In this document: in pieces, positions 1-64,000 of the stretch
Numbering within the stretch: the stretch's first letter is position 1
Layout of the letters: each line of letters begins with the position of its first letter
DNA from: an uncultured Desulfurococcales archaeon
GTDB taxonomy: Archaea > Thermoproteota > Thermoprotei_A > EX4484-217-1
Assembly: GCA_964564025.1 (NCBI GenBank)
Contig: CAZLZO010000002.1
Location: 15,936-79,935, forward strand
Direction of reading: 5' to 3'
DNA length: 64,000 nucleotides
The notes under the pieces: generated by a model
Told to the model about the DNA's origin: nothing
What the model saw: only the letters and a program-made list of their open reading frames with translations
The model's database searches: none
Made by a program: the position numbers and the translations under genes

Positions 1-224
1 ACATATATCATATGAGTATTGATGAAAGAAGAAAGTTAGGGATAAAAGAGCTTCCACGTACTCTGTGGGAAGCATTAGATGAATTAGAAGCAGACATGGA
101 CTATTTGATACCCATATTTTCAAAGGAAGTACTTGAAGAATACATAGAGTTGAAACGTAAAGAAGCCAAATTTATAGAATCCTTCCCTACACCAGCCGAA
201 TACTACATGTACATGGATGTTTAA
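1..224 (+). CDS. glnA: Glutamine synthetase, C-terminal fragment (gene continues upstream of the window)
   Basis: The frame is open from the window edge. The C-terminal sequence ...YIELKRKEAKF...TPAEYYMYMDV matches the conserved GS type I C-terminus (..YIELKR.E...HPYEF.LYY.V). Confidence 0.7.
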   Translation, partial: IYHMSIDERRKLGIKELPRTLWEALDELEADMDYLIPIFSKEVLEEYIELKRKEAKFIESFPTPAEYYMYMDV

Positions 225-287
225 TCTTAAAACAAGCTTAAAACCTAAATATAGTCGTTTTTCTAGTATTGTTGAGGTGAACTAGGC

Positions 288-1019
288 ATTAGAGTCAATA
301 TTAGGCTTTTTGCCATATACAGAGATATTGTAGGCTCAGAGAGAATCACTGTAGATCTTCCGGGAAACTCTACGGTAAAGAATCTTTTAGAGTTTCTTAT
401 AAGAAAATACCCGGAAATAGCTAACTATATTGATGAAAGTGAACCTGAAGAACCAATAATAATTTTAGTTAATGGTGAACCCGCTAATCAAAATACTAAG
501 TTAAATGATGGTGATGAAGTTTTCCTGTTCCCACCAGCATCAGGTGGTTCGCCTGAAGGAGTGATTATTGAGGATGACATTGATATTGAGAAAGTAATTA
601 ATGAACTTAAAAAAACACCTGAATTTGAAAGAGCAGGCGCACTAGTGATTTTTATAGGTTTTGTTAAGGGGGACTTAGGTAATAATGTTAGGGTTCACGA
701 GTTAATATACGAAGCTTATAAACCCTATGCTGAAACTAAACTAAACCAATTAGCCAAGGAATACTCTAAAAAACCAAGTGTTATTGATGTGAAAATATAT
801 CATAAAATCTCGTCACTTAAACCTAAGGAAACTACAGTTTACATTTTCGTAGCTGCTGTAGACAGAAACACAGCCTTTAACGTTGCAAAGGAGGTTCTAG
901 AAAAAGTAAAGCATGAAACACCTATCTGGAAGCTTGAGAGAAGAAATGATGGTGAATACTGGGTTTTGGGTGATGGAAAAAGAGTTCCCAGACCTAAGTT
1001 AATTAGGGAATCTCAATAA
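288..1019 (+). CDS. MoaD-MoaE fusion protein (ThiS/MoaD-like ubiquitin-fold domain ending in GG, fused to the molybdopterin synthase catalytic subunit MoaE); the 5' boundary is uncertain because no canonical start codon is found
   Basis: The frame is open from the stop at 273-275. The translation ..RVNIRLFAIYRDIVGSERITVDLPGNSTVKNLLEFL...VFLFPPASGG is a MoaD/ThiS beta-grasp with a C-terminal Gly-Gly. It continues without a stop into a MoaE domain (..GALVIFIGFVKG...HKISSLKPKETTVYIFVAAVDRNTAFNVAKEVLEKVKHETPIWK). There is no ATG, GTG or TTG in frame before the GTG at 561. Confidence 0.65.
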   Translation: MRVNIRLFAIYRDIVGSERITVDLPGNSTVKNLLEFLIRKYPEIANYIDESEPEEPIIILVNGEPANQNTKLNDGDEVFLFPPASGGSPEGVIIEDDIDIEKVINELKKTPEFERAGALVIFIGFVKGDLGNNVRVHELIYEAYKPYAETKLNQLAKEYSKKPSVIDVKIYHKISSLKPKETTVYIFVAAVDRNTAFNVAKEVLEKVKHETPIWKLERRNDGEYWVLGDGKRVPRPKLIRESQ

Positions 1020-1428
1020 TTTCGACTTCACATAAATCATCGTCTTTAATAATGTAAGCCACAATTGCTTTATCATGCTTACTGATTATAACCCAAGGTA
1101 TCCCCCATAACCTCATGAATTTCAAGTCTCTACTAGATGGTTTTGTAGATGACATGTGCGAATGAAATAAACCGACAATATCCATAGATTTTTTCGCATG
1201 CTTCATTATCTCAAAATACATTTCTTTAGGATCCATAGTAAAACTTAATGGCGAATTGTTTAAGTTCTTTATAAATGAGCATTCTTTAACTATGAACTCC
1301 TTCCCCTTTCTTCTTTCACCAAATAAAATGCCGCAGATCTCTATGTTTTCACTTTCTACTTTACTAAGAATCTTACGTATTACTTCTTTCTTTACAAGTA
1401 ATAGTATTTCACATTTCTTCCTTCCCAT
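1003..1428 (-). CDS. JAMM/MPN+ (Mov34) family metalloprotease, a candidate Ubl/MoaD-processing isopeptidase
   Basis: The protein carries E..CGILFGE and a HSHMSSTKPSSRD motif, i.e. the JAMM pattern Ex(n)HxHx7Sx2D. It is 141 aa, typical of stand-alone archaeal JAMM proteases. It is convergent with the MoaD-MoaE gene and overlaps it by 17 nt. Confidence 0.7.
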   Translation of the reverse strand: MGRKKCEILLLVKKEVIRKILSKVESENIEICGILFGERRKGKEFIVKECSFIKNLNNSPLSFTMDPKEMYFEIMKHAKKSMDIVGLFHSHMSSTKPSSRDLKFMRLWGIPWVIISKHDKAIVAYIIKDDDLCEVEIIEIP

Positions 1429-1521
1429 AATACAGCCCTAAGTTATGTTGGCATCGTTAGAAAATATGTACAAAACTATTTAATAGAGTTATGAAAGAGA
1501 AGTTAAGGGTAACAATGTAAG

Positions 1522-2760
1522 GTGTTTGATATCTTGAGTGTAGTTAAGGAAAACGTTTATTTGAAATGTGTAAACTGTGGTGCAATTTACCCTCCAAACC
1601 CTAAAACATATAAGTGTGCAAAGTGCAATGGCTTACTTTCTGTAGAATATGATTTCTTAAAAACCGAAATTTCATGGGAGGATTTTAAAGGGAAAGGTGT
1701 ATGGCGCTATAAGCAACTTCTCCCTCTTTCAGAAACCTTACTTGATTACGTAATAACATTAGGTGAAGGCAGCACACCACTTATTAGCGTTGAAAATATT
1801 TTTGGTTCAAAAAGCTTCTACGTTAAGTTTGAAGGCGCAAACCCTACGGGGAGCTTTAAGGATAGAGGGATGACGGTTGCAGTTACACTAGCTAAACTTA
1901 TAGGTTCGACATCAGTTATTGTTGCTTCAACAGGAAACACTGCAGCATCTGTTTCAGCATATGCTTCACGAGCCAAAATGAAATCCATAATAGTTTTACC
2001 TAAGGGAAAAGTTGCTTTAGGTAAACTTGCTCAAGCAATACTTCATGGTGCAGAAATTTTTGAAATTGAAGGGAACTTTGATGATGCATTAGAGGTTGTA
2101 AAAAAAGTTGTTGAGAAAGAGCCGAAAATATATCCTTTAAACTCCTTTAATCCATGGAGACTTGAAGGACAAAAGACTATAGCATTTGAAATTGCCGAGG
2201 AAATTAACACGCCAGACTGGGTTATTGTACCTGTGGGTAATGCAGGAAATATTTCAGCAATATGGAAGGGCTTTAAAGAGCTTTACAGATTTAAACTCAT
2301 AAATAAGCTACCAAAAATGGTGGGCGTTCAATCAGAGGGGGCTTCACCATTAGCTAGAGCATTTGAACTTGGATTAAGCAAACCTATTTTCACTGATAAG
2401 CCTGAAACTATAGCAACTGCTATTAGGATAGGTAAACCTGTCAATTGGCCTAAAGCAATGGCTGCAGTTAAGGAATCTAAAGGCCTATTTGTTAAAGTTA
2501 GTGATAAAGAAATATTTGAAGCAATGGTGAAATTAGGTTCCCTTGAAGGTATTGACTCGGAACCTGCAGGAGCAGCTAGTGTTGCAGGTTGTTTAAAACT
2601 TTTAAAGCAAGGCATTATTAAAAGGAACGATAATGTTGTATGTGTAGTTACTGGTCACGCATTAAAAGACCCTGAAATCCTATTAAGAATTCAAGCGAAA
2701 AGAACAACCATGCTTAAGAACAAAGCTATAGAGATAATTTTGAAAACTACTTCCCATTAA
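1522..2760 (+). CDS. thrC: Threonine synthase
   Basis: N-terminal Cys4 zinc ribbon (CVNCG...CAKCNG) typical of archaeal ThrC, and the PLP-lysine motif TGSFKDRG. 412 aa with a GTG start. Confidence 0.85.
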   Translation: MFDILSVVKENVYLKCVNCGAIYPPNPKTYKCAKCNGLLSVEYDFLKTEISWEDFKGKGVWRYKQLLPLSETLLDYVITLGEGSTPLISVENIFGSKSFYVKFEGANPTGSFKDRGMTVAVTLAKLIGSTSVIVASTGNTAASVSAYASRAKMKSIIVLPKGKVALGKLAQAILHGAEIFEIEGNFDDALEVVKKVVEKEPKIYPLNSFNPWRLEGQKTIAFEIAEEINTPDWVIVPVGNAGNISAIWKGFKELYRFKLINKLPKMVGVQSEGASPLARAFELGLSKPIFTDKPETIATAIRIGKPVNWPKAMAAVKESKGLFVKVSDKEIFEAMVKLGSLEGIDSEPAGAASVAGCLKLLKQGIIKRNDNVVCVVTGHALKDPEILLRIQAKRTTMLKNKAIEIILKTTSH

Positions 2761-2790
2761 CTCAGATTCCACTTTAGTAGTCATGGAAGA

Positions 2791-2820
2791 ATTTTTTATT
2801 AAACTTGCCAAAAAGTTTAA
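2791..2820. terminator. Shared convergent terminator region (T-run on the + strand, A-run facing the - strand gene)
   Basis: An oligo-T run (tttttt, 2794-2799) lies directly after the thrC stop. An oligo-A run lies after the convergent 2824..3075 gene. Archaeal terminators are oligo-T tracts. Confidence 0.3.
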
Positions 2821-2823
2821 AAC

Positions 2824-3075
2824 TTATTTTAGAGCTAAAGCGGTCTCTAAACCTTTTTTCGTTAAGACATAAATGGGGATGTTAAGGGGATTTCTAGAGT
2901 AAGGGCAGATCTTTTTTAGAGAACAGGCTTCACATTTTTCTTTAAAACAATCAATTTTCATAAGATACCCTTTTACGATAAGGTTATTTACTACATCTTT
3001 TACTTCATTCCGAGTCATGTTTAAGTCTTTAGCTAGCTCCAGCATGGACCATGAGCCTTTAAATATTTTCAACAA
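2824..3075 (-). CDS. Small winged-helix protein with a C-terminal Cx4Cx2Cx5C cluster (FeoC-like putative Fe-S or metal-binding regulator)
   Basis: 83 aa. The HTH-like segment is MLELAKDLNMTRNEVKDVVNNLIVKGYL, followed by CFKEKCEACSLKKIC. Confidence 0.4.
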   Translation of the reverse strand: MLKIFKGSWSMLELAKDLNMTRNEVKDVVNNLIVKGYLMKIDCFKEKCEACSLKKICPYSRNPLNIPIYVLTKKGLETALALK

Positions 3076-3100
3076 TACCTTTTTTCAATAGAATTTAAAC

Positions 3101-3733
3101 TCATATGTGTCCCTGCAGATCATTTTTTATTTCTTTCACAACATCTGATATTTCACTTAGTTTTGGAAGATATTTTACGTTCTTAACTCTAAACGTTATC
3201 GTAACTAAGAGCCTATTCAAGTGTTCCCTTGTACTGACGCTATATTTTAACTTATGTGAAGGCTTTTTCGATGGTTTTCTTTTAACATATTTTTCTAAGA
3301 AGAATGTAAATCCCATGCTGGCTGAAGCTAAGTTTAGCTTAATCCACATATCACCTAATTTAAGCTGTGATTCTGGAAATTCCCGAAACATTATAAAAAT
3401 TGAGTTGTCATCTATGTCTAAATCTACTTCCTCAAGTACATACATTCCTTTTCCATTAACTTTTTCGAGAACGTCTTCTTCTAAAGCCCTAATGTTTAAT
3501 GAATCAAGCATTGTTCTATGAAGCTCTTCTCTAAGCCTCTTAAAATCTACGGTTTTTTCTTCAACTATTTTCCTAAGCACAGGTTCGGTTAATGAAAACA
3601 CCTCCTTAGCAACATCATTTACATTTGCATTAGTAATTTCGGCTAATTTCTCTAAAAGATTTATTATTTCCTCTGAAACTTCTAACATTATATACTTCTT
3701 CTTGCTTTTCAAGATGCACACATCCCTTTCCAC
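3101..3733 (-). CDS. Hypothetical protein
   Basis: 210-aa ORF with protein-like composition and no recognisable motif. Long ORF in the coding-dense minus-strand block. Confidence 0.4.
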   Translation of the reverse strand: MERDVCILKSKKKYIMLEVSEEIINLLEKLAEITNANVNDVAKEVFSLTEPVLRKIVEEKTVDFKRLREELHRTMLDSLNIRALEEDVLEKVNGKGMYVLEEVDLDIDDNSIFIMFREFPESQLKLGDMWIKLNLASASMGFTFFLEKYVKRKPSKKPSHKLKYSVSTREHLNRLLVTITFRVKNVKYLPKLSEISDVVKEIKNDLQGHI

Positions 3734-3800
3734 TATAGCTTAATACAGTATTTATAGTGGGTCAAGTTTAAAGGTTCTCTGTAAATTATTATACATTCAG

Positions 3801-3866
3801 AAGTGATGACTGTGGCGGGCTTGACCTAAGACTATTAGGGATGAAGACTTAGGAGCCCCCTGATCT
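3801..3866 (+). ncRNA. Candidate C/D box sRNA
   Basis: Intergenic. C box GTGATGA (3803-3809), C'-like ATGAAGA (3841-3847), 12-nt guide cttaggagcccc, D box CTGA (3860-3863). The D' box is degenerate. Weak terminal pairing AGA/TCT. Confidence 0.35.
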
Positions 3867-4186
3867 ATCTTTAAAATGTTATATACTGATGTTTGAAAGC
3901 ACTATTGAAATATTTTCATTCTATAATTACGAGTTACTTGCTATTCTCTTCAAGTTTAAAGAAAGAACTTACTCTAACCTCTGTAAAATTTTCTTACTCG
4001 TTATGGATTCTAGTGAATTAGCTAAGTTAAAAGTCCCCATGTAATGATAATTGTAGTCATGGCTAAGAAAATGTTGAGTTTTAATGGGAGCATCATGGTT
4101 CTAATTACAGCATCTTTACCTCCATTAGAGGCTTATATGAAATATAAGAGAAGAGCTATAAACTTGTAATGTAACTAAAAAGTTAT

Positions 4187-5020
4187 TTGAAGGAGAGTTT
4201 AATGAGCAGTAATATAGTAAATGATCTATTAGCTCTTATTTTAAAGTCCTTAACAAAGGGAGTAGCTCAGGAAAGCGTAGACGACTTTATTGCGAAAATA
4301 AATAGAATTATTGAAAACACGAACTACTCCTGGGTAAAGGTTTTTGCTGCGGAAACACTTGATGAAGTTTATGGTGGATTAAATGAATTATCAGCTAAGT
4401 ACTATTACCTTTTTTCACAAGATATCTTAAGGATAATGCAGGCATTGATCATAGCTTGGTTTGAAGATAAAAGAGGCTTCTTTAGAGAGAATATTAACCC
4501 TATAATTTTAGCTGAAGCTATTGAAAGATTTATGATTTCAATTAAAGGGCTTGAAAGCAGCGAAACATATACCGTACTAGGTAATGTGTTTAAAAAGATC
4601 ATTGAGAATTTAGATAAAAAGACATATGGCCGCGTTTGGCATGACTTATGGAGAAAAGCTGAAAAACATTATTTAAAAGCTTTAAGCATTAATAGGGGGA
4701 ATCATGAAGCCCTTGAGGGATTAGGTGATCTTTACTTTATGAAGGAAAATTATGAGAAAGCGCTAAATTATTACATGCAAGCTGCTATTTTATTCAAAGA
4801 GAACCCTAGAATATGGGCAAAAATAGGTTATATTTTCGATAAACAGGGAAGGGTGGATAAAGCATTAGAGGCTTATGAAGAATCGTTTAAGCTAGAAAAG
4901 AGAAGAGATGTTGCAAAAAGGCTCTATGAAATTTATTTATCCAAAGGTTTAAAAGAGAAAGCAAAGGACTTAGAGAAATACTTGAGTACTGAAAGTTCTT
5001 CTTCAAGTGTTAAAGCATGA
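4187..5020 (+). CDS. TPR-repeat protein
   Basis: The C-terminal half has tandem 34-residue repeats with the TPR signature (..ALEGLGDLYFMKENYEKALNYYMQAAILF...WAKIGYIFDKQGRVDKALEAYEESFKL). Confidence 0.55.
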   Translation: MKESLMSSNIVNDLLALILKSLTKGVAQESVDDFIAKINRIIENTNYSWVKVFAAETLDEVYGGLNELSAKYYYLFSQDILRIMQALIIAWFEDKRGFFRENINPIILAEAIERFMISIKGLESSETYTVLGNVFKKIIENLDKKTYGRVWHDLWRKAEKHYLKALSINRGNHEALEGLGDLYFMKENYEKALNYYMQAAILFKENPRIWAKIGYIFDKQGRVDKALEAYEESFKLEKRRDVAKRLYEIYLSKGLKEKAKDLEKYLSTESSSSSVKA

Positions 5021-5403
5021 GAAAAAAGAATATGAAAAATAGAGTTGAAGGAGGAGTAATTGCTTTCATAGGTTACATACTCTCTCCATTATCATGGTGG
5101 AATGATGTTTTCGTTAACATACCCATATCCTACATTTTATCAAGCCTAACTATTCTCCTTCTTCCAAGAGACTATTTTCCAATACTTTTCATAATTTATT
5201 ATAACTTTACTAATGTCCTAGGATTTATATTAATGCATTTAGGGACGGAAAGGGCTATTAAAGGAGGAGGTATTAATTTGTCTAAGAAAACAGTGGTGAA
5301 GTATGTTGTTGTGTCAGTATTTTATACAGCATTGGTCTACATACTTTCAATACTTGGTTTCTTGGAACCTATACAGGAAATAGTTTCTACGCTAAATTAT
5401 TAG
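5017..5403 (+). CDS. Small membrane protein (3-4 TM)
   Basis: ATGA start/stop overlap with the upstream TPR gene. Contains hydrophobic helices. Confidence 0.4.
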   Translation: MRKKNMKNRVEGGVIAFIGYILSPLSWWNDVFVNIPISYILSSLTILLLPRDYFPILFIIYYNFTNVLGFILMHLGTERAIKGGGINLSKKTVVKYVVVSVFYTALVYILSILGFLEPIQEIVSTLNY

Positions 5404-5743
5404 CTGTAAAATGCTTAACGAGAAGAGGGTAATATTTAATGAGTTTAAGAGCGGCCTCGCTATTTACCTTGTGTAGTTCATTGAGAATAAGCCAGGCTTC
5501 TCTAATTTTATTGTCAAAGAATTTTATTATGAAAATGTCAACATTACGCTTACTTACATCTAATAATTTCTTCATAGTTTCTTCATGAACGTCTTTTTCG
5601 TAAATCAGTAATGCCGTATTGGCGGAATACTCTGTTTCAGAACTTTTACCGATAATTCTTTCCACTTTATGGACAGCTTCCTCTAAGGTAATTTCTTCGA
5701 AATTTAGTGTTATTAGTGTTAGGTGAATAAATGTTCTTAACAT
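5387..5743 (-). CDS. Hypothetical protein
   Basis: 118-aa ORF, tightly packed with the downstream DUF457 gene (1-nt overlap). Confidence 0.35.
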   Translation of the reverse strand: MLRTFIHLTLITLNFEEITLEEAVHKVERIIGKSSETEYSANTALLIYEKDVHEETMKKLLDVSKRNVDIFIIKFFDNKIREAWLILNELHKVNSEAALKLIKYYPLLVKHFTANNLA

Positions 5744-6195
5744 TAAATGCCACCCTTAAATATTATGTAAATGTAAGTTAGAGAGAAAAAAACACCCATT
5801 AGTGAAACTACATAGTTAAGGTAAGGATTATCGTATCTTTCCTTGAGAAAACTTATTCTTCGCGTTGTAAAGGGCCATAAAAATGCGACACCAGTTTTAG
5901 TTAAAGTATCCAATAGGATATGTGTAAAAAACCCTATGGTGAAGCTTAAGATCGATACTTCAACGTATTCTCCAATATTAATAAAGAACTTTAATATGAA
6001 AAATAAAACAGCTGTTGCAATAGTTAATGCGAAAACATTATGTAGAAATACTCTATGTCTAAATCTTATATCCATATCGGGAAATACGCTACCTAATGCT
6101 GAGAAGAATATTGCAAAAACCATCTTTTCTATTGATGGTGTTAAGAGAAAAAGAGCCGAACCTATTCCGAAAATTACATGAGTAATTCTTTTCAA
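5743..6195 (-). CDS. Membrane-bound metal-dependent hydrolase (DUF457/YdjM-like)
   Basis: 150 aa with 4 TM helices and conserved His/Asp (FPDMD..H..H....H.LLD), as in the LexA-regulated inner-membrane hydrolase family. Confidence 0.5.
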   Translation of the reverse strand: MKRITHVIFGIGSALFLLTPSIEKMVFAIFFSALGSVFPDMDIRFRHRVFLHNVFALTIATAVLFFILKFFINIGEYVEVSILSFTIGFFTHILLDTLTKTGVAFLWPFTTRRISFLKERYDNPYLNYVVSLMGVFFSLTYIYIIFKGGI

Positions 6196-6441
6196 TATGC
6201 ATCATCTTAATCTTTATAGTCTTTTGTGTTAATGCCTCGGGACGCGGCCTCTTTTAATCACCAACTTTCATTTTTCATGCCAGGCATTCCTCATCGGCTA
6301 ATATTTTGCTTAGTTCTAGATGGAAAATAAAGGTTACCTATTAACAGTGAATTACCTTAATAGTGGAGTGAACAAGTAAAAATATTTTAGGAAACTAGAC
6401 TATGTCATCTTAAGAGGAAAGTTTAGTTAGGCTGTTTATTT

Positions 6442-9009
6442 ATGATCTTTGAGATTATTCCTTGGTATCTTTACAGACCTGATGCAGTAGAAGTTTGGCG
6501 TAATGAAAGTGTTAAACGTAGATTATGGTGGTACTATCGTGTCATGAAGGATGTGAAGCCGGCTAAATTCATGATAGCTAAGCGTATTGAAGTAAATGAA
6601 GATCCTAAGAAATTAGATTATGATGGATTATGGAATTTACATAATGAAGTAGCAAAAGTTTTTAGAGAAGTTTTCAATAAAATAGAAGAAAACAAATTAG
6701 ATTTTGAAGAGCTACCTAAACCTAAAATCAATTTCTTGGATGTAAAAATAGCGATTGTAAATGAAATGCTTAAGGAATGCATATTTTGTGAGAGAAAATG
6801 TAAAGTTAATAGAGCTAAGGGCGAGAAAGGCTACTTCTGCAAGCTCGATTACAGAACATATGCTCACTCATGGTTTCATCATTTAGGAGAAGAATCGCCT
6901 CTCGTGCCAAGTGGCACAATATTTTATGGATCATGCAACTTCAAGTGTGTATTCTGCTTGGACGAAGATGATTACTTGCTAGTAAGAATTAATAAAATTA
7001 TTTCAATTAAGAAAGTAAAGGAAGTTGCGAAAACATTAAAAGAGGCTAGAGAAGTAGAGGTTCTAACATTAAGTGGATGGAGAAAAATAGATGATATAAT
7101 TTCCAGGGAAACAGACGTAATTTATGAGGTAGTCACTAATAGAGGTAAGAGAGTAAAGCTTACGCCAGAACATATAGTAATAGTGCAAAATAATAATGAA
7201 TTAAAGGAAAAATATGCTAAAGATTTAAAAGTAGGAGAGAAACTTATAACTTTACCGTGCATTCTGCTTTCCAAAGAATCTATTATTGAAAACAGTATTA
7301 GTGCAATAAATTTAATTGAAGAATTTGATCGAAAACTACCATGTGATCTGAAAGAAAAAATTAGGGTAAAAAATGTTAATAAGGCTTTACGAAAACTGCA
7401 TAAGAAATATAACATTAGTTTTAAGGAATTATTTACCAAAGCTGGTATAAAGAATTTCAAGTATTATTGGCTCCGTATAGATTCTATTCCATTACCAGAG
7501 TTTATTAAACTGTACAGAAAGTACTATAGCGAATTAAGCAAGTATAACGAGACATATATGTTGTCCATGAAGAAGGGAGTAAAATACTACATACCCGCTT
7601 TAATTAATATATCTAAAGAGCTCATGAGACTTTTGGGATACTTTATAGCCGAAGGTAACTATCTTAGAGAGCACGGACTAGTTTTTACAACATCAAATAG
7701 GCGTATCCAACAAGATATTTTACATTGCATAAAATCCATTATTCCCAATTTAGACGGAATAAAATTACTCTACAACTATAGAGGAAAAACGCCTCAAATA
7801 ATAGTGCCAAGCAGATTACTATACATATTATTTAGATATGTTTTAAATATAGGGAGAAAAGCCCATAATAAAAGCATTCCATGGATTGTTTTTAATGTAA
7901 GTAAGACTTTCTTAAAGGAGTTCCTTTCTGCCTATTTAACAGGAGACGGAACATTAAGCATAGGGAAAAAAGGAGTGTTTTACATAAGATTCGTAACAAC
8001 ATCTGAACGGATGGCTTATGAATTAAGCTACATATTGGGATTAAACGGTGTCCAATATAGAATTAAAGAGAGATTACCTTCTGTAAAATATGTCCTTCCT
8101 ACAGGTCATGTAAGCAAGCATAAACAATTCTGGATAGATATTAATGGTACATTTGATATACTCAAATTAACCGAAATTGCAATATTTCTTGACGATAGAA
8201 AAGAAAAAATGTTTAAAAAACTGGGCTTAACAAAAAAGATGAAGAAAGTAAGGAAGGCAGACTATGTAAAAGAAGTAAGGGTAATTAGAAGGAGAAAGAA
8301 AGTTTACGATATAGTCTTAAGAGCTTCAAATAATGTTCTTGACGAACACGTATTCTTTGCAGGTAATGGCATATTAATACATAACTGTCAAAACTATGAT
8401 ATTAGTCAAGAAAACATTTATGGTGGTGTTGTCGTAACTCCAGAGTCGTTAGCTCTTATTCAGAAGGAGCTAAGAGTGAAGGGAGCTAAAAATATAAATC
8501 ATGTAGGTGGAGATCCTACGCCAAATTTACACACCATCGTAAACTCACTGAAATTTCTTGATGTAAATGTCCCGCAGCTATGGAACAGCAATATGTACTT
8601 GACTAATGAAGCAATGGATATCCTAGTTGATTTAATTGACATATGGCTTCCAGATTTTAAATATGGTAATAATAAATGTGCTTTAATGCTTTCAAGTGCA
8701 CCACGATACTTTGAAGTTGTTACTAGAAACTTAAAGGCAGCTATTAAATATGGAGACATGATAATTAGGCATCTTGTGTTACCTAATCATTTAGAGTGCT
8801 GCACGAAACCCATTCTTAAATGGATTGCCGAAAATTTGCCTAAAGACAAAGTTTTAGTGAATATTATGGGACAGTATAGGCCGGAGTTTAAAGTCTTAAG
8901 AACACCTGAAAAATGGCCTGACATAACTAGGAGACCCACTTACGAGGAAATGGCTGAAGCATACGATTATGCTAGAAGACTTGGCATAGTTTTCGAGCCT
9001 GTAAGCTAA
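6442..9009 (+). CDS. PflX-type radical SAM enzyme (pyruvate formate-lyase activating enzyme-like, COG1313-like) interrupted by an in-frame intein
   Basis: N-terminal Cys cluster CIFCERKC...YFC. The radical SAM motif C165-NFK-C169-VF-C172 reads CNFKCVFCQNYDIS once the intein is removed. The mature extein is about 378 aa, typical for PflX. Confidence 0.8.
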   Translation: MIFEIIPWYLYRPDAVEVWRNESVKRRLWWYYRVMKDVKPAKFMIAKRIEVNEDPKKLDYDGLWNLHNEVAKVFREVFNKIEENKLDFEELPKPKINFLDVKIAIVNEMLKECIFCERKCKVNRAKGEKGYFCKLDYRTYAHSWFHHLGEESPLVPSGTIFYGSCNFKCVFCLDEDDYLLVRINKIISIKKVKEVAKTLKEAREVEVLTLSGWRKIDDIISRETDVIYEVVTNRGKRVKLTPEHIVIVQNNNELKEKYAKDLKVGEKLITLPCILLSKESIIENSISAINLIEEFDRKLPCDLKEKIRVKNVNKALRKLHKKYNISFKELFTKAGIKNFKYYWLRIDSIPLPEFIKLYRKYYSELSKYNETYMLSMKKGVKYYIPALINISKELMRLLGYFIAEGNYLREHGLVFTTSNRRIQQDILHCIKSIIPNLDGIKLLYNYRGKTPQIIVPSRLLYILFRYVLNIGRKAHNKSIPWIVFNVSKTFLKEFLSAYLTGDGTLSIGKKGVFYIRFVTTSERMAYELSYILGLNGVQYRIKERLPSVKYVLPTGHVSKHKQFWIDINGTFDILKLTEIAIFLDDRKEKMFKKLGLTKKMKKVRKADYVKEVRVIRRRKKVYDIVLRASNNVLDEHVFFAGNGILIHNCQNYDISQENIYGGVVVTPESLALIQKELRVKGAKNINHVGGDPTPNLHTIVNSLKFLDVNVPQLWNSNMYLTNEAMDILVDLIDIWLPDFKYGNNKCALMLSSAPRYFEVVTRNLKAAIKYGDMIIRHLVLPNHLECCTKPILKWIAENLPKDKVLVNIMGQYRPEFKVLRTPEKWPDITRRPTYEEMAEAYDYARRLGIVFEPVS
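6955..8385 (+). mobile_element. Intein (477 aa) with a LAGLIDADG homing-endonuclease domain
   Basis: Begins with Cys (CLDEDDYLLVRI, block A). Block B is TPEHIV. The LAGLIDADG motifs are LLGYFIAEGNY and FLSAYLTGDGTLS. It ends ...GILIHN followed by a +1 Cys (CQNYD). Confidence 0.8.
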
Positions 9010-9248
9010 ATTTTCTTAGCCTTTCTCTTAAATTCCTCCCTAAGTCTACTTTTGAATTCTTCAACAGTATCTTCAACGGCACTTCTAATTAAATCAAAAC
9101 TTATTTTATGCAGTAAAGCGTTAAAGAATTTTAAAGCACATGCTTTGCTATGAAATGTTAGCGTATAGTCTCCTAAAGTAAGTACTATTCCTTGCCCCTC
9201 AGGGAATGCTTTTCCACAAACAATGCATACATGTTTTTTCCCAGGCAT
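9006..9248 (-). CDS. Small metal-binding protein (TRASH/YHS-like CxxC...HxxxC)
   Basis: 80 aa. HVCIVCGK...FHSKAC followed by a charged helical tail. Confidence 0.35.
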   Translation of the reverse strand: MPGKKHVCIVCGKAFPEGQGIVLTLGDYTLTFHSKACALKFFNALLHKISFDLIRSAVEDTVEEFKSRLREEFKRKAKKI

Positions 9249-9373
9249 TTAACTACACCTCATTTTAGCTGTTATACGAAAATATTTTTTAGTTGTAGTG
9301 CCTTATGCGTTTAGGCTACAAATCCATGCTAAAATGCCGTATAAAAGCATAGCGTAACATGAGGAACTAAGCA

Positions 9374-12223
9374 ATGTTTGAAGATTCAGCTATAAGCATA
9401 GAGAATCCGAAGATAGTAGAGTTACTTAGGGAGAAGGGGTGGAGAGAGCTTACAACACCTCAAAAACTTGCTATTCCTAAGATAAAGGAGGGATATAATG
9501 TACTAATAATAGCACCAACAGGTTATGGTAAAACCGAAGCAGCAATTCTTCCTGTTTTCGAAAAAATGATTGAGGAGAAAGCGGAACCTGTTGCCGTAGT
9601 TTACATAACTCCTTTAAGAGCATTGATAAATGATATAACTAGAAGGTTAAGGTGGTGGGGTTCTAGACTAGGTTTCACTGTTGCTAGAAAGCATGGTGAT
9701 GTTCCATCATCTGAGAAAGCTAAGAGATTAAGGAAGGCACCACATGTCATAGTTACAACGCCTGAAAGTTTAGAAATAGATCTTGACTGGGCTCAGAAGT
9801 TTAGAAGCTACTATAGGAATGTTAAATGGGTTATCGTAGATGAGGTCCATGAGCTAATTTCGTCTAAAAGAGGAATTCAGCTTATTCTACTATTAGAGAG
9901 GCTTCGGAAACTTACAAACTATGATTTTCAAAGAATAGGTCTTTCAGCGACTATAGGGGATCCTGAGAAAGTAGCGAAATTCCTATTTGGATCTTCAAAG
10001 AGGAAAAGCGTTATAATTGAAATTGGCAGAAGCAAGAAGACAATAATAGAAGTTGATGCCGTACAGTCTAAAAGCGATGATGATTTATGGGAACAGGTAG
10101 CTAAAACAATAATAGAGCACATTGAGCCTCCAAGCCTAATCTTCGTAAACTCCAGGTCAACTGCAGAAAGACTGCATGAATACTTGGAGAAGACGGGATT
10201 AAAGGAGATCCAAGTTCATCACTCTTCGGTTTCTAGAAACATAAGGGTAACTGTTGAGAAAGATCTTCTCGAAGGCAAGCTTAAAGGTGTTGTTTGCACA
10301 AAAACCCTTGAACTAGGTATCGACATAGGCGATATAAAGAAGGTTATTCAATTTAGACCTCCAGGTTCAGTAACTACGCTCCTTCAGAGGGTAGGGAGAA
10401 GTGGCCATAAATTCTACGATGTATCTAAGGGAGCAATTATAGGTTTAAATGAAGTTGATATTTTAGAAACTTTAGCTACAATCTCTTTAGCATTAAGGAA
10501 CGAACTTGAAGAACCACAAATATTAGAAAAACCTCTTGATGTTTTAGCTAGAGAAATTTTGGGTATAGTTCTTCAATATGGGGAAGTTGATGCTGAAATG
10601 ATTTATGAAATAATATCTAAAGCTTATGCTTACAAAACACTTAGCTTCGATGAGCTTACAAAGCTACTAAAATACATGGAGGCTAATGGCTTACTCTCCA
10701 AAGTAGATAATTCAAAATATAAAATAGGTCCAACATTCTTTAAAATATGGAGATTTGATACTGACACAGCTTTTAGAAGATGGTGGGCTAGAAGTTTTAC
10801 AGAGTTCTTTACCACAATAGGTGAAAGACCTTCGTTTCAGGTAAAGCATGGTGACATAATAGTAGGTGATGTTGATTCACAATATGTTTATAGATACTTA
10901 AGAGTTGGAGACGTTGTTAGACTCTCGGGAAGAAACTGGAAGATCGTTGACGTTGATGATATTAGCATGAAAATTTCAGTTATACCTGCTTCTACAGAAG
11001 AAGCGGAAGTACCTATATGGAGAGGAGAGGGAGCTAGACGTTCTAAGAAAATATCCTATGAGGTGGGGAGATTACTTCATAAAGTAGTTAATGGAGGTAA
11101 ATTAGACTTACCAGAGAATGTTAAAGTGTTCAATTCAGCAATCTTTTACATAAGCAAGCTGTATAAGGCATATAGGGGTAAGGAAGATTTACTACCTGAT
11201 GAAAAAACTATGGTGATTGAAAAACATGGTGATGAAACAGTTTTCCTCTTCTGGATGGGTCAAAATATAGCTGAAACTCTTGCACACATCATAATGTACC
11301 TTATATCAACTAAGTACACATTAAATGTTTATGTAAAGTCATCGTATGTAGGCTTTTCAGTAAGAGTAAGAAATATTGATCCAGTGAAGATATTATTGGA
11401 TGTAACACCTAGTAAAGTTGAAAGACTTGTTGAATTGTCCCTTGAGCGTTCTCCATTATACTACGCTATTTTGAAGGAACTTCAAGTAAGCTTTGGAAAG
11501 ATAGGTAAATTGGATCCTGAGAAAGACTCATTAATTATAGAAGAGGCTAAGAGGCAAGTAAAGTCACAATACATGGATGTTGAAGGGGCGAAGGAGCTTT
11601 TAAGAAAAATACATAGTGGAGAGATAAACCTAGTTTATGCTAGAAACGTCGAAACTCCCTTAGGGAAGTATGTTAAAGAATTACCGCCAATAAGGCCATG
11701 GATTAAGGACGCATCTCTTCTAATAGTTGAAACTCTCGAAAATATGGCATTAACTGTCGATGAACTTTCAGAAATCCTTGAATTACCATCTAAAACCATA
11801 GAAAATAAGCTTAAGGACCTAAGAAAACCTGATGTTGTTGATAGAGTGTTTCAATTTATTGATATAGATATTGGTGAGTGGAGATGGGCTTTAATTAAGG
11901 ATGCTAAAAAGATTTATGAATCACCGGAATATAGACAGTCTTTCGAACCATACGATGTCGACGAAGTCTACACATTATATATAAAGCCTATTAACGGGCT
12001 GTCATATTTCACATTGTACTTTTCGGCTAGAGAGATAATTTCGAATTTTAAGAAGTTTCTAGAGAGGGTCCCGGTTAGCGAAGCTTACGAGGTTAGAGTT
12101 ATACCATCAGATTCTATGCTTAAAACATTAACGCCAAGATACTTTTATGTACCTAAGAACATAATACCTTATGTTGCCTTAAACGGAATAACTTATATGC
12201 AAATGCTGAAAAGGTCGAGTTAG
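9374..12223 (+). CDS. lhr: Lhr-type (large helicase-related) superfamily 2 DEVH-box helicase
   Basis: Motif I APTGYGKTEAA, ITPLRAL, motif II DEVHEL, then SAT and VNSRSTAERL. 949 aa with a long C-terminal Lhr-core-like extension. Confidence 0.8.
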   Translation: MFEDSAISIENPKIVELLREKGWRELTTPQKLAIPKIKEGYNVLIIAPTGYGKTEAAILPVFEKMIEEKAEPVAVVYITPLRALINDITRRLRWWGSRLGFTVARKHGDVPSSEKAKRLRKAPHVIVTTPESLEIDLDWAQKFRSYYRNVKWVIVDEVHELISSKRGIQLILLLERLRKLTNYDFQRIGLSATIGDPEKVAKFLFGSSKRKSVIIEIGRSKKTIIEVDAVQSKSDDDLWEQVAKTIIEHIEPPSLIFVNSRSTAERLHEYLEKTGLKEIQVHHSSVSRNIRVTVEKDLLEGKLKGVVCTKTLELGIDIGDIKKVIQFRPPGSVTTLLQRVGRSGHKFYDVSKGAIIGLNEVDILETLATISLALRNELEEPQILEKPLDVLAREILGIVLQYGEVDAEMIYEIISKAYAYKTLSFDELTKLLKYMEANGLLSKVDNSKYKIGPTFFKIWRFDTDTAFRRWWARSFTEFFTTIGERPSFQVKHGDIIVGDVDSQYVYRYLRVGDVVRLSGRNWKIVDVDDISMKISVIPASTEEAEVPIWRGEGARRSKKISYEVGRLLHKVVNGGKLDLPENVKVFNSAIFYISKLYKAYRGKEDLLPDEKTMVIEKHGDETVFLFWMGQNIAETLAHIIMYLISTKYTLNVYVKSSYVGFSVRVRNIDPVKILLDVTPSKVERLVELSLERSPLYYAILKELQVSFGKIGKLDPEKDSLIIEEAKRQVKSQYMDVEGAKELLRKIHSGEINLVYARNVETPLGKYVKELPPIRPWIKDASLLIVETLENMALTVDELSEILELPSKTIENKLKDLRKPDVVDRVFQFIDIDIGEWRWALIKDAKKIYESPEYRQSFEPYDVDEVYTLYIKPINGLSYFTLYFSAREIISNFKKFLERVPVSEAYEVRVIPSDSMLKTLTPRYFYVPKNIIPYVALNGITYMQMLKRSS

Positions 12224-12960
12224 CTTTCCTCTATAATGACTTTATCCTTAATTTTATTATACAAGTCGCTTGCTTTTTTCGAATACAATCTTACTCTCAT
12301 TATGGTTTTACCTGCGAATGGATTTTCTTGAACAACATCTATATCTATAAAGCTCCTTTTCTCGTTACATGTAATACGTTTTGCTTTAATAGGGAATTTT
12401 AGTGTTAAACTTCCTCCTCTTTCAGAATATATCCCCTTTTCTGTAATAACATATTCATTAAGCACCATTATCGTTGAATATCCTTTTCTTCTCGCCATTA
12501 TCTTCTGATACAATCTGGTTATCAATGAAACTACGAAAAATGTTTCGTAAAGTATAGCGTACCCTATGAACACTTCTATTGATCCAGGTTCTCCTTTAAC
12601 TAGCATGTCTCTTAATGTACTAAATAGGAACCATATTACGAGTATTGAAAGGAAAGGTAGAAACGTTGTTAAAAGTTGTCCCTTCATTTCGGAAATAAAT
12701 AATGGGTCATTTGCCATAAGTTGTCTAACTTCAGTAGCTTTAGCCTTATATATCCTATTACCTCTCCTTATTTCCTCAATGTCCTTTGTTTTACCCTTTA
12801 ATGTTTTCTTTCCTGTTTCATACATTATTGCGCCGAAAATTATAATGTAGACTATGATAAATGCGAACGTGTATTGTGGAAGCCAAGTGTTCATAACCGC
12901 GAATCCTAAAAGTAGCATTTGAGGCATGATATACTGTAGAAAGAACGTTCTCAACTTCAT
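12220..12960 (-). CDS. Membrane protein (3 TM plus a C-terminal soluble domain; possibly DUF106/Oxa1-like)
   Basis: Hydrophobic helices. The 4-nt convergent overlap with lhr suggests a real gene. Confidence 0.4.
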   Translation of the reverse strand: MKLRTFFLQYIMPQMLLLGFAVMNTWLPQYTFAFIIVYIIIFGAIMYETGKKTLKGKTKDIEEIRRGNRIYKAKATEVRQLMANDPLFISEMKGQLLTTFLPFLSILVIWFLFSTLRDMLVKGEPGSIEVFIGYAILYETFFVVSLITRLYQKIMARRKGYSTIMVLNEYVITEKGIYSERGGSLTLKFPIKAKRITCNEKRSFIDIDVVQENPFAGKTIMRVRLYSKKASDLYNKIKDKVIIEES

Positions 12961-13060
12961 TTCTTATCTATCCTCGGGAAGGTATAGTTAGGGATTTCCC
13001 TAAAAATTTTGCGTGAAAACTATATTTGAGACTTCGGTGTAGAACATAAATAGGGCATCC

Positions 13061-13122
13061 CTTATAGATGATGAGTGAACCCGGATCAGATATAATGAAG
13101 ACATGTGGAAGGGCTGAATAAG
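13061..13122 (+). ncRNA. C/D box sRNA (2'-O-methylation guide)
   Basis: C box ATGATGA (13068-13074), 12-nt guide, D' CAGA (13087-13090), 4-nt spacer, C' ATGAAGA (13095-13101), 12-nt guide, D box CTGA (13114-13117). A perfect 5-bp terminal stem CTTAT/ATAAG flanks the boxes. Confidence 0.6.
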
Positions 13123-13191
13123 TTTACCGATGAAGAAAAGGTAGGTTGCCGAAATAAAGATGAGGACGTTATCCCCGTCGGAGGTTTTCTT

Positions 13192-13773
13192 ATGAAGCAG
13201 CATACAGTAATAAGCACTATACTGTCCGTTAAACCCGATAAGTTAATTGTAAAAGCTGTAAAGAAATTAAGGGATTTTGAAGCAACAATAATTGAAGTAG
13301 ATGAAGAAAATAGAGTTTTAAAGTTTGCATTGCCCTTAAAATATTATCCATTTTTAGCAGAGTTCATAGAGGAATATGCTTCTACAGTGGAATACCAAGT
13401 CTTAACAATAATATTTCACGATCTGTCTGCGGCTAAACTTAAGGAATTCTATAATAGAGCTAAGGATATACTAAAGTTATGGATTATTTCGCCTCCCCAA
13501 TCATATGTAAGAATTTTAGGTGTAATAAAAACCACACATGGAAACGTAATGCTTGAAATGTATCCAAGAAGAACAAGAAGAAAGGGTACTATTTACTTAA
13601 GATATTTAGGTAGAAAAGGTGATATCATTGACTCTTATACTGTTCTAACTCAAGTGGTAGCTTTTAGACAGTTCCAAAATAGGCAGACATTTTATAATGA
13701 AATTGATAAAGCATCGAAAGCTTTGAAGATAGCTGAAGTTATTATTAGAAATATTTTAAGGAGTAAGAGTTAA
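13192..13773 (+). CDS. Hypothetical protein (start revised from 13105)
   Basis: The in-frame ATG at 13192 is preceded by GGAGG (13180-13184) with a 7-nt spacer. The upstream ATG at 13105 lies inside the C/D sRNA. Confidence 0.45.
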   Translation: MKQHTVISTILSVKPDKLIVKAVKKLRDFEATIIEVDEENRVLKFALPLKYYPFLAEFIEEYASTVEYQVLTIIFHDLSAAKLKEFYNRAKDILKLWIISPPQSYVRILGVIKTTHGNVMLEMYPRRTRRKGTIYLRYLGRKGDIIDSYTVLTQVVAFRQFQNRQTFYNEIDKASKALKIAEVIIRNILRSKS

Positions 13774-13781
13774 AACAGAAA

Positions 13782-13845
13782 CATGGATGATGACCGCCCT
13801 ATCCTTAGAGTATATACGATGACGAGTAGAAATCCCGGCTGATAA
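13782..13845 (+). ncRNA. Candidate C/D box sRNA
   Basis: Intergenic, between two convergent gene ends. C box ATGATGA (13787-13793), 12-nt guide, D'-like TAGA, C'-like GATGACGA (13818-13825), 13-nt guide, D box CTGA (13839-13842). Confidence 0.35.
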
Positions 13846-13869
13846 TAATTAAAGAATTATTAGTAGTGA

Positions 13870-14412
13870 TTATAGTTCGCTAACAGCTTTCCTAATGGAC
13901 TTTGTCACTCCATCTTCATAAACTAATCCAGCGTTTTTAAGAACTTCTAGAAGTTTTTGTTCTTCTTTGCTTAATTCCTTTACCTTATCTTTAGGTATTG
14001 GCAATTTATTCCATAATTCAAGAAGCTTTGGTTTATATACCAAATATGATCTGCCTGCTGCATGAATTATTTTGAAAATGCCTTCATTAATGTATCTCTC
14101 TATTTTCTCTTTTGAAGTTCGTATTTTATCTAAAGGGTACACAATTACATCTTTGATGAATCCTACGAATTTATCGTGTCTTACTTCATATTTTCTAGGG
14201 AATTGTGGAGCAGTAATTTCTTCAAGACCGCGCTCAATACTACTTAACCTCCTAGAAAGCTCAAAGTATATTGCGAAGTGTACATTGTTGCTTAAAACTA
14301 AACGTAACACTTCATCATAACTCATTTTTCTTTTAAATACTTCTTCTAAAACTTTCCTATACTTTTCCAGAAGCCTATAAGTTTCCTCGCTAACGCTTAT
14401 AGTATAAGTCAT
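13870..14412 (-). CDS. Hypothetical protein
   Basis: ORF 13870..14496. The start at M29 (14412) is preferred because the longer form overlaps the 3' end of rgy. Confidence 0.4.
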   Translation of the reverse strand: MTYTISVSEETYRLLEKYRKVLEEVFKRKMSYDEVLRLVLSNNVHFAIYFELSRRLSSIERGLEEITAPQFPRKYEVRHDKFVGFIKDVIVYPLDKIRTSKEKIERYINEGIFKIIHAAGRSYLVYKPKLLELWNKLPIPKDKVKELSKEEQKLLEVLKNAGLVYEDGVTKSIRKAVSEL

Positions 14413-14455
14413 TTCAATTCTTAGCCTCAAGTAGAATAGTAGGGGTTCAGAGTAT

Positions 14456-17400
14456 TTATGTTTCAACTTTAGCTTTTTCAGCATGAACTCTAACATACGG
14501 CTTGTTAAGCATCGTTAAAAGGTCTCTCAATACTTCAATGTAATTTAACTTACCCTTCTCTATAAGATTCATGGTCTCTTCAAGCTTTCTTGTGGTTTCC
14601 TCTGAAACAAGGTGCTTATAGTTTTTGTTAAGATATTCATATACTTTAATACCTAGAGTTGTTGGAACTAAATACTTGTTCTTACTTTCTATTACGTAAC
14701 CGTGCTTAAGTATGGAGGATAATATTTTAGCGTAAGTTGAAGGCCTACCTATTCCTCTATCTTTCATTAATTTAATTACGTCTCCCTGCCTATACAGGGA
14801 ATTTAATGAACCTTTCCACATTTTACAATCAACTATTCTTATTACTGATCCTTTGTTTACATTATTTAAGCTTAATACTTGCTGTATTGGAAGAATCTTG
14901 AGAAATCCTTCTTCAACGACTTTGCTTATAAACTCTACAGTCTTGGCATCCTCTCCGATCTTAACCGTTAACCTTACCTTTTCAACTATAGCAGATTTCA
15001 TTTGACTTGCAATAAATCTTCTGAATATGAGGTCATATACTTTGAAATGCGTATAAGTGAAGTTTGCAAAGGTCCTTAACGTTCCATTTAGTAAGAGTTT
15101 TTTAAGAGTTTCAGCATCATAGGGTTTTGTAGGCCTAATGCATTCATGTGTTCCTTCGGCACCCCAGTTTCTTAACTTTATAAGGTCATTACACTTTAAC
15201 GTATTGAATATGTATTCTTTAGCTACTTCAAACCCTGCGTTTGAAACATGCGTGCTATCTGTTCTATGGTATGTTATAAAGCCTGATTCAAAGAGGTCTT
15301 GAAGAACCCTCATAGCAAATTGAGCGTCTAATCTGTATTTACTAGTGAGCTCTGAAAGTAGAGTATTCGTTGTGTAAGGGGGTGGTGGGTTTATTTTCTC
15401 AATAAATGTCGTTTTTATTAAGATTAACGCGCCGTTTTTAACGTATTCTTTAATTAATGATTTATCAAAGTAAACATCATAATCAAATCTTACTTTTAAT
15501 CCGCCTTCTAAAATGTACTCGGCGAAGAGTCTTCTTGAGGCTTTCCATTTTTTGTGTTGTTTTATTATCCATCCTAGTACTGGTGTTTGTACTCTTCCTG
15601 CTGATAGCCAGTGTTTTCCGAAAACACCCCAAAGCCTCCTTGAAAGCTCAAAACCAATCCAACGATCCTCAACACGCCTAACAACCTGAGCCTCAACAAG
15701 AAACCTATCTATTTTTCGCGGGTTCGCTAAAGCCTTTATTATAGCCTTCCTCGTTATTTCGTGGAATTCTATTCTGAAAATGTTTTTTACGTAGGGTTTA
15801 AGTAGTAGCATGACGTCCCATGCTATTTTCTCACCTTCACTGTCAGGATCTGTTCCAATAAATACCATGTCAACTTCTTGAGCAAGCTTTCTTAGGGTAT
15901 CTATAATGCTTTTCGAATCAAATATTTTTGTTGAGCCGCATTTTGGACAAACAACGCTATTTAACGTATATTGATGGCCGCATTCTCTACATTTCTTTAT
16001 TGTAGTATATATGGGAGCTATAGTGTCGGAGTCTACAAGTACACCAAAATACCCCATGGTTGATGATGTTGTTAAGTCAAGTATGTGTCCTTTAGTAGCA
16101 ACTATAGATAACATGTAATCTTTTGATCCCAGCTTAGGATCTCCTACAAGTACTTCATAAACTACTACTCCATTTATTCTTCTTTTCGATGGTTTACCGA
16201 AGAAGTAGGCTATGGTTCTGGCTTTTGTTGGAGATTCAACAACAAATAAAGCGGGGATAATAGGGTCTTGGTATTTTGCTTCAATCTCTCCTCTCAATAT
16301 TTTTCTAATAACTTCCCTGTCTCTATCTATTTCATGAAGAATCTTGCTTAAATTGATTTCATCAAATTTCTTTATTTCAAAACTATCGATATAATACCTC
16401 AATTGCTTAATTAATTTCTTAAACACCTTTTCATCATCAACCAATATTATGCTAAGACCCTTCGTCATTCCGTTTGCAAACATTCTAGATGTTCTACCGC
16501 TAGCTTGAATATACGTCATAACATCCGGTGAGACTATGTAAGTTTTACCTTTAAATTCCCTAAGAATTAATAACTGTGATTTCTTCAGTTTATCCCTAAT
16601 AATTGAATCCGATATTTTGTTAAGAATGAATTTTTTTGCTTCAAGTATTATTTGCAAGAGCTTACCTAGGTACCCTTTAAGCTCTATGTTCTCGCTTATT
16701 GCTCTCCTTAGTATCTTTAATTCTTTAAAGCTAATTTTATCTAATGATTTTGATAGAATGTTAATGGTCTTCCTTATATATTTCAGTTCATCCTCGTTTT
16801 CAACAGCTTCTTCTAATGCTGTTAAGAGAACAATTATCTTTACAGGATTATTCAATCCCTTTTCTAATTCTATTTGAAACTTAGGAACCCCTAAGAAAAT
16901 AGCGTATCTTATTCTATCAGGTATGTCTATTCCTCTAACTATTACGCCATAGTAATTTGCGATGCCTACTAGTATGTCGGTTTTTCCTTCAACAAATCTT
17001 TTAATATAACCATGTCGTGAGGATGAAGCAAGCTCAGCTTTTATGCCGTTTTCCCTTAATTTTTCTACTAGCTTCCTAGCTTCCTTAACCCCTAGATCTT
17101 GAGATACGAATATTAATCCTCCATTTCCCAGCTTCTTAATTAATGAAATTACTTGTTTTACATAGTCTTTCTCTAAGGGCATGTATGTGTCTACAACGTT
17201 TCTCATATACTCTATTACTGTTCCAGCTTCGAACTTTAGAAGTTCTTTAAACATCTTAGCTTTAAGACCTTTACTTCTACCAGTAGCGCTGCATACAAGT
17301 ATTTGCCCTAATTTTGTTTCTTTAACATATTTTTCGATTTCCGCTTTATATTCTCTTATTTTTTCCCTTATCCTAGCTATTTTGTTTTCATTAGAGCCTG

Positions 17401-18163
17401 AAATTACAAGTTTAAAGAAGTCTATTTTACTTACTATGAGCTTGTATGCTATCTCAAGTATTCTATCATTAAATCCTATGAGCTTTAAAATTCTGTCTAT
17501 ATTTCTAGAGTTCCTAAGTAAAGCATCAACATCATCAACTATTATTAGCGAGAATCTATATGTTCCTATTTTTGCAAAGTTTTTTGAAAGATAAGCTGAT
17601 GTGGTTATGAGTAATTGGAAATTTCCAGTTTCCAGAAGATCTTCATTAATTATACCTGGTGAGCAAATGTTTAAGGTGATGCCAAGTTTGGAAACAAACT
17701 CCAAAGCTTTCTTCGTGACTTGGTCTTGAAGATTTTTCGTGGGAACTATGATGTATGCTCGGCTTTTACTTTTAAATGCATGGTATAGTGCATAAATTAT
17801 GGAAAACGTTGTTTTACCAACTCCCGTAGGAGCTATGATGGCAAAGCTTTCACCTTTCAAAAGCCTTTTAGCCCAAGTTCTTTGAGCACTCCAAGGCTTC
17901 TTTCCAGAAGCTTTACTAAAGAATACTTCGAACTCCTTAATGCTTCTTTCAATATTTAAAATTTCTTTGTAACCATAAAGTTTTTTTCTCGTTAAAAGAT
18001 TAATGTAGACATTTTCTTTTAAGGATAATTTATCTAATTTAACATGTTCTAAACCATTTAGGCAAACTCTACATGGAAGACCCTTTATTAGTCTCTCAGT
18101 ATCTATGAAACCCCCACAATTAGGGCAAGCATGTTCTATAATAGCGTAAGGCAAAATCGCCAC
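14456..18163 (-). CDS. rgy: Reverse gyrase
   Basis: 1235 aa. N-terminal zinc ribbon (CPNCGG...CRVC), helicase motifs (APTGVGKTT, DDVD) and a C-terminal type IA topoisomerase domain. GTG start. No intein (normal length). Confidence 0.95.
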   Translation of the reverse strand: MAILPYAIIEHACPNCGGFIDTERLIKGLPCRVCLNGLEHVKLDKLSLKENVYINLLTRKKLYGYKEILNIERSIKEFEVFFSKASGKKPWSAQRTWAKRLLKGESFAIIAPTGVGKTTFSIIYALYHAFKSKSRAYIIVPTKNLQDQVTKKALEFVSKLGITLNICSPGIINEDLLETGNFQLLITTSAYLSKNFAKIGTYRFSLIIVDDVDALLRNSRNIDRILKLIGFNDRILEIAYKLIVSKIDFFKLVISGSNENKIARIREKIREYKAEIEKYVKETKLGQILVCSATGRSKGLKAKMFKELLKFEAGTVIEYMRNVVDTYMPLEKDYVKQVISLIKKLGNGGLIFVSQDLGVKEARKLVEKLRENGIKAELASSSRHGYIKRFVEGKTDILVGIANYYGVIVRGIDIPDRIRYAIFLGVPKFQIELEKGLNNPVKIIVLLTALEEAVENEDELKYIRKTINILSKSLDKISFKELKILRRAISENIELKGYLGKLLQIILEAKKFILNKISDSIIRDKLKKSQLLILREFKGKTYIVSPDVMTYIQASGRTSRMFANGMTKGLSIILVDDEKVFKKLIKQLRYYIDSFEIKKFDEINLSKILHEIDRDREVIRKILRGEIEAKYQDPIIPALFVVESPTKARTIAYFFGKPSKRRINGVVVYEVLVGDPKLGSKDYMLSIVATKGHILDLTTSSTMGYFGVLVDSDTIAPIYTTIKKCRECGHQYTLNSVVCPKCGSTKIFDSKSIIDTLRKLAQEVDMVFIGTDPDSEGEKIAWDVMLLLKPYVKNIFRIEFHEITRKAIIKALANPRKIDRFLVEAQVVRRVEDRWIGFELSRRLWGVFGKHWLSAGRVQTPVLGWIIKQHKKWKASRRLFAEYILEGGLKVRFDYDVYFDKSLIKEYVKNGALILIKTTFIEKINPPPPYTTNTLLSELTSKYRLDAQFAMRVLQDLFESGFITYHRTDSTHVSNAGFEVAKEYIFNTLKCNDLIKLRNWGAEGTHECIRPTKPYDAETLKKLLLNGTLRTFANFTYTHFKVYDLIFRRFIASQMKSAIVEKVRLTVKIGEDAKTVEFISKVVEEGFLKILPIQQVLSLNNVNKGSVIRIVDCKMWKGSLNSLYRQGDVIKLMKDRGIGRPSTYAKILSSILKHGYVIESKNKYLVPTTLGIKVYEYLNKNYKHLVSEETTRKLEETMNLIEKGKLNYIEVLRDLLTMLNKPYVRVHAEKAKVET

Positions 18164-18185
18164 CTAAAACTTCGTTCAAGAAAGT

Positions 18186-18198
18186 CTATTTAAATAAG
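18186..18198. promoter_or_regulatory. Palindromic TATA box (TATTTAAATA) in the divergent rgy/nnr intergenic region
   Basis: Centred about 28 nt from the rgy GTG start, consistent with a leaderless transcript. It also lies about 50-60 nt upstream of the nnr ATG, which has a GAGG Shine-Dalgarno 8 nt upstream. Confidence 0.4.
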
Positions 18199-18246
18199 AG
18201 TTGAGAGGTAATAATACCGGCGAAATACTGAAGAGGTATTTTTGAG

Positions 18247-19752
18247 ATGATAACATCCACTGAAATGAGAATTTTAGAGCAAAACTCTGTAGCCTTAGGT
18301 ATTCCAACGAGATTACTTATGGAAAATGCAGGTGCTGCAGTAGCTAAAATTATTGTTAATAAATTTGGTAAACGAGGAAAAGCCGTAGTGTTTGCTGGAA
18401 AAGGAGGTAATGCTGGTGATGGATTTGTTGCTGCTAGGCACTTAGCTCAATTCGGTTTTAAAGTTGATGTAATTCTTCTTTACGATAAGGATGAAATCAA
18501 TAATGTTGATACTAAGGAGAACCTTAAGATTTTGGAGAAAATGAGTTCTTCAGTTAAATTGTTAAGGAGAACTATTGATGTTCTTGAACCTGTAAAAGCC
18601 GATATTATTATTGATGCCATATTGGGTGTTGGTGTTAAACCACCTTTAAGGGAACCTGTAAAAACAGCTATTGAAATATTGAATGAAAGTGTAGGTTACA
18701 AGGTTTCAGTAGATGTTCCTTCAGGTTTAAACCCAGATACTGGAGAAATAGCTGGAAATGCTGTTAAAGCAAACTTAACAGTGACTTTTCATGATACAAA
18801 ACCAGGTCTTATTAAGGCAAAAGAGTATGTAGGAGAACTTCATGTAGCGAAAATAGGTATTCCTCCAGAAGCCCGCCTATTTGTTGGTCCGGGCAATGTA
18901 ATGTTTGAAATACCTAGAAAGCCTCGAGATGCACATAAAGGCGTTGGAGGAAAAGTAGCTATCATTGGAGGTTCAGAAACTTATACGGGAGCACCTGCCT
19001 TAGCCGCTTTAGCTGCGTTAAGAACAGGCTCGGACTTAGCCTATGTTATAGCACCAGAGAAAACAGCATACGTTATTTCATCATTTAGTCCGAATATAAT
19101 AGCTATTAAGTATGAAGGAAAGCATTTATCCATAAATGTTCTCACAGAAATAACTAATTTACTCAACAAAGTAAACTCCATAGTTCTAGGCCCCGGGCTT
19201 GGAGTTCACAAAGACACAATCAAAGCTGTCATTGAAATAGCTAAGTATGCAGTAGATCAAGGTAAGTTTTTAATTCTAGATGCAGATGCGTTAAAAGCAA
19301 TAGCTTTAAAAGAGGTTTCATTTAATGGCAGAGCTATTTTAACTCCCCATTTAGGTGAGCTAGCAATGCTTGCCGACGTAAGCGTAAATGAGGCAAAAGA
19401 GAGAAGAGAAGAAGTTGTTAAGGAAGTTTCTAAGAAATACAATGCAGTAGTACTTTCTAAAGGACCCGTAGACATCATAGCATATTCTGATCAAATAATC
19501 TACAATAGAACAGGGAATCCTGGAATGAGTGTTGGAGGAACAGGAGACACTCTTTCAGGAATTATAGGTTCAATCTTAGCCAGAAGAGTTGATCCATTTA
19601 AAGCAGCTTATCTTGGAGCATTCATAAACGGCTTAGCCGGTGATTTAGCATACAAGACCTATGGAGAAAGAATCTTAGCAACAGACATTATAGATAAAAT
19701 ACCGGAGGTTCTTGAGAAACCTTTAGAATCATATGTAAGAGTTTATGGTTAA
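18247..19752 (+). CDS. nnr: Bifunctional NAD(P)H-hydrate repair enzyme (YjeF N-terminal epimerase plus C-terminal ADP-dependent dehydratase)
   Basis: The YjeF-N region reads GKGGNAGDGFVAARHL. The C-terminal carbohydrate-kinase-like domain reads GGSETYTGAPALAALAALRTGSDL...GGTGDTLSG. 501 aa. Confidence 0.85.
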   Translation: MITSTEMRILEQNSVALGIPTRLLMENAGAAVAKIIVNKFGKRGKAVVFAGKGGNAGDGFVAARHLAQFGFKVDVILLYDKDEINNVDTKENLKILEKMSSSVKLLRRTIDVLEPVKADIIIDAILGVGVKPPLREPVKTAIEILNESVGYKVSVDVPSGLNPDTGEIAGNAVKANLTVTFHDTKPGLIKAKEYVGELHVAKIGIPPEARLFVGPGNVMFEIPRKPRDAHKGVGGKVAIIGGSETYTGAPALAALAALRTGSDLAYVIAPEKTAYVISSFSPNIIAIKYEGKHLSINVLTEITNLLNKVNSIVLGPGLGVHKDTIKAVIEIAKYAVDQGKFLILDADALKAIALKEVSFNGRAILTPHLGELAMLADVSVNEAKERREEVVKEVSKKYNAVVLSKGPVDIIAYSDQIIYNRTGNPGMSVGGTGDTLSGIIGSILARRVDPFKAAYLGAFINGLAGDLAYKTYGERILATDIIDKIPEVLEKPLESYVRVYG

Positions 19753-19841
19753 ACAATTAATGCTGCATTTAAACAATAAAATTTATATCTAAGTACCTAG
19801 CCTAATGTCTATAGCTAAACAAAAACCATGGGGTTTAGGAT

Positions 19842-20132
19842 ATGTCGGCACAACCAACACCAAGCAATGTTGTTCTAGTAGGTAAAAAACCTGTAATGAA
19901 CTATGTTTTAGCAACACTAACCCTACTAAACCAAGGAGTAAACGAGGTAGTAATCAAGGCTAGAGGTAGAGCAATAAGTAAAGCAGTAGATACCGTGGAA
20001 ATCGTAAGAAATAGATTCTTAGCGGGTCAAGTGGATGTAAAGGATATTAAAATAGGAAGCCAAACAATACAGAATCCTGACGGCCGCCAATCTAGAGTGT
20101 CAACAATAGAAATAACGATTGTAAGGAAATAG
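19842..20132 (+). CDS. albA: Alba (Sso10b) DNA/RNA-binding chromatin protein
   Basis: [51 protein letters not shown] matches Alba almost along its full length. 96 aa. Confidence 0.9.
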
Positions 20133-20160
20133 GCATAGCAAGAACTGTTAAAAGATAAAG

Positions 20161-20454
20161 TTGACGAAAAAAGAGGATGTACAGCGTTTTTCTCTTTTCT
20201 GCCCTACCACTTTATTTAACATTCTTAACAAAGCTAATTTTATAGAAGCTTCTTCCCCGATACCTTTAGAAAGACTTCATGATAGATTAGTTGCTCAAAC
20301 AATACTTAAAATAATATCTAAAAAATATTCTCGGGAAAATGCTTGCTTATTTCTCAAAGAAATCATTTCAAACGAGAACAATGCTATAATAAAAGATGTT
20401 GCTGCCTTAATATTACTGGTTCTTGACGATTTTGAAACAAAAATTATTATATAG
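20161..20454 (+). CDS. Questionable small ORF (97 aa)
   Basis: Only ORF in a 330-bp gap. No motifs and weak coding look. Confidence 0.2.
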   Translation: MTKKEDVQRFSLFCPTTLFNILNKANFIEASSPIPLERLHDRLVAQTILKIISKKYSRENACLFLKEIISNENNAIIKDVAALILLVLDDFETKIII

Positions 20455-20461
20455 CTTACGT

Positions 20462-20794
20462 TTATTCTTCTTCCTCATAAATTTCTATGAATATTCTTGC
20501 TTTAGCGCTCTTTTTCTTAAATGGTGGAGGAGTTTCTCCCAAGTCTACGGCAATAAAAACAGGGTTGCCTAGAGAGTCTTTAAATCTTACTTCCGCTACA
20601 AACTTCTTCTTAGGGCCTGCTTCGATAGATTTTATTAGTGCATCGTATATTCTTGAAAGTGCCATCTGCAAAGAAACAGGGCTTGAAAAATCCTCCGGTC
20701 TAAGCTGTATTTGAGTAAAGCTTCCATAAATTTCCCCTATTTTAGCTTCCCCATGAAAAACTGCAATTTTCTTTCTTTCTTCATTATTTTTCAA
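20462..20794 (-). CDS. Hypothetical protein with an acidic C-terminus
   Basis: 110-aa ORF with protein-like composition and no recognised family. Confidence 0.4.
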   Translation of the reverse strand: MKNNEERKKIAVFHGEAKIGEIYGSFTQIQLRPEDFSSPVSLQMALSRIYDALIKSIEAGPKKKFVAEVRFKDSLGNPVFIAVDLGETPPPFKKKSAKARIFIEIYEEEE

Positions 20795-20937
20795 TGTTAC
20801 CTACCTAACTTATGAAGAGAGTAGCTGCAATTTAAAGTTATCTTAAAACCAGTTTGTATCTTTTGGATTACCTATGGTTTGTTGAACCGAAGTCTTCTTT
20901 AATGAAATTATTGCTTATAGCATTTACGTGAGTAAGT

Positions 20938-21273
20938 GTGGAAAAAGATCACTGCCCATTTCTAAAATACGGACAATGCATAGTAGCTCCTCCTCAAATA
21001 GCATTTACCATCGTTAACTTTGAAAGATGCAAAAAATACTATAAGACGTGTAAGTACTACCTTAAACATACAGGTGCACTTACAGATTCTAAAGGAAAAC
21101 AAGGTTTACGCGATAAAAACAGGTCTTTATTACAGTTCATTGATAAGAGAGAGACTAAATTAGTTACTGTGGGGTATTATTCTAGTAGAAGCAATATGAG
21201 GGAGCGTAGAAAAAGCGAGAAACTGATAGCTAAGGTTCTTGAAATGTTATTAAAGGATTCTGAGGAATCTTAA
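20938..21273 (+). CDS. Hypothetical Cys4 small protein
   Basis: 111 aa. N-terminal HCPF..QC...ERC...TC cluster and a basic C-terminus. Confidence 0.35.
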   Translation: MEKDHCPFLKYGQCIVAPPQIAFTIVNFERCKKYYKTCKYYLKHTGALTDSKGKQGLRDKNRSLLQFIDKRETKLVTVGYYSSRSNMRERRKSEKLIAKVLEMLLKDSEES

Positions 21274-21613
21274 TAAATAATGTTTCGTTCTTTACTTTAA
21301 CAGTTATTTTGGAATTTACCTTTACCTCAGCTTTTAAGCTAAGAGATTTCAGTCTCCTTCTTATCCTAGATGCTATGTATTCTTTTAAATACTCTTTTAA
21401 GGCAGTGTATGGTTCCTTAACAGAATATGTAAAGCTATTTGTTTTCTTTAAAAACCCCATTTTGTGTAAGTGCTTAATGTCGCTTATTGCTGATTTTTTA
21501 CTTTCGAAAAGACTAAGTACTCTTAAAGCCTCTCCTAAGTTGAATTCTTGATTTCCAAAAACACTGTATAGGATAATGTATGTTGAAAGAATTTTCTTAT
21601 TAAGTTTCAACAT
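21230..21613 (-). CDS. Hypothetical protein
   Basis: 127-aa ORF. Confidence 0.35.
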   Translation of the reverse strand: MLKLNKKILSTYIILYSVFGNQEFNLGEALRVLSLFESKKSAISDIKHLHKMGFLKKTNSFTYSVKEPYTALKEYLKEYIASRIRRRLKSLSLKAEVKVNSKITVKVKNETLFIKIPQNPLITFQEP

Positions 21614-21616
21614 ACA

Positions 21617-21684
21617 TCACGCTCAGAGCCCGGTTCTCTATCACAGCTCTACGCTCTACCCTTACGAGCCTCATCATAGCGTAA
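21617..21684 (-). ncRNA. Candidate C/D box sRNA
   Basis: Locally GC-rich. On the minus strand: terminal stem ACGC...GCGT, C box ATGATGA (plus 21671-21678), 12-nt guide, degenerate D' (TAGA) and C' (GTGATAG), and D box CTGA (plus 21623-21626). Confidence 0.4.
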
Positions 21685-21703
21685 TTTAAATTCAACTTTA
21701 AAA

Positions 21704-22669
21704 TTATATAAACTGTTCATTAGCGTAGATAGAGACCTTAGCTATTAGCATGTTTTTAGCTAATAAGGCTCTACCCATGCCTCTGGTGTTAAATGAAGCA
21801 CCAACAAAGCCTTTACTATCCACAACTATTATTCCAGCGGTATCATTTCCATAAACTTCAGTTATGTACTCTATTGCTTTAACTGAAGCTTCGGTAGCTG
21901 TTAATCCTTTTTCTACATACCCTACAGTTCTTAAACATAGCATGGTCATTAAAATGTACTCGCCAATGCCTGTAGCTGAAGCTGCAGCATATTTGTTAGC
22001 ATAGAAGCCAGCACCTACTACGGGGCTATCACCTATTCTCCCAGGCATCTTAAGCCAGTAACCTCCAGTTGAAGTGGCTGAGGCAAGGCTTCCTTCACTA
22101 TCTAAAGCTACTGCACCTACGGTATCCGGCATAACTATGTTCCATTCTCTAATTAAACTGCGTAATTTAGATAGGTGCTTAAACCTTTTTCCTTCGAGAA
22201 AGTCTTTTAAAAGCCTTCGATACCTTTCCTTCTTAATGCTCACATATTTTTCATCTAAAGTTTCTAAACCATTTTTTAAACCTAATTTTTCAGCAAAGTC
22301 GCCAGCTAACAGTACATGATCTGTTTTTTCAAGTACAATTTTAGCTAATAATATGGGGTTTTTTATTTTCTTTATTAAAGCAACACCTGCTGCTTTAAAC
22401 AATTTTCCATCCATTACTCCAGCATCCATTTCTATTTCGCCCATAAGGTTAAGAACAGAGCCTTTACCAGCATTCATAACTTCACAATCCTCCATGGTTT
22501 TTACGGATTCCACTACAGCATCGACTGCTGAGCCTCTTCTAATAACATTATACCCGTTCGAAACAGCATCTTTTAGGCATGATCTATATTTTTTGAGATC
22601 GTCTTTACTTAATCCTAGGAATGACCCTGCTCCTCCATGAACTAAAACTATTGGCTTCTCGTACCTCAT
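21704..22669 (-). CDS. Isoaspartyl peptidase/L-asparaginase (plant-type Ntn hydrolase)
   Basis: The autoprocessing site DTVGAVALD is present, with HGGAG near the N-terminus and the Gly-rich GxGG region. 321 aa. Confidence 0.85.
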   Translation of the reverse strand: MRYEKPIVLVHGGAGSFLGLSKDDLKKYRSCLKDAVSNGYNVIRRGSAVDAVVESVKTMEDCEVMNAGKGSVLNLMGEIEMDAGVMDGKLFKAAGVALIKKIKNPILLAKIVLEKTDHVLLAGDFAEKLGLKNGLETLDEKYVSIKKERYRRLLKDFLEGKRFKHLSKLRSLIREWNIVMPDTVGAVALDSEGSLASATSTGGYWLKMPGRIGDSPVVGAGFYANKYAAASATGIGEYILMTMLCLRTVGYVEKGLTATEASVKAIEYITEVYGNDTAGIIVVDSKGFVGASFNTRGMGRALLAKNMLIAKVSIYANEQFI

Positions 22670-22748
22670 AATAAAATACCCTCTAAGAACTTAATGTGTA
22701 AGGTAAGTTTAAAGGTTACTAAGAAAATATCCTATAGAGCCAGGGAAA

Positions 22749-23540
22749 ATGCTGGGAAGCTATGCAGCAATAATTATTCCTGTTGAAAAGAATGTTCAAG
22801 AAAATTTACTTAAAGTATATAAGGTCATATTGCACTTAATTAGGGAAAACTATGAAACCTATTATTCGCTAAAACCTTTCACTATTAAAGTTTATGAGAG
22901 AGAAAGTAACATTAGACCCTATGTTAGAAGCTTCGGACTGAACACTTTCATAATAAAAGTTTATGATAAAGAGGAATTAGATCACCTGCTTGACGAGATC
23001 TCAGGTATTCGAGTAAACATTTCTTATGAGAAATTCTGGGTCAAAGGAAGAAGGATTATTGGAACCAAGGTATGTATTAAGAATGACTCACTAATATTAA
23101 AGAACCTATTACTCGAAGGCGGAATCGAAATAGACTGTGAAAATCCAAATGCCTATATCATGGTAATTAAGGATCCCACGAGCTTTATCGCATATTCGGA
23201 AACCATAACCACATGCATAAAAAGTATAGAGAAGCACTACATAAGTGAAATTTACATTACTAAACCATGGAACAGCATAGTTTATGGTTTACATTTAAAG
23301 GATGTAATTGATGATGTGAGAACGAAAGAGAACGAATACATCATTTGTAAAAATTCTTACTTTGAAGAACTCATTATGGCTTATGAGAGAAACGCATGGT
23401 TTCCAGTAGTTTCATACTCTGAAAGACCCTTGATAGTATGTGTAAATAACGTGTTTAAAAGTAGTAGTTTAAGTTATATAAGGTTAGTTATGAACACTAT
23501 ATTTTATGCACTTAGCTATTCTGTAAATGTAAGTGTTTAA
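22749..23540 (+). CDS. Hypothetical protein
   Basis: 263-aa ORF. Confidence 0.4.
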   Translation: MLGSYAAIIIPVEKNVQENLLKVYKVILHLIRENYETYYSLKPFTIKVYERESNIRPYVRSFGLNTFIIKVYDKEELDHLLDEISGIRVNISYEKFWVKGRRIIGTKVCIKNDSLILKNLLLEGGIEIDCENPNAYIMVIKDPTSFIAYSETITTCIKSIEKHYISEIYITKPWNSIVYGLHLKDVIDDVRTKENEYIICKNSYFEELIMAYERNAWFPVVSYSERPLIVCVNNVFKSSSLSYIRLVMNTIFYALSYSVNVSV

Positions 23541-23623
23541 GCAGCTTTCCTCTTATGTTATTTAAGGTTAAGTTAATATAATCGGTAATACCTATAATCA
23601 TTAGGGATTAAAGGGTCATTTAA

Positions 23624-24103
23624 ATGTCAAACATTATCGATATTGACCCATCCTTTTTAAAGTACATTAACAATCAAAGAGTAAAAATGCTTGAACTAAT
23701 AGTTAACGGCATAAATGACATTAATGAGTTATCTTATAGAATGTTTGTAGGTAAAAACATAGTTAAGCGACATGCTAAACTTTTAGAAAGTCTTGGGCTT
23801 GTTAAGTTAAGAAGTAATAGTATAGAGTTGAACATAACTCCTCGTAGCTTAGCTATTCTTTTAACGTTGAACATAATTTCCCTTAGCAAATTTTTCATGT
23901 TACTTAAAAAATATCTTCTATCAACGCTAAATAGAAAGTACAGAGTAGCTGAAGAAGACATAGTATTTCACTTTTTAAGCGATGGCGGTGTAATGATTGA
24001 GTCACATTACAAAATGAGCGAATATGTTAAAAACAAAATTGCTGAGCATCTCTTGAAAAACACAGAGTTTATTTATGTTAGCTTTCTAGATTCACTCAGA
24101 TGA
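23624..24103 (+). CDS. Putative winged-helix transcriptional regulator
   Basis: N-terminal HTH-like segment (RVKMLELIVNGINDINELSYRMFVGKNIVKRHAKLLESLGLVK). 159 aa. Confidence 0.4.
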   Translation: MSNIIDIDPSFLKYINNQRVKMLELIVNGINDINELSYRMFVGKNIVKRHAKLLESLGLVKLRSNSIELNITPRSLAILLTLNIISLSKFFMLLKKYLLSTLNRKYRVAEEDIVFHFLSDGGVMIESHYKMSEYVKNKIAEHLLKNTEFIYVSFLDSLR

Positions 24104-24157
24104 TGTCACCATCGGGTCCGAAGCCTACATCATATGTGGAACACCGACCTCTCTGAT

Positions 24158-24394
24158 TCATTTTCTCTTTTTACCTTTTATTCGTGGCTGAAGTAAAGGC
24201 TTCTTGGTTCCTCTAATTTTAGCTAAAACCCTAATTACTTCAATAGGCTTCTTCTTCCTAGAAGTTGGCCAAAGCCTCCACCTACATATTCCACAAGTCT
24301 TTATCCTAAATACTTTGCCTTCCCTGTTATCTCTAACTTCTAAAAGCCATCTAGCCCTGTGTTGGCCGCAAACTTCACAGTCTTTTCTGGCCAT
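24158..24394 (-). CDS. Small basic zinc-ribbon protein
   Basis: CEVCG...x24...CGIC with a Lys/Arg-rich C-terminal tail. 78 aa. Confidence 0.45.
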   Translation of the reverse strand: MARKDCEVCGQHRARWLLEVRDNREGKVFRIKTCGICRWRLWPTSRKKKPIEVIRVLAKIRGTKKPLLQPRIKGKKRK

Positions 24395-24493
24395 GTTCTT
24401 CTTGCCTCCTACTTCTTGCTAAATAGAGCATAGGTTAAAATATTCTTCCCTCAGATAATGTAAGCGATAAGTGCAGAATGGATTATTTAGGAG

Positions 24494-25060
24494 ATGATTA
24501 AAGTAATGGTTGAGCCAAAGTTTAACTTAATAGTTTCAGCATATGCTCTTAGAGAGGAAGCAGCAATTGAGGAACTTACACAGTATGTAGGGGGTCTTTA
24601 TGTTGTTTGGAAGCAGAGATCGCTTATTCTTGTAAGAACAACTAAGATGAATCCTTATGAAGCTATTAAAGTTATTAGAAAAGAAATAGACCCTTACCAT
24701 ACCAATATTTTACGCATAGTGCCTGTAGACATAGTTTATTCACCGTTTCTTGAAGATGTAGCGAAGATCGTTTGGGATCTTGCAAAAGAGAAAATAGGTG
24801 AAAATGAAACATTCAGAATAACTCTTGAAGGACATTTGCTTAAACTTACTGAGGAAGGTAAGGCTGTTGAAGCAAGATCTAGGGAGGCAATAGATTATTT
24901 AGCTAAAAACATTGACCGTAAAGTTAACCTGACAAAACCCGATAAAATAGTTTACATAAAAGTTGTTAGAGTTGCTGGGAAACCGTACTCAGCAATAGCA
25001 ATATGTAAGCCTGAAGACATATTGTCAACTCAAAAAATGATTCTTCATAAGAGAGATTAG
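24494..25060 (+). CDS. THUMP-domain RNA-binding protein (Tan1-like)
   Basis: About 188 aa. The C-terminal ETFRITLEG...VNLTKPDKIVYIKVVRVAGKPYSAIAI fits a THUMP fold. A likely alternative start lies at 24506, where GGAG sits 9 nt upstream. Confidence 0.45.
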   Translation: MIKVMVEPKFNLIVSAYALREEAAIEELTQYVGGLYVVWKQRSLILVRTTKMNPYEAIKVIRKEIDPYHTNILRIVPVDIVYSPFLEDVAKIVWDLAKEKIGENETFRITLEGHLLKLTEEGKAVEARSREAIDYLAKNIDRKVNLTKPDKIVYIKVVRVAGKPYSAIAICKPEDILSTQKMILHKRD

Positions 25061-26682
25061 TACATAAAGTCGCTAAGATCTATGCTTTTTCTTTTCCTTG
25101 ACTGATAAACTTCAGAAGTACCTCTCACAATAATCTCATATAGCCTAGCTTCTTTGCCTTTAGAGGGCCTTAAAAGTCTACCAAGTCTCTGAATAAACTG
25201 TCTTCGCGATCCTGTTCCAGTAACTATAATTCCTACATTAGCGTCAGGTATGTCTAAGCCTTCGTCTCCTACTGTTGTAACAACTAAAACCCTTTCAATA
25301 CTCTCTCTAAAGTTTTCTAATATTTTTCTTCGAACCTTTGTTTTAACCTCACCTACAAGTATAGGTGCATTGAGAAGTTTCCCAAGCTCTTTTGCTTGAT
25401 CAACATACTGTGTGAAAACTATGATTTTACTTCCACGTTTAAGCTCTTTTTCAACAATGTTCTTAACAGCTTTTTTCTTAGCTTCAGCCTTATGAACTAT
25501 TTGCCTTAATTTGCTATGGACCTTTAATGCCATCTGGGCTTTTTCATCACCTCTCTTAGCTAATTCTAAGAGCTCTTCAAACTTTTTTCCTCCACTTAAT
25601 TCTTTGTAAAGCTTTAATGTTTCAAAGTATTCTTTAAGTTCTTTAGGGGTTAAGTCAACTTCTACTTGATAAATAACATATGGCGCTAAATAACCTTGTA
25701 CTGAAAGCTCAGATGGTGTTTTGTGATAAGCAATTCCTCCCATTAAAGGAAATAGTTCCTCATGCTTACCATCTTCTCTAATAACTGTTGCTGAAAGCCC
25801 CATTCTCTTAAGAGAAAACATGTTTAAGGCAATATGCTTAAACTTCTCGGATGGGAGGTGATGACATTCATCGATTATTAGAAACGAGAAGTATTTAGAG
25901 AGAATCTTAACTTTCCTATATGCTGTTTGATACGTTGAAATGGTTATTGGAGCTATTCTTTTTTCTTCACTATAATATAACCCTACGATGTTAGGGTTTA
26001 CTGAAGTAAACCTGGTTATCATATCTTTCCATTGAAACATTTGTTCTTTAGTATATGTTACTATGAGTGTTCTTTCAGAAAGCTTAGCTAAGGCAGCAAT
26101 GGCAATTACTGTTTTCCCTGAACCTGTTGGTAAAGCTATTATTCCTTTCATACCTTTCTCGAACCATTTGTCAAGAGCTTCTTTTTGATAATCACGTAAC
26201 TTCCCATTAAAATTAATTTTATATGGGAGTTTTAATTCTTCAGAAACACCCGTATTATCAATTATATTGTAACCTAAGTTTTCTAATGTTTTCTTAAGCT
26301 CGAAGAAATGTAGGGGTTTTACTATGAATACCTTTCTTACTCTATCGTAAATAGTGTAGTCTCTAATGTACTGGTAGTCGCTTCCAAAGTATACTTTACT
26401 TTTCAAAACTACGTCGTCACCGTACCATTCCAGGTATACTGTTTTTCTTTCAATAAGCTTCCTCTTCAAGATGTTTAAGCTTTCCTTATCTATTTCGGCT
26501 TCAGCTTCTTCCAAAGCTTCTAATATGTCGTAGAAGTCAAGGTTGTTTTCACGTATTTTAGTGAAGTTTATAGAGAATTTTGAACCTCTTTCAACATCTC
26601 TACCCAAATAATCCGAGAACATAGAGATTTTTCGGAAAAGTTCCTGGTCAATCCATTTCTTGATGTAAAAGTATATTGACAT
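25057..26682 (-). CDS. xpb: XPB (ERCC3/Rad25) DNA repair helicase
   Basis: Walker A LPTGSGKT, DECHHLP, an SF2 C-terminal helicase domain and the archaeal XPB RED/thumb architecture. 541 aa. Confidence 0.85.
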   Translation of the reverse strand: MSIYFYIKKWIDQELFRKISMFSDYLGRDVERGSKFSINFTKIRENNLDFYDILEALEEAEAEIDKESLNILKRKLIERKTVYLEWYGDDVVLKSKVYFGSDYQYIRDYTIYDRVRKVFIVKPLHFFELKKTLENLGYNIIDNTGVSEELKLPYKINFNGKLRDYQKEALDKWFEKGMKGIIALPTGSGKTVIAIAALAKLSERTLIVTYTKEQMFQWKDMITRFTSVNPNIVGLYYSEEKRIAPITISTYQTAYRKVKILSKYFSFLIIDECHHLPSEKFKHIALNMFSLKRMGLSATVIREDGKHEELFPLMGGIAYHKTPSELSVQGYLAPYVIYQVEVDLTPKELKEYFETLKLYKELSGGKKFEELLELAKRGDEKAQMALKVHSKLRQIVHKAEAKKKAVKNIVEKELKRGSKIIVFTQYVDQAKELGKLLNAPILVGEVKTKVRRKILENFRESIERVLVVTTVGDEGLDIPDANVGIIVTGTGSRRQFIQRLGRLLRPSKGKEARLYEIIVRGTSEVYQSRKRKSIDLSDFMY

Positions 26683-26686
26683 TATT

Positions 26687-27148
26687 TTATACGACCTCTG
26701 TATAATCGTATCCTATGATTCTATTTGGAATTTTAAAGCCAATGTTTTCCAGCATCTTACGAATATTTTCTAATGTTGAAATGAGATTTTTTATGTTTTT
26801 TGTGCCTATAATAACGTATACGTAGTCTTTACTTTCTCTATACATTTCTGTTTCTCTCTTATTAAGAAAAAGAATGCGTAACTCCTTTATAATGTCATCC
26901 CAGTTTTTATTTATGCTTGCACAGTGATCTTTGTTAACATAAATTTTTATTCCGTGAATAAGTATTTTTTCGTACTCAGCAATATTCTGCTCGATTACTA
27001 TGGAGACTATAGGTGTTGTTGATATAAAGAACTCTAGGAATTGTGCTCCCTTAGCTCTGCTTTCCTCAAACGCCCATAGTATATAGTAGTCTTTATCAAC
27101 TAATTTTCCTAGAATTCTCTTAACTTCCTTAACTGTAGTTTTAATCAT
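26687..27148 (-). CDS. Hypothetical protein, apparently co-transcribed upstream of xpb
   Basis: 153-aa ORF, 4-nt gap to xpb. No motif recognised. Confidence 0.4.
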   Translation of the reverse strand: MIKTTVKEVKRILGKLVDKDYYILWAFEESRAKGAQFLEFFISTTPIVSIVIEQNIAEYEKILIHGIKIYVNKDHCASINKNWDDIIKELRILFLNKRETEMYRESKDYVYVIIGTKNIKNLISTLENIRKMLENIGFKIPNRIIGYDYTEVV

Positions 27149-27231
27149 TACATACTATACCCACATAAATGTATGGTTTATAACAAAACTTTAATTTCTT
27201 TCCTTTTTCAAAACTAAGTTAGTGATTAACT

Positions 27232-27855
27232 TTGCTTGTTAAGTTACTGAACTGTTTGAGAAGAATATCAGAAGAAGAGAGAAAGTATGAGGAAATATTG
27301 AAGAGGTTTTCAGAAGAAATGGTTAAAAAAGGGGTCAATGTAAGTTTTGCTCTAAATAAAATCGTGGAAAATAGAAAACATGGTCTCTTAGTGAAGTATT
27401 CTGGCTTAAAAGTAATATTTAAAGGAGTAGAAGATCAAAAACTTGCAGACAAAATAATCCTACCTCCGAAATTCATTTACGATGGTTTAGAATATGTAGT
27501 TCATGGAGAGGAAGTGTTATGCGAATACTCTGTTTTTAGGAAGTTCTCTAAAGTGCTTAATTGCAACTACGTTGTAGTTGTTAATATTGATGTAAATGAT
27601 TTCTTAAGAAGTCTATGTAGTGAGGCAACAATTTTTCTTAGAGAAATTTCAGCAAAAATAGAATATGTACCTCAATGGGTGCCTTTGTTTTCATCTGGAA
27701 TAGTGAGTAAGCTTTCTAAAAAATATAGAATGAGAATGTCCGATATAAAAGACTATATGGTTTACCTTTACGATGAAGGTAAGTTGCCTATTAGGTTTGG
27801 TGAAACAGGTGAGTTATGGCTAAACTTTAGGGGTGTTTGCATGAATGAGCGCTAA
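27232..27855 (+). CDS. Hypothetical protein
   Basis: 207-aa ORF that overlaps the cutA start by 11 nt. Confidence 0.4.
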   Translation: MLVKLLNCLRRISEEERKYEEILKRFSEEMVKKGVNVSFALNKIVENRKHGLLVKYSGLKVIFKGVEDQKLADKIILPPKFIYDGLEYVVHGEEVLCEYSVFRKFSKVLNCNYVVVVNIDVNDFLRSLCSEATIFLREISAKIEYVPQWVPLFSSGIVSKLSKKYRMRMSDIKDYMVYLYDEGKLPIRFGETGELWLNFRGVCMNER

Positions 27856-28165
27856 GCACTTAGTAGTTTTCATTACAACTTCAGGAAACGAGGAAGCTAG
27901 GAAAATATCTAGGGAGATTGTTAATAATAAACTTGCAGCGTGTGTAAACATCGTTAGCAATATTCACTCAGTTTATTTATGGAAAGGAGGAGTTGAAGAA
28001 TCTTCCGAGTGTTTATTAATCGCCAAGACACTTGAAGAAAAATTTGAAAAATTAATTAATAAAGTAAAGGAGATTCACAGCTATGATGTTCCTGAAGTAA
28101 TAGCGTTACCTATAGTTAAAGGTTATGAAAAATATTTAAGATGGATATATGATTCGCTAAAATAG
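27845..28165 (+). CDS. cutA: Divalent-cation tolerance protein CutA
   Basis: KLAACVNIVSNIHSVYLWKGGVEESSECLLIAKT...HSYDVPEVIALPI...YLRWI matches the CutA1 fold. 106 aa. Confidence 0.8.
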   Translation: MSAKHLVVFITTSGNEEARKISREIVNNKLAACVNIVSNIHSVYLWKGGVEESSECLLIAKTLEEKFEKLINKVKEIHSYDVPEVIALPIVKGYEKYLRWIYDSLK

Positions 28166-28270
28166 TTTCAATAAATTCTTTGAAATTAAAAAAAAAATAA
28201 AGTTTTATAGCAGATATCGGTGAATAAGAATTTGATCAATAAGAAACTGAAAGCTATGGTGTCTTAATAT

Positions 28271-28567
28271 ATGCGTAGAAAAATAGTGATTACGGAGAAA
28301 CTTATTGAGCATTTATCGTGGCTTGCAAGAATAAGACTTACTGAGGAAGAAAAAAGGGATTTTATAAAGGATCTTAATAGGGTTCTTGAGTTTTTCAATG
28401 AAATAGATGAGGTTAACGTGAAGAACATTGAACCAACAACTCATACTGCGCTTTTAACGAATGTTCTTAGGGATGATGTTCCTAGAGAATCTTTACCCTT
28501 AGAGAAAGTTCTTCGTAACGCTTCAGAGAAGGAGAAAGAGTACTTTAAGGCTCCAAAAATCTTATGA
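28271..28567 (+). CDS. gatC: Glu-tRNA(Gln)/Asp-tRNA(Asn) amidotransferase subunit C
   Basis: Its size and position directly upstream of gatA and gatB support this. It also carries a conserved GatC-like N-terminal helix. Confidence 0.75.
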   Translation: MRRKIVITEKLIEHLSWLARIRLTEEEKRDFIKDLNRVLEFFNEIDEVNVKNIEPTTHTALLTNVLRDDVPRESLPLEKVLRNASEKEKEYFKAPKIL

Positions 28568-28579
28568 GGAACATTAATT

Positions 28580-30058
28580 TTGCCTAAACATATTTATGAA
28601 CTTGAAGCATTAGAGCTAATTAAAAACATTAAAGAAGGAAATCTTAGGGTTTACGAAGTAGTTGAGGAATTCTTAGAAAGAATAGAGAAAGTAGAGACTA
28701 AGATAAACGCGTTTATAACTTTAAGGGATAGAGAGGAAATATTAAGGGAAGCAAAGGAGAAGGATGAAATACTGAGGCAAGGGCAAGCAAAAGGTATTCT
28801 TTTTGGATTACCGATTGCTGTAAAGGATAATATTTCAACTGAAAACATTAGGACGACATGTGGTTCTAAAATGCTTTACAACTATGTTCCGCCATATGAT
28901 GCAACAGTTATTAAACTTTTGAAGAGAGAGGGAGCGATAATTTTGGGTAAAACAAACATGGACGAATTCGCTATGGGGTCATCAACAGAGACGAGCTTTT
29001 TCGGACCTACAAGAAATCCTTGGGACTTAAGTAGGGTTCCAGGAGGATCATCGGGAGGAAGTGCGGCAGCATTAGCTTCTGGTGAAGCACCTTTAGCTCT
29101 AGGTTCAGACACGGGGGGTTCAGTTCGTGCGCCAGCAAGCTTTACTGCAACAGTAGGTTTGAAGCCGACCTACGGTTTAGTTAGTAGGTATGGATTAATA
29201 GCTTATGCTAACAGTTTAGAACAAATAGGGCCTATGGGTAGAAGCGTTCAAGATACTGCACTTTTGCTCAACGTAATAGCGAAGTACGACCCTAATGATG
29301 CTACTTCGCTTAATGTTAAAAGACCTAATTATTTAGCATCCACATATAATGTCAACGACTTACATAGAAAAGTAAGGGTAGCTTTGGTTAAGGAAATGTT
29401 TGAAGAAGGTGTAAGTAAAGATGTTGCTTTAATAGTGAAGAATGTTGTTAATAAATTAGTTAGCGAAGGGTTCTTAGTAGACGAAATATCAATTCCAATA
29501 ATAAAATATGCTTTACCCGCATATTACATTATAGCCATGTCTGAAGCCAGTTCAAACTTAGCTAGATACGATGGCATACGCTATGGTTTTAGAGCTAAAA
29601 TCTCGGGAGACTGGAATGAGGTGTTTTCAGAGACTCGCAAAGAGGGTTTTGGAAAAGAAGTTAAAAGGAGAATAATTATGGGCACTTTTACTTTAAGTGC
29701 AGGATATTTTGACCAATATTATTTAAAGGCTTTAAAAGTTAGAACCCTTATAATAAGGGAGTTTAAAAATGCTTTTAGAAAATATAATATTTTAATTTCG
29801 CCAACAATGCCTACTCCACCTTTCAAAATAGGTGAGAAAATAAAAGATCCTCTCGCAATGTATATGAGTGATGTAGAAACTGTTGTCGCAAACATTGTAG
29901 GGATTCCTGCAATATCGCTTCCAGCCGGTTTCGTTAGCGACAATTTGCCCGTAGGAATACAGCTTATGGCTGATCATCTCAGAGAGGATCTTTTATTCTC
30001 CATAGCAGCTTTTATTGAGAAATTAACTGGACTAAGAAATCTCATAGCAAAAATTTAG
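28580..30058 (+). CDS. gatA: Glu-tRNA(Gln)/Asp-tRNA(Asn) amidotransferase subunit A (amidase)
   Basis: Amidase signature [12 protein letters not shown] and the Ser-cisSer-Lys triad context. 492 aa. Confidence 0.9.
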
Positions 30059-30068
30059 AGGGTGACCC

Positions 30069-31538
30069 ATGGAAACGTCAGATGATGTTAAAATAGGTTT
30101 AGAAGTACATGTACAATTGACGGCTTTAAAAACGAAGCTCTTTTGCTCATGTTCATCAGATTATCGTGGAAAACCTCCAAACACGCATGTATGTCCTGTA
30201 TGTTTAGGTCTTCCTGGAGCATTGCCCGTAGTTAATAAGAGGGCAATAGATTATGCAATAATGGTGGCTTTAGCTTTAAATTCTAAAGTGAATGAAAAAA
30301 TAATTTTCTTTAGAAAACACTATTTTTATCCTGACTTACCAAAGAACTTTCAAATAACACAATATGATAAAGCAGGCGGAGCTCCTATAGCTATTGGAGG
30401 ATTCTTAAAGATAACTATTAATGGCAAAGAGAAAAGAATTAGAATTAGAAGAATCAATATTGAAGAAGACCCCGGGAAACTTGTTTATCCAACAGGCTCT
30501 ATAATGACGAGCCCATACACCTTAGTTGATTATAATAGATCAGGTATAGCTCTTCTTGAAATAGTTACTGAACCTGATATGAATAGTCCAGCTGAAGCAA
30601 GAGCTTTCTTAAACAAGTTAAGGTCAATACTTGAACATTTAGGCGTATGTAATTGTGAATTAGAAGGCTCTATGAGAGCCGACGCTAACATCTCTATAGC
30701 TGGTGGAAATAGAGTTGAAATTAAGAACATAAGCTCTCCTAAAGATGTAGAAAAAGCACTAGCTTATGAAATTATTAGGCAGAAACAAGCTATTTCTAAA
30801 GGACTCAGCATTAAAAGTGAAACAAGACATTGGGACGACTTAAGGAAAGTTACTGTTCCTTTACGAGTAAAAGAGGAAGAGCAAGATTACAGATACTTCC
30901 CAGAAGCTGACATACCGCCGATAGTGATAACTCGTGATTACATAGAAAAGATTCGTGAATCTATGCCAGAACTTCCTGATGTTAGAGCTAAGAGATTCAC
31001 GGAAACTTACGGACTTACTGAGTACGATTCGTTAGTTTTAGTTTCTAACAAGTGGTTAGCGGACTTTTTCGAGGAGGCCTTAAAATATTATGATAAAGAT
31101 CCTAAGAAACTTGCTAACATACTAATAAATGACTTCTTAAGATGGATTCACGATAAAGGTTTAAGCCATAGTGAAGTTAAAGCCACACCTCAACATATTG
31201 CTGAACTCTTAAAGTTACTTGATGAGAAGGTAATAAGTATTAAAATATTGAAGAAAATACTTCCCGAAATAATAGTGTATGGTAAACATCCTTATCAAAT
31301 AATTAGGGAAAAGAATTTACTAAAAATATCGGACGAGAACATTATTAGGGAGGTAGTTAAGCAGGTATTTGTTGAACATAAGAAATCAGTTCATGACGCA
31401 TTAGTTAATAGGAAAGCAATACATTATCTGATAGGTCAAGTCATGCGTAAAACTAGAGGAAAGGCTGATCCCGAAATAACACATAGGATAGTATTAGAGA
31501 TGCTTGAGAAAGTTAAAAGAGGCGAATTTAAAGTTTAA
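30069..31538 (+). CDS. gatB: Glu-tRNA(Gln)/Asp-tRNA(Asn) amidotransferase subunit B
   Basis: GLEVHVQL, the CPVCLGLPGALP zinc-like motif and a C-terminal YqeY-like tail. 489 aa. Confidence 0.9.
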   Translation: METSDDVKIGLEVHVQLTALKTKLFCSCSSDYRGKPPNTHVCPVCLGLPGALPVVNKRAIDYAIMVALALNSKVNEKIIFFRKHYFYPDLPKNFQITQYDKAGGAPIAIGGFLKITINGKEKRIRIRRINIEEDPGKLVYPTGSIMTSPYTLVDYNRSGIALLEIVTEPDMNSPAEARAFLNKLRSILEHLGVCNCELEGSMRADANISIAGGNRVEIKNISSPKDVEKALAYEIIRQKQAISKGLSIKSETRHWDDLRKVTVPLRVKEEEQDYRYFPEADIPPIVITRDYIEKIRESMPELPDVRAKRFTETYGLTEYDSLVLVSNKWLADFFEEALKYYDKDPKKLANILINDFLRWIHDKGLSHSEVKATPQHIAELLKLLDEKVISIKILKKILPEIIVYGKHPYQIIREKNLLKISDENIIREVVKQVFVEHKKSVHDALVNRKAIHYLIGQVMRKTRGKADPEITHRIVLEMLEKVKRGEFKV

Positions 31539-31542
31539 AGCG

Positions 31543-31607
31543 AGGATGTCATCGCGTGGGTTTGTCATCAACATATCAGTACTTAAATCCCTCTTCATCC
31601 ATCCTCC
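31543..31607 (-). ncRNA. Candidate C/D box sRNA
   Basis: Minus strand. 7-bp terminal stem GAGGATG/CATCCTC, C-like ATGAAGA, 12-nt guide, D' CTGA, 5-nt spacer, C' TGATGA, 12-nt guide, and a D-like ATGA. Lies just 3' of the gatB stop. Confidence 0.45.
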
Positions 31608-31638
31608 TAAATAAATATTAATTACTAAGAAGCTATAA

Positions 31639-31893
31639 GTGATTGTGAAAATGAGTGTAGCTTATGAATATAAGATAGTGAAATGCCCTTACTGTAAAAA
31701 CATCCTTGTAGTTAAGATTAAACAGAAAATTAAGTTATGCACTTACTGTGGAAGGAGGCTTAAAGTTTATGAGCTAAAAGCGCTAGCTTACGCTAGAAGC
31801 TCATATGAAGCTCACTTGTTAGTGAAGTACTATAAAGCTAAAGAGGCAGGGTTAGAAAAGAAATTATATGGTGATGAAGGCACTCGGATCTGA
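31639..31893 (+). CDS. Small zinc-ribbon protein
   Basis: CPYC...x15...CTYCG. 84 aa. Confidence 0.4.
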   Translation: MIVKMSVAYEYKIVKCPYCKNILVVKIKQKIKLCTYCGRRLKVYELKALAYARSSYEAHLLVKYYKAKEAGLEKKLYGDEGTRI

Positions 31894-31992
31894 TATTGAT
31901 GATGGTTTTCCCGCATTACTGACATATTAAAAAAGATTTTTAAATCTGTGTTGAAAAATTATTAGAAAAAGCTGAAAGTTAAGGGAAAGAAC

Positions 31993-32724
31993 ATGAGCAT
32001 ATCCGCAGATAAATACGAGGCATTGAGATTTCGTCTCATGGTAATTGAGAGGTTAAAACTTCTTAAAAGGATGTTCTCATATAAGGAGTTGTCTTCAATT
32101 ACTGGTGTTCCGGAAACAGTGCTTTGTAGATATATTAAGGGATCTATTATTCCAAGTTACGATCAAGCAGAAAGAATATGGAATGCGTTAAATAGAATGG
32201 TTGATATTAGAAAACTTATTCTAGAAAAACTTGAAATAACGGGGGAGGGATTCGTAGACCTTTCACAAATACTATCAGATCCTTACATGTTACAATATAT
32301 AGCACAACATGTTTACATGATGTTCGCTGGAAAAAGAGTAACAAAAATACTTGCACCAGCAGTTAATGGTATACCATTAGCTGCCGCAATATCTTTAACA
32401 TTTCAAGTACCACTGGTTATTGCTAGAAGAACAAGACATATTAACGCTATTGACTATATTGAAGGATCATATATAGCTCCATCAGCAGACATTGTTACTT
32501 TCTACGTTCCAAAGAGAATGATTAAAAGAAAGGACGAAGTGCTTATAATAGACGATATTATTAGAACAGGGAAAACATTAAGGACTATGGTAAGAATTAT
32601 TGAAAAAGTCAAAGCTATAATAAGTGGTGCAGTAGTTTTAGTAGCCATAGGCGATAGTTGGAAGAAGGAAATAAACATTCCAGTACAGACTATAGTTCAG
32701 CTTCCCGAGAATTTAAAAATCTAG
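31993..32724 (+). CDS. HTH domain fused to a type I phosphoribosyltransferase domain (GfcR/PyrE-like regulator family)
   Basis: N-terminal HTH (YKELSSITGVPETVLCRYIKG) plus the PRPP-binding motif VLIIDDIIRTGKT. 243 aa. Confidence 0.55.
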   Translation: MSISADKYEALRFRLMVIERLKLLKRMFSYKELSSITGVPETVLCRYIKGSIIPSYDQAERIWNALNRMVDIRKLILEKLEITGEGFVDLSQILSDPYMLQYIAQHVYMMFAGKRVTKILAPAVNGIPLAAAISLTFQVPLVIARRTRHINAIDYIEGSYIAPSADIVTFYVPKRMIKRKDEVLIIDDIIRTGKTLRTMVRIIEKVKAIISGAVVLVAIGDSWKKEINIPVQTIVQLPENLKI

Positions 32725-32784
32725 GTTTTTCTTAAATTAATGTTTCAACATTACAATCTCCAATATATTTGAGGATAAGAAGTA

Positions 32785-34560
32785 ATGGATACTGAGGCTT
32801 ACGTATCAAAGTATTACTCTAGATTTGTATTTACTTCACCTAAGCTTACTAGCTTAATTGCTGCATACGTCCTTTTACTTACTTTATTATGTATTTTGAA
32901 AGCTTCTATGGGTTACGTAGCGAGTGTTTTTTACTTAGTTATTGTTGCCTTATTAGTGTCAAATATCTTAACATTTATAATGCTTAAAAGAAGTGTTTTA
33001 AGGGCTAAAAATTTTTTAAGAAGAGTTCTTGTTCTGCTTAATTTTGTTCTATTACACTTATTAATTTTTGAATCGTTATCAGTTATTGTTTTTGGCTTAA
33101 AATATCCATTCTTAATCACTTATTGTGGTTATTCCTTTATCCATTATCTTTTAATAAGACCTAAGCGTAAAGTTTTAGAAAGTATTGTTGAAGCTTCAAT
33201 TCCTGTAGTAGCATATTATGTGTTGGCGAGTATTTTCGTTAAAGATCTCATATTATTGCCGCTTGCTTTAGGATCTTTGGTATCAGCTCTTATGGGAGAA
33301 CTTTATTTTTTAACTTTGAGAAAATATTCGAAAATAGGAGATTTTACCCTTAAATTCTCAGAAGCTTTCTTGGAACTCTGGTTTGCAAATAACAAGAAGC
33401 CTCTTGAGGAAGTATTAGAGAAAAACTCCGTTAATGGTGAAGTTTGGATAAAAGTGTTCACCATAGTTGATAAGAGTTCAAGAAATGTTAAGGGAATTAT
33501 AGCATTAACATCTATTCATGCGGGTCCTTTCAGAGATGTTGGTAGTTCCAAAGTTATTGCAAAACTACGTGATACATTAAAGAAAATTTACGGAAATGTT
33601 CCTGTGGCAATATTTCATACAACAACTACTCATGAAAAGGACTTAGTTTCTTCACGCTATCTTGAGGAGGCACTTGAAGAGTTGGTGAGAACTTTAAAGG
33701 CAAACAACTATGACACCATAGAGGAAATATATGGTTTATTTAACTTATGCATAGATAACCAATGTGCTTATATAATAGGGTTAGATAAAGTTCCTTTAAT
33801 TTTGCTTTATAACTCTAAGAACGGTATTGATGATTTACCAACATACCTTAATGATGCATTAGAGAGAAAAATCCGTAAAATCGAGAAGCTAAAGGATATT
33901 TTCTTAATTGAAGCCCATAATTCTAAGCCGGAAGGCGTAAGAAATGTTGCAAAAGAGATGAACTATTATAGGAAGCTTATTGAAGAAACATTACCAAAAA
34001 TATTTCTCAATGATGAGTCCAAAAAATCCCTTAAGATAGGTATAGCAGAGGTAGTGGATGCAGAACTTATCGGATGTCGTGATTTATGTTCGCCAATAAT
34101 AAACGCAATAGCGTTCGAACATAATGGTCGCATATCTGTTCTTATAGTTTATGATGGAAATAATGCTTTAGAGGATTTTAGAAACATTGTGAAAGATGAA
34201 GTTAGGAAACTAAATGAGAACATAGTGTTTGCTGAAATTACTACCACAGATAATCATGAAAAGACAGGTTATTTTGGTGGGCAGACATATGTTCCTGTGG
34301 GAGCAAGTAAGTGTAGGAGTGTAATTATTAAATTAACCGTTGATGCTGTTAAGAAAGCGTTAAGTTCCATAAGTGAATGTAAGCTAAAATACTTTAGGGT
34401 TAACATTAAAACTAAGATTTTAGGTTCCTTAGGATATAGGGTTTTAGAGGATATAGTGAAAGATCTTAAAATAACTGTTTCTTTATTTTTTGCCCTAAAC
34501 TTTTCCTCGTATATTTTAGTTTCTACACCAATAGTTTTTATATATGGAAGTCTTTTCTAA
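32785..34560 (+). CDS. Polytopic membrane protein with a C-terminal soluble domain (DUF2070-like)
   Basis: 591 aa. The N-terminal 200 aa holds 5-6 TM helices. Assigning it to a named family is tentative. Confidence 0.4.
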   Translation: MDTEAYVSKYYSRFVFTSPKLTSLIAAYVLLLTLLCILKASMGYVASVFYLVIVALLVSNILTFIMLKRSVLRAKNFLRRVLVLLNFVLLHLLIFESLSVIVFGLKYPFLITYCGYSFIHYLLIRPKRKVLESIVEASIPVVAYYVLASIFVKDLILLPLALGSLVSALMGELYFLTLRKYSKIGDFTLKFSEAFLELWFANNKKPLEEVLEKNSVNGEVWIKVFTIVDKSSRNVKGIIALTSIHAGPFRDVGSSKVIAKLRDTLKKIYGNVPVAIFHTTTTHEKDLVSSRYLEEALEELVRTLKANNYDTIEEIYGLFNLCIDNQCAYIIGLDKVPLILLYNSKNGIDDLPTYLNDALERKIRKIEKLKDIFLIEAHNSKPEGVRNVAKEMNYYRKLIEETLPKIFLNDESKKSLKIGIAEVVDAELIGCRDLCSPIINAIAFEHNGRISVLIVYDGNNALEDFRNIVKDEVRKLNENIVFAEITTTDNHEKTGYFGGQTYVPVGASKCRSVIIKLTVDAVKKALSSISECKLKYFRVNIKTKILGSLGYRVLEDIVKDLKITVSLFFALNFSSYILVSTPIVFIYGSLF

Positions 34561-35437
34561 CATTGTTAAGGAAATACAGAGGTCACTTATGATGAGTTCT
34601 CAAGGGTTGAGAAACCTTAGGGTTCCAAGTTTTATTGAGAAGCAGAAAGAACTTATCCTTAGACGCTTTAAGAAAATAAAGTATAAAATACTTATAGGTA
34701 GCGGTAAGGGAGGTGTAGGAAAAAGTTTTATCGCTGCAAACTTAGCTGTAGCCTTGACTATGTTTGGAAAGAAGGTTGGGATACTTGACGCGGACTTTCA
34801 TGGCCCTGATATCCCTAAAATTCTCGGCTTAAGGGGTACTCCTCTTTTAGCAAGTCCTCAGGGAATAATACCTGTTACTTCAAGGGATGGTATAAAGGTA
34901 GTGTCATTAGACTTCATGCTTCCAGATGATGAAACGCCTATTATATGGAGAGGTCCTTTAAAAATTTCTGCTATAAGGCAGTTGTTAGGAGAGGTTAACT
35001 GGGGGGAACTTGATTATTTCATTGTTGATTTACCTCCAGGTACAGGTGATGAACCTTTAAGCGTTGCTCAGGAAATGCCTAATCCCTCAGGGATAATTCT
35101 AGTAACTCTTCCATCAGAAGTTTCCTTACTTGATGTTAAACGAGCTGCGGGTTTCGCAAAGAAACTTAACCTCCCGATTTTAGGTATTGTGGAAAACATG
35201 AGTTATTATAAATGTCCTAAGTGTGGTCATGTAGACTATGTTTTCGGTAAAGGCGGAGGAGAATTCTTAGCTAAACACTTAAATGTTGATCTCCTCGGCA
35301 AAATACCGTTAAGTTCAAAGATAGCTGAAGCAAATGATAAAGGCATTCCTTTTGTGAAAGCTTACGCTAATGAAGAAGGCGCTAAGGAAATTCTTAAAAT
35401 AGCCGAAAAAATAGTTAAGAAGTTAGAGGAGAGTTGA
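34544..35437 (+). CDS. Mrp/NBP35 (ApbC) family Fe-S cluster carrier ATPase
   Basis: Deviant Walker A GSGKGGVGKS plus the CPKCGH cluster-binding motif. 297 aa. A likely start lies at an internal Met (about 34589). Confidence 0.85.
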   Translation: MEVFSNIVKEIQRSLMMSSQGLRNLRVPSFIEKQKELILRRFKKIKYKILIGSGKGGVGKSFIAANLAVALTMFGKKVGILDADFHGPDIPKILGLRGTPLLASPQGIIPVTSRDGIKVVSLDFMLPDDETPIIWRGPLKISAIRQLLGEVNWGELDYFIVDLPPGTGDEPLSVAQEMPNPSGIILVTLPSEVSLLDVKRAAGFAKKLNLPILGIVENMSYYKCPKCGHVDYVFGKGGGEFLAKHLNVDLLGKIPLSSKIAEANDKGIPFVKAYANEEGAKEILKIAEKIVKKLEES

Positions 35438-35494
35438 TGATAGGACCACGAAATGACCTATAAGGGATGATGACCAGGCTAAACACTGATCTCA
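35428..35494 (+). ncRNA. Candidate C/D box sRNA overlapping the mrp stop codon
   Basis: Terminal GAGA/TCTC pairing, C box TTGATGA (35434-35440), 12-nt guide, D'-like ATGA, 9-nt spacer, C' GATGATGA (35466-35473), 12-nt guide, D box CTGA (35486-35489). Confidence 0.5.
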
Positions 35495-35526
35495 AAATAA
35501 ATAACCATTAGGAGGCGAGTAATTTA

Positions 35527-36036
35527 TTGAGTAAAAAGGTATTAATAATATCATTTGATGACGTAGAGGATATAGAACTACTATACCCTTACTATAGACT
35601 TATTGAAGAAGGATACGAAGTTCATATAGCATCAAAAAATAGAGGCGTTATAAAAGGTAAACATGGGTACGAAATGAGAGTTGATCTAGCATTTGACGAA
35701 GTAAACCCTGAGGAATACGATGGATTAATAATTCCAGGAGGCAGAGCACCTGAGAAAATACGAATAATACCTAAGGTTATAAGTATTGTTAGACACTTCT
35801 TTGAAAACGATAAACCTATTGCTGCAATATGTCATGGACCTCAAGTTCTTATCTCAGCTGGTGTTATTAAGGGCAAAAAGGTGACGTCCTATATAGGTAT
35901 AAGGGACGACATCATTGCTGCAGGAGGTCTTTATGAAAATAAAGAAGTTGTTGTTGACGGATATTTAATAACGTCAAGGCATCCTCCTGATTTACCAGCG
36001 TTTATGAGAGAATTTCTTAAGCTACTTAAGAAGTAA
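35527..36036 (+). CDS. pfpI: DJ-1/PfpI family intracellular protease/deglycase
   Basis: The nucleophile-elbow context AICHGP, EDIE and GLIIPGG are present. 169 aa with a TTG start. Confidence 0.85.
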   Translation: MSKKVLIISFDDVEDIELLYPYYRLIEEGYEVHIASKNRGVIKGKHGYEMRVDLAFDEVNPEEYDGLIIPGGRAPEKIRIIPKVISIVRHFFENDKPIAAICHGPQVLISAGVIKGKKVTSYIGIRDDIIAAGGLYENKEVVVDGYLITSRHPPDLPAFMREFLKLLKK

Positions 36037-36050
36037 ATGAATTATTTTTC

Positions 36051-36950
36051 TTGGTGGCTTTTGTAATGATTTTTGTAGATGCTCAATGTATTCCATGCAT
36101 ACTGCATGTTAGGGCTAGAGAGATTGCTAATTTTATTAGGGATAGGAGAATTAGAGTTAAACTGATAAGTGAATTAGCTGCATTGGTAGCTAATGAGGCG
36201 TTAAAGGATACCAACATTACCAAAATAGCTACATTAACTTTTAGACGCCTTAAAGAGGCTATTGAAAATAATGACCCTTACGATAGAGTTAAGAGGGAAG
36301 CTAATTTTCTCGCTGAAAAAGCACTTAAAGACTTGAATTCGGAATATCTCAACGACATAAAGTTTTTAATTAAGCTTGCTGCTGTAGGAAATTCAATAGA
36401 CTTCGGTGTCTTGGGATACGAATTTGACACTGGAAATATTCTTAATGAAGTTAAGAAAGCTGTTTTTAAGATAGACGATACTGATAAGCTTCTAGAAATA
36501 TTGAAAAGCGTAAGAATAATCATTTATTTACTTGATAATGCAGGTGAAGCCGTTTTTGATAGGGAACTTATTAGAGCTATTTCTAAAAACTATGTAAACG
36601 CCGTAACTTATGTTGTGGCTAAATCAGGAAGCTTCCAAAACGATATAACTTATGAGGAAGCTAGGGAGCTAAGATTTTCCGATATTGGAAAAAATGTTAG
36701 ATTAATAGAAACAGGTACTGATGCTTCCACTATTTTCCTAGACGAAATAAATCCAGAACTCCGTGAGGTAGTGGAGGAAGCTGATTTAATAATATCTAAG
36801 GGTATGGCTCATTATGAATATTTAGCTTCAAAAGATTTTCCACTTAAGAAAAATATGGTATTCATTCTTAGAGCTAAGTGCTCAGTTATAGCATCCTCCT
36901 TAAATGTAGGTTTAGGCGAATATGTTATTAAATTCGTTAGGAGTAAGTAA
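36051..36950 (+). CDS. DUF89 (ARMT1-like) family metal-dependent phosphatase/damage-control protein
   Basis: CxxC near the N-terminus, the conserved DNAGE motif and a GMAHYE-like region. 299 aa. Confidence 0.55.
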   Translation: MVAFVMIFVDAQCIPCILHVRAREIANFIRDRRIRVKLISELAALVANEALKDTNITKIATLTFRRLKEAIENNDPYDRVKREANFLAEKALKDLNSEYLNDIKFLIKLAAVGNSIDFGVLGYEFDTGNILNEVKKAVFKIDDTDKLLEILKSVRIIIYLLDNAGEAVFDRELIRAISKNYVNAVTYVVAKSGSFQNDITYEEARELRFSDIGKNVRLIETGTDASTIFLDEINPELREVVEEADLIISKGMAHYEYLASKDFPLKKNMVFILRAKCSVIASSLNVGLGEYVIKFVRSK

Positions 36951-37045
36951 TTATTAGAGAGAAGTTTTGTCGAATAGATAAAAATGACGAGGTCTTCACT
37001 AAGCTGGATATTTAAAACTTACCTGTGTTCAACGGGTGATGTGAG

Positions 37046-37462
37046 TTGAAAATATCGGAAATAGCCAAAATAGACAGTAAAGGAAGAATAACCATACCTT
37101 TAATCATGAGGGAATCTTTAGGTCTTTTAGAGGGAATGTATGTTCTTTTACTTGCAGATACAGAGTCTAGAGAGATAATTCTCACCCCTGTGCTTCCTCC
37201 ATCAGCTGAACTCTTAGAGCTAAAGGTTGAAATAAAGGATGAACCAGGAGCCTTAGCTAAGGTAGCTACGAAGCTTGCAGATTTAAAAATAGACATGGTA
37301 ACCAATAGATGTGCCACAGTAAAAAGAGGTGAAACCGCCGAGTGTTTAATAATAGTCGATGTTTCAAAGGCTTTAATAAGAGAGGCAAGCAAGCTAAAAA
37401 TTGCCCTTAATGAAGTACCTGTAGTAAAATATGTGGAAATAAGAAAACTTATGAAGAAATAG
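37046..37462 (+). CDS. AbrB/SpoVT-type DNA-binding domain fused to an ACT-like domain
   Basis: N-terminal swapped-hairpin motif (KIDSKGRITIPLIMRESLGL). The C-terminal half has a ligand-binding-like beta-alpha fold. TTG start. TATA-like ATATTTAAAA at 37003-37012. Confidence 0.45.
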   Translation: MKISEIAKIDSKGRITIPLIMRESLGLLEGMYVLLLADTESREIILTPVLPPSAELLELKVEIKDEPGALAKVATKLADLKIDMVTNRCATVKRGETAECLIIVDVSKALIREASKLKIALNEVPVVKYVEIRKLMKK

Positions 37463-37475
37463 GGTTGCCTAAAAA

Positions 37476-38171
37476 TTGCCTATAATAGGAATATCTCGTG
37501 GAATATATTTAGTAGGAGGTCAGCAACTCTCTCACCCCTTAGATGCCAACGTCTATTTGATACTAAGAGATAGAAGTAGAGGCGTGTTAGTGGATTCAGG
37601 TATAGGATTAGGTTACGAAAATGTTTTAAGAAATATCCTAGAATTAGGTGTTATTCCCTCGAAAAACATAGAGTATGTAGTATTAACACACTGCCATGCG
37701 AGGCATTCCGGTGGAGCCAGTAAACTATATTATAGAATAGGTTTGAAAACAATAGCTCATGAGCCGGATTCCACCTATATACGTATAGGTGATGAGGAAA
37801 AGACTTTAGCGAGAAAGTATGGATTACACTATAGTCCATCGCCAATAACAGTTAATTTAAGAAGAAGCGTTGAAACTATGTCAATAAATGGTGTATATTT
37901 TGAGCTTATACATACACCAGGGCATACCTTAGGATCGTTATCTATTTATTTCGAGCTTAATGGAAGGAAAATAATGATCATTGGTGATGCATTAGGTCCA
38001 TTAAGTAGGAAATGGGATTCTGATGAGAAATTATGGAGGAAAAGTTTAGAGAAAATATTTTCATACGATTTTGAACTACTTTTAACCGGACACGACTACA
38101 TTAGAAATGGAGGAAAAGCAATTATAGAAAAAGCCTTAGAGTTAGGGCCTGTATGGATTAAAAATTTTTAA
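37476..38171 (+). CDS. Metallo-beta-lactamase fold hydrolase
   Basis: THCHARHSGG (an HxHxDH-type motif) and downstream His/Asp ligands (HTPGHT, GDAL, TGHD). 231 aa. Confidence 0.7.
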   Translation: MPIIGISRGIYLVGGQQLSHPLDANVYLILRDRSRGVLVDSGIGLGYENVLRNILELGVIPSKNIEYVVLTHCHARHSGGASKLYYRIGLKTIAHEPDSTYIRIGDEEKTLARKYGLHYSPSPITVNLRRSVETMSINGVYFELIHTPGHTLGSLSIYFELNGRKIMIIGDALGPLSRKWDSDEKLWRKSLEKIFSYDFELLLTGHDYIRNGGKAIIEKALELGPVWIKNF

Positions 38172-38822
38172 TTAATATGGAACTATTACAAAGTATGGTA
38201 TGAATCGCCTTATGAAAGTGTACGCGTTCCTATAGATGCTGCCTTTCCTTTCGGTTGAAACTAGATCTATATGGCCCATTTTCCAAAGATAAGTGAGTGC
38301 TACCATATACATGCTCCTATATTTTTCCATTAAATAACCCGCATTAACTTCTTCCTTGAAGAATTTTTTGACAAAAACTTCGCTTCTTAATCTAAGCTCT
38401 AGTTTATCTATGTTTTCCCTTATAAACCTACAAGCACTTGAAATAGTATATTCGCTCCTATGGATAGCCGCTCTCGTTATAGGGTCAAAGTAGTAGTTAA
38501 CATTTTTTATTGTATACGGAAAACTCCTGCAAATCAGTGGTTTATATGTGCGATGTATTTTACACTTATTATCCCTACTTAAAAACGGGCACTCGCCTTT
38601 CTCATTAAGTTGCATATGATATGTAAGAACAATGTTAGTGTTACTTAAACTATCATGGACCGTGTAGCCTCTAGTGAACTCTATTTTTATATTCAATTTC
38701 TTCGCTAGATTTTCGATTAATAATCTCTCATGAGGAAGTAACGATATAGGGCTTGCTCTGCAACAATCTCCGCACATAAGACATGTAAAATAGTTAGGAT
38801 TACTACTTGCTATTTCGAACAC
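38172..38822 (-). CDS. YkgJ/UPF0153 family CxxCxxCC putative Fe-S/zinc-binding protein
   Basis: CLMCGDCC near the N-terminus plus a second Cys cluster (CPF...C). 216 aa. Confidence 0.55.
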   Translation of the reverse strand: MFEIASSNPNYFTCLMCGDCCRASPISLLPHERLLIENLAKKLNIKIEFTRGYTVHDSLSNTNIVLTYHMQLNEKGECPFLSRDNKCKIHRTYKPLICRSFPYTIKNVNYYFDPITRAAIHRSEYTISSACRFIRENIDKLELRLRSEVFVKKFFKEEVNAGYLMEKYRSMYMVALTYLWKMGHIDLVSTERKGSIYRNAYTFIRRFIPYFVIVPY

Positions 38823-38883
38823 CTTATTTCTTTTGGGTGTTCAGTTTTTCTGAATACAAACTATTATAGCAATCATTAGGTAA

Positions 38884-39708
38884 ATGCTTAATAAACTTAA
38901 TGTAGCATTTTATTTAGAGAACACTATGGTGGCTAAATTGATAGTAAAAGTTGGATGCTGCGGCTTTCCAGTTTCTAGAAGCAAATATTTTAAAACACAT
39001 AACATAGTTGAGATTCAGCAAACATTCTATAAGCCTCCCTCCATAGAAACACTGAGGAGATGGCGCAGTGAGGCTCCGGGGACTTTTGAATTCACAATTA
39101 AGGCTTGGCAGCTAATTACGCATTCTCCAAAGAGTCCTACATGGAGGAAAGCGGGAATAAGGGTGAAGAGAAGCGGAAACTACGGTTTCCTTAAACCAAC
39201 CCCAGAGAATTTTAAGGCATGGGAAAAAATGGTTGAAATAGCGGAAATTCTAAAATCAACCATTATTATTGTTCAGACCCCTCCGTCGTTTAAGGTATCG
39301 GATGTTAACATTAAAAATGCGCTTGAATTCTTCAGTAACGCTAAGTCCATTGCAAAAAACATAGAAGTTGCTTGGGAACCTAGAGGAGACTGGATTAAAA
39401 AAGTAGAGAGTGTTAAAGCTATAGTTTTAAAAACCGAAATTATTCACTGTGTTGATCCATTCGTTATAGACCCTGCTTATGTGAGCAACATAGTTTATTT
39501 GAGATTACATGGTAGAAATGGTAAATGGCCAAATTATAAGTATAGGTATGGAGAAGAGGACTTTAACTTCTTAATTTCAAAGTTAAGAAACTACGTTGAA
39601 AAGGGTGCTAATGTAATATATGTTATGTTTAACAATATTTTCATGTACAATGATTCTTTAAGCTTTAAAAATAAATGTAATATTAAGTTTAAAGGGCTAT
39701 GCGCATGA
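38884..39708 (+). CDS. DUF72 family protein
   Basis: VGCCGFPV at the N-terminus (the DUF72 G.SG(W/F) start), with a TIM-barrel-like length and pattern. 274 aa. Confidence 0.55.
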   Translation: MLNKLNVAFYLENTMVAKLIVKVGCCGFPVSRSKYFKTHNIVEIQQTFYKPPSIETLRRWRSEAPGTFEFTIKAWQLITHSPKSPTWRKAGIRVKRSGNYGFLKPTPENFKAWEKMVEIAEILKSTIIIVQTPPSFKVSDVNIKNALEFFSNAKSIAKNIEVAWEPRGDWIKKVESVKAIVLKTEIIHCVDPFVIDPAYVSNIVYLRLHGRNGKWPNYKYRYGEEDFNFLISKLRNYVEKGANVIYVMFNNIFMYNDSLSFKNKCNIKFKGLCA

Positions 39709-39953
39709 GATTTATTAGAATAGTCAGGGCTGTTATTCCAGTAGCTTTAATAATGATTATTGCTTGGCTTGGCATGCTTGGTGTACTATATGTTGTAAAT
39801 AGCTTAATAACGTATTTTCCCTCCGGAGGGAGTCCTTTAGAGAAATTAGTAACTAGTTTAGTTAGATTAATATTATCAGCTACTATAGCATTCCTATGGC
39901 TTCTCCTATGGTTCTTTTTAATAGTTAAATACAGGGAGAAAGTGCTAAAATGA
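39699..39953 (+). CDS. Small 2-TM membrane protein
   Basis: 84 aa. Overlaps both neighbouring genes (operonic). Confidence 0.35.
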   Translation: MRMRFIRIVRAVIPVALIMIIAWLGMLGVLYVVNSLITYFPSGGSPLEKLVTSLVRLILSATIAFLWLLLWFFLIVKYREKVLK

Positions 39954-41365
39954 ATACCATAACGTATTCGTTAATAATGATAGTAGTGCTAATGTTAATG
40001 ACAGGCATACTTCTACCTTTGATTTTCCAAATGACGTACTATATGGTGAGAGGAAGACGTAAACTGTGCTCTTCAAATATTGCTGCAGAGACTTATCCTG
40101 AAATTACTATAATAGTTCCTATACGTAATGAGAATCTAGACACTATCTTAGGCCTTATAGACAACATTTTGAAACTAAATTATCCTAAGGAATACTTTGA
40201 GGTCATCATAGTAAGTGATGATGAGAGAAGATACTTTGAAATTATCAGAGAAGCAGTGTTTAAGAAAATAAGGAACAAAAATGTTAAGCTATCTATTGTT
40301 CGAAGACCTGTTAATGTTGGGTATAAAGCTGGAGCATTAAATTATGCTTTGAAATTTTCTAAGGGAGAATACATCGTTGTACTAGATGCGGATTCTAGAT
40401 TTAGTAGTGATTACTTAGTTAAACTTGTTAAAGTAGTAAGTGAGAGTAAATGCGATGCAGTGATGAGCAAGTGGGTGCCTTCAAATATAAACAATTCATT
40501 ACTAAGCGAAGCTTTGGGGTACGTTAAGAAATTTGTTGTTGAAACCCTTTTTAAAAGGAGGTTTATGAGCTTAGGATACTGTAGCATCGCTGGCTCAGGC
40601 TTTATCATTAAGAAAAATGTTCTCTTTAAACTCGGGGGATTCAATGAAAAATCTATACTTGAAGACGTTGAGCTAGGTTTAAAAATGTTAATTTCAGGGC
40701 TAAAAGTATGTTTTTGCGAAAGTGTATCAACGTACTTGGAAGTGCCTTCAACTTTTTACGCTTATAAGATTCAGCAGGAAAGGTGGGCCTATGGTTCATC
40801 ACAGCTTTTAAGAGAGTATTTTACTAAGATCCTTAGATCTAAGATGAGTTTTCTTAAGAAAATCGAGAACTTAACATATCTTTCACAGTATCTTTCACCA
40901 TTCTTTCTCATAATGCTTAATGTTCTTATTTTGCTGTTAACTTTCATGTTAGAAAAGGACATTATATCCTATGTGTTTAATTATGCATTTGCTCTTTGGC
41001 TCCTTGTTTCGGGTTCTTACGCTTTAATATTCACTAAGTATTTTAAAGGAAAAATGGGATATTTTAGAACCTTAAGAATTCTTGGAAGAACTGCTGGTTT
41101 AACCTTCATGTTGGCTCCATTACTTGCTTTTTCTGTAATTAAGGGATTATTTAATTTACCTTTTAAATGGCATGTAACACCTAAGGGCTTATGTATGGTT
41201 TCTAGAGAAAAATATGTTTATGAAATCTCTTTCTTATTCATCTTCTTCCTCTTAACTATGCTCGTAGCTTACATTTACGGCTACGCTACGGTTACTTTAT
41301 GGTATATTTTACAGCTATCTTCAATAATTTACTCGGTAAACATGTTATTTAGAGGAAAAGTATAA
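39950..41365 (+). CDS. Membrane glycosyltransferase family 2 with a processive-type Q(Q/R)xRW motif
   Basis: N-terminal TM, the GT-A core (IIVPIRNE, the VLDADS DxD motif, KAGALNYAL), QQERWAYGS, and 4-5 C-terminal TM helices. 471 aa. Confidence 0.75.
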   Translation: MNTITYSLIMIVVLMLMTGILLPLIFQMTYYMVRGRRKLCSSNIAAETYPEITIIVPIRNENLDTILGLIDNILKLNYPKEYFEVIIVSDDERRYFEIIREAVFKKIRNKNVKLSIVRRPVNVGYKAGALNYALKFSKGEYIVVLDADSRFSSDYLVKLVKVVSESKCDAVMSKWVPSNINNSLLSEALGYVKKFVVETLFKRRFMSLGYCSIAGSGFIIKKNVLFKLGGFNEKSILEDVELGLKMLISGLKVCFCESVSTYLEVPSTFYAYKIQQERWAYGSSQLLREYFTKILRSKMSFLKKIENLTYLSQYLSPFFLIMLNVLILLLTFMLEKDIISYVFNYAFALWLLVSGSYALIFTKYFKGKMGYFRTLRILGRTAGLTFMLAPLLAFSVIKGLFNLPFKWHVTPKGLCMVSREKYVYEISFLFIFFLLTMLVAYIYGYATVTLWYILQLSSIIYSVNMLFRGKV

Positions 41366-41387
41366 GAAAGAGCATAGAGTAACCTAC

Positions 41388-41448
41388 ATAACTTGATGAG
41401 CGGCGAACCCGCGTCTGAAAGATGATGAAAGCTGGTGCTCGTGATAGG
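41388..41448 (+). ncRNA. Weak candidate C/D box sRNA
   Basis: Locally GC-rich. C TTGATGA (41393-41399), D' CTGA (41415-41418), C' ATGATGA (41422-41428), 12-nt guide, D-like GTGA (41441-44). The first spacer is 15 nt and there is no clear terminal stem. Confidence 0.3.
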
Positions 41449-41468
41449 CTCTTAAAGGTGTCTATGTC

Positions 41469-42830
41469 ATGGAAAGCTATGAGAATTTTGATGTTGTAGT
41501 TGTTGGAGGTGGTGTTGCAGGTCTTTTTTATTCCCGACTTGTTGCGGAAAAAGGGTTTTCAGTAGCTTTAGTTGAAATGAAGCCTCTGGACAAAATAGGA
41601 GAGAAGGTATGTGGTGATGCGATAAGTAAAGAGTATTTTAAAAAGCTTGGTCTTAAAGAGCCTTCAGGTAATGAAGTAGAAAATGTTGTTAAAGGTATAG
41701 AAATTATAGCACCTGACGAAAAACATAGTTTACTGGTTAAAGGCGAAGGTTACGAACTAAATAGGAAGATTTTTGGACAAAGACTTTTAAGAGAAGCCAT
41801 TTCTAGGGGTGTTCTTGTCTACGATAATAGTTTCGCTAAAAAACCTATTTTAGAAAAAGGTCTCGTTAAAGGAGTCCTAATTTATGATGGGAAAGCTAAG
41901 AGGAATAGAGTGTTAGAAGGAAAAATAATTGTTGACGCATCAGGTGTCGCGGCTGTAATAAGAAACATGCTGCCCGAAGACTGGTGGGTGTCTGAGAAAC
42001 TTAGTTACGAAGATGCAGCAATAGCATATAGGGAGATAAGGATTTTAAGTATGGATATTGAAAGATCAGAATATCTTAGAATATATTTATCTCCGAAAAT
42101 AGCTCCTGGAGGTTACTGGTGGTTTTTCCCTAAGGGTAAAAATAAGGTTAATGTCGGATTAGGTGTTCAGGGAGGTGTTGATAACCCTAGCCCTATAGAG
42201 AATTTTAGAACATACATTTTACCTAGAGACGAATTTAGAAATTCAAAATTAGTTCATGCTGGAGGAGGTATTGTACCTACGAGACGTCCTCTCAGAACCC
42301 TAGTTTACTCTAATTTCATTGCAATAGGGGATGCCGCCTTTACGGCCAATCCAATACATGGAGGTGGTATAGGTTCATCGCTGATTTCAGCTTGGGCTGC
42401 AGCTAAAGCATCAATAGAATCTCTAGAAAAGGGAGAGATTACAATAGAATCTCTTTGGCCTGCTAATAAACTGTACATAGAAAACTACGGGGCAAAACAA
42501 GCTTCTCTCGATATTCTTAGATTATTTCTGCAAAAACTTAGCGATGAAGATTTAACATTTATAATTAAGAAAAAGGTTATTTCAGATGTTGAACTTCTGG
42601 AAATAAGCACAACAGGTAATCTAAGAGTAAGTATTGCTGAAAAAATAATTAGTGCACTAAAATTTGTAAGTCGACCTAGCTTACTTTTAAAGCTCAAGAG
42701 TTTAGCAGACTATATGAATAAAGTAAAGAAACATTACTATAGGTACCCTGAAAATCCAAGATTTTTACCTAAATGGGAAAAAGAACTATTAAAAATATAT
42801 AATGAGTTTAAAGCAAAAATAAGCCAGTAA
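41469..42830 (+). CDS. Geranylgeranyl reductase family FAD-dependent oxidoreductase (digeranylgeranylglycerophospholipid reductase-like)
   Basis: FAD-binding VVVVGGGVAGL, GDAA and the CGDAIS motif characteristic of GGR. 453 aa. Confidence 0.85.
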   Translation: MESYENFDVVVVGGGVAGLFYSRLVAEKGFSVALVEMKPLDKIGEKVCGDAISKEYFKKLGLKEPSGNEVENVVKGIEIIAPDEKHSLLVKGEGYELNRKIFGQRLLREAISRGVLVYDNSFAKKPILEKGLVKGVLIYDGKAKRNRVLEGKIIVDASGVAAVIRNMLPEDWWVSEKLSYEDAAIAYREIRILSMDIERSEYLRIYLSPKIAPGGYWWFFPKGKNKVNVGLGVQGGVDNPSPIENFRTYILPRDEFRNSKLVHAGGGIVPTRRPLRTLVYSNFIAIGDAAFTANPIHGGGIGSSLISAWAAAKASIESLEKGEITIESLWPANKLYIENYGAKQASLDILRLFLQKLSDEDLTFIIKKKVISDVELLEISTTGNLRVSIAEKIISALKFVSRPSLLLKLKSLADYMNKVKKHYYRYPENPRFLPKWEKELLKIYNEFKAKISQ

Positions 42831-42855
42831 TAAGTGTTTTAAGGGGAAGCATATC

Positions 42856-43107
42856 ATGACAATGTATTGGGAAAGGTGCCATACCTGTGGACGTTATATG
42901 CCAACACTAACATGCTGGCTTCATCCAGAGAGACAAGTTTGTTCTTCGTGTTGCTTAATGTGTTCTGAAAGAAATCGTTGTCCAAAACCTGTATGGTTCT
43001 CTGAACTTAAGCTGAAGAGTATGGAAGAAGTTACGGTGAAGGAAAAGAAAGTAGCAGAGGAAAAGATTCAGAAGGTTCTTGAGGAGCTTTTGGGTAAGTT
43101 AGAGTAA
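42856..43107 (+). CDS. Small Cys-rich protein (9 Cys in 45 aa) with a coiled-coil tail
   Basis: CHTCG...C...CSSCCLMCSERNRC. 83 aa. Confidence 0.35.
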   Translation: MTMYWERCHTCGRYMPTLTCWLHPERQVCSSCCLMCSERNRCPKPVWFSELKLKSMEEVTVKEKKVAEEKIQKVLEELLGKLE

Positions 43108-43111
43108 ATAG

Positions 43112-43873
43112 TCATGCTTGAGCTCTAGGTGCTACCCAGTAAACTAAGGTTCCTCCTCCCGGAACATCAAAGGTCACTTTCATAGGCATTGATGAACCGA
43201 ATTCTAAAGTTACTGTTTCAGAAGCAGCAATGGCCTTTAATGTTATTTCCAATAAGTCTATTCCATAAGTGGATCTGACTTCAGATTCCTCAACCATTAA
43301 GGATATTAACGGCCTGTCAAGTCTCATAATATTGTAGTATTCTTTTTGAGGAGTTATTGTTTTTGCTTCCAGCTTGTCGGAAGTCGCTATGAACTCTATT
43401 TCATCACCTACTATTTTTGCATCCTTAATTATGTTTTTGAAATCATCACTAACCATTCTAACTATTGCAGGAAGCTTCAGCTTAGGCTCAGGTAATTTCT
43501 CTATTACACCTTCCTTAAGCTGAACATAGAATGTTCTTTTATAGCCAAGTTTCTTATCAATAAACGTCATTCTTAACCTTCTATTCTCTTTTTCAAGGAC
43601 AAGCTCAACCATATCATTTCTTGAACCCCTTCTAGCTGTCCTATTGAATTCATCACTACTTACGATAAACGTTGTTTCTTCTGGGCACTCAAATTCGTCG
43701 AAAGCTAATGATGGAATATTTAATGATATCATAGTTGTTTTATCGGGACTCAATGTTTTAACAAATAAGCCATTCTCATTCACTGTAAATGGGATTTCAT
43801 CGGCAATTTTAGCTAATGTCTGGGCTATATACTTAAATTTCGACGCCGAAGGATAGAGTGCTCTAAAACTCAT
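43112..43873 (-). CDS. pcn: DNA polymerase sliding clamp (PCNA)
   Basis: 253 aa with the two-domain PCNA pattern: FVKTLSPDKTTMISLNIPSLAFDEF..., the interdomain loop and a C-terminal PIP-binding region. Confidence 0.9.
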   Translation of the reverse strand: MSFRALYPSASKFKYIAQTLAKIADEIPFTVNENGLFVKTLSPDKTTMISLNIPSLAFDEFECPEETTFIVSSDEFNRTARRGSRNDMVELVLEKENRRLRMTFIDKKLGYKRTFYVQLKEGVIEKLPEPKLKLPAIVRMVSDDFKNIIKDAKIVGDEIEFIATSDKLEAKTITPQKEYYNIMRLDRPLISLMVEESEVRSTYGIDLLEITLKAIAASETVTLEFGSSMPMKVTFDVPGGGTLVYWVAPRAQA

Positions 43874-43978
43874 TTCTACTACACCACACTCTAGAATATT
43901 TACAAACCAAACTTTATAATGTTACTTTTGACTAGAATATCCGTAAGGAGTTCTAAACAGATCTAGGAGGTATGGTAT

Positions 43979-44368
43979 ATGTCTAAGGAAATTACGTTAA
44001 AAGTTATGTTGGGAAACTACAAATATGTTGAGCTTCCTTTAGAGGATTCTGAAGAATTTTTACAAATACTTTCTAAAAGGTTTCCAAATAAAGATAGGGA
44101 TATTAAGGAGGTACTTAGGATCATACGTAATTTCGATGTATTTTACGAAATAGCTCGTAAGAAGTTTAAAAACTATATTCTAATACCTCATGATACAAGC
44201 GATATGCTTAAAAAAACGGTTCTCTTCGATAAAGTGAAGCTTCTTATTGGTGAAAATGGTAGAAAGAAAGTGGGTTTAATTTTTGACCGCTCAATTCCCC
44301 TTGAAAATGTTATGAAAGTGTTAGAGGAGTTAGGTTATAGTGTAAACGTTGTTAAAAGCGAACTGTAA
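43979..44368 (+). CDS. Hypothetical protein
   Basis: 129-aa ORF with GGAGG 10 nt upstream of the ATG. Confidence 0.4.
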   Translation: MSKEITLKVMLGNYKYVELPLEDSEEFLQILSKRFPNKDRDIKEVLRIIRNFDVFYEIARKKFKNYILIPHDTSDMLKKTVLFDKVKLLIGENGRKKVGLIFDRSIPLENVMKVLEELGYSVNVVKSEL

Positions 44369-44376
44369 TTAATAAG

Positions 44377-44625
44377 CTATCCTTTCCTTTTCCTTCGAGC
44401 CTTTACCTTAATTTTCTTTCGCTCAAGCTTAGTTATATCCTGAAGCGTTGCCTCTCCTCTAAGCATTTTTTCCCAGAGCTCCGTTATTTCCACAAAGAAT
44501 TCTAAATCTTGCACGGAAAGTTCTTCACCATATTCCTCTTCTTCGACAATTTCCTCTTCTTTTACTGGAGCTTCTTCGGTTTTTTCTTCGACAATTTCTC
44601 CTTCAGACAAAAATGGAACCCCCAA
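44377..44625 (-). CDS. Rpo13-like RNA polymerase subunit (acidic N-terminus, helix-turn-helix, basic tail)
   Basis: Glu-rich N-terminus, LSVQDLEFFVEITELWEKMLRGEATLQDI helix pair and the RKKIKVKARRKRKG tail. The architecture matches Sulfolobales Rpo13. 82 aa. Confidence 0.4.
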   Translation of the reverse strand: MGVPFLSEGEIVEEKTEEAPVKEEEIVEEEEYGEELSVQDLEFFVEITELWEKMLRGEATLQDITKLERKKIKVKARRKRKG

Positions 44626-44687
44626 TAATGAATAACGAGGTTAGGATCGAGGAAATAGTAGTTTGTAAGGATATTTAAAAACCTTGT

Positions 44688-46502
44688 TCAACTTGAAACA
44701 TCTATTCTAACTACGATAGGGTCATTCACTACACTATCTTTAATTATAGCATGAAACATCGGTAAATAGTATAATGCTTTTCTCACCATATCATATCTGT
44801 TATCAGTAACGAATCCGGCAAATGTTTTAGCTATATAATCTAAATTCTCCGGCTCTGAAAGTTTGAAAGATATTTTAGTGACTGCATTTGCAACTATGGA
44901 TTCATCGATGTCCAATGGTTGCTGAGTTATAACTACAAAGCCTATACCATATTTTCTACTTTCCATCATTAGTTTTGCTACAAGCGATGGTTCAACTCCC
45001 CTCCTGCATAGCCTATGAGCTTCATCTATTACTATGTAGTTTAGAAGTCTTCGTTTCTCTCCAGTAGCGTACATTTTGTGAGCTATTTTTCTAAGAACCG
45101 TTTCAGCGAGGATAGATTTAACGTAGTCTCCTGGCAAGTTGGCCATAGCTATTACACTTGGTTTTTCAAGAAGCTTTTGAAACTCTATTGTGGTGTTTCT
45201 AAATATAGTGATGGAGAGCGTTCTTAAATATGGCTTTAAACTTTCATATCTAGCTCTTTCAGCTGAAGTTCTCGCATATTCTATTCTTTTCTCAACAACC
45301 TTCAGTAATGTTTGAAAAGTTGGAGGAGTGTTATTCCAAGATTCCTCATCATCTATTAGTATTCCCTTTTCCGCATAAGCTTCTTCAATTAAGTCCTCAA
45401 GAACTGTTCTTTGGAGGTTTCCTAGCTTAAAAACTCTTTGCAGTGTATCAGCTACTTGAACTGTTCTCTCTCTTGGCGATGCACCATCAAGTTCTAAAGG
45501 GTTAATTGATATTTTAGATGCGTCTACAACTACACCATTAAGTTGTTTGATTAAATCTACGTATTCATTATGAGGATCAAGTATTAACGAAGGAATACTC
45601 CATGTAAGGTAGAGTTCTTTCACCAATTTTTTAGCTAAGCTAGACTTACCTGTGCCACTAGTTCCTGTGATTAATACATGGTAATTAACCTGCATATAAG
45701 GGTTAAAAGCGTACTCTTCATCCTCTATTCGCCAATACCATGAGGGTGATTTTGTTGCAGTTATTCTATTCTTTAACCACTCATTAACAGGTTTACCATA
45801 AGTTAACGATGCCACGAGTTTTCCTAAAACAATACCCTCTCTTACGACTTCTAGCCTCTTTCCTCTTGATATTTCCTTCGGCGGAATATGTATTGAATAG
45901 GGTATTAGTATCCATGAGAGAAGAGGCACTAAAATAGTTGCTTGACCTAATTCACGTATAAATAATGAGGAAATTAAGACTCCTGTTAAATATATTATTT
46001 CGTCAAGTAAAGTTAGTGGTCTTAAAATTATTAATAGTAATGAAAGAAGCATTATTATAAGTACCTTCTTAGGTTTTATTTCAATGTTAAAACTTCTCCT
46101 CTTGATGCTTTCTATGAGAAAATCTCCCTTCTTAATTATGAAGGTCCATGAATAGTACAGTGTTATGTAGGTTGCAAATATAGTTAGATAGGTTATAGGG
46201 TTTTTTATGAAGGAGTCTATTGAGAATACTAAATAGTATAGTGATGTGCTTCTCACTAAAAATGCTACGAAAAGCACGTACCTTTTTAAAATGTTCATTC
46301 CAAACGTTAATGCTAAGGTGCTTACGAAAGCCAGTGTTGGAGATTCTAAAAGCGTAGCTGTAATTAGTTGAAATGTTATTATCACCGTATAAAGAATTGG
46401 TACTATGATTAAAGAGCCAACATTACTTACTAAAGCTAACAATAGGAATAATGCTACGATGAAAACTAAGTTTACTACTAAGATAACTTTATTAATACGC
46501 AT
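44688..46502 (-). CDS. Membrane-anchored HerA/VirB4-like (DUF87) P-loop ATPase, a CedB-like paralog
   Basis: 5-6 N-terminal TM helices. Walker A GTSGTGKSS, the DUF87-type NPLE motif and Walker B IVIDEAHRL. 604 aa. Confidence 0.6.
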   Translation of the reverse strand: MRINKVILVVNLVFIVALFLLLALVSNVGSLIIVPILYTVIITFQLITATLLESPTLAFVSTLALTFGMNILKRYVLFVAFLVRSTSLYYLVFSIDSFIKNPITYLTIFATYITLYYSWTFIIKKGDFLIESIKRRSFNIEIKPKKVLIIMLLSLLLIILRPLTLLDEIIYLTGVLISSLFIRELGQATILVPLLSWILIPYSIHIPPKEISRGKRLEVVREGIVLGKLVASLTYGKPVNEWLKNRITATKSPSWYWRIEDEEYAFNPYMQVNYHVLITGTSGTGKSSLAKKLVKELYLTWSIPSLILDPHNEYVDLIKQLNGVVVDASKISINPLELDGASPRERTVQVADTLQRVFKLGNLQRTVLEDLIEEAYAEKGILIDDEESWNNTPPTFQTLLKVVEKRIEYARTSAERARYESLKPYLRTLSITIFRNTTIEFQKLLEKPSVIAMANLPGDYVKSILAETVLRKIAHKMYATGEKRRLLNYIVIDEAHRLCRRGVEPSLVAKLMMESRKYGIGFVVITQQPLDIDESIVANAVTKISFKLSEPENLDYIAKTFAGFVTDNRYDMVRKALYYLPMFHAIIKDSVVNDPIVVRIDVSS

Positions 46503-46588
46503 ACTCTACCATGTCCTAGATTAAATTTAAAAGTTATATTTAATTTTTAAGCTTAACTGGAATACTCACACTTAGGTTAAGTGAAATA

Positions 46589-49423
46589 ATGCTTAGCAAT
46601 AAAAACAAACATACTTCAAATGAAGAGAATGTGTTTAGCATACTAAATCCTAAACTCAAAAGTGTTATTCAAAAATATGGATATTTAGAGCCTACAAAAG
46701 TTCAGAGTAAAGCCATACCGCTCATACTCAAAGGCTATAATATATTAATTGTGGCACCGACAGGGGCAGGAAAAACTGAAGCAGCACTATTTCCCATATA
46801 CTCGAAAATTATTGAAGAGAACTTTGCAAATGGAATTCAAGCACTTTATATAACACCTCTTAGAGCCTTAAATAGAGATATTCTGGTAAGAATGGGGAAA
46901 ATAGCTAAAGACATAGGTTTAAATATAGCTGTAAGACATGGTGATACAACCTACTATTTTAGAAGAAAGATAGCAGAGAATCCGCCACACTTGCTAATAA
47001 CAACTCCTGAAACTCTTCACTACCTTCTGGTTCACGCTATTATGAGAAAAGTTCTTAAAAGTATTAAATGGGTTGTTGTTGATGAAGTAAACGAGTTAAT
47101 GGGTAGTAAGAGAGGCGTAATACTTTCAGTAGCTTTGGAAAGACTTGTTAAGCTCTGTGGAAGGGAATTTCAAAGAATAGGGCTTTCAGCGGTTATAGGA
47201 AATGTTGAAGCAGCTAAAAGGTTTTTAGGAGGACCTAGATATGTTGAAGTTGTTGAAGTATATTATCAGAAGCCATATGAGATTATTGTCGAAGTTCCTC
47301 AGCCTACAAGTGAGGATGAAATAATTGCTTTACGTGAAGGCATTTCACCTAGCACCATGGCTAGATTAAGAAGAATAGTTGAGATCCTTGAAAAGTCTAA
47401 ATCAGGTATAGTCTTCACCAACACAAGAGATTTGGCTGAGCTCTTATCCTCAAGATTAAAGAGAACATTCAATATTGATGTCGGAGTACATCATGGCAGC
47501 TTATCAAGAAATGTTAGATTAACTCTAGAATCAGAATTTAAACAAGGCATCATAAGATACGTGGTAGCTACATCATCTTTGGAATTAGGTATAGACGTGG
47601 GTGAAGTAGATGTAGTGATTCAGTATGGTTCTCCAAGACAGGCAACAAAGCTTCTACAAAGAATAGGTAGGTCTGGACATAGAGAAACTGAGAAATCGAA
47701 AGGCTATGTTATAGCCTTAGCTAACGTAGATGACGCATTAGAATCCCTTGTATTAGCAAGAAGAGTTATTGATAAAAATTTGGAAAGTGAAAGCACTTAT
47801 GAAAACCCGCTTGACGTTATAGTTTATGAAACTGCTGGATTGCTTCTTGAATATGGAGAGATCTCCGTAGACGAGGTCTTTAAGATATTGAGGAGATCTT
47901 TCTACTACAGGAAGTTAAGCTATGCTACTCTTATTGAAACATTAAATTTTGCTTCGGCGATAGGTGTCATTTCTTTTGACGGAAAAATATTAAGGAAAAC
48001 TAGGAGAACTAAGATTTACTATTATGATGTTTCAATGATACCTGATGTAAGGCATTTCTTAGTTAAAAATATTATAGACAACACTATAATAGGGCAGCTT
48101 GACGAAGATTTTGTGATTTCATCACTTAACGTAGGAGCTAAATTTTTGCTTTCAGGAAAGGTTTGGGAGACATTAGATTATGATGAAAAATACGTTTATG
48201 TTAAACCTGCTGAAGATTCTTGGGGTGCTCTTCCTAAATGGGAGGGTGAACTTATACCTGTTGATTATAAGGTTTCTAGGGAGGTAGGCGCTTTAAAACG
48301 TAGAATAATAGAGAAGGGACTCACTGTTCTCAGAAAATATCCGACTTCTCAATCTCTTCTCAATTTCATTGAAAAGCAAATTAAGGAACATTATTCTAAG
48401 ATGGGATGGATTCCTACAGATAGAGAGGTTGTAGTTGAGATAATTGGAGGCAAAAATGTTATTGTAAATTCACATTTAGGTAGTAAAGGAAATTTTGGCC
48501 TAATGCTGTTGCTTACATACTTTCTAAGAAAACGAGGAGTAAATGTTGTAAGCAAAAGTGATCCGTATAGAGTAGTTCTGATGAGCAACTCAATAGTGCA
48601 TTTTGAGGAAATAATTAATGACTTAATTAGCATTAACAATGAGGATTTAAAGTACTTACTAAGAGAGAATATTAAGAAGAGTAATGTGTTTAAATGGCGT
48701 TTGTACAACGTGGCCAAAAGGTTTGGAGCTATAAGGAAAGATGTTAGTGTAAAAAAGGTTTCAAACATTTTAGCATACTATGTTGATACACCTATAGGTT
48801 ATGAGGCATTTAATGAAATAATTGTTGATAAAATAGATTTAAATGCTATTTTCGAGTTCATTGACTCAATTAGAAAAGGTAGGGTTAAAGTGAAATTTGT
48901 TTACTTAGAAGATTATTCACCGCTAACTATGCAAGCCTTAACAACTTATTCTTACTATGATGTTTCAGTAAAGCTCACTCCCATGGGAGAAATAATAGAG
49001 TTATTTAAGCGCAGAGTTGTAGAAAAGCGGGTTAAGCTTGTGTGTTTAATGTGCGGTAGTGTTATAGACGAAGTTAAGATTGCTGATCTTCCAGACTATC
49101 CTAAGTGTAATATTTGCGGGTCAGGTTTTTTAACAATAACATCTACGGGGTCAAGAGACGTAGAAATTATTGTGCGCAAGATGCTGAGAAAGCTTAGACT
49201 AAATCCTGCTGAAAAAGCTATGTTAAGAGAAGAAAAGTTAAAGGCCGATCTTGTGTTAAGATTTGGTAAACCAGCTATAATTGCTCTTTCAACATTTGGT
49301 GTTGGATATAAAACTGCGGCGAGAATAGTTGGAAAGTTTTTTGAAAATGAGAGTGAATTTTACAAAGCTCTCATAGAAGCTGAAACATTATTTATTAGAA
49401 CAAGAAGATTCTGGAAAAGCTAA
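46589..49423 (+). CDS. lhr: Lhr-type SF2 DEVH-like helicase (second paralog)
   Basis: APTGAGKTEAA, ITPLRALN, VDEVNEL, then SAV and a C-terminal Lhr-core-like domain with a zinc ribbon (CLMCG...CNICG). 944 aa. Confidence 0.8.
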   Translation: MLSNKNKHTSNEENVFSILNPKLKSVIQKYGYLEPTKVQSKAIPLILKGYNILIVAPTGAGKTEAALFPIYSKIIEENFANGIQALYITPLRALNRDILVRMGKIAKDIGLNIAVRHGDTTYYFRRKIAENPPHLLITTPETLHYLLVHAIMRKVLKSIKWVVVDEVNELMGSKRGVILSVALERLVKLCGREFQRIGLSAVIGNVEAAKRFLGGPRYVEVVEVYYQKPYEIIVEVPQPTSEDEIIALREGISPSTMARLRRIVEILEKSKSGIVFTNTRDLAELLSSRLKRTFNIDVGVHHGSLSRNVRLTLESEFKQGIIRYVVATSSLELGIDVGEVDVVIQYGSPRQATKLLQRIGRSGHRETEKSKGYVIALANVDDALESLVLARRVIDKNLESESTYENPLDVIVYETAGLLLEYGEISVDEVFKILRRSFYYRKLSYATLIETLNFASAIGVISFDGKILRKTRRTKIYYYDVSMIPDVRHFLVKNIIDNTIIGQLDEDFVISSLNVGAKFLLSGKVWETLDYDEKYVYVKPAEDSWGALPKWEGELIPVDYKVSREVGALKRRIIEKGLTVLRKYPTSQSLLNFIEKQIKEHYSKMGWIPTDREVVVEIIGGKNVIVNSHLGSKGNFGLMLLLTYFLRKRGVNVVSKSDPYRVVLMSNSIVHFEEIINDLISINNEDLKYLLRENIKKSNVFKWRLYNVAKRFGAIRKDVSVKKVSNILAYYVDTPIGYEAFNEIIVDKIDLNAIFEFIDSIRKGRVKVKFVYLEDYSPLTMQALTTYSYYDVSVKLTPMGEIIELFKRRVVEKRVKLVCLMCGSVIDEVKIADLPDYPKCNICGSGFLTITSTGSRDVEIIVRKMLRKLRLNPAEKAMLREEKLKADLVLRFGKPAIIALSTFGVGYKTAARIVGKFFENESEFYKALIEAETLFIRTRRFWKS

Positions 49424-51421
49424 GTGTTTAGAGAAAAGCTTTGTTTTAAACATTAATTCTGCAAGCAATTTTGCAGTGTATTCTCTACTTCTTTTAGTCT
49501 TTCTTCTCCATGCATCGTATCTGTTAAAGATCATAGCTGAAACCAGCTTTTCCACCATAACGTCAGCTATAGGGCATACATCATTACATGCTCTACATTT
49601 AAGACATAGCAGCTCTTGGACTACTGGTTTTGCATTAATTACTTTGATTGCTCCGGAAGGACAAAGGGCTTCACAAGAACCACACTCCACACAATAATGC
49701 GCTCTATAGACAAGCTTTACTGCATCTAAAAACTCTTCAATCCATCTTTCATTAACTTGTGCTTTAACAAGTATTTCACCATTTCCTTTAAAAATATAGT
49801 GAGTTCTAGTTTCATCACTATATACTATTACTTCATCAGCATGTTTTTTAATGGCTTTCCCCAAAATAGCGAGAATTCTTAAGACTTTATCTAAGTCTAT
49901 TTTCTTGCTTAACTTTACCTTAGCTATGATAGAGTCTTCTTTTCCCTCTTTTTCAAAGGAATAGATCTTGGCCTCCACCCATTTTTCATAAGTGCTAATC
50001 CAATCGTAAGCGTTAAACTGCGTTTTTCTTGAGAGAACTTTCTTAGGTGCAGCAGGTCCAAGCCATCTCCATAAGCCTAGCGTTACCCATTCCTTAGGCG
50101 CATTTATTCTTTGAGCCCATTTATAAAGGAAACTCTCCCATTTATTCCATAAGTTAAGATGAGTTTTCTTAACTTCCTCAAATTCAGCTAATCTACTGGC
50201 AGGACACATAAAGCACCCTATTCTATCAAATCCTTTGAAGTATAATGGGTTAACATGTTTGGTAAGTTTCTCTTTAAATATGTAAAGCCATATTGAAAGC
50301 TGACTCCAATACTGTATGGGCGAAACACTTATTACCATAGGAACCCATTTGTTACGCCAAATTCTAGTACTCTTAGCTCTCTCAAGAGATTCGTATGCTC
50401 TCTGACCAACAACATTTAATGCGCCAAAAGGCCATTTTTTAAGCATTTTCTTAGCTAAAGGAACAAGTTTTGCAACTTTACAGCACCATCTGTAGTCCCT
50501 TGCTGGAGGCCCAAATGTATTCACGGTTTTCCAAAAAGCGTTTTCTGCATCAGCTATTTCAAGTTTTAATCCGTATTCTTCAGAAACTTTTAAAACAGTC
50601 TCTAAAGTTTCCGGAAGCTCTATGCCCGTATTATTGAAAAGTAGCGTTATTTCGCCAACACTATTTAGTGCTAAATGAAGTGATACTAAACTATCTTTAC
50701 CTCCGGAAAACGAGACAACAATAGGTTTCCTTATTTTTGAATCCATTTTTCTAAGAAAAGCTTTCGCTTCTTCAACTTGCCTCTCTAACTTATCAATATT
50801 TCCCTCAATTACTTCATTTATTGTTGCTGGTTTCTCTGATGTTTCATAAATAAACTTCTGTCTATATTTCTTAATTACTCGAATTTTTCCGTTTCGAAGT
50901 ACAGCACCTAAACCTAATGGTTCTCCATTAAGATTCGTTATGATAACATATTGGCTCTCATTTATGCTTTGTTTTCTGAAGGGCAATATCTCGTTCTCTT
51001 TAATATTGCTTTTAACAGCTACTGTTTCTACTTCATTTCCCTCTAGTATTTTGAGAGCACTATAATATGATGGTCTAAACTCCCACTTTAAAGTGAAAGG
51101 ATTAAACAATAGTATTCCAGCGTTATTGCCATTAATTACCATTTCTTTAGCATCATCTATGTGAGTTGTTTTGTTTAGTAGAATTATTTTTGAGGAATTA
51201 GCTATTCTTTCAAAACCTCTTTCTGTACCGAATTTTTCTTTAAACGCTTCCTTTGCTATTTCTATATCTCTTGGAAAAGCTATTCTTGCATCTGCCGGTT
51301 CTCTAAGTTTAACTTCTATACCTTCACCTCCACATTTGTAACATTTGCTACTGACAAGTGGGATGTTGCAGTTAGGACACCAATATACTTTAGCTGTTTT
51401 CGGCCAATGCTTTTTCAGCAT
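49388..51421 (-). CDS. Multidomain PP-loop protein: N-terminal zinc ribbon, PAPS reductase/FAD synthetase-like ATP pyrophosphatase domain, C-terminal 2x[4Fe-4S] ferredoxin domain
   Basis: CPNCN...CYKCG at the N-terminus, PP-loop SFSGGKDS, YRWCC, and the ferredoxin motifs CVECGSCEALCP plus CLKCRACNDVCP. 677 aa. Confidence 0.65.
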   Translation of the reverse strand: MLKKHWPKTAKVYWCPNCNIPLVSSKCYKCGGEGIEVKLREPADARIAFPRDIEIAKEAFKEKFGTERGFERIANSSKIILLNKTTHIDDAKEMVINGNNAGILLFNPFTLKWEFRPSYYSALKILEGNEVETVAVKSNIKENEILPFRKQSINESQYVIITNLNGEPLGLGAVLRNGKIRVIKKYRQKFIYETSEKPATINEVIEGNIDKLERQVEEAKAFLRKMDSKIRKPIVVSFSGGKDSLVSLHLALNSVGEITLLFNNTGIELPETLETVLKVSEEYGLKLEIADAENAFWKTVNTFGPPARDYRWCCKVAKLVPLAKKMLKKWPFGALNVVGQRAYESLERAKSTRIWRNKWVPMVISVSPIQYWSQLSIWLYIFKEKLTKHVNPLYFKGFDRIGCFMCPASRLAEFEEVKKTHLNLWNKWESFLYKWAQRINAPKEWVTLGLWRWLGPAAPKKVLSRKTQFNAYDWISTYEKWVEAKIYSFEKEGKEDSIIAKVKLSKKIDLDKVLRILAILGKAIKKHADEVIVYSDETRTHYIFKGNGEILVKAQVNERWIEEFLDAVKLVYRAHYCVECGSCEALCPSGAIKVINAKPVVQELLCLKCRACNDVCPIADVMVEKLVSAMIFNRYDAWRRKTKRSREYTAKLLAELMFKTKLFSKHLAFPESSCSNK

Positions 51422-51427
51422 GGTTTC

Positions 51428-52138
51428 TTACTCTTTTTCATACTTTTCTCTCTTTTTCACATAGTCTTCGTAGGTACCTATAATTTTTGCTGGTATGCCA
51501 GCAACTACTGTATGAGGTGGTACGTTTTTCGTAACTACGGCTCCTGCAGCTACTACTGCTTTTTCACCTACCTCTATTCCTGCAATTAATGTTGCATTTG
51601 CCCCTATTACTGCTCCATCATGTATTTTAACGCCTATTAGACGTCTACTTGGTGGATACTTATCGTTAGTTATTATGACCCGAGGTCCAATGAATACGTT
51701 GTTTCCAATTATTGTTTCAGGAGGAATATAAACTGATGATTGAATACTGACATTTTTACCTATTAAAACGTGACCGTCAATTATTGTCCCAGTTCCTATT
51801 TTAGTGTTTTCACCTATTCTCGTATTTTCCCTTATTAAGACATTGTGTCCTGTTTCAACATTGTTGCCTATGAAGGTGTCCTCATATAATATACTATTTG
51901 ATCTGATAATGCAGTTTGCCCCTATGATTGCTCCAGAACTTACTTCATCATAGATTTCAAAATTTGCATTTCCCTTACTCTTTATTATTTTAAGTATTTT
52001 GGCCTTAGTAGGGTAACCCACTATGACTCCGAAACCCAATATGGTATTGTCCTTAATGATGGAGCGGCCTAGCACTATAACGTTTCCTTCAACAATAACC
52101 CTCTCCCCTATTTTCGCCTTATTAGAAATATAAGCCAT
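51428..52138 (-). CDS. Left-handed beta-helix (hexapeptide-repeat) acyltransferase
   Basis: Tandem [LIV]-G-x4 hexapeptide repeats throughout. Start chosen at M20 of the ORF, where a TATA-like TTATATTA lies about 20-27 nt upstream (leaderless). The longer ORF extends to 52195. Confidence 0.65.
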   Translation of the reverse strand: MAYISNKAKIGERVIVEGNVIVLGRSIIKDNTILGFGVIVGYPTKAKILKIIKSKGNANFEIYDEVSSGAIIGANCIIRSNSILYEDTFIGNNVETGHNVLIRENTRIGENTKIGTGTIIDGHVLIGKNVSIQSSVYIPPETIIGNNVFIGPRVIITNDKYPPSRRLIGVKIHDGAVIGANATLIAGIEVGEKAVVAAGAVVTKNVPPHTVVAGIPAKIIGTYEDYVKKREKYEKE

Positions 52139-52248
52139 TTTGACCACTAATGATATGTAATATAAGGACATATTAATTACATTACTGTTTAGCATTTCAC
52201 AAATACTGTGCTCTAATCGAGTAAATGAAACAATTATATATTTTTAAC

Positions 52249-52400
52249 CGTCGGTATTACTTAAATAATTGATTGAAAAATCATGAACATTATCTCTCGG
52301 TATTTTTAAATAATTATTTAAAGAAATTATTGGGTATTACTTAGTAGTAGATGGTAAATATGTTTTTCTACATATTTTCGTTCGACGTCAGTATTACCCA
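52249..52400. promoter_or_regulatory. Intergenic region with four copies of a (C/G)GGTATT(A/T) motif
   Basis: cgtcGGTATTAC (52249-52260), tcGGTATTTT (52298-52307), ggGTATTAC (52332-52340) and cgtcaGTATTAC (52385-52397). They lie between the divergent gene starts at 52138/52195 and 52419. Confidence 0.3.
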
Positions 52401-52418
52401 TGTGAGTGTGTATTAGGA

Positions 52419-52628
52419 ATGCCTGTAGTATATGTTTGTAAAAACTGTGGTTTTGAATTATATAGGTTTGAACGTGTAGGTCAAGATTACTATGGTTTAC
52501 CTACACCTAGCGAGATTATGAACTGGTATAGTGGAGTTTGTCCAAAGTGTAACGCTAAATTGGAGAGACCAAGCTTAAATAGGATTAAAATTGCCTTTAG
52601 AGGGAAAATTATTAGCTTAAAACAGTAA
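52419..52628 (+). CDS. Small zinc-ribbon protein
   Basis: CKNCG...x24...CPKCN. 69 aa. Confidence 0.4.
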   Translation: MPVVYVCKNCGFELYRFERVGQDYYGLPTPSEIMNWYSGVCPKCNAKLERPSLNRIKIAFRGKIISLKQ

Positions 52629-52860
52629 GTCTGGGACCAAAAATTTCCTTTAAATTTCTTTCATCAAGTCTTTCTCCATTTCCCTCTCCTTTGCTATAAC
52701 TATTTATTAACATTATTATTGCTGTTCTTATTGCTTCGCTTCTACTGGAAAAGTATCCATTCTTTACTAATTCATCAAGTCTATCAAGAAGTTCGCGTCT
52801 TACTTTAAAAGTTACGACAACTGTATCGTTAAGACATAATACACTCAAAAGAATTATCAC
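52612..52860 (-). CDS. Ribbon-helix-helix (CopG-like) DNA-binding protein
   Basis: The segment VVVTFKVRRELLDRLDELVKNGYFSSRSEAIRTAI is a classic RHH (beta-strand then two helices). 82 aa. Confidence 0.5.
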   Translation of the reverse strand: MIILLSVLCLNDTVVVTFKVRRELLDRLDELVKNGYFSSRSEAIRTAIIMLINSYSKGEGNGERLDERNLKEIFGPRLTVLS

Positions 52861-52917
52861 CCAAAAGTATTACCGTAGTAGCAGCTATAAAAGTATTTTG
52901 AGAATTATCTTAAATAA

Positions 52918-53211
52918 TTGCTTTTTAAAAGCCCAAAAAAGCCTTTTAAAAAGCAACATATTCTTAGGGGGATAGTTGTGGATATAGAGGCTCTAATTAA
53001 TGATTTAACTAATAGGGTAGTTATTGCAGCATGGGCACTCTTCATGCTTTCATGGGCGATTGGATGGCTTCTGAAGGGTTCACCTATTCCAATATATAGA
53101 GTAAAGAGGTTCGGACAAGATATAGTTGAAGATGCTATTTTAGGCGCATTTTGGCTAGCTGTGGGAACAAGTATTTTCGCTTTAATAAAGTACATAGCTT
53201 CATCAACTTAG
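52918..53211 (+). CDS. Small 2-TM membrane protein (CedA1-like position)
   Basis: 97 aa with two hydrophobic helices. First gene of the membrane/ATPase cluster. Confidence 0.4.
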   Translation: MLFKSPKKPFKKQHILRGIVVDIEALINDLTNRVVIAAWALFMLSWAIGWLLKGSPIPIYRVKRFGQDIVEDAILGAFWLAVGTSIFALIKYIASST

Positions 53212-53245
53212 TCGGTGTAATGAGAGATACTACAAGGGTTAAGTA

Positions 53246-54694
53246 ATGGATGAGTTTCTAATAATCGCTTATTCATTAGCTATATTGACTTATTACTTAG
53301 GCGTACTTATATACTTGTTACCTATACCTGTTTGGAGCGTTAAGAAGTGGGCGCCAGCTTTAATTTATGATTCGTTTGCAGTAACGATTTTGGTTTTATT
53401 GTTTACATCAATAATTGAAGCTACATCCTATTTTGGAGGTATTTTGGGGGTCAGTTGGGACTTCTACTTTAACTGGCTTGTTGAAAGAATAGCAGTTTTG
53501 GGTTCATTTATTTCATTACTAATAAGTGTTTCTTTAGCTATATCCCAAGCCGGAGGAAGAGCTTTAGTTACGTCTTTCTTAGGACCAATAACTAGTATAG
53601 CCACATATACGCTCATAGTCATGGAGTTCTTCTTCGTTTTAGGATTAGTGTTTAAAGAATATTTCGCAAAAATACTTGCCTTCGGAATTTTACTTTATGC
53701 AGTACCATTTAGATTAGCTAGAAGTGCAGGAGCATCATTAATAGCTCTGTCTATAGTTTTTACAATAGCTCTTCCGCTTCTCCCAACGTTTGTGAATGTT
53801 ATGAGCGTGAGCGAAAGTAACCCTCTTACAAACATGAATATAAGTGAGCCACTTAAGCCTAAAGAGGATCTTGGAGTATTTTTTGCTAAAGGAATAGTTA
53901 AAGATATTACAGGAGAGCCTATACCATATATCAAAACGGAATGGTTTCTTAAAGAAAATAGCATAGATCCCATAGCTACATATTATACTGACGAAAATGG
54001 CTTTTATAATGCCGGAAGACCCTTCGGAGGGTTGCCTGCAAAAGTAAATGGATTTTACGTTAAATTTAGCTATTTAGGTATTAGCATAAGCTCTATGAAT
54101 GTTTCAATAAACGAATTCTTCTACAACCCCTATTTGGATCCCAATGCAGACTATGTACATGACTTTACATTAAACAACGTTATTTACTTTGGCCGCACAG
54201 TTCTTTTAATACTACAGAGTGAAGTAAAGAATGCTGAAGTTAATAAACAAGGAAATACGTACGTTCTTAACATAGTTTTAAATGGACCACAAGAAGCCAT
54301 AATCGCCTATGTTCCTGAAGTCGCAAAAATAACAAAATTGAAGGTAAATTATAGCGAAATTGAATTTACTAATAAAAGTTATATTTGGAATAATGTAAAT
54401 GTTTCAACTATAAACTTTCACTTGCCCAAAGGATCTACGGTTATAGAAGTATCCTATGTTATAGTTGGTGAAGAAAACATCCAACTTGTAGATAAAGGGT
54501 ATTTTAGCGATATAGATAACACTTTAAACTCTAGCATTAATGTTCAAAATTTAGGTGAAGCCATAGGTAAAGTGTTCTTTCAATGGATAATATTGCCTGT
54601 AACTTACTTAACAATTCTTATTTCGATAACTTACTCTTTTGCATATACTCTTGGAGGTAGGAAATTACGCTTACCGATAAGAGATAGGGTGTAA
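53246..54694 (+). CDS. Polytopic membrane protein (CedA-like 6-7 TM core) with a sequon-rich extracellular domain of about 250 aa and a C-terminal TM anchor
   Basis: 6-7 TM helices in the first 210 aa. This is followed by a beta-rich domain with at least 6 N-x-S/T sequons (NMNIS, NVSIN, NYSEI, NKSYI, NVSTI, NSSIN) and a terminal TM helix. Confidence 0.5.
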   Translation: MDEFLIIAYSLAILTYYLGVLIYLLPIPVWSVKKWAPALIYDSFAVTILVLLFTSIIEATSYFGGILGVSWDFYFNWLVERIAVLGSFISLLISVSLAISQAGGRALVTSFLGPITSIATYTLIVMEFFFVLGLVFKEYFAKILAFGILLYAVPFRLARSAGASLIALSIVFTIALPLLPTFVNVMSVSESNPLTNMNISEPLKPKEDLGVFFAKGIVKDITGEPIPYIKTEWFLKENSIDPIATYYTDENGFYNAGRPFGGLPAKVNGFYVKFSYLGISISSMNVSINEFFYNPYLDPNADYVHDFTLNNVIYFGRTVLLILQSEVKNAEVNKQGNTYVLNIVLNGPQEAIIAYVPEVAKITKLKVNYSEIEFTNKSYIWNNVNVSTINFHLPKGSTVIEVSYVIVGEENIQLVDKGYFSDIDNTLNSSINVQNLGEAIGKVFFQWIILPVTYLTILISITYSFAYTLGGRKLRLPIRDRV

Positions 54695-54702
54695 GGTGGT
54701 TA

Positions 54703-54885
54703 ATGGTGAATCCTTTTAATTTTAAAACAATGCTAATATTATACCTAGTTAACGTACTTTACGTAACTTACATTATCGTAAAGAACAGTGCTAACCTAAA
54801 TACCGTGTTAACTGTTTTACTAGTAATACTTGTTGTTATTCCTATGATTGTACTCATCATATATCATAGAGACGTTTTAAAATAG
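54703..54885 (+). CDS. Tiny 2-TM membrane protein (CedA2-like position)
   Basis: 60 aa with two TM helices. The gaps to both neighbouring genes are 9-11 nt. Confidence 0.4.
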   Translation: MVNPFNFKTMLILYLVNVLYVTYIIVKNSANLNTVLTVLLVILVVIPMIVLIIYHRDVLK

Positions 54886-54895
54886 GTGGTAGGCT

Positions 54896-56737
54896 ATGGA
54901 CTATAATGAAAAAATACCAGTGCTTATAATTGTTATTGGAGCATTTGTTTTAGCTTACGTTTTCTTGAAGGATTTTGTTGCATTAGAGCATTACATAGCC
55001 TTATTCTTACTGCTCATTTTTGCTTATAATATACCGTTGGTTTTTCCAAAGCTTACATCGAAAATAATACCTCGTAAGCTAGAGTTTAGCGAAGCAAACA
55101 TGATGGTTAAAGGTAACATCTTAGTTGTGAAAAAAGATAAAACTGTAAGTGGCTTAGCGGTATATGTGGTTGATGATGTTCCTTATAGTTACAAAGATGT
55201 AACCTCAGATTTCCTTATACAACAAATCAGATCTTTTACAGGCTTTATAACAGCAACGGAAAGTGATGTTTCAATAGTTCTATTAAAGAAGAAAGCAAAT
55301 ACATCATCTTATGTTAAGAATATTGAGAGACAGCTCATAAATTACAAGATAATGGTGGCAACAGATCCTGCAAATCCTCAGATTTTAAAGAAACTTAGAA
55401 GATTAGAAAAAATATATGATAGGATAGTTAAAGGCGAAAAGCCCATTAGCATAAAGTACTATATAGTAGTTAAAGCACATGCTTCATCGGAAAGGGGATT
55501 GATAAAGGCTATTCAGGAAAGATCACGTACAGTAATAACGTCATTTAAAGCCTCAATGGGTTTTGATGTTAGAAAAGCAACTGAGGACGAGGTCTTAGAA
55601 GCAATAAGTCTAGGTATTCTTAAAGAAACTAAACATAAGATTACGTTGGAGTCCGACGTAGGCTTCATGATGCCCATAGGATATGTTAAAAGGCCTAAGG
55701 TTTCCGGTAAGGGTATTTATCTAGGTGAAGACATAGACTATGGTACACCAGTTTTTTACGATTTCGAAAAATACTTAACGAAACATATAGTGGTAATAGG
55801 GCCTACAGGTAGGGGTAAAACAACATTCCTTTACACAATAGCGAAAAGGGCCATAGATGAATATGAAATTCCAGTATGGATCTTTGACTTAAGAGGAGAG
55901 TTTATTGGCTTAAAGTCTACAAGTGCTTTTGAAATAATAGATCCTGAGAGAAACAACATTAACATATTATACACGTGGTTTACGAGTCCTAGAATAAGGG
56001 CAAAGCAAATAATTGAGCTTATTAAAAGCATAGCATCATTAACTTCCAAGGAGGAATACTTACTATATATGTCACTTATAAAAACGTACGAATCAACAAA
56101 CAATCCTAGCTTCGAATACTTAATGTCAACAATAGCTGAGATCTCTAAGAACTATGGTGATAAGGATGTTGAGTTTAGTTTACTAACAAAACTTGAGTCT
56201 TTAAAATCAAAGATATTCTTCAACGGTAACGTATATGCCCTTAACTTTAAGAGGCCTCTAATATTTCTTCTACATAGGTTGCCTGAGGAGTATCGTAAAT
56301 TATACACTTTAGCATTGCTTCAAATCTTAGCTAACTATATTTTAACGCTAACGCCAACAAATACTATACGTTGCTTAGTAATACTTGATGAAGCATGGCG
56401 CTTTATGGATACACGTTCTGGAGCAAAAATTATTAAGTCCTTAGTAAAGGAGGGACGAGGCTACGGACTTGCAGTGGCTTTAGCTTCCCAAGATATATCT
56501 GATTTTCCAAAGGAAATTTTAGATAATGCTGGAACAATAGCTGTTTTTGGGTCAAATAGTAAAGATTACATTGAAAGCGTAAGCAAGTTTATGAAACTAA
56601 ATGAGACAGAAAAGGAGAGAATGTCATGGTTAAGAACGGGAGAGGTCCTTATTCGAATAATTGGAGACCCCAGACCATTATGGGTTAAAATACGGCCCGA
56701 ACTCGTGGAGACTCAAGAGAAACAAATAAAAAAGTAA
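54896..56737 (+). CDS. Membrane-anchored HerA/VirB4-like ATPase (CedB-like DNA translocation ATPase)
   Basis: Two N-terminal TM helices, Walker A GPTGRGKTT, an IIDPE motif and Walker B VILDEAWRF. 613 aa. Final gene of the operon. Confidence 0.65.
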   Translation: MDYNEKIPVLIIVIGAFVLAYVFLKDFVALEHYIALFLLLIFAYNIPLVFPKLTSKIIPRKLEFSEANMMVKGNILVVKKDKTVSGLAVYVVDDVPYSYKDVTSDFLIQQIRSFTGFITATESDVSIVLLKKKANTSSYVKNIERQLINYKIMVATDPANPQILKKLRRLEKIYDRIVKGEKPISIKYYIVVKAHASSERGLIKAIQERSRTVITSFKASMGFDVRKATEDEVLEAISLGILKETKHKITLESDVGFMMPIGYVKRPKVSGKGIYLGEDIDYGTPVFYDFEKYLTKHIVVIGPTGRGKTTFLYTIAKRAIDEYEIPVWIFDLRGEFIGLKSTSAFEIIDPERNNINILYTWFTSPRIRAKQIIELIKSIASLTSKEEYLLYMSLIKTYESTNNPSFEYLMSTIAEISKNYGDKDVEFSLLTKLESLKSKIFFNGNVYALNFKRPLIFLLHRLPEEYRKLYTLALLQILANYILTLTPTNTIRCLVILDEAWRFMDTRSGAKIIKSLVKEGRGYGLAVALASQDISDFPKEILDNAGTIAVFGSNSKDYIESVSKFMKLNETEKERMSWLRTGEVLIRIIGDPRPLWVKIRPELVETQEKQIKK

Positions 56738-56754
56738 TGTTTTGTAAATAATAA

Positions 56755-56841
56755 TGGAACCCACGGCCCGTGTAACCTCAACCCGCGTCGCGGGTAGGGG
56801 TGAACACGGGAGACTCCACCCCTAGGCGTCATGGCCCCCCG
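56755..56841. ncRNA. GC-rich (about 68% GC) island of about 90 nt, a candidate structured RNA of unknown class
   Basis: Sharp GC spike in an AT-rich intergenic gap. Contains hairpin-capable segments (GGGGTG..CACCCC, CCCGCG-T-CGCGGG). The only overlapping ORF (56713..56946, minus) is probably spurious. Confidence 0.3.
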
Positions 56842-56871
56842 TATACTCTTCTTTTCTTTTTCATGTAGAGG

Positions 56872-57396
56872 ATGATGCTGTTGAACCTCATACCTATTCA
56901 TGGGGAATCGTATTTTATAGTTGAACGTAAAGGAACGTTCAATCAAATACTAAGGTTTCTTTATTACGATGAGAATGAATACTATTATCGCTTAATACAT
57001 AAGCCTGAAGAATACTATGTTGAAATAAGTAGGCTCCATAATGCTATGGAGGATTTTCTTTCAAAAGAAAAAATATTTGTAAACGGTGAAAGAGTTAAAC
57101 CTAGAGTTCTCATGGTCAATATAGACTTTGCTGGTTATAGAGATCACCCATATATACTTTACTTCATACGTTTCAAAGGTAATTTAAGGAAGGGAGAAAA
57201 TGTTTTCGAAGACTTTTATGAAGAGGAAATAGCGGAGTACGATTACGAAATATACTGGTTCTTCCCTGAAAAAGCAAAAGTAAAGGAGATATATATTTCA
57301 GGGGATTTTGACCTGGTAAAACCAAACATACTTTATATTTGGACGAGGAGAGGCGATAGAATAAGCGGATATGAAAAAATAGTTTTTGAAATTTAA
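56872..57396 (+). CDS. Hypothetical protein (Tyr/Glu-rich)
   Basis: 174-aa ORF with a 4-nt convergent overlap with priL. Confidence 0.4.
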   Translation: MMLLNLIPIHGESYFIVERKGTFNQILRFLYYDENEYYYRLIHKPEEYYVEISRLHNAMEDFLSKEKIFVNGERVKPRVLMVNIDFAGYRDHPYILYFIRFKGNLRKGENVFEDFYEEEIAEYDYEIYWFFPEKAKVKEIYISGDFDLVKPNILYIWTRRGDRISGYEKIVFEI

Positions 57397-58517
57397 TCTC
57401 TCCTTACCATTCTCCTTAAAACTTCTCTATAATAGTATACTAAAGGATTTTTTACTTTACATTCGGAAATACAAAGGCCGAGTGTTCTCATAGTATCGCA
57501 GTTATAAGGTTTATATTTCTTTCTTGACCCTCTAAGACCAGCTAGGTGCTCAACTTGGTATCTAGCAATTGCTTCGTTGAAGTCAGGTAATTTTCTAAAG
57601 ACATTAACTACTGAGTCTACATCTAAACCTATGTTAAGAAGAAAAGATGCTAAGGCAAATCTTGCGTGATGTGATAAATGCTTTCCTTCTATTGCTTCAT
57701 CATATAATGTTTTAATACATGGAGGAAACGCTTCTGGCTCAATTATCTCCAGAAATTTTAGTTCTTCAAACTTCTCTCGTAAACTAAATTTTAACGCTTC
57801 CTTTACGTGTTCTTCTCTAACAATGTAATATTCTTTGGAGACTGCTTTCACAAGCTTTTTGATTTTCTCAGGCAATACATCGATTTCAATGGGTTTTACC
57901 ATTTCAGCTATTTTTTGCGATATTATTTCCTCCAAAAACCTACTTACGCGTTGATGTGTGAGATATACGTAGCCTCCATTTACTATTTGATTTGAAAGCT
58001 TCCATGACGGATCAGTATGTAATCTTAAGGATTTTAAGTAATCATACACTGTTACTTTAAATGGAAGATAAGTGTAAATTGCTCTCCCCTTTCTAACATC
58101 ATGAAGTACTTTATAGGCTTTGTTAGATCCTAAATATTGTATGTTTAAACCTAAAATTTTACCTATGGCTTCTAAAATTTCTGGTTTTTCTCTATCTAAA
58201 TGTTTCTTTATTCTTTTAGCTTCAAAGACGCTGTAACGTGATGTAAGCCACTTATCGTTTATTCCTCCTAAAACTACGAGTGAAAGATAAAAAGACACTA
58301 TCTCTTCATCATCAGAAAGCCCTTTTGGTTCTGATATCTTCCCCTTTACTGCTCCGATTATTCTTTCAATTACTCGTTTCTCTACAGATGATGTCAAATG
58401 TATTTCAAAAATTTCCGAGAGGCTTAGGGAGTAACCATATTTTTCCTCAAAGTACTTTTGCGGAGATGCAAGAAATGGGTATTTTGAATAGTCAATAAAG
58501 ACTATTTTTGCCTTCAT
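57393..58517 (-). CDS. priL: DNA primase large (regulatory) subunit PriL
   Basis: C-terminal Fe-S domain with four spaced Cys (PPCIKTL...YNCDTMRTLGLCISEC) and HLSHHARFALASFLLNIG. 374 aa. Confidence 0.85.
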   Translation of the reverse strand: MKAKIVFIDYSKYPFLASPQKYFEEKYGYSLSLSEIFEIHLTSSVEKRVIERIIGAVKGKISEPKGLSDDEEIVSFYLSLVVLGGINDKWLTSRYSVFEAKRIKKHLDREKPEILEAIGKILGLNIQYLGSNKAYKVLHDVRKGRAIYTYLPFKVTVYDYLKSLRLHTDPSWKLSNQIVNGGYVYLTHQRVSRFLEEIISQKIAEMVKPIEIDVLPEKIKKLVKAVSKEYYIVREEHVKEALKFSLREKFEELKFLEIIEPEAFPPCIKTLYDEAIEGKHLSHHARFALASFLLNIGLDVDSVVNVFRKLPDFNEAIARYQVEHLAGLRGSRKKYKPYNCDTMRTLGLCISECKVKNPLVYYYREVLRRMVRRD

Positions 58518-58574
58518 AATGCATCTTCTGTGGTCTTAATTGGATACTAATGCTTTTACATATTTCTTTAAACG

Positions 58575-59132
58575 TTACTCTACCTTAATCTTGATTCCTT
58601 CTTCCTTTTTTCCTCTCCTCTCCTTTTCCAGCCTGACCTCTAAAACACCATTCTTATATGTAGCCTTGGCTGTTTCAGGTTTTACCTTGGCAGGGAGCTG
58701 TATTTCCTTATAATATTTTCTATCTCCACTTTGGGCTGATATTATTAATGTATTGTCTCTAATCCTTATATCAATATCTTCCTTATTAACTCCGGGTACT
58801 TCAGCTACAACAGTTACCGTATTTTCGTCTTCTAAAACATCTACGAGAGGCTCTCTTTCTTCAGCAATTTTAGGTCTACCTGCCTCTCTACGTATGTTAC
58901 CAAACTCTTTAATTATTGGTCTGCCATCGGGGCCGATGGTTATGCTGAAACCATAAACGTAAGGACCTATAATTCTTCCCTCACGAGTGGCTCTAGTCAT
59001 TTCTTCCTCTATACGCTCAAACCTTTTCATCCAATCTCTAAATTCTCTATCTATGTTTTCAAAAATGTCCTCAAAGAACTCATCAAATAAATCCCAAATG
59101 CTTTTTCTTCTCTTAACCATAAGTGGGATCAC
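58575..59132 (-). CDS. Small heat shock protein (Hsp20/alpha-crystallin family)
   Basis: Alpha-crystallin domain (VDVLEDENTVTVVAEVPGVNKEDIDIRIRDNTLIISA...LPAKV...AKATYKNGVLEVRL). 185 aa. Confidence 0.85.
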   Translation of the reverse strand: MIPLMVKRRKSIWDLFDEFFEDIFENIDREFRDWMKRFERIEEEMTRATREGRIIGPYVYGFSITIGPDGRPIIKEFGNIRREAGRPKIAEEREPLVDVLEDENTVTVVAEVPGVNKEDIDIRIRDNTLIISAQSGDRKYYKEIQLPAKVKPETAKATYKNGVLEVRLEKERRGKKEEGIKIKVE

Positions 59133-59248
59133 CTCTTACCTATTTGAAGGGTGTTCTCGCAACCAACTATGCTAGGGCTCGTATATTGCAATTTCGGTAA
59201 ACCTTATTTAATGTTAAAATTTTAAAGTTAAAGGAATAAGGGGGGTTA

Positions 59249-60970
59249 ATGAGCATGGGTAAATGGGTTGTATGTTCCGCATGGCCTTACGTTAACTCTG
59301 TACCTCACTTAGGAACACTTATAGGCTCCGTTCTTTCAGCAGATGTTTTCGCAAGATATCTTAGAATGAGGGGTGAAGACGTAGTTTTTGTTAGTGGAAG
59401 CGATGAGCATGGAACACCTATAGAAGTTGAGGCTAGAAAGAGAAATGTGGAACCAAAGAAGTTAACAGATCAAGTTCACGAGTATGTATCTAAACTATTC
59501 GAAGCTTTTGGAATAAGCTTTGATAACTACACGAGAACAGAGAATCTTACTCATATTAAGTTTGTTAGAGAATTTCTGCTTAAAGTCTACAATAATGGCT
59601 ACATATTTATTCAAGAAATACGAATGCCCTATTGCTCCAAAGATAAAATGTTTTTACCAGATAGATTTATTGAAGGAACATGTCCCCATTGTGGTTATGA
59701 AAAGGCACGTGGTGACCAATGCGATAAATGCGGAAGACTACTAGAGCCTTGGCAATTAATAAACCCTAGATGCGTATTTTGCGGTTCAAAACCCATATTT
59801 AAATTAACTAAGCACTGGTACTTTGACTTACCTAAACTAACAGATGCCCTTAATAAATTCATAAAGGAACATAAAAACTTCCCAGATAATGTAAAGAAGT
59901 TTTCTTTAAACTGGATTAAGGAGGGTTTAAAACCCAGAGCCATAACTAGAGATAACAAATGGGGAATACCTGCACCTTTCCCTGGAGCTGAGGATAAAAC
60001 TATTTACGTATGGTTTGACGCCCTTTTAGGATATATTTCAGCTACAATAGAATACGGTATAAGAAAAGGGGATGAGAAGCTCTGGGAAAAATATTGGAAA
60101 GACAGTAGGACAAAGACAGTATATTTCATAGGGAAAGACAATATCCCCTTCCATGCAATAATACTGCCCGCGTTAATACTTGCTTCCGGAGAAAAATTAG
60201 TTCTTCCTTGGCAAATAGCTGCCACAGAGTACTTAACGTTTGAAGGGGAGAAGTTCAGTAAAAGTAGGGGAATAGGGGTATGGATTGATGAAGCTCTAGA
60301 AATGCTAGATGCTGATTATTGGAGATTTGCGTTAATCTCTATGAGGCCTGAAGTAAAGGACACTAATTTCACATGGAAGGAATTCTATAGGATAATAAAT
60401 AGTGACCTAAATGACGACATAGGAAACTTTATTCATAGAACACTAAGCTTTATAAGTAAATATTTTGACCAAAAAGTCCCTGAGCCAGGGATTCTAAGCC
60501 AAGTTGATCACGAATTTAAAGAAAAGATCCTTCAAACACCGGAGGTTGTAAGTAAATTCTTTGAAGAAGTTAGACTTAAACAAGCTTTACACTATATCGT
60601 CGAGCTAGCTAGATCAGGTAATCAATACTTAAACAGAAAAGCTCCTTGGGATAAAGTTAAAAGGTCGGAAACATTAGAGAATGCCAAAACAACTCTATGG
60701 CTTTCAGCGAATGCCGTAGGATTTTTAGCATTAATGCTGGCCCCGTTTATTCCTAAATATGCTCAAAAAATATGGAGAACGCTAGGCATGGAAACTGATG
60801 TTACACATGAAAAATGGAGTTTAATGAGGGAATTATTTGTAAAGCCGGGACATAAAATAAGGAAACCTAAGCCTATATTCAAAAAATTACCACCTGATTT
60901 TCTCGAGAAAGCAGGAGAAATGTTGTCTAAAGCTCGCGCTACAGTGAAAAGACCTAGTGTATTAAAATAA
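59249..60970 (+). CDS. metG: Methionyl-tRNA synthetase
   Basis: HLGT (a HIGH variant) in [15 protein letters not shown], a Cys4 knuckle (CPHCG...CDKCG) and KFSKSRG (KMSKS). 573 aa. Confidence 0.9.
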
Positions 60971-60974
60971 TTTT

Positions 60975-61361
60975 TCAATCCTCCTTCACTACAGTGTATT
61001 TTTCAAGTTCACTGTTCAAGAGTTCTTTAAGTCTTTCTAAATTCTTTTCATCAATTATTATGTCGTCATTCTCTATTTTGAACTTTATATCAAAGCTCTT
61101 TCGATGTATGTTTTTACCCAAATATTTCCACTTTATTTGAGATACTTTATCTTTCTTCCCCCTATACTTAATCCTCCACCAATATCTACTGATGTAAACA
61201 TATTTCTTAACAGTGTTTCCCTTTTTAACTATAACTATGTGAACCGGTTTCAAATAGAGTCTTTCTTCTCCTGGTACCTCATTTCTTCTCATAATTATTT
61301 TTGCTAACCTCTCTCTAATTTTAGGGAGTAGTTTTGCACCATGTATTATTTTTATCTTCAT
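60975..61361 (-). CDS. Hypothetical basic protein
   Basis: 128 aa, Lys/Arg-rich. Confidence 0.4.
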   Translation of the reverse strand: MKIKIIHGAKLLPKIRERLAKIIMRRNEVPGEERLYLKPVHIVIVKKGNTVKKYVYISRYWWRIKYRGKKDKVSQIKWKYLGKNIHRKSFDIKFKIENDDIIIDEKNLERLKELLNSELEKYTVVKED

Positions 61362-61382
61362 TTCCTATCTTAACCCTAGACT

Positions 61383-61442
61383 TTATCAGTGGCGACCGTT
61401 TTCATCACGAAAGCTCAGTGAGGGAAAGGATCATCACATCCT
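61383..61442 (-). ncRNA. C/D box sRNA (dual-guide 2'-O-methylation guide RNA)
   Basis: The minus strand reads aggatGTGATGAtcctttccctcaCTGAgctttcGTGATGAaaacggtcgccaCTGAtaa. That is C box (7), 12-nt guide, D' (4), 6-nt spacer, C' (7), 12-nt guide, D (4), all with canonical box sequences. Confidence 0.7.
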
Positions 61443-61543
61443 AATGTTACCTTTATTAGTAAGCCCACAGTATTTAATTAATAACAAAACTTGCAGAATA
61501 ATGTTTCTTATGTGCAAAAAGTTTCTAAAGTAGGTGGCATTCC

Positions 61544-62377
61544 TTGAAAAACAAGGTCTCCGCATCTATTCCTCAGACAAGTGAAGGTAAGCAATATCAT
61601 ATAGCATGTAAACCCGGAGACGTTGCTCCGTATGTTCTTCTTCCAGGAGATCCTAAAAGAGTACCCAAGATAGCGAGTTTTTGGGATAATTTTAGGAAAG
61701 TAGCTGAACATAGAGAGTATGTAACTTACACAGGCAAGTATAAAGGCGTGCCCATTTCAGCTACAAGCACAGGAATAGGAGGCCCAGCAGCTGCAATAGC
61801 AATTGAGGAACTTTTAAGGGTTGGTGCCCACACATTCATTAGAGTTGGCACAACAGGCGCTATTCGGAGAGAAGTTAATGTTGGAGATTTAGTTATTTCA
61901 TTAGGCGCCATAAGGTTTGATGGCGTAACTAAGCAGTATGTGTTTCCAGAATACCCGGCTATAGCAAGTTATGAAGTTGTCTTAGCTCTTATTGAGGCGG
62001 CAGAAAACCTTAACGTAAAATACCACGTTGGTATTACAGCATCTACAGACTCCTTTTACACGGGACAAGGTAGACCAGGTTTTAAAGGCTATATGTTGAG
62101 CTGGATGAAAAACATAATTCCCGATCTCCAAAAGATTGGAGTTATTAACTTCGAAATGGAAGCCTCAACAATTTTCACATTAGCTAACATTTACGGAGCT
62201 AGGGCGGGCTCAGTATGTGCTGCTATAGCAAACAGAGTTACTGATGAACTTTTACCAGAAGCCGGAGTTGAAGACGCCATACGTGTAGCTAATGAAGCAG
62301 TTAAAATACTCTATGAATGGGATGAAATTAAGCTGAAAAAAGGGAGGAAATACTTCTTCCCATCATTACTAATCTGA
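61544..62377 (+). CDS. PNP/UDP-family nucleoside phosphorylase (uridine/MTA/purine nucleoside phosphorylase-like)
   Basis: HIAC.PGDVAPYVLLPGDPKR...GVPISATSTGIGGPAAAIAIEEL..GA..FIRVGTTGA matches the PNP/UDP-1 family signatures. TTG start. Confidence 0.8.
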   Translation: MKNKVSASIPQTSEGKQYHIACKPGDVAPYVLLPGDPKRVPKIASFWDNFRKVAEHREYVTYTGKYKGVPISATSTGIGGPAAAIAIEELLRVGAHTFIRVGTTGAIRREVNVGDLVISLGAIRFDGVTKQYVFPEYPAIASYEVVLALIEAAENLNVKYHVGITASTDSFYTGQGRPGFKGYMLSWMKNIIPDLQKIGVINFEMEASTIFTLANIYGARAGSVCAAIANRVTDELLPEAGVEDAIRVANEAVKILYEWDEIKLKKGRKYFFPSLLI

Positions 62378-62393
62378 GGTGTGATAGTAGGTT

Positions 62394-63395
62394 ATGGTTA
62401 AAAAAGATGTAGCACTATTAGTTTCTAATATTGTTGAAAACATTAAGGAATGGAATATTAGAAGTTCGTCAGGTGTAGCTGAAGCAGCTCTTGAAACATT
62501 AGCTAAAATAATTAAACTAAGTTCATCGATGAACGAATTAGTAAATAATGTAACATATGCTATGCATGAAATAGTAGCTTCAAGACCTACATCCGCTATG
62601 CTCATTAATTCCTTTAGAGAAATACTTTTAAACCTTAAACAAGGCCTTAAGAAATACATGAAACATGAGGAAATGATTGAAATACTTCTTCGCAGAATAA
62701 GCTACCTTATTGCTAAGTCACGAAGCGACATAGAGAAAATAGCCACAATAGGTGCTAATAGGATAGTTGATGGAGACATCATAATAACTGCTACTTATAG
62801 TAAAACTATAATGAAGATTTTTGAGAAGGCTTTGAAGCAGGGAAAGAGATTTGAAGTATATGTCGCTGAGTCAAGGCCCGGTGATGATGGTAAGATTGTT
62901 GCTTCAGAACTTTCAAAAATGAACATACCAACAACACTTATTGTAGATTCTGCCATGAGATTCTTCATGAAAGATGCTACAAAATCATTTTTAGGTGCAG
63001 AAGCTGTAGCTGCTAATGGAGCAGTTATAAGTAAAGTAGGCTCATCATTACTTGCCTTAGTAGCGCATGAAGCAAGGGTTAGAGTTTTTGTGGCATCTTC
63101 CACCCTAAAGTTTAGTTATGAAACAATTTTCGGAGAACTCGTTAAAATACCTCATGCTCCTGAAAAGACAATATTAAATGAAGAAACAAAGGCAAGAATA
63201 GGTAAAGGCCTAAAAGTCGAAATACCGCTTTTAGACGTAATACCTCCAGAATATGTTGATGCAATAATAACAGAGTATGGCGTTATAGCTCCTCAAGCCT
63301 TACCTATTTTGATGAAAGAAATTTATGGTAAATGGCCTCCGGAATATCCTGATTTGCAAGTTTTAATAGGTGAGATAAGGTCATGGGTAAAGTAG
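62394..63395 (+). CDS. eIF-2B alpha/beta/delta family protein (ribose-1,5-bisphosphate isomerase or aIF-2B-like)
   Basis: Family pattern SSSGVAEAALETLAKII...GANRIVDGDIIITATYSKT...VAESRPGDDG...AANGAVISKVGSS. 333 aa. Confidence 0.7.
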   Translation: MVKKDVALLVSNIVENIKEWNIRSSSGVAEAALETLAKIIKLSSSMNELVNNVTYAMHEIVASRPTSAMLINSFREILLNLKQGLKKYMKHEEMIEILLRRISYLIAKSRSDIEKIATIGANRIVDGDIIITATYSKTIMKIFEKALKQGKRFEVYVAESRPGDDGKIVASELSKMNIPTTLIVDSAMRFFMKDATKSFLGAEAVAANGAVISKVGSSLLALVAHEARVRVFVASSTLKFSYETIFGELVKIPHAPEKTILNEETKARIGKGLKVEIPLLDVIPPEYVDAIITEYGVIAPQALPILMKEIYGKWPPEYPDLQVLIGEIRSWVK

Positions 63396-64000
63396 TTATA
63401 CCCTTCGAAGTAGTGAAGATAGCTGAAGACATAAAAGCTATGAGAATAAGAGGCGCAGGTAGGATAGCAAGAGCCGCAGCCCAAGCGCTTAAAATTGCTG
63501 CTGAAAAATATGTCGAGAAAAAGGATCTCACAGAGTTTATAAAATACATCGACGAAGTGGCTAAACTCCTACTATCTACTAGGCCTACAGCTGTATCTTT
63601 ACCTAACGCTGTAATGTATATTACATCGAGATTAAAGAGAGCAAAAATGAAAACAATAGATGAGGCTATTTCACTTATAGTTAAGCTATCTAACGAATTC
63701 ATAGAGTATTCTAAAGTAGCAACTGAAAAGATAGGTATAATAGGTTCTAGGAGAATTCAGAATGGAGACGTTATTTTAACACATTGCAATAGTTCAGCAG
63801 CGGTTTCTATAATCATCAATGCTCATAAGCAAGGAAAGAAAATTAAGGTTTATGCTACAGAAACTAGGCCTAAGTTTCAAGGATATATTACAGCTAAGGC
63901 TCTTTTATCTGAAGGTGTAGATGTAACACTAATACCGGATTCGGCAGTGAGATACATTATGAAGAAAGTGGATAAGGTAATTGTTGGTGCAGATACCGTA
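63392..64000 (+). CDS. Second eIF-2B family protein (MtnA / R15P isomerase-like), 3'-truncated by the window edge
   Basis: IRGAGRIARAAAQAL...GIIGSRRIQNGDVILTHCNSS...YATETRPKFQG...GADTV. ATGA overlap with the upstream paralog. No stop before position 64000. Confidence 0.65.

Follow-up and report, generated by a model that had tools for sequence, protein, structure and literature searches.

A 64,000-nt stretch of DNA (hereafter the window) from an uncultured hyperthermophilic Desulfurococcales archaeon probably encodes a precursor and maturase pair for MPT synthase, consisting of a MoaD-MoaE fusion started at AUU288 and a JAMM, encoded next to it, that cuts the fusion. The arrangement of fusion and JAMM is already known, and the initial annotation of this DNA overrated its novelty, since such fusions are widespread in Thermoproteota and their processing by JAMM proteases has already been published. 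The sole unusual feature of the locus is a conserved, putative AUU start preceded by a strong Shine-Dalgarno motif.

Organization of the locus

The fusion ORF occupies positions 288-1019 of the window on the forward strand and encodes 243 aa when read from ATT288. Its reading frame is uninterrupted from 276 to 1019 (+) and is closed upstream by a TGA at 273-275. The features considered in this work were the following:

245-255, + strand: putative archaeal promoter, an A/T-rich TATA-like box CTAAATATAG, read from the sequence
274-280, + strand: Shine-Dalgarno motif GAGGTGA, a 7-nt match located 7 nt before ATT288
288-290, + strand: putative ATT initiation codon, from alignment to Met1 of canonical-start orthologues
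288-548, + strand: MoaD/ThiS-type beta-grasp sulfur-carrier domain, aa 1-87, ending in Gly86-Gly87 (nt 543-548); matches to Pfam ThiS, TIGR01687 and SAMP1
549-566, + strand: linker SPEGVI, with the predicted scissile bond Gly87/Ser88
567-1019, + strand: MoaE domain (molybdopterin synthase catalytic subunit) and stop codon; matches to Pfam MoaE and PDB entries
1003-1019, both strands: convergent 17-nt overlap of the 3' ends of the fusion and JAMM genes
1003-1428, - strand: JAMM/MPN+ (M67) metalloprotease, 141 aa; matches to Prok-JAB and JAB
1126-1164, - strand: JAMM motif HSHx6SxxD, HSHMSSTKPSSRD
1339-1341, - strand: JAMM catalytic E30
1522-2760, + strand: threonine synthase with N-terminal Zn ribbon, divergent from the JAMM gene; match to TIGR00260 thrC

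A MoaD-type beta-grasp domain fused in frame to MoaE had been proposed from the sequence, and matches to Pfam ThiS, Pfam MoaE and TIGR01687 confirmed it. The junction reads GG-SPEGVI, with the GG at nt 543-548, in agreement with the GG-SPEGV linker described before. The convergent JAMM gene was likewise found to overlap the 3' end of the fusion by the 17 nt reported (1003-1019). Among relatives, this overlap measured 17 nt in L003 and L004, 11 nt in L093 and 4 nt in L092, and there was none in L087. Because its length varies from 0 to 17 nt, the overlap is not a conserved requirement, and it was rejected as a functional element.

The MoaD and MoaE halves of the fusion

To the MoaD half, Pfam ThiS (PF02597) matched with 58.3 bits (cut-off 22.5), aligning aa 5-87 with profile positions 1-76 of 76, and TIGR01687 moaD_arch with 73.6 bits (cut-off 49.5), while SAMP1 and MoaD entries of the PDB spanned aa 1-88 of the fusion. 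The profile match covers the whole MoaD/ThiS domain, and the domain-final Gly-Gly is internal until cleaved. All close relatives carry the fusion, and a separate moaD with its own start and stop was absent among them.

Public gene calls at these loci comprise either MoaE only (152 aa, P0005) or N-terminally truncated products of 204-213 aa (P0001-P0004) that drop the first 29-37 MoaD residues; the internal start codons picked by the gene callers, codons 30 and 38, are not conserved. Such calls are what would be expected if the missing start were an artefact or a sign of decay, with an ATG misread as ATT or with MoaE made from GTG561 behind a dying MoaD remnant, and the initial annotation had named a sequencing error, 5' decay and a MoaE-only product as possibilities. 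We consider this explanation extremely improbable. Assemblies of independent origin (ENA, Logan, JGI and NCBI) carry the same ATT, and so do lineages that have diverged by dS of 1-2. At this divergence, dN/dS was 0.04-0.22 for the MoaD part versus 0.06-0.24 for MoaE, and purifying selection thus acts on both halves alike. The independent assemblies, the conserved ATT and the dN/dS values led us to reject a sequencing error or a pseudogene. Relatives have a codon for Phe or Leu in place of GTG561, and MoaE-only expression from GTG561 was rejected because this codon is not conserved. Moreover, a start at codon 30 or 38 would delete the first beta-grasp strands, and the ThiS match needs aa 5-87.

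The MoaE half matched Pfam MoaE (PF02391) with 88 bits (cut-off 23.4) over aa 94-210 and profile positions 2-114 of 114. Matches to MoaE entries of the PDB reached E ~4e-14, with Mycobacterium tuberculosis MoaX (9jbd) among them. K208 and K215 were invariant and, like the catalytic lysines of characterised MoaE, lie 7 residues apart; the above-cut-off profile match and these two conserved lysines identify the domain as a MoaE. We take K208/K215 to be the equivalents of K119/K126 of E. coli MoaE. The corresponding residues of Haloferax MoaE are K240/K247 (PMC4443979). The junction GG was invariant in the alignment and in 43/43 fused loci, and the cleavage position is predicted to be Gly87/Ser88 by analogy with HvJAMM1, which cuts right after the Ubl C-terminal Gly (PMC4443979).

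A putative ATT initiation codon

The frame contains no ATG, GTG or TTG from 276 up to GTG561, as the initial annotation had noted, and no canonical start occurs for 91 codons after ATT288, GTG561 being codon 92. Its suggestion of a non-canonical start at ATT288 was supported by orthologous loci at the equivalent position. ATT was kept in six sequence-distinct lineages (window/L007, L009, L004, L008, L092 and L093, from ENA, Logan, JGI and NCBI assemblies), and in 6/6 it occupied the codon aligned with Met1 of the more distant, outgroup orthologues, which start at ATG, GTG or TTG. In each of the six lineages, a GAGGTGA, GGGGTGA or GAGGTG motif preceded the ATT by 6-7 nt, and the remaining intergenic sequence was divergent. 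The locus thereby resembles genes of the infC type in having an ATT conserved among orthologues, a Shine-Dalgarno motif at functional spacing, here 6-7 nt, and no canonical alternative, which points to translation initiation at AUU288. The JAMM-carrying relatives L010-L012 start at ATG or TTG and have no Shine-Dalgarno motif. Identity of the ATT codon alone is statistically unremarkable, because 7/14 invariant Ile columns also share one identical codon across all six lineages, and it was dropped as a statistical argument.

The distance from the opening of the frame to the first canonical start was 95 codons for moaDE, compared with 0-16 codons for the other real ORFs of the window. No other real ORF in the 64-kb window needs a non-canonical start, and genome-wide use of such starts was rejected because moaDE alone requires one there.

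Translation of MoaD from another near-cognate codon, or by reinitiation or frameshifting from an upstream frame, would also account for the missing canonical start, and candidate positions are offered by a nearby upstream ATA (L009, L092) and by a second ATT (L092, L093). We regard this as improbable, given that no near-cognate codon other than ATT was common to all six lineages and that the frame opens just 2-7 codons 5' of the ATT in the ATT lineages. A conserved upstream ORF was absent, the upstream gene being glnA in the window and other genes in L003, and the out-of-frame GTG at 277 reaches a stop after two codons. Rfam gave no match in the 5' region, whose folding was unremarkable (z = 0.21). 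With nothing found in this region, an upstream ORF, a frameshift and a structured leader were all set aside.

The Shine-Dalgarno motif upstream of ATT288 had not been recorded in the initial annotation and is added here. It occurs just 6 times in the 64-kb window on both strands, and the in-frame stop TGA at 273-275 overlaps it. Boxes similar to the TATA-like element (AAAGTATAAAG) were present at the equivalent position in L004, L008, L092 and L093; such a box would imply a 5' UTR of about 12-16 nt, hardly more than the Shine-Dalgarno motif. Additionally, Shine-Dalgarno and CTG arrangements were found on moaD in Thermofilum (L070) and in another Desulfurococcales MAG (L031), a hint that near-cognate starts may recur on this gene.

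The adjacent JAMM/MPN+ gene

The JAMM product scored 44.9 bits against Prok-JAB (cut-off 25) and 30.5 bits against JAB. Its motif residues are E30...H89-S-H91-x6-S98-x2-D101. An intact ExnHxHx7Sx2D motif had been claimed; all catalytic residues are indeed present, which identifies the product as a JAMM/MPN+ protein, but the spacer is x6 and not x7. The x6 spacer is common to the whole clade and one residue shorter than that of PfJAMM1 (5LDA/5LD9), the closest solved relative (E 2e-21); this departure from x7 counts against the processing model. E30, H89, H91, S98 and D101 were invariant in 9 clade members. Against the haloarchaeal desampylase equivalog NF041370, the protein scored 49.7 bits versus a cut-off of 130, and by this NCBI criterion it is a homologue, not an equivalog, of the haloarchaeal desampylase. 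Homologues were gathered by profile search (a single-sequence search gave 3 matches), and in this search the clade JAMM formed a tight subfamily, scoring at least 180 bits versus at most 124 for all others. The family matches and the published cleavage of similar fusions support the earlier designation of the adjacent JAMM as a candidate Ubl-processing enzyme, and sequence and analogy together make it the likely processing enzyme of the fusion.

MoaD-MoaE fusions are common in Thermoproteota. By profile and motif search, a JAMM within 3 kb of the fusion was found in the window's clade only, with none at more than 30 other recovered fusion loci, e.g. those of Pyrobaculum, Ignisphaera and Sulfolobales; JAMM adjacency as a rule for fused loci was rejected, being confined to one clade. 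In the JAMM-adjacent clade, conservation extends to the wider gene order (glnA, TPR, YdjM, radical-SAM-intein), which makes JAMM adjacency weak as independent evidence. Among about 50 ORFs of the window surveyed with Pfam, none was found to encode an E1 (ThiF/MoeB/UbaA) or another Moco protein.

These distributions bear on a different account of the JAMM, namely that it deconjugates or matures Ubl proteins in general, or acts on another substrate, that it adjoins the fusion through inherited synteny, and that cleavage of the fusion falls to a different protease or to a JAMM from another locus. Adjacency in a single clade with a broadly conserved gene order would fit this account, as would the occurrence of JAMM1 homologues beside other sulfur-carrier clients, e.g. 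TtuA or MobB. According to the Cao 2015 S1 Table, the JAMM is encoded elsewhere in most fusion-bearing Thermoproteota (PMC4443979). However, the JAMM-moaDE pair was kept in L087 and L012 although the thrC neighbour was lost, and it outlasted the insertion of other genes there; the clade JAMM is the tight subfamily described above; and the consecutive accessions of fusion and JAMM in Pyrolobus fumarii (PMC4443979) suggest that the two genes adjoin in a second lineage as well. Cutting the fusion would also be compatible with a more general role. Weighing both sides, we consider this account unlikely, and cleavage of the fusion by this particular JAMM is predicted by analogy with characterised systems.

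The threonine synthase neighbour

The threonine synthase gene is probably not part of the module. Its product scored 297 bits against TIGR00260, above the cut-off, and matched a PDB ThrC with E 7e-96 (2ZSJ); the gene is adjacent in most clade members and not in L012 and L087. With a sulfur-carrier domain, a JAMM and a threonine-synthase homologue side by side, the locus could be read as a MetO/Mec/MetM-type pathway, in which a ThrC-like PLP enzyme makes homocysteine from O-phosphohomoserine with released MoaD as sulfur donor. A GapMind preprint, with reference to Hasebe 2024, describes Mec as a hydrolase of the JAMM type and MetM as homologous to ThrC and frequently annotated as threonine synthase. 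This reading is very improbable, as the ThrC core is very near bona fide threonine synthases and the linkage is not obligatory, the pair occurring without thrC in L012 and L087. In addition, the carrier is fused to MoaE, and Moco synthesis is therefore indicated.

Proposed model and significance

In the precursor and maturase model that we favour, a short-leader mRNA with the strong Shine-Dalgarno motif GAGGUGA would position the 30S subunit, and initiator tRNA would start at the near-cognate AUU288, producing the 243-aa MoaD-GG-SPEGVI-MoaE polypeptide, probably at a low rate. The strong Shine-Dalgarno motif may partly compensate for the weak AUU start codon, and expression of the fusion is expected to be low. 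The fusion would be inactive as made because Gly87 needs a free carboxylate, which is required for adenylation and thiocarboxylation. The convergent JAMM/MPN+ zinc protease would cut exactly after the Gly-Gly, and the cleavage would free MoaD and MoaE in a 1:1 ratio for assembly into active MPT synthase.

For annotation, gene callers miss the first half of the fusion because its putative start is a conserved ATT and their models are limited to ATG, GTG and TTG; the resulting truncation would make pathway reconstruction wrongly report MoaD as missing. For archaeal translation, the locus lends itself to testing near-cognate AUU initiation in a natural setting, on a Shine-Dalgarno-led crenarchaeal mRNA, with the ATG/TTG relatives that have no Shine-Dalgarno motif as built-in natural controls. 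For the Ubl field the gain is small, namely one further crenarchaeal MoaD-MoaE precursor, and the adjacent maturase gene offers a convenient thermostable enzyme-substrate pair for biochemistry.

Comparison with known systems

The closest parallel is Deinococcus radiodurans DR2607 with DR0402/DRJAMM (Yang 2018; PMC8832034), in which a small stand-alone JAMM/MPN+ exposes the C-terminal Gly of a natural MoaD-GG-MoaE precursor. In the window, too, a single ORF encodes MoaD and then MoaE with a GG at the junction, and a JAMM/MPN+ gene is present in the same genome. DR0402 cleaves the natural Deinococcus fusion, MPT synthase does not function without this cleavage, and the drJAMM mutant builds up cPMP, which was not detected in the wild type (PMC8832034). 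The Deinococcus system differs in being bacterial, in that dr_0402 and DR2607 are not adjacent, and in that no non-canonical start is reported for DR2607 (PMC8832034); cleavage is demonstrated there, whereas it is predicted for the window.

Haloferax volcanii HvJAMM1 (Hepowit 2012; Cao 2015, PMC4443979) shares with the window an archaeal JAMM1-family enzyme and a linear Ubl-MoaE converted to active MPT synthase. In linear SAMP1-MoaE, HvJAMM1 cuts behind the terminal Gly, and SAMP1-MoaE activity in vivo depends on this enzyme (PMC4443979). In contrast to the window, the Haloferax fusion was engineered, samp1 and moaE being separate genes, and the window JAMM scores below the haloarchaeal desampylase equivalog cut-off (49.7 vs 130 bits). 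Natural Ubl-MoaE fusions were described in Crenarchaeota, each genome with a JAMM (Cao 2015, PMC4443979). Pyrococcus furiosus PfJAMM1 (5LD9, 5LDA) equals the window JAMM in size, shares its catalytic E, HxH and SxxD residues and matches it with E 2e-21 over aa 10-138, but has the canonical x7 spacer where the window clade has x6. Its complex was solved with SAMP2 and not with a MoaD-MoaE fusion (PMC8832034).

Mycobacterium tuberculosis MoaX (Narrandes 2015; PDB 9jbd) is also a MoaD-MoaE fusion in which cleavage at the GG is needed for activity. It is bacterial, and its MoaE part matches the window MoaE with E 4e-14. To our knowledge, the protease that cleaves MoaX has not been identified. Mec+/CysO of M. 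tuberculosis and Mec/MetO/MetM of Streptomyces likewise place a JAMM beside a ThiS/MoaD-type carrier and a PLP enzyme, and the Mec+ and Mec hydrolases trim the carrier C-terminus. CysO and MetO differ in serving the synthesis of cysteine or homocysteine and in having no MoaE fused to them, and the PLP neighbour in the window, unlike that of the Mec systems, resembles a true ThrC and is missing in some clade members.

For the start codon, the comparison is with E. coli infC, encoding IF3, which reportedly has an AUU start with weak initiation sensitive to fidelity factors (La Teana 1993). Like moaDE, infC has a conserved AUU initiation codon on a Shine-Dalgarno-led mRNA; it differs in being bacterial and in having a demonstrated autoregulatory loop via IF3. 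The archaeal counterpart of the IF3 fidelity factor would be aIF1. The literature searched contained no experimentally validated AUU-initiated archaeal gene, and aIF1 reportedly makes initiation complexes on non-AUG mRNA less stable (PMC6237735). It is a speculative and rather doubtful suggestion that AUU with a strong Shine-Dalgarno motif serves as a translational throttle or sensor and that moaDE is the first natural archaeal gene recognised to have a conserved AUU start. If so, synthesis of the MoaD(Ubl)-MoaE precursor would depend on start-codon stringency, that is, on aIF1 activity, in a manner comparable to the IF3-infC relationship.

Fused MoaD–MoaE gene of the window and its relatives

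A genome scan showed that the window is ~97% identical to the uncultured Desulfurococcales MAG CAYOTT010000001.1, and its relatives in the same scan were Thermoproteota (Pyrobaculum, Thermoproteus, Ignisphaera, Sulfolobales, Thermofilaceae and Desulfurococcales). The presence of a reverse gyrase gene indicates that the source organism is a hyperthermophile. The features concerned are as follows.

276–1019 (+): open frame of the fusion, bounded 5' by TGA at 273–275
274–280 (+): Shine–Dalgarno (SD) motif GAGGTGA, a 7-nt match to the crenarchaeal consensus, 7 nt 5' of ATT288
543–548 (+): GG of the MoaD/MoaE junction (...PPASGG-SPEGVI...)
1003–1428 (-): JAMM/MPN+ protein, 141 aa, with Prok-JAB and JAB matches
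1522–2760 (+): threonine synthase homologue (ThrC), divergent from the JAMM gene
14456–18163 (-): reverse gyrase with helicase, Toprim and topoisomerase IA domains and a reverse-gyrase zinc finger

Read from ATT288, the product comprises 243 aa and matched Pfam ThiS (aa 5–87, 58 bits), Pfam MoaE (aa 94–210, 88 bits) and, above the cut-off, the archaeal MoaD subfamily TIGR01687. Together with the GG-SPEGVI junction, these matches bear out the in-frame MoaD-GG-MoaE fusion described in the initial annotation. Among the recovered loci, 43 were fused and 33 carried separate moaD and moaE genes; 11 further loci gave only MoaE by tblastn, two of which are actually fused with a divergent MoaD. The GG was retained at all fused junctions among the recovered loci.

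The window also encodes an 855-aa radical SAM protein (6442–9009, +) that is split by an intein containing a LAGLIDADG homing endonuclease (matches: Intein_splicing, LAGLIDADG_3, Radical_SAM); a relative has this gene too, intein included (L087:1-671). Two paralogous Lhr-type large helicases (9374–12223, +; 46589–49423, +; domains DEAD, Helicase_C, WH_Lhr and DEAD_assoc), two HerA/DUF87-type ATPases (44688–46502, -; 54896–56737, +) and a 677-aa protein with a PAPS-reductase-type domain and a C-terminal 4Fe-4S dicluster ferredoxin domain (49388–51421, -) were also observed.

Probable translation of the fusion from ATT288

The first canonical codon in the fusion frame is GTG561, with no ATG, GTG or TTG earlier in the frame from 276, as initially noted; the fusion is the only real ORF in the window that needs a non-canonical start. 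Relatives were identified by a protein search, and we compared their contigs, which came from assemblies in ENA, Logan, JGI and NCBI. ATT occupied the equivalent codon in six sequence-distinct lineages (the window with L007, ~97% identical; L003, the same as L009; L004–L006; L008; L092; L093), and the five non-window lineages showed 68–75% identity to the window's protein (dS 1–2). In these six lineages the frame opens 2–7 codons before ATT, and GAGGTGA, GGGGTGA or GAGGTG lies 6–7 nt before it; in the window the in-frame stop TGA overlaps the SD motif. Protein alignment placed the ATT-encoded residue exactly at Met1 of more distant orthologues (MKVKV...). The start codon of these orthologues is ATG, GTG or TTG. 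Alignment of upstream DNA revealed a strong SD in all ATT lineages and none in the nearest ATG/TTG relatives (L010–L012), indicating that the weak codon accompanies a strong SD.

The identity of ATT is not significant by itself, because 7 of 14 invariant Ile columns likewise share one codon across all six lineages. The Met1 alignment, the closed frame, the lack of a canonical start and the conserved SD jointly suggest that translation very probably begins at AUU288, the non-canonical codon first proposed. The initial annotation had also offered sequencing error, 5' decay or production of MoaE only. These are effectively refuted: the same ATT recurs in independent assemblies, purifying selection on the MoaD half equals that on MoaE (dN/dS 0.04–0.22 vs 0.06–0.24), and relatives have a codon for Phe or Leu in place of GTG561. 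Initiation at another site or by another mechanism is unlikely; no upstream ORF, frameshift route, Rfam family or unusual fold was found in the 5' region, and the internal GTGs at codon 30 or 38 that gene callers picked are not present in the window.

The practical upshot concerns annotation. Public calls for the clade's fusion (P0001–P0005) are either 152-aa MoaE-only or 204–213 aa beginning inside MoaD, starting at non-conserved internal GTG/ATG codons (P0001–P0005; L001–L009, L092, L093). All are N-terminally truncated, so automated annotation hides MoaD in genomes of this clade.

The one feature that might surprise specialists is that, in an archaeal gene, an AUU start is conserved and the SD co-varies with it. 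No validated archaeal precedent for an AUU-initiated gene was found in the literature searched; near-cognate putative starts were remarked on and then set aside in Haloferax ribosome profiling. Initiation complexes on non-AUG codons are reportedly made less stable by aIF1 (PMC6237735). Near-cognate moaD starts may recur in Thermoproteota. A separate moaD gene of a Thermofilum sp. MAG (JAJHRT010000007.1; L070:2988-3003) has the same design, with GAGGTGA (its TGA being the in-frame stop), a 6-nt spacer and CTG, the first canonical start lying 35 codons further downstream. A Desulfurococcales locus (L031:2990-3009) reads GGTGA, then CTG CTG AAG GTG.

The convergent JAMM gene

The convergent JAMM gene was confirmed, its 3' end overlapping that of the fusion by 17 nt. 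The catalytic residues are all present (E30, H89, H91, S98, D101), but the motif reads HSHx6SxxD and not the x7 form first reported; PfJAMM1 (5LDA/5LD9), the closest solved relative (E 2e-21), has the canonical x7 spacer, one residue longer. A clade-specific profile and a motif scan located a JAMM gene within 3 kb of moaDE only in the window clade (window, L001–L012, L087), where the proteins form a tight subfamily (at least 180 bits vs at most 124 for all others). The wider gene order (glnA, TPR, YdjM, the intein-bearing radical SAM gene) is also conserved in this clade, so adjacency is suggestive, but not strong, evidence for the link. A general or different JAMM role, with the gene lying beside moaDE through synteny only, seems rather improbable, and a general role would be compatible with fusion processing.

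Among the nearest homologues from outside the clade, the JAMM gene of Thermococcus alcaliphilus (L088:4001-5130) converges on a MobB-FeS gene of the Moco pathway; on another archaeal contig (L090:2782-4408), a single gene, for ribosomal protein L13e, separates the JAMM gene from one for a TtuA-type tRNA thiolase. These MobB and TtuA neighbours fit a JAMM1 family serving Ubl-type sulfur carriers.

With a sulfur carrier, a JAMM and a ThrC-like enzyme as neighbours, the locus resembles the MetO/Mec/MetM pathway to homocysteine in Streptomyces. Such a module is unlikely here: the ThrC core, which follows an extra N-terminal CxxC...CxxC zinc ribbon of ~55 aa, matches proven threonine synthases very closely, and L012 and L087 keep the JAMM–moaDE pair with no thrC beside it.

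Comparison with known systems

In the proposed mechanism, a short-leader, SD-led mRNA would give a low rate of translation from its AUU. By homology and published systems, the inactive precursor would then be cut after Gly87 by the neighbouring JAMM. An E1 from elsewhere in the genome (no E1 gene was found within the 64-kb window) would adenylate and thiocarboxylate the freed MoaD, which would join the MoaE dimer to form MPT synthase, the fusion guaranteeing 1:1 MoaD:MoaE stoichiometry. For this pair, the putative cleavage is modelled on published experiments, which uphold the initial statement that JAMM proteases release MoaD-like proteins from fusions elsewhere: the linear SAMP1-MoaE fusion in Haloferax, which HvJAMM1 cuts behind the terminal Gly, sustains Moco-dependent growth only with jamm1 present (PMC4443979), and the natural Deinococcus MoaD-MoaE fusion is cleaved by DR0402, with cPMP building up in the drJAMM mutant (PMC8832034).

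Archaeal Ubl-MoaE fusions were reported to be restricted to Crenarchaeota, every crenarchaeal fusion being paired with a JAMM of the same genome (Cao 2015, S1 Table, PMC4443979). That table lists fusion G0EF74 and JAMM G0EF75 for Pyrolobus fumarii, a cultured Desulfurococcales member, and these consecutive UniProt accessions indicate that the two genes are probably adjacent there. The fusion has also been counted in 18/35 Thermoproteales and 5/30 Desulfurococcales (PMC11237513). The Ubl-processing module of the window is of an already known type, and the spread of its fusion has been published previously.

What the first reader, a model, noticed from the sequence alone, without database searches (positions are those of the whole stretch)
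6955..8385. LAGLIDADG intein inserted at the third Cys of the radical SAM CX3CX2C motif of a PflX-type enzyme
The 855-aa ORF resolves into a PflX-like radical SAM extein of about 378 aa plus a 477-aa intein. The intein begins at Cys172 (CLDEDDY..). It has a TPEH block B and two LAGLIDADG motifs. It ends HN, followed by a +1 Cys that restores the motif as CNFKCVFCQNYDIS. The insertion therefore splits the [4Fe-4S]-ligating motif itself. The enzyme can only bind its cluster after splicing, and the intein's nucleophilic Cys1 sits exactly where the third cluster ligand would be. I cannot tell from memory whether a PflX-family intein allele is catalogued.
Basis: partly seen in the sequence, partly recalled or inferred. 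Interest (0 to 1): 0.7.

Follow-up and report, generated by a model that had tools for sequence, protein, structure and literature searches.

The report
Intein splitting a radical SAM motif
A self-splicing, mobile protein insert (an intein with its own DNA-cutting enzyme) sits exactly at the third iron-binding cysteine of a radical SAM enzyme in an uncultured heat-loving archaeon. It is real and looks recently mobile, but inteins at this same spot are already known in other radical SAM enzymes.

Summary
ORF 6442..9009(+) encodes 855 aa: a 378-aa radical SAM extein interrupted by a 477-aa class-1 LAGLIDADG intein (nt 6955-8385). The intein begins at Cys172 (CLDEDD) and ends HN, followed by Cys649.

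The in-silico spliced extein matches intein-free homologues of the same 378-aa length (76-79% identity, 100% coverage). A fully syntenic metagenome contig carries the empty site with no indel.

Pfam intein and LAGLIDADG models pass their cut-offs. The intein model matches PI-PkoII, PI-PfuI and PI-SceI. The spliced extein model matches pyruvate formate-lyase activating enzyme.

The host is an uncultured Desulfurococcales archaeon. Five other species-level Desulfurococcales genome assemblies carry the same allele.

It is not a new kind of thing. Related inteins occupy the same third-Cys position in four other groups:
- AmmeMemoRadiSam enzymes
- tetraether lipid synthase Tes, for which NCBI curates a model (NF045703)
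- B12-binding radical SAM proteins
- SPASM radical SAM proteins

The P. abyssi MoaA intein is a published Cys-3/Cys1 redox trap.

One addition: against a near-identical genome, the intein differs at 0.49% of bases, the exteins at 2.8% and the flanks at about 5%. That pattern indicates recent homing.

Verdict: a real intein and a new member of a known kind, of moderate interest.

The parts
6442..9009 (+). Whole precursor ORF: 855 aa plus stop, predicted 100.4 kDa
   Evidence: The identical protein is found on three independent metagenome contigs, and its 90% cluster holds 4 members from NCBI, JGI, ENA and Logan.
6442..6954 (+). N-extein, aa 1-171 (N-terminal helical domain plus the start of the radical SAM core)
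   Evidence: Colinear with 378-aa intein-free homologues.
6778..6840 (+). N-terminal Cys motif CIFCERKCKVNRAKGEKGYFC (C113, C116, C120, C133). Probably an auxiliary metal or cluster site; role not tested.
   Evidence: All four Cys are invariant in 42 homologues. A similar CX2CX3C...C motif is seen in the AmmeMemoRadiSam proteins P0125 and P0126.
6934..6954 (+). CNFKCVF: first two cysteines (C165, C169) of the radical SAM CX3CX2C motif. These are residues -7 and -3 relative to the intein.
   Evidence: It is the only CX3CX2C in any ORF of at least 150 aa in the window.
6955..8385 (+). Intein: 477 aa, 56.0 kDa, class 1 (Cys1 ... His-Asn), with a LAGLIDADG homing endonuclease domain
   Evidence: Pfam PF14890 and PF14528 pass their cut-offs. 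AF2 model pLDDT 86.2, pTM 0.87. Best PDB matches are PI-PkoII 2cw7 (E 1.3e-24), the Tli and Pho VMA inteins, PI-PfuI and PI-SceI. GC is 30.8% against 35.5% for the extein.
6955..6984 (+). Intein block A. Cys1 (= Cys172) is the nucleophile for the N-S acyl shift.
   Evidence: C1 and D3 are invariant in 7 related inteins.
7144..7185 (+). Intein block B (GKRVKLTPEHIVIV; Thr70, His73)
   Evidence: H73 is invariant.
7621..7662 (+). LAGLIDADG motif 1 (LMRLLGYFIAEGNY); catalytic Glu233 retained
   Evidence: The acidic residue is lost in relative P0122 (FIAGGSY), so retention here is informative.
7909..7956 (+). LAGLIDADG motif 2 (FLKEFLSAYLTGDGTL); catalytic Asp331 retained
   Evidence: (PF14528 at aa 491-544). 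It is degenerate in P0122 (LTYNG) and P0126 (FTTAAT).
8302..8361 (+). Intein block F (VYDIVL...DEHVFFA; Asp452, His465)
   Evidence: V450, Y451, D452, H465 and F467 are invariant.
8362..8385 (+). Intein block G (GNGILIHN; penultimate His476, terminal Asn477)
   Evidence: G470, G472, L474, H476 and N477 are invariant.
8386..8388 (+). +1 Cys (Cys649). It is the second splicing nucleophile and, after ligation to Phe171, the third [4Fe-4S] ligand of the mature CNFKCVFC motif.
   Evidence: The column is invariant as C172 of the spliced protein.
8386..9009 (+). C-extein, aa 649-855 plus stop (the rest of the radical SAM barrel)
   Evidence: Pfam Radical_SAM covers aa 649-794 of the precursor. The spliced model has pLDDT 94.6 and matches PFL-AE 3c8f with TM 0.77 on the target.

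Best explanation
This is a genuine, splicing-competent class-1 intein carrying a LAGLIDADG homing endonuclease. It is inserted in frame at the third cysteine of the CX3CX2C [4Fe-4S]/SAM motif of a radical SAM enzyme of unknown substrate. That enzyme has a PFL-activase-like fold and belongs to the family that sources name PflX or 'PFL-activating'. The host is an uncultured hyperthermophilic Desulfurococcales archaeon.

The gene is translated as a 100-kDa precursor. Splicing is expected to follow the standard class-1 path:
1. Cys172 (intein Cys1) undergoes an N-S acyl shift at the Phe171-Cys172 bond.
2. Cys649 (+1) attacks the thioester.
3. Asn477 cyclises with help from His476 and releases the 56-kDa intein.
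4. An S-N shift joins Phe171 to Cys649.

The product is the 44.5-kDa enzyme with the motif CNFKCVFCQNYDIS, in which the +1 Cys is the third cluster ligand.

At the DNA level the element is selfish. Its endonuclease would cut the intein-free allele at the motif-coding sequence and copy the intein in by repair. The conserved motif is a safe and widely shared target, which explains why related inteins sit at the same cysteine in other radical SAM families.

What is shown: the anatomy, the colinearity, the empty site, the conservation of catalytic residues, the folds, the distribution and the divergence trough. What is inferred: the splicing chemistry, the endonuclease activity and the homing mechanism.
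For: - Exact boundaries and catalytic residues are present.
- Pfam intein and LAGLIDADG models are above their cut-offs.
- The intein model matches solved intein endonucleases.
- The spliced extein equals the length of intein-free homologues at 76-79% identity and keeps every invariant column of the family, so the host gene is under selection and must be rescued by splicing.
- The spliced model has pLDDT 94.6 and its best match is PFL-AE.
- The syntenic empty-site allele L012 has the same neighbours (TPR, DUF7980, a 108-aa gene, YdjM, radical SAM, a 79-aa gene, Lhr). Its extein is 1137 nt, as in the window, 75% identical with no gap.
- The same allele occurs in five other Desulfurococcales species-level genomes at the identical site.
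- The LAGLIDADG acidic residues are intact here but lost in some relatives.
- Against the near-identical genome L002, the intein differs at 7 of 1431 nt (0.49%), the exteins at 32 of 1137 (2.8%) and the flanks at about 5%. Synonymous codon differences are 4 of 477 against 23 of 378 (Fisher p = 1.3e-5). The trough extends into the adjacent extein, as expected for recent homing with co-conversion.
- Reverse gyrase in the window marks a hyperthermophile.
Against: - No experimental evidence of splicing or DNA cleavage exists.
- The NCBIfam short intein-terminus models are below their cut-offs.
- The intein alignment behind the structure model has only 7 sequences.
- Unusually strong purifying selection on the intein could in principle produce the divergence trough. 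This is unlikely, because among more distant relatives the intein is less conserved than the extein: 55-58% against 66-76%.
- The function of the host enzyme is unknown.
Confidence: 0.9

Rival explanations
1. The intein has been co-opted as a conditional switch. The precursor still has a contiguous CX3CX2C made of C165, C169 and intein Cys1, and Cys+1 lies nearby. A Cys-3/Cys1 (or Cys1/Cys+1) disulfide, or ligation of an Fe-S cluster by Cys1, would block the first splicing step. The oxygen-labile enzyme would then be matured only under reducing, cluster-replete conditions.
For: - The P. abyssi MoaA intein is reported to form a native Cys-3/Cys1 disulfide that controls splicing, and this is interpreted as protecting an oxygen-sensitive enzyme (PMC3922620; PMC10663303).
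- The Pab PolII intein forms a Cys1/Cys+1 disulfide.
- The window protein has the same Cys-3, Cys1 and Cys+1 geometry.
- All 13 related radical SAM inteins inspected keep Cys at -7, -3, 1 and +1.
Against: - Those cysteines are dictated by the host motif and by intein chemistry, so their presence does not show regulation.
- Most family members, including the closest relatives, lack the intein altogether. That fits a selfish element better than a needed regulator.
- The organism is probably a strict anaerobe, in which disulfide trapping would rarely occur (inference).
- Nothing was tested here.
Confidence: 0.15
2. It is a decaying relic. The intein no longer splices, or the endonuclease is dead, and the host gene is on its way to becoming a pseudogene.
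For: Some relatives show decay. P0082 keeps only a 256-aa remnant with most of the endonuclease domain deleted. P0122 and L007 have lost both LAGLIDADG acidic residues.
Against: - In the window copy every splicing residue and both endonuclease acidic residues are intact.
- The ORF is uninterrupted.
- All family-invariant extein residues are retained.
- The intein is nearly identical between two genomes whose flanks have diverged by about 5%.
Confidence: 0.05
3. It is an assembly artefact: a chimeric contig joining an intein-bearing fragment to an unrelated radical SAM gene.
For: One related database protein (P0128) does look like a chimera of intein-plus and intein-minus alleles, so such artefacts occur in this family.
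Against: - The identical 855-aa protein is on three independent contigs, of which one is 5-10 kb and two are 50-200 kb.
- Near-identical versions occur on 24-kb to 286-kb contigs from JGI, NCBI and ENA.
- The reading frame and both junctions are exact.
Confidence: 0.01

Closest known systems
Intein-containing tetraether lipid synthase Tes (NCBIfam NF045703; e.g. WP_297487288.1, Thermococcus sp. = P0161)
   Same: It is a radical SAM enzyme with a LAGLIDADG intein of about 450 aa inserted at the third Cys of CX3CX2C. The junction is NRCNLACWY|CLPKDEE...GDGVLISN|CFFYAKEG, and P0161 scores 2080 bits against a cut-off of 1700. NF045703 is also the best NCBIfam hit of the window protein. The match spans the motif, the intein and 45 C-extein residues.
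   Different: - The host family differs: Tes is a GDGT synthase with a Zn-ribbon N-terminus, not a PFL-AE-like enzyme.
- The intein is only 32-34% identical and ends Ser-Asn rather than His-Asn.
- The window protein is not a member of the family, at 143.9 bits against 1700.
Pyrococcus abyssi MoaA intein (Callahan et al. 2011, as cited in PMC3922620 and PMC10663303)
   Same: It is an intein in an oxygen-sensitive archaeal radical SAM enzyme, with Cys at -3 and Cys1, the same CXXC geometry as here. It is shown to form a splicing-blocking disulfide.
   Different: - The host enzyme differs.
- I could not obtain the sequence or the primary paper. Whether its CXXC is the radical SAM motif or MoaA's C-terminal auxiliary-cluster motif is therefore unverified.
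- No redox data exist for the window protein.
Related inteins at the same cysteine in AmmeMemoRadiSam (TIGR04337), B12-binding and SPASM radical SAM proteins (metagenomic; P0125, P0126, L008, P0134; P0142, P0158; P0174)
   Same: - The insertion point is identical, and for the AmmeMemoRadiSam hosts the junction has the same C[ILM]D...HN|C form.
- Families were confirmed by models: TIGR04337 at 311 and 324 bits against 220, and B12-binding and SPASM domains.
- For AmmeMemoRadiSam hosts the intein is more similar to the window's (34-42%) than the C-extein is (24-28%).
   Different: The host families differ. None of these is described in the literature I could search. Deep intein phylogeny is unresolved, with NJ bootstrap below 55%, so the number and direction of transfers is unknown.
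PI-PkoII, PI-PfuI, PI-SceI and the Tli/Pho VMA intein homing endonucleases (PDB 2cw7, 1dq3, 1vde, 7qsu, 7qst)
   Same: They share the overall architecture: a HINT splicing domain split by a two-motif LAGLIDADG endonuclease plus an extra helical region. Foldseek gives E 1e-24 to 1e-12. PI-PkoII is the only clear PDB sequence hit, at 3e-9.
   Different: Sequence identity is only 11-17%. The host proteins differ (DNA polymerase, RNR, V-ATPase), and so presumably do the DNA targets.
Pyruvate formate-lyase activating enzyme (PDB 3c8f/3cb8), for the extein
   Same: It is the best structural match of the spliced extein, at E 2e-11 and TM 0.77 on the target. It shares the partial-barrel radical SAM core and the CX3CX2C near the N-terminus of the core.
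   Different: - The window protein has about 135 extra N-terminal residues with an invariant CX2CX3C...C motif.
- Identity is only 15-17%.
- It scores far below the PFLA model, at 21.6 bits against 231.75.
- There is no sequence hit in the PDB.
- The substrate is unknown.

Membership tests
Intein (class 1, HINT superfamily) | HINT splicing domain with blocks A, B, F and G | tested here: met
   PF14890 scores 55-57 bits against a cut-off of 35.8. The blocks are located and conserved in 7 relatives. The fold matches solved inteins. The short models TIGR01445 and TIGR01443 are below their cut-offs.
Intein (class 1, HINT superfamily) | Nucleophile (Cys/Ser/Thr) at position 1; His-Asn at the C-terminus; Cys/Ser/Thr at +1 | tested here: met
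   Cys172, His647-Asn648 (intein His476-Asn477) and Cys649.
Intein (class 1, HINT superfamily) | In-frame insertion in a conserved host protein whose homologues lack it; its removal restores colinearity | tested here: met
   The 378-aa spliced product matches 378-aa homologues at 100% coverage. The syntenic empty site has an 1137-nt extein with no gap.
Intein (class 1, HINT superfamily) | Protein splicing actually occurs | not testable with these tools
   Needs expression and SDS-PAGE or MS. Predicted masses are 100.4 kDa for the precursor, giving 44.5 kDa plus 56.0 kDa.
LAGLIDADG homing endonuclease (two-motif, intein-borne) | Two LAGLIDADG helices, each ending in a catalytic acidic residue, in an alpha-beta-beta-alpha-beta-beta-alpha pseudo-dimer | tested here: met
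   PF14528 scores 40-43 bits against 22.5. Glu233 and Asp331 are present. The fold matches PI-PkoII, I-OnuI and I-DmoI.
LAGLIDADG homing endonuclease (two-motif, intein-borne) | Site-specific cleavage of the intein-free allele | not testable with these tools
   Indirect support only: a presence/absence polymorphism at a syntenic locus and a divergence trough over the intein.
Radical SAM superfamily | CX3CX2C cluster motif and a partial TIM-barrel core | tested here: met
   PF04055 scores 56.9 bits against 29.5 on the spliced protein. The motif is restored as CNFKCVFC. The model has pLDDT 94.6 and matches PFL-AE, viperin and QueE.
PflX / COG1313 (PFL-activase homologue of unknown function) | Match to the COG1313 profile | not tested
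   None of the available libraries holds a COG model. Support is indirect. JGI names P0124 'PflX'; its C-extein is 50% identical to the window's. Homologues at 57-60% identity are named 'putative pyruvate formate lyase activating enzyme'.
Glycyl-radical enzyme activases (PFLA TIGR02493, PFLE_PFLC TIGR02494, NrdG) | Score above the family cut-off | tested here: not met
   PFLA scores 21.6 against 231.75, PFLE_PFLC 14 against 174, and NrdG2 24.9 against 131. The fold resembles them but the protein is not a member.
AmmeMemoRadiSam system radical SAM enzyme (TIGR04337) | Score above the family cut-off | tested here: not met
   It scores 16.9 bits against 220. In contrast, the spliced P0125 and P0126 score 311 and 324 bits.
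Tes, intein-containing (NF045703) | Score above the family cut-off over the full length | tested here: not met
   It scores 143.9 bits against 1700. The match is limited to the motif, the intein and 45 C-extein residues.

The most novel reading that the evidence does not exclude
The third cysteine of the radical SAM motif may act as a shared landing pad, with one intein lineage hopping between paralogous radical SAM families. The junction F|CQ(N/D)(W/Y)D(I/L) resembles the one in the anaerobic ribonucleotide reductase NrdD, so hopping may extend to and from NrdD.

In the precursor, intein Cys1 completes a CX3CX2C. Fe-S cluster loading or the thiol redox state could therefore gate splicing, which would make these inteins built-in maturation checkpoints for oxygen-labile radical enzymes.
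Probability: 0.15. Interest if true: 0.6.

Novelty: new member of a known kind. Interest (0 to 1): 0.35.

Why it matters
It adds a new host family, the PflX-like PFL-activase-fold radical SAM enzymes of Desulfurococcales, to the inteins that split the radical SAM cluster motif.

The allele comes with useful natural controls:
- an empty-site allele at a syntenic locus
- degenerate and shortened variants
- sister inteins at the same cysteine in AmmeMemoRadiSam, Tes, B12-binding and SPASM radical SAM enzymes

The intein's own nucleophile stands in for a cluster ligand in the precursor. The protein is therefore a compact test case for whether Fe-S loading or redox state controls splicing, as proposed for Pab MoaA. 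The divergence trough also gives a clean example of recent homing in uncultured hyperthermophiles.

For annotation, NCBI has a special model only for the Tes case. PflX-like and AmmeMemoRadiSam alleles currently carry no name, or only generic or partial ones.

Tried and rejected
- Primary papers on the Pab MoaA redox trap (Callahan 2011 and 2013) are not held. The exact MoaA insertion site therefore stays unverified, and I do not claim it is the radical SAM motif.
- Literature searches for intein plus 'tetraether lipid synthase' and intein plus 'pyruvate formate lyase activating' returned nothing. The search for intein plus 'radical SAM' gave 25 papers, none apparently about a motif-splitting intein, judging from titles, abstract openings and term-in-context checks of two of them. 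The search for 'PflX' returned only unrelated uses of the string.
- A PDB sequence search with the spliced extein found no hit, so a fold search was used instead.
- AmmeMemoRadiSam, PFLA, NrdG and Tes membership of the extein were all tested and rejected on score.
- I looked for other inteins or radical SAM genes in the window and found none. No intein domain appears in the nine large ORFs scanned, and there is only one CX3CX2C in ORFs of at least 150 aa.
- An NJ tree of 29 inteins was meant to count cross-family transfers. The first run timed out. The second gave deep nodes with 26-52% bootstrap, so I make no claim about the order or number of invasions.
- The extein search did not list the window's own cluster and showed only one intein-bearing homologue among the 120 listed. 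It cannot be used to estimate how frequent the intein is in the family.
Neither could reach P. abyssi MoaA or change the verdict.
Full report
**What is in the sequence**

The window holds one long ORF at 6442..9009 on the + strand, 855 aa. Translation shows ...FYGSCNFKCVF|CLDEDDYLLV... at residues 161-181 and ...FAGNGILIHN|CQNYDISQENIY... at 639-660. Cutting at Cys172 and after Asn648 gives a 477-aa insert (nt 6955-8385) and a 378-aa remainder whose junction reads CNFKCVFCQNYDIS.

The insert carries the canonical intein blocks:
- block A, with Cys1: nt 6955-6984
- block B, ...TPEH...: nt 7144-7185
- LAGLIDADG motif 1, LMRLLGYFIAEGNY with Glu233: nt 7621-7662
- LAGLIDADG motif 2, FLKEFLSAYLTGDGTL with Asp331: nt 7909-7956
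- block F, VYDIVL...DEHVFFA: nt 8302-8361
- block G, ending His-Asn: nt 8362-8385

**Is it more than chance?**

On the whole ORF, Pfam finds Intein_splicing (55.3 bits, cut-off 35.8), LAGLIDADG_3 (40.1, cut-off 22.5) and Radical_SAM (49.9, cut-off 29.5). On the spliced protein, Radical_SAM becomes one continuous match at 56.9 bits. The two very short NCBIfam intein-end models are slightly below their cut-offs, which I report as a minor negative.

The in-silico spliced extein, searched against 5.8 billion proteins, finds intein-free proteins of exactly 378 aa at 76-79% identity and 100% coverage (E 1e-214 to 1e-209). It also finds thousands of further homologues of 360-400 aa, including Pyrolobus fumarii and Pyrodictium occultum proteins. 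In a 42-sequence alignment the residues on both sides of the junction (C165, C169, C172, Q173, N174, S178) are invariant. The window protein keeps all 74 invariant columns of the family.

**Empty site**

The contig that encodes the close intein-free homologue P0004 is fully syntenic with the window. Both run TPR protein, DUF7980, a small ORF, YdjM, radical SAM gene, a 79/80-aa gene on the opposite strand, and a 949-aa Lhr helicase (compare). Its radical SAM gene is 1137 nt, the same as the window's two extein parts joined. The two align without any gap at 75% identity, with 60 of 72 bases identical around the junction. This is the classic occupied-site versus empty-site pair.

The intein has lower GC (30.8%) than the extein (35.5%).

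**Folds**

An AlphaFold2 model of the intein reached pLDDT 86.2 and pTM 0.87 from a 7-sequence alignment. Its best matches are solved intein homing endonucleases: PI-PkoII (E 1.3e-24), the Tli and Pho VMA inteins, PI-PfuI and PI-SceI. Free-standing LAGLIDADG enzymes and mini-inteins follow. PI-PkoII is also the only clear PDB hit by sequence.

The spliced extein model (pLDDT 94.6, pTM 0.92) is closest to pyruvate formate-lyase activating enzyme, 3c8f/3cb8, at E 2e-11 and TM 0.77 on the target. By score it belongs to none of the curated activase families, nor to AmmeMemoRadiSam (16.9 bits against 220).

'PflX-type' therefore rests on source names for homologues and on the fold. No COG1313 model was available. 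The family also has an invariant N-terminal CX2CX3C...C motif (nt 6778-6840) of untested role.

**Whose genome, and how widespread**

The identical protein lies on a 190-kb ENA metagenome contig. A scan of one genome per species (GTDB) finds a 99% identical locus in an 'uncultured Desulfurococcales archaeon' MAG. It finds the same intein at the same site of the same gene in five further genomes, all MAGs with no cultured organism among them. Four are labelled Desulfurococcales and one only 'uncultured archaeon'. Intein identity is 42-58%.

Reverse gyrase at 14456-18163(-) indicates a hyperthermophile. None of the other large ORFs has an intein, and no other ORF of at least 150 aa in the window has a CX3CX2C.

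**The insertion point is shared across radical SAM families**

Direct and profile searches with the intein returned relatives whose junctions I read individually. All of the following have the intein's Cys1 as the third Cys of CX3CX2C.

| Host family | Proteins | Junction | Family check |
|---|---|---|---|
| PflX-like | P0121, P0122, P0130, P0082, P0123, P0124, P0169 | as in the window | source names and homology |
| AmmeMemoRadiSam | P0125, P0126, P0134, L008 | as in the window for P0125 and P0126; L008 has CCN at +1; C-terminal junction of partial P0134 not seen | spliced exteins score 311 and 324 bits on TIGR04337, cut-off 220 |
| Tetraether lipid synthase Tes | P0161, P0148, P0225 | NRCNLACWY\|CLPKDEE...GDGVLISN\|CFFYAKEG (P0161) | P0161 = WP_297487288.1 from Thermococcus sp., named 'Tes, intein-containing', 2080 bits on NF045703, cut-off 1700 |
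| B12-binding radical SAM | P0142, P0158 | RGCPARCVY\|CVDG (P0142) | B12-binding domain found in P0142 |
| SPASM radical SAM | P0174 | RACNLNCKH\|CLDY | SPASM domain found |

NF045703 is also the best NCBIfam hit of the window protein. That match covers the motif, the intein and 45 C-extein residues without a shift.

For AmmeMemoRadiSam hosts the intein is more similar to the window's (34-42%) than the C-extein is (24-28%). Within the PflX family the reverse holds, with intein identity of 42-58% against extein identity of 66-76%. This argues for movement of the intein between paralogous families. A neighbour-joining tree left the deep nodes unresolved, at 26-52% bootstrap, so I do not say how often or in which direction.

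The literature adds the P. abyssi MoaA intein. It has a native Cys-3/Cys1 disulfide that blocks splicing until reduced (PMC3922620; PMC10663303). I could not read the primary paper. I therefore cannot say whether that CXXC is the radical SAM motif or MoaA's second cluster motif.

**Evidence of recent mobility**

I aligned the window with the 99% MAG locus. The intein differs at 7 of 1431 bases (0.49%), the two exteins at 32 of 1137 (2.8%), and the flanking 2.4 kb on each side at about 5%. The trough reaches into the last 250 nt of the N-extein and the first tens of bases of the C-extein. The intein-versus-extein contrast is significant (Fisher p = 1.8e-6). Counting only synonymous codon differences gives 4 of 477 against 23 of 378 (p = 1.3e-5).

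Over longer distances the intein evolves faster than the extein. The simplest reading is therefore a recent transfer of the intein between these lineages by homing, with short co-conversion tracts. The two LAGLIDADG acidic residues are intact here, whereas relatives show decay: P0122 and L007 have lost both, and P0082 has lost most of the endonuclease domain. This fits the usual cycle of invasion, fixation and decay.

**Mechanism**

Established intein chemistry predicts an N-S acyl shift at Phe171-Cys172, trans-thioesterification by Cys649, Asn648 cyclisation aided by His647, and an S-N shift forming Phe171-Cys649. The +1 cysteine, not Cys1, becomes the third cluster ligand of the mature 44.5-kDa enzyme, and the 56-kDa intein is released (masses). 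These steps are inferred from the residues. None is shown.

A disulfide (as in Pab MoaA) or even cluster ligation on the precursor could delay splicing. I rate a physiological switch role at about 0.15, because most family members, including a syntenic near relative, do without the intein.

**Verdict**

The element is a real and apparently recently mobile LAGLIDADG intein in a new host family. The kind of event, an intein at the third Cys of the radical SAM motif, is already represented by a curated NCBI family (Tes) and by several uncharacterised families in public data. A related redox-trap case is published.

I could not find this PflX-like allele described in the searchable literature. The window's own protein carries no name in any source.

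Novelty: new member of a known kind. Interest: 0.35.

Noticed in passing
window 3955-11385 compared with L002 (CAYOTT010000001.1): There is a divergence trough centred on the intein: 0.49% nt differences in the intein, 2.5-3.0% in the exteins and about 5% in the flanking genes. The low-divergence tract extends roughly 250 nt into the N-extein. This is the signature of recent homing or gene conversion between two closely related Desulfurococcales populations.
   Followed up: yes
P0128 (605 aa, JGI metagenome): This protein reads as an intein-free N-terminal two-thirds of a divergent PflX-like gene, followed by the C-terminal half of the intein and a second copy of the C-extein. It is either an assembly chimera of co-existing intein-plus and intein-minus alleles or a real rearrangement. 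Either way it hints at polymorphism within that population.
   Followed up: no
P0131-P0139; L009-L011: The closest non-radical-SAM relatives of this intein sit in anaerobic ribonucleotide reductase NrdD at ...RPF|C...HN|CQDWDLRYF. The junction F|CQ(D/N)(W/Y)D(L/I) resembles the radical SAM junction F|CQN(Y/W)DIS at both protein and DNA level, which may have allowed ectopic homing between the two targets. Several of these NrdD proteins carry multiple inteins; P0131, for example, is 2288 aa with 6 matched stretches.
   Followed up: partly
P0141 (1415 aa): This radical SAM protein has an intein at the FIRST cysteine of CX3CX2C (NRC|VTGD...GGLVVSN|CNMACEVC) and a second intein further downstream. 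The motif is therefore hit at more than one position.
   Followed up: no
window 6778-6840 (aa 113-133 of the ORF): An invariant N-terminal CX2CX3CX12C motif lies upstream of the radical SAM core in all 42 aligned homologues. A similar motif is visible in AmmeMemoRadiSam proteins. It is possibly an auxiliary cluster or zinc site, and may mark the two families as sisters.
   Followed up: partly
window 9006-9248 (-), and L012 5144-5383 (-): A conserved 79/80-aa gene with CxxC...HSKAC (a zinc-ribbon-like motif) lies immediately downstream, convergent with the radical SAM gene. In the window it overlaps the radical SAM stop codon by 4 nt. Its adjacency is conserved in the intein-free relative. Function unknown.
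   Followed up: no
window 9374-12223 (+), 46589-49423 (+), 14456-18163 (-), 25057-26682 (-), 44688-46502 (-), 54896-56737 (+): The window is rich in DNA-transaction genes: two Lhr-type helicases (949 and 944 aa), reverse gyrase, an XPB-like helicase and two HerA/DUF87 ATPases. None carries an intein, although such genes are frequent intein hosts in other archaea.
   Followed up: partly
window 5843-6181 (+), 7122-7460 (-), 8499-8759 (-): Three mechanical ORFs of 86-112 aa overlap real genes. The first lies antisense to the YdjM-like gene at 5743-6195. The other two lie antisense within the intein and the C-extein. They are low-complexity and probably not genes.
   Followed up: no

Follow-up and report, generated by a model that had tools for sequence, protein, structure and literature searches.

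The question raised by this locus is whether positions 13061–13122 on the plus strand of the window (the whole 64-kb stretch of archaeal DNA that was analyzed, AT-rich at 34.6% GC) hold a box C/D sRNA, as the original prediction proposed, or part of a protein, the mechanical ORF list giving here a 222-aa frame that starts at a GTG at 13105. Read on the plus strand, the sequence is CTTAT-AG-ATGATGA-GTGAACCCGGAT-CAGA-TATA-ATGAAGA-CATGTGGAAGGG-CTGA-ATAAG, exactly as had been described, and we refer to it as sRNA-1. Its parts are the following.

13061..13122, + strand: sRNA-1, predicted box C/D sRNA gene including a 5-bp terminal stem (from sequence, scan, Rfam, and conservation)
13061..13065, + strand: 5' strand of the terminal stem, CTTAT, which pairs with ATAAG at 13118–13122 on direct reading
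13068..13074, + strand: box C, ATGATGA, with six of seven positions invariant across five lineages and A/G at position 1 as the sole change
13075..13086, + strand: D' guide, GTGAACCCGGAT, with 10 of 12 positions invariant and an 11-nt Watson–Crick run on S. acidocaldarius 23S rRNA
13087..13090, + strand: D' box, CAGA (lineage variants CAGA, CGGA, CTGA, and CTAA)
between the D' box (ends 13090) and the C' box (from 13095), + strand: spacer, TATA, from sequence
13095..13101, + strand: C' box, ATGAAGA, the same in four of five lineages and ATGATTG in loci L036-39
13102..13113, + strand: D guide, CATGTGGAAGGG, with 11 of 12 positions invariant; it holds the spurious GTG start at 13105
13114..13117, + strand: box D, CTGA, invariant
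13118..13122, + strand: 3' strand of the terminal stem, ATAAG, which pairs with CTTAT

In archaeal box C/D sRNAs, RUGAUGA and CUGA form the tandem sheared G·A pairs of a kink-turn; the class has guides of about 12 nt (10–13), a size of about 50–70 nt, box-proximal guide pairing of about 9 bp or more with rRNA or tRNA, and the N+5 nucleotide as target. sRNA-1 has box C and box D near its 5' and 3' ends, C' and D' boxes that retain their GA dinucleotides, and two 12-nt guides, and measures 50 nt from box to box or 62 nt including the stem. The CTTAT/ATAAG stem is present as originally written, but it is restricted to the clade of the window, distant lineages having about 2 bp and locus L007 having ATAGG, which changes a U-A pair to U·G. 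As drawn with 5 bp, the stem also leaves a bulge of 4 nt (A-G-A-U) before the G·A pairs, where 3 nt would be canonical.

A strict architecture scan of both strands of the window (RTGATGA; 10–13 nt; an NNGA D' box with at most one mismatch to CTGA; 2–8 nt; a C' box with at most one mismatch; 10–13 nt; CTGA) returned three sites, at 13068–13117 (+), 31871–31922 (+), and 61386–61437 (−), and none in each of 100 dinucleotide-preserving shuffles. At gathering thresholds no Rfam family matched. With permissive settings, sRNA-1 aligns over its full length to many Pyrococcus C/D families, the best being sR28 (RF01136), with 23.5 bits against a gathering score of 39 (E = 3.6e-4 on a 401-nt region, 0.057 on the whole window), while sR4 (RF01125) reaches 23.4 bits against 50, also full length. 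sRNA-1 is thus not a member of any named Rfam family; since those C/D families are guide-specific, an RNA with new guides would be expected to score below their gathering values. Minimum free energy folding compared with shuffles revealed no extra stability (z = 0.6, −0.05, and 1.3), which is expected as well, since the guides must remain single-stranded.

In order to follow the locus across lineages, we used loci L001-L003, which are identical to that of the window and come from metagenome assemblies, and a close relative represented by L004-L007 (including the NCBI MAG GCA_964406965.1), all found by exact look-ups, together with syntenic loci reached via homologs (79, 77, 64, and 55% identity) of the neighboring DUF2208 membrane protein, namely L032, L034, L035, and L036-39. 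The gene order is kept in all loci: reverse gyrase, a 180-aa gene, the ORF, the intergenic region, DUF2208, and the Lhr helicase. sRNA-1 is conserved in L005, L007, L032, L034, L035, and L036-39, the last group having the canonical CTGA as D' box. The intergenic regions of five lineages were aligned, and invariance was taken as the share of invariant positions in each segment. Box C (86%), the D' guide (83%), the D guide (92%), and box D (100%) of sRNA-1 all lie in the range of 83–100%, with the D' box at 50% and the C' box at 57%, and the upstream flank (22%), the spacer (25%), and the linker to the next sRNA described below (0%) span 0–25%; the 7 nt before the ATG of the ORF are 14% invariant. 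Judged from this alignment, the pattern is the expected signature of a C/D guide RNA, and not that of coding or neutral DNA.

That box-like words came together by chance in functionless AT-rich intergenic DNA is scarcely credible, and this comparative pattern can be said to have effectively refuted it already: the boxes are short, the internal ones are degenerate, and a gathering-level Rfam match is absent, but the full architecture was found in none of 100 shuffles, boxes and guides are selectively conserved amid diverging intergenic DNA, and none of 300 shuffled guides equaled the match of the D' guide to rRNA.

The alternative that the region codes for protein, the ORF starting at GTG 13105 and the C/D motifs being coincidental within an N-terminal extension, has to be weighed against the downstream gene itself.

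13192..13773, + strand: gene for a 193-aa conserved orphan protein, its true start being ATG 13192 (from ortholog starts and frame breaks)

The GTG at 13105 does fall inside sRNA-1, as had been noticed, within its D guide, the ATG at 13192 is in the same frame, and the 222-aa version appears not only in the mechanical list but also in some gene calls (P0001 and P0003). In close relatives, however, the protein is 92–93% identical and called at 193 aa, and their DNA carries a 1-nt insertion (a T after GGAGG, at 13184/85) that breaks the frame from GTG 13105. Every ortholog of 38–58% identity begins at the methionine equivalent to ATG 13192, and on reading upstream from it in L032, L035, and L036, the frame runs into stops at −60, −6, and −30 nt before any start codon is reached. 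The string 'DEDVIPVGG' found in mis-called N-termini recurs only as the translation of an invariant guide and box D belonging to a second sRNA (sRNA-2, below). The coding alternative is therefore already effectively refuted, with a probability close to nil. By these sequence comparisons ATG 13192, which the original prediction had preferred, is the real start, and the gene model should be corrected from 222 aa to 193 aa.

The ORF protein itself had no match in Pfam or NCBIfam, nothing significant against the PDB with Foldseek, and only its own cluster in a word-indexed homolog search, and a full HMMER scan returned seven representative clusters among 1.84 billion proteins. The protein appears lineage-restricted, and its predicted fold is TBP-like.

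The original prediction also placed a GGAGG Shine-Dalgarno sequence 7 nt upstream of 13192. The motif is indeed there, but it is also part of the box D and terminal stem of a tandem C/D sRNA, conserved as well as sRNA-1, that the prediction had missed. Read by hand, this sRNA-2 is ACC-G-ATGAAGA-AAAGGTAGGTTG-CCGA-AATAAAG-ATGAGGA-CGTTATCCCCGT-CGGA-GGT, and a further candidate, sRNA-3, starts 14 nt past the stop codon of the ORF.

13126..13185, + strand: sRNA-2, predicted tandem second C/D sRNA (from Rfam, conservation, stem covariation, and 16S matches)
13126–28 and 13183–85, + strand: terminal stem of sRNA-2, ACC/GGT, 100% paired, with one covarying pair
13130–36, + strand: box C of sRNA-2, ATGAAGA, from sequence
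13137–48, + strand: D' guide of sRNA-2, AAAGGTAGGTTG, from sequence
13149–52, + strand: D' box of sRNA-2, CCGA, from sequence
13160–66, + strand: C' box of sRNA-2, ATGAGGA, from sequence
13167–78, + strand: D guide of sRNA-2, CGTTATCCCCGT, from sequence
13179–82, + strand: box D of sRNA-2, CGGA, from sequence
13180..13184, + strand: GGAGG, candidate Shine-Dalgarno sequence together with the GGA of sRNA-2 box D and the first two stem nucleotides, invariant in all lineages
13787..13842, + strand: sRNA-3, predicted third C/D sRNA (from Rfam sR7, sequence, and syntenic conservation)
13787–93, + strand: box C of sRNA-3, ATGATGA, from sequence
between box C and the D' box, + strand: D' guide of sRNA-3, CCGCCCTATCCT, from sequence
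13806–09, + strand: D' box of sRNA-3, TAGA, from sequence
13819–25, + strand: C' box of sRNA-3, ATGACGA, from sequence
between the C' box and box D, + strand: D guide of sRNA-3, GTAGAAATCCCGG, from sequence
13839–42, + strand: box D of sRNA-3, CTGA, from sequence

sRNA-2 has a complete dual-guide layout with two 12-nt guides, and all four of its boxes are degenerate yet keep the critical GA. Position 5 of box C and position 2 of box D are partners at 3b·3n of the kink-turn, and the A·G pair that sRNA-2 would have there is compatible with K-turn folding. The box variants ATGAAGA, CCGA, CGGA, and GCGA are known from sRNAs that have been sequenced in P. calidifontis, N. equitans, and I. hospitalis, and permissive Rfam searches aligned 13126–13184 at full length to sR55 (21.9 bits) and sR36 (20.9 bits).

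Across the five lineages, invariance in sRNA-2 is 100% for CCG plus box C, 25% for the D' guide, 50% for the D' box, 0% for the spacer, 71% for the C' box, 92% for the D guide, and 100% for box D plus GG, and both CCGATGAAGAAAA and GTTATCCCCGTCGGAGG are invariant in every lineage. The C-stem pairs C13128-G13183, C13127-G13184, and N13126-N13185 are formed in 100% of the alignment cells, the third one covarying as A-U, U-A, and G·U. GGAGG (13180–84) lies 6–12 nt upstream of the ATG across lineages and 7 nt upstream in the window, and would have a dual role, as Shine-Dalgarno sequence and as part of the box D and stem of sRNA-2. sRNA-3 matches Rfam sR7 with 21.9 bits and is kept in the same syntenic loci. 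In all lineages sRNA-1, sRNA-2, the ORF, and sRNA-3 retain this order on a single strand. The 64-kb window holds at least seven C/D sRNA candidates, of which three belong to this locus and the others lie elsewhere.

As target proxies we used the 16S and 23S rRNA alignments of seven archaea published as a supplement by Dennis et al. 2015 (PMC4644070) and, as a second proxy, L010, an unrelated Thermoprotei rRNA operon with 82% identity to an S. acidocaldarius fragment. Significance was assessed with 300 composition-matched shuffled guides against the available rRNA sequence.

The suggestion that the guides of sRNA-1 be compared with rRNA was borne out for one of the two. The D' guide (GUGAACCCGGAU) pairs with S. 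acidocaldarius 23S rRNA, 5'-AUCCGGGUUCA-3', over 11 of its 12 nt in a contiguous, box-proximal run that none of the 300 shuffled guides equaled. Applying the N+5 rule, this match predicts 23S G2140 in the numbering of the Dennis 2015 alignment, which corresponds roughly to E. coli 1850, in a domain IV hairpin, as counted off the alignment ruler. The same nucleotide is the predicted target of I. hospitalis sR314 and sR96, and the D guide of sR314, GAACCCCGGC, pairs with the same hairpin (PMC4644070). The L010 operon lacks the sRNA-1 targets, including that of the D' guide.

For the D guide of sRNA-1 (CAUGUGGAAGGG) no match of 9 nt or more was found in the 16S and 23S rRNAs of the seven reference archaea, nor any analogous guide in their sRNA lists. 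Its best rRNA run, of 8 nt in a variable 23S hairpin, was reached by 46 of 300 shuffles and is not significant. It is presumably functional, because it is strongly conserved, and on present evidence it is an orphan. Orphan guides are common, reaching 28% in Pyrobaculum (PMC7994747).

Other searches covered further kinds of target. Neither the window nor the loci of the relatives contain tRNA genes; manual placement of CCUUCCACAUG on tRNA anticodon loops was rejected, as it violates U33 or purine-37, and a cis target was likewise discarded, the only match of the D guide in the window being its own antisense. Genome contigs scanned with the 23S target context ATCCGGGTTCANCCGGGCGAAG gave one Clostridia contig, and S. 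acidocaldarius, whose published 23S rRNA has this string, was not returned. Metagenome contigs scanned for the D-guide target in the variable 23S hairpin (GCCGGCCTGAC N2-8 CCCTTCCACATG) gave one chance match, to non-rRNA sequence on a GC-rich contig of bacterial origin. The 11 matches in viral contigs scanned for box C plus the D' guide of sRNA-1 all lack C/D architecture and are due to chance. A search for rRNA operons by way of spurious ORFs, obtained by translating the 23S rRNA of S. acidocaldarius, retrieved L010 and several unrelated archaea, none of them of the lineage of the window, and a full-text literature search with the guide and target 12-mers returned unrelated primers only.

For sRNA-2, 11 nt of the D guide (CGUUAUCCCCGU) are complementary to 5'-ACGGGGAUAAC-3' of 16S rRNA, a run equaled by 1 of 300 shuffles, and N+5 falls on G132. 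The D' guide pairs with 16S AACCUACC, 15 nt upstream of the D site, through eight Watson–Crick pairs and one G·U, N+5 being approximately C117. The two guides of one archaeal sRNA typically target nearby sites. 16S G132 is the predicted target of M. maripaludis sR101 (UGUUAUCCCCGG), N. equitans sR3 (AAUUAUCCCCGC), whose D' box is CCGA, and I. hospitalis sR414 (AGUUAUCCCCGG), which is also predicted to target C116 (PMC4644070). Going by sequence, the G132 and C116 pair of sR414 and the predicted G132 and C117 pair of sRNA-2 would be essentially the same.

What the analysis shows directly is the arrangement of the motifs and its departure from chance, the way conservation is distributed, the match of guides to proxy rRNA, and the start of the ORF. 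sRNA-1 is very probably a true methylation guide of the archaeal box C/D class, the first of a tandem pair, with a D' guide directed at a 23S G. Expression, protein binding, methylation, and co-transcription of the sRNAs are what we infer on this basis, through the standard guide-RNP mechanism of the C/D family. Box C (AUGAUGA) and box D (CUGA) of sRNA-1 would come together in a kink-turn, with the short terminal stem closing it, while an internal K-loop would arise from C' (AUGAAGA) and D' (CAGA). L7Ae would bind both the C/D kink-turn and the C'/D' K-loop, and Nop5 and fibrillarin would then assemble. Once each 12-nt guide has paired with its target, the nucleotide facing the fifth guide base, counted upstream from D or D', would receive a 2'-O-methyl group from fibrillarin. 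In sRNA-1, the D' guide would in this way lead to methylation of the G of the 23S domain IV hairpin (G2140), and the guides of sRNA-2 to 16S methylation at G132 and approximately C117.

It could also be argued that these elements act mainly in cis, as L7Ae-binding leader kink-turns that control translation of the ORF, instead of or besides guiding in trans. In sRNA-2, the invariant GGAGG that lies 6–12 nt before the ATG contributes its GG to the terminal stem. In S. acidocaldarius, L7Ae represses l7ae translation via a 5' UTR K-turn beside the Shine-Dalgarno sequence (Daume et al. 2017, PMC5539422), and a C/D gene overlapping the 5' side of an ORF reduces expression of a downstream reporter (Tripp 2017, reviewed in PMC7994747). 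However, a role purely in cis would fail to account for lineage-invariant 12-nt guides complementary to rRNA sites that are targeted in other archaea, and sRNA-1 is 70 nt away from the Shine-Dalgarno sequence. We consider this cis-regulatory explanation unlikely.

How the sRNAs are transcribed is a separate matter, on which a promoter candidate upstream of sRNA-1 bears.

13019..13030, + strand: A/T-rich box, AACTATATTTGA, candidate TATA element about 30 nt upstream of sRNA-1, inferred; an A/T block occupies the same alignment columns in all lineages

sRNA-1 ends 69 nt upstream of ATG 13192, and the box D of sRNA-2 is separated from it by 9 nt, an interval too short to house a promoter and in which the lineage alignment has no conserved A/T box. 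The sRNA-1/sRNA-2 pair, taken as a unit, lies on the same strand as the ORF and within 25 nt of its start, a conserved position that agrees with the 5'-side class of Tripp 2017 (reviewed in PMC7994747). Archaeal C/D genes mostly have no promoter of their own, a TATA-like motif belonging to the gene itself being present in about 20%; many touch or overlap ORFs (7% overlapping a 5' end), and a significant fraction is grouped in twos or threes (PMC7994747).

A less likely but still appreciable reading is that sRNA-1 is transcribed separately, from a promoter to a 3' end of its own, and the ORF from a promoter inside the sRNA-1/sRNA-2 region. In its favor are the A/T-rich box about 30 nt upstream, the TATA-like motifs of about 20% of archaeal C/D genes, and A/T-rich stretches in the linker (13117–28) and in the sRNA-2 spacer (13153–59). 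These internal stretches, however, are not conserved between lineages, the plus strand has no terminator-like site after sRNA-1, and the order of sRNA-1, sRNA-2, ORF, and sRNA-3 on one strand holds in all lineages.

A transcript shared by sRNAs and ORF is favored because of the 9-nt gap that is devoid of a conserved A/T box, and the single-transcript model is the simplest, given one strand everywhere, that same gap, and the A/T block upstream of sRNA-1. Most likely, one precursor would start at a promoter upstream of sRNA-1 and be trimmed to the cores protected by the sRNPs. The location of sRNA-1 in the 5' leader of the ORF, as originally suggested, is plausible.

A more speculative extension, to which we give a low probability, is that sRNA-1, sRNA-2, the ORF, and sRNA-3 form one transcript in which sRNP assembly on sRNA-2, or its trimming, masks or removes the Shine-Dalgarno sequence and so decides the fate of the mRNA. 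The geometry of a K-turn regulator is present at sRNA-2, where the GG of GGAGG is paired in a C-stem supported by covariation, and L7Ae-dependent repression would be the predicted effect. If true, expression of the ORF protein would be coupled to the load of free C/D sRNP proteins in the cell. The K-turn stem overlapping a Shine-Dalgarno sequence offers a testable case of sRNA/mRNA coupling, within a class of arrangement that has already been described.

sRNA-1 to sRNA-3 are newly delineated sRNAs of a well-known kind, and both the tandem disposition and the contact with an ORF start belong to classes of arrangement already known. Together with the other candidates in the window, they add unannotated C/D sRNA genes for an uncultured Thermoprotei lineage. 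The locus yields one conserved orphan guide and two target-site assignments shared with distant archaea, and the recurrence of the predicted sites, 23S G2140 and 16S G132 with C116/117, in another archaeal lineage supports the existence of widely conserved guide-site pairs.

Compared with the archaeal box C/D sRNAs described so far (PMC4644070, PMC7994747), the RNAs of this locus share the C, D', C', D order, the 12-nt guides, the box-to-box length of about 50 nt, the short terminal stem, the high gene density, and the clustering and abutment or overlap with ORFs. Nothing essential differs; the internal boxes and all four boxes of sRNA-2 are degenerate, in variants that sequenced sRNAs also have. 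Archaeal hyperthermophiles are rich in C/D sRNA genes, and catalogs of over a hundred numbered sRNAs exist for some species (PMC4644070). With the Pyrococcus families sR28 (RF01136), sR4, sR18, and sR5 of Rfam, sRNA-1 has in common all four boxes and their spacing, aligned at full length, but its guides are unrelated to theirs and the scores are 22–23.5 bits, against gathering values of 39–50. The L7Ae autoregulator of the 5' UTR (PMC5539422) resembles sRNA-2, and not sRNA-1, in that a K-turn strand adjoins or contains the Shine-Dalgarno sequence in the leader; in sRNA-2, however, the K-turn is one part of a complete C/D sRNA with two guides, and the downstream gene is not l7ae.

Closer counterparts are found among individual sRNAs. 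I. hospitalis sR314 and sR96 share with the D' guide of sRNA-1 the predicted 23S G2140 and its hairpin, whereas sR314 carries this guide next to box D, which is GCGA, and combines it with a different partner. It shows no overall sequence homology outside the guide core, and would thus be a functional analog rather than a demonstrated ortholog. The 5' half of M. kandleri sR83, CCCCGATGACGAAAGGGTAGGTTGCCGT, is near-identical to TACCGATGAAGAAAAGGTAGGTTGCCGA of sRNA-2, but its listed targets are 16S G126 and A114. The known sRNAs compared with sRNA-2, from M. maripaludis, N. equitans, I. hospitalis, and M. kandleri, differ from it in their box variants. M. maripaludis sR101, N. equitans sR3, and I. 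hospitalis sR414 all have the guide core GUUAUCCCCG directed at 16S G132, with the G132 guide on the D' side in the first two, in contrast to sRNA-2. I. hospitalis sR414, with G132 on the D side, C116 on the D' side, and CCGA as D' box, has essentially the same arrangement as that proposed here for sRNA-2.

The sRNA flagged by the original prediction (sRNA-1) is followed immediately downstream by a second one, and a third lies beyond the 193-aa orphan protein gene (13192-13773), starting 14 nt after its stop codon:

13126-13185 (+), sRNA-2, a complete C/D box sRNA with degenerate boxes (ATGAAGA/CCGA/ATGAGGA/CGGA)
13787-13842 (+), sRNA-3, a C/D box sRNA (ATGATGA-12 nt-TAGA-9 nt-ATGACGA-13 nt-CTGA)

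The GGAGG that had been read as the Shine-Dalgarno sequence of the orphan gene is indeed present, and it also forms part of box D and the terminal stem of sRNA-2. This sRNA is kept across all syntenic lineages, and the 16S sites matched by its two guides are G132 and about C117. The comparison used proxy rRNAs, namely published archaeal 16S and 23S sequences, including those of S. acidocaldarius (Dennis 2015), and an unrelated Thermoprotei operon (L010). sRNA-3 is common to the loci of the close relatives (L005 and L007) and to syntenic loci of more distant lineages (L032, L035, and L036); neither of its guides had a target in the proxy rRNAs.

On the opposite strand, a further mechanical call overlaps the end of the reverse gyrase gene (14456-18163) by about 40 nt:

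13870-14496 (-), mechanical 208-aa ORF

Since the relatives' calls for this gene are 180-185 aa long, compared with 208 aa in the window, its start is probably over-extended as well.

A segment of the published S. acidocaldarius 23S rRNA, AAATCCGGGTTCAACCGGGCGAAG, was not found in a search of the genome contig collection, which seems to mask or lack either rRNA genes or the clade concerned. Separately, protein P0012 comes from a spurious ORF; the contig that carries it is archaeal 23S rDNA, from an organism unrelated to the lineage of the window. Its translation passes from conserved 23S sequence directly into residues coded by AT-rich DNA, which suggests an intron or insertion in the 23S gene of that organism.

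Two further candidates, both with TTGATGA as box C, were picked up only through weak Rfam matches of 18-19 bits:

35434-35489 (+), C/D candidate, its box C enclosing the stop codon of ORF 34544-35437
41393-41444 (+), intergenic C/D candidate, with GTGA as box D and a first spacer of 15 nt

The C/D-type Rfam matches at 2496-2610 (+) (snoR130, weak, 24 bits, E 5.6) and 3839-3868 (+) (sR23, partial, 21.6 bits over an aligned length of only 30 nt) are probably noise.

Elsewhere in the window, canonical C/D box sRNAs were found at two positions:

31871-31922 (+), canonical C/D box sRNA overlapping the 3' end of ORF 31639-31893
61386-61437 (-), canonical C/D box sRNA

The D' box of the former contains the stop codon of the overlapped ORF, and its D guide has an 11-nt match to 16S CAAUGCGGGAAAC in the L010 operon, while the D' guide of the latter matches 11 nt of 23S, UGAGGGAAAGG.
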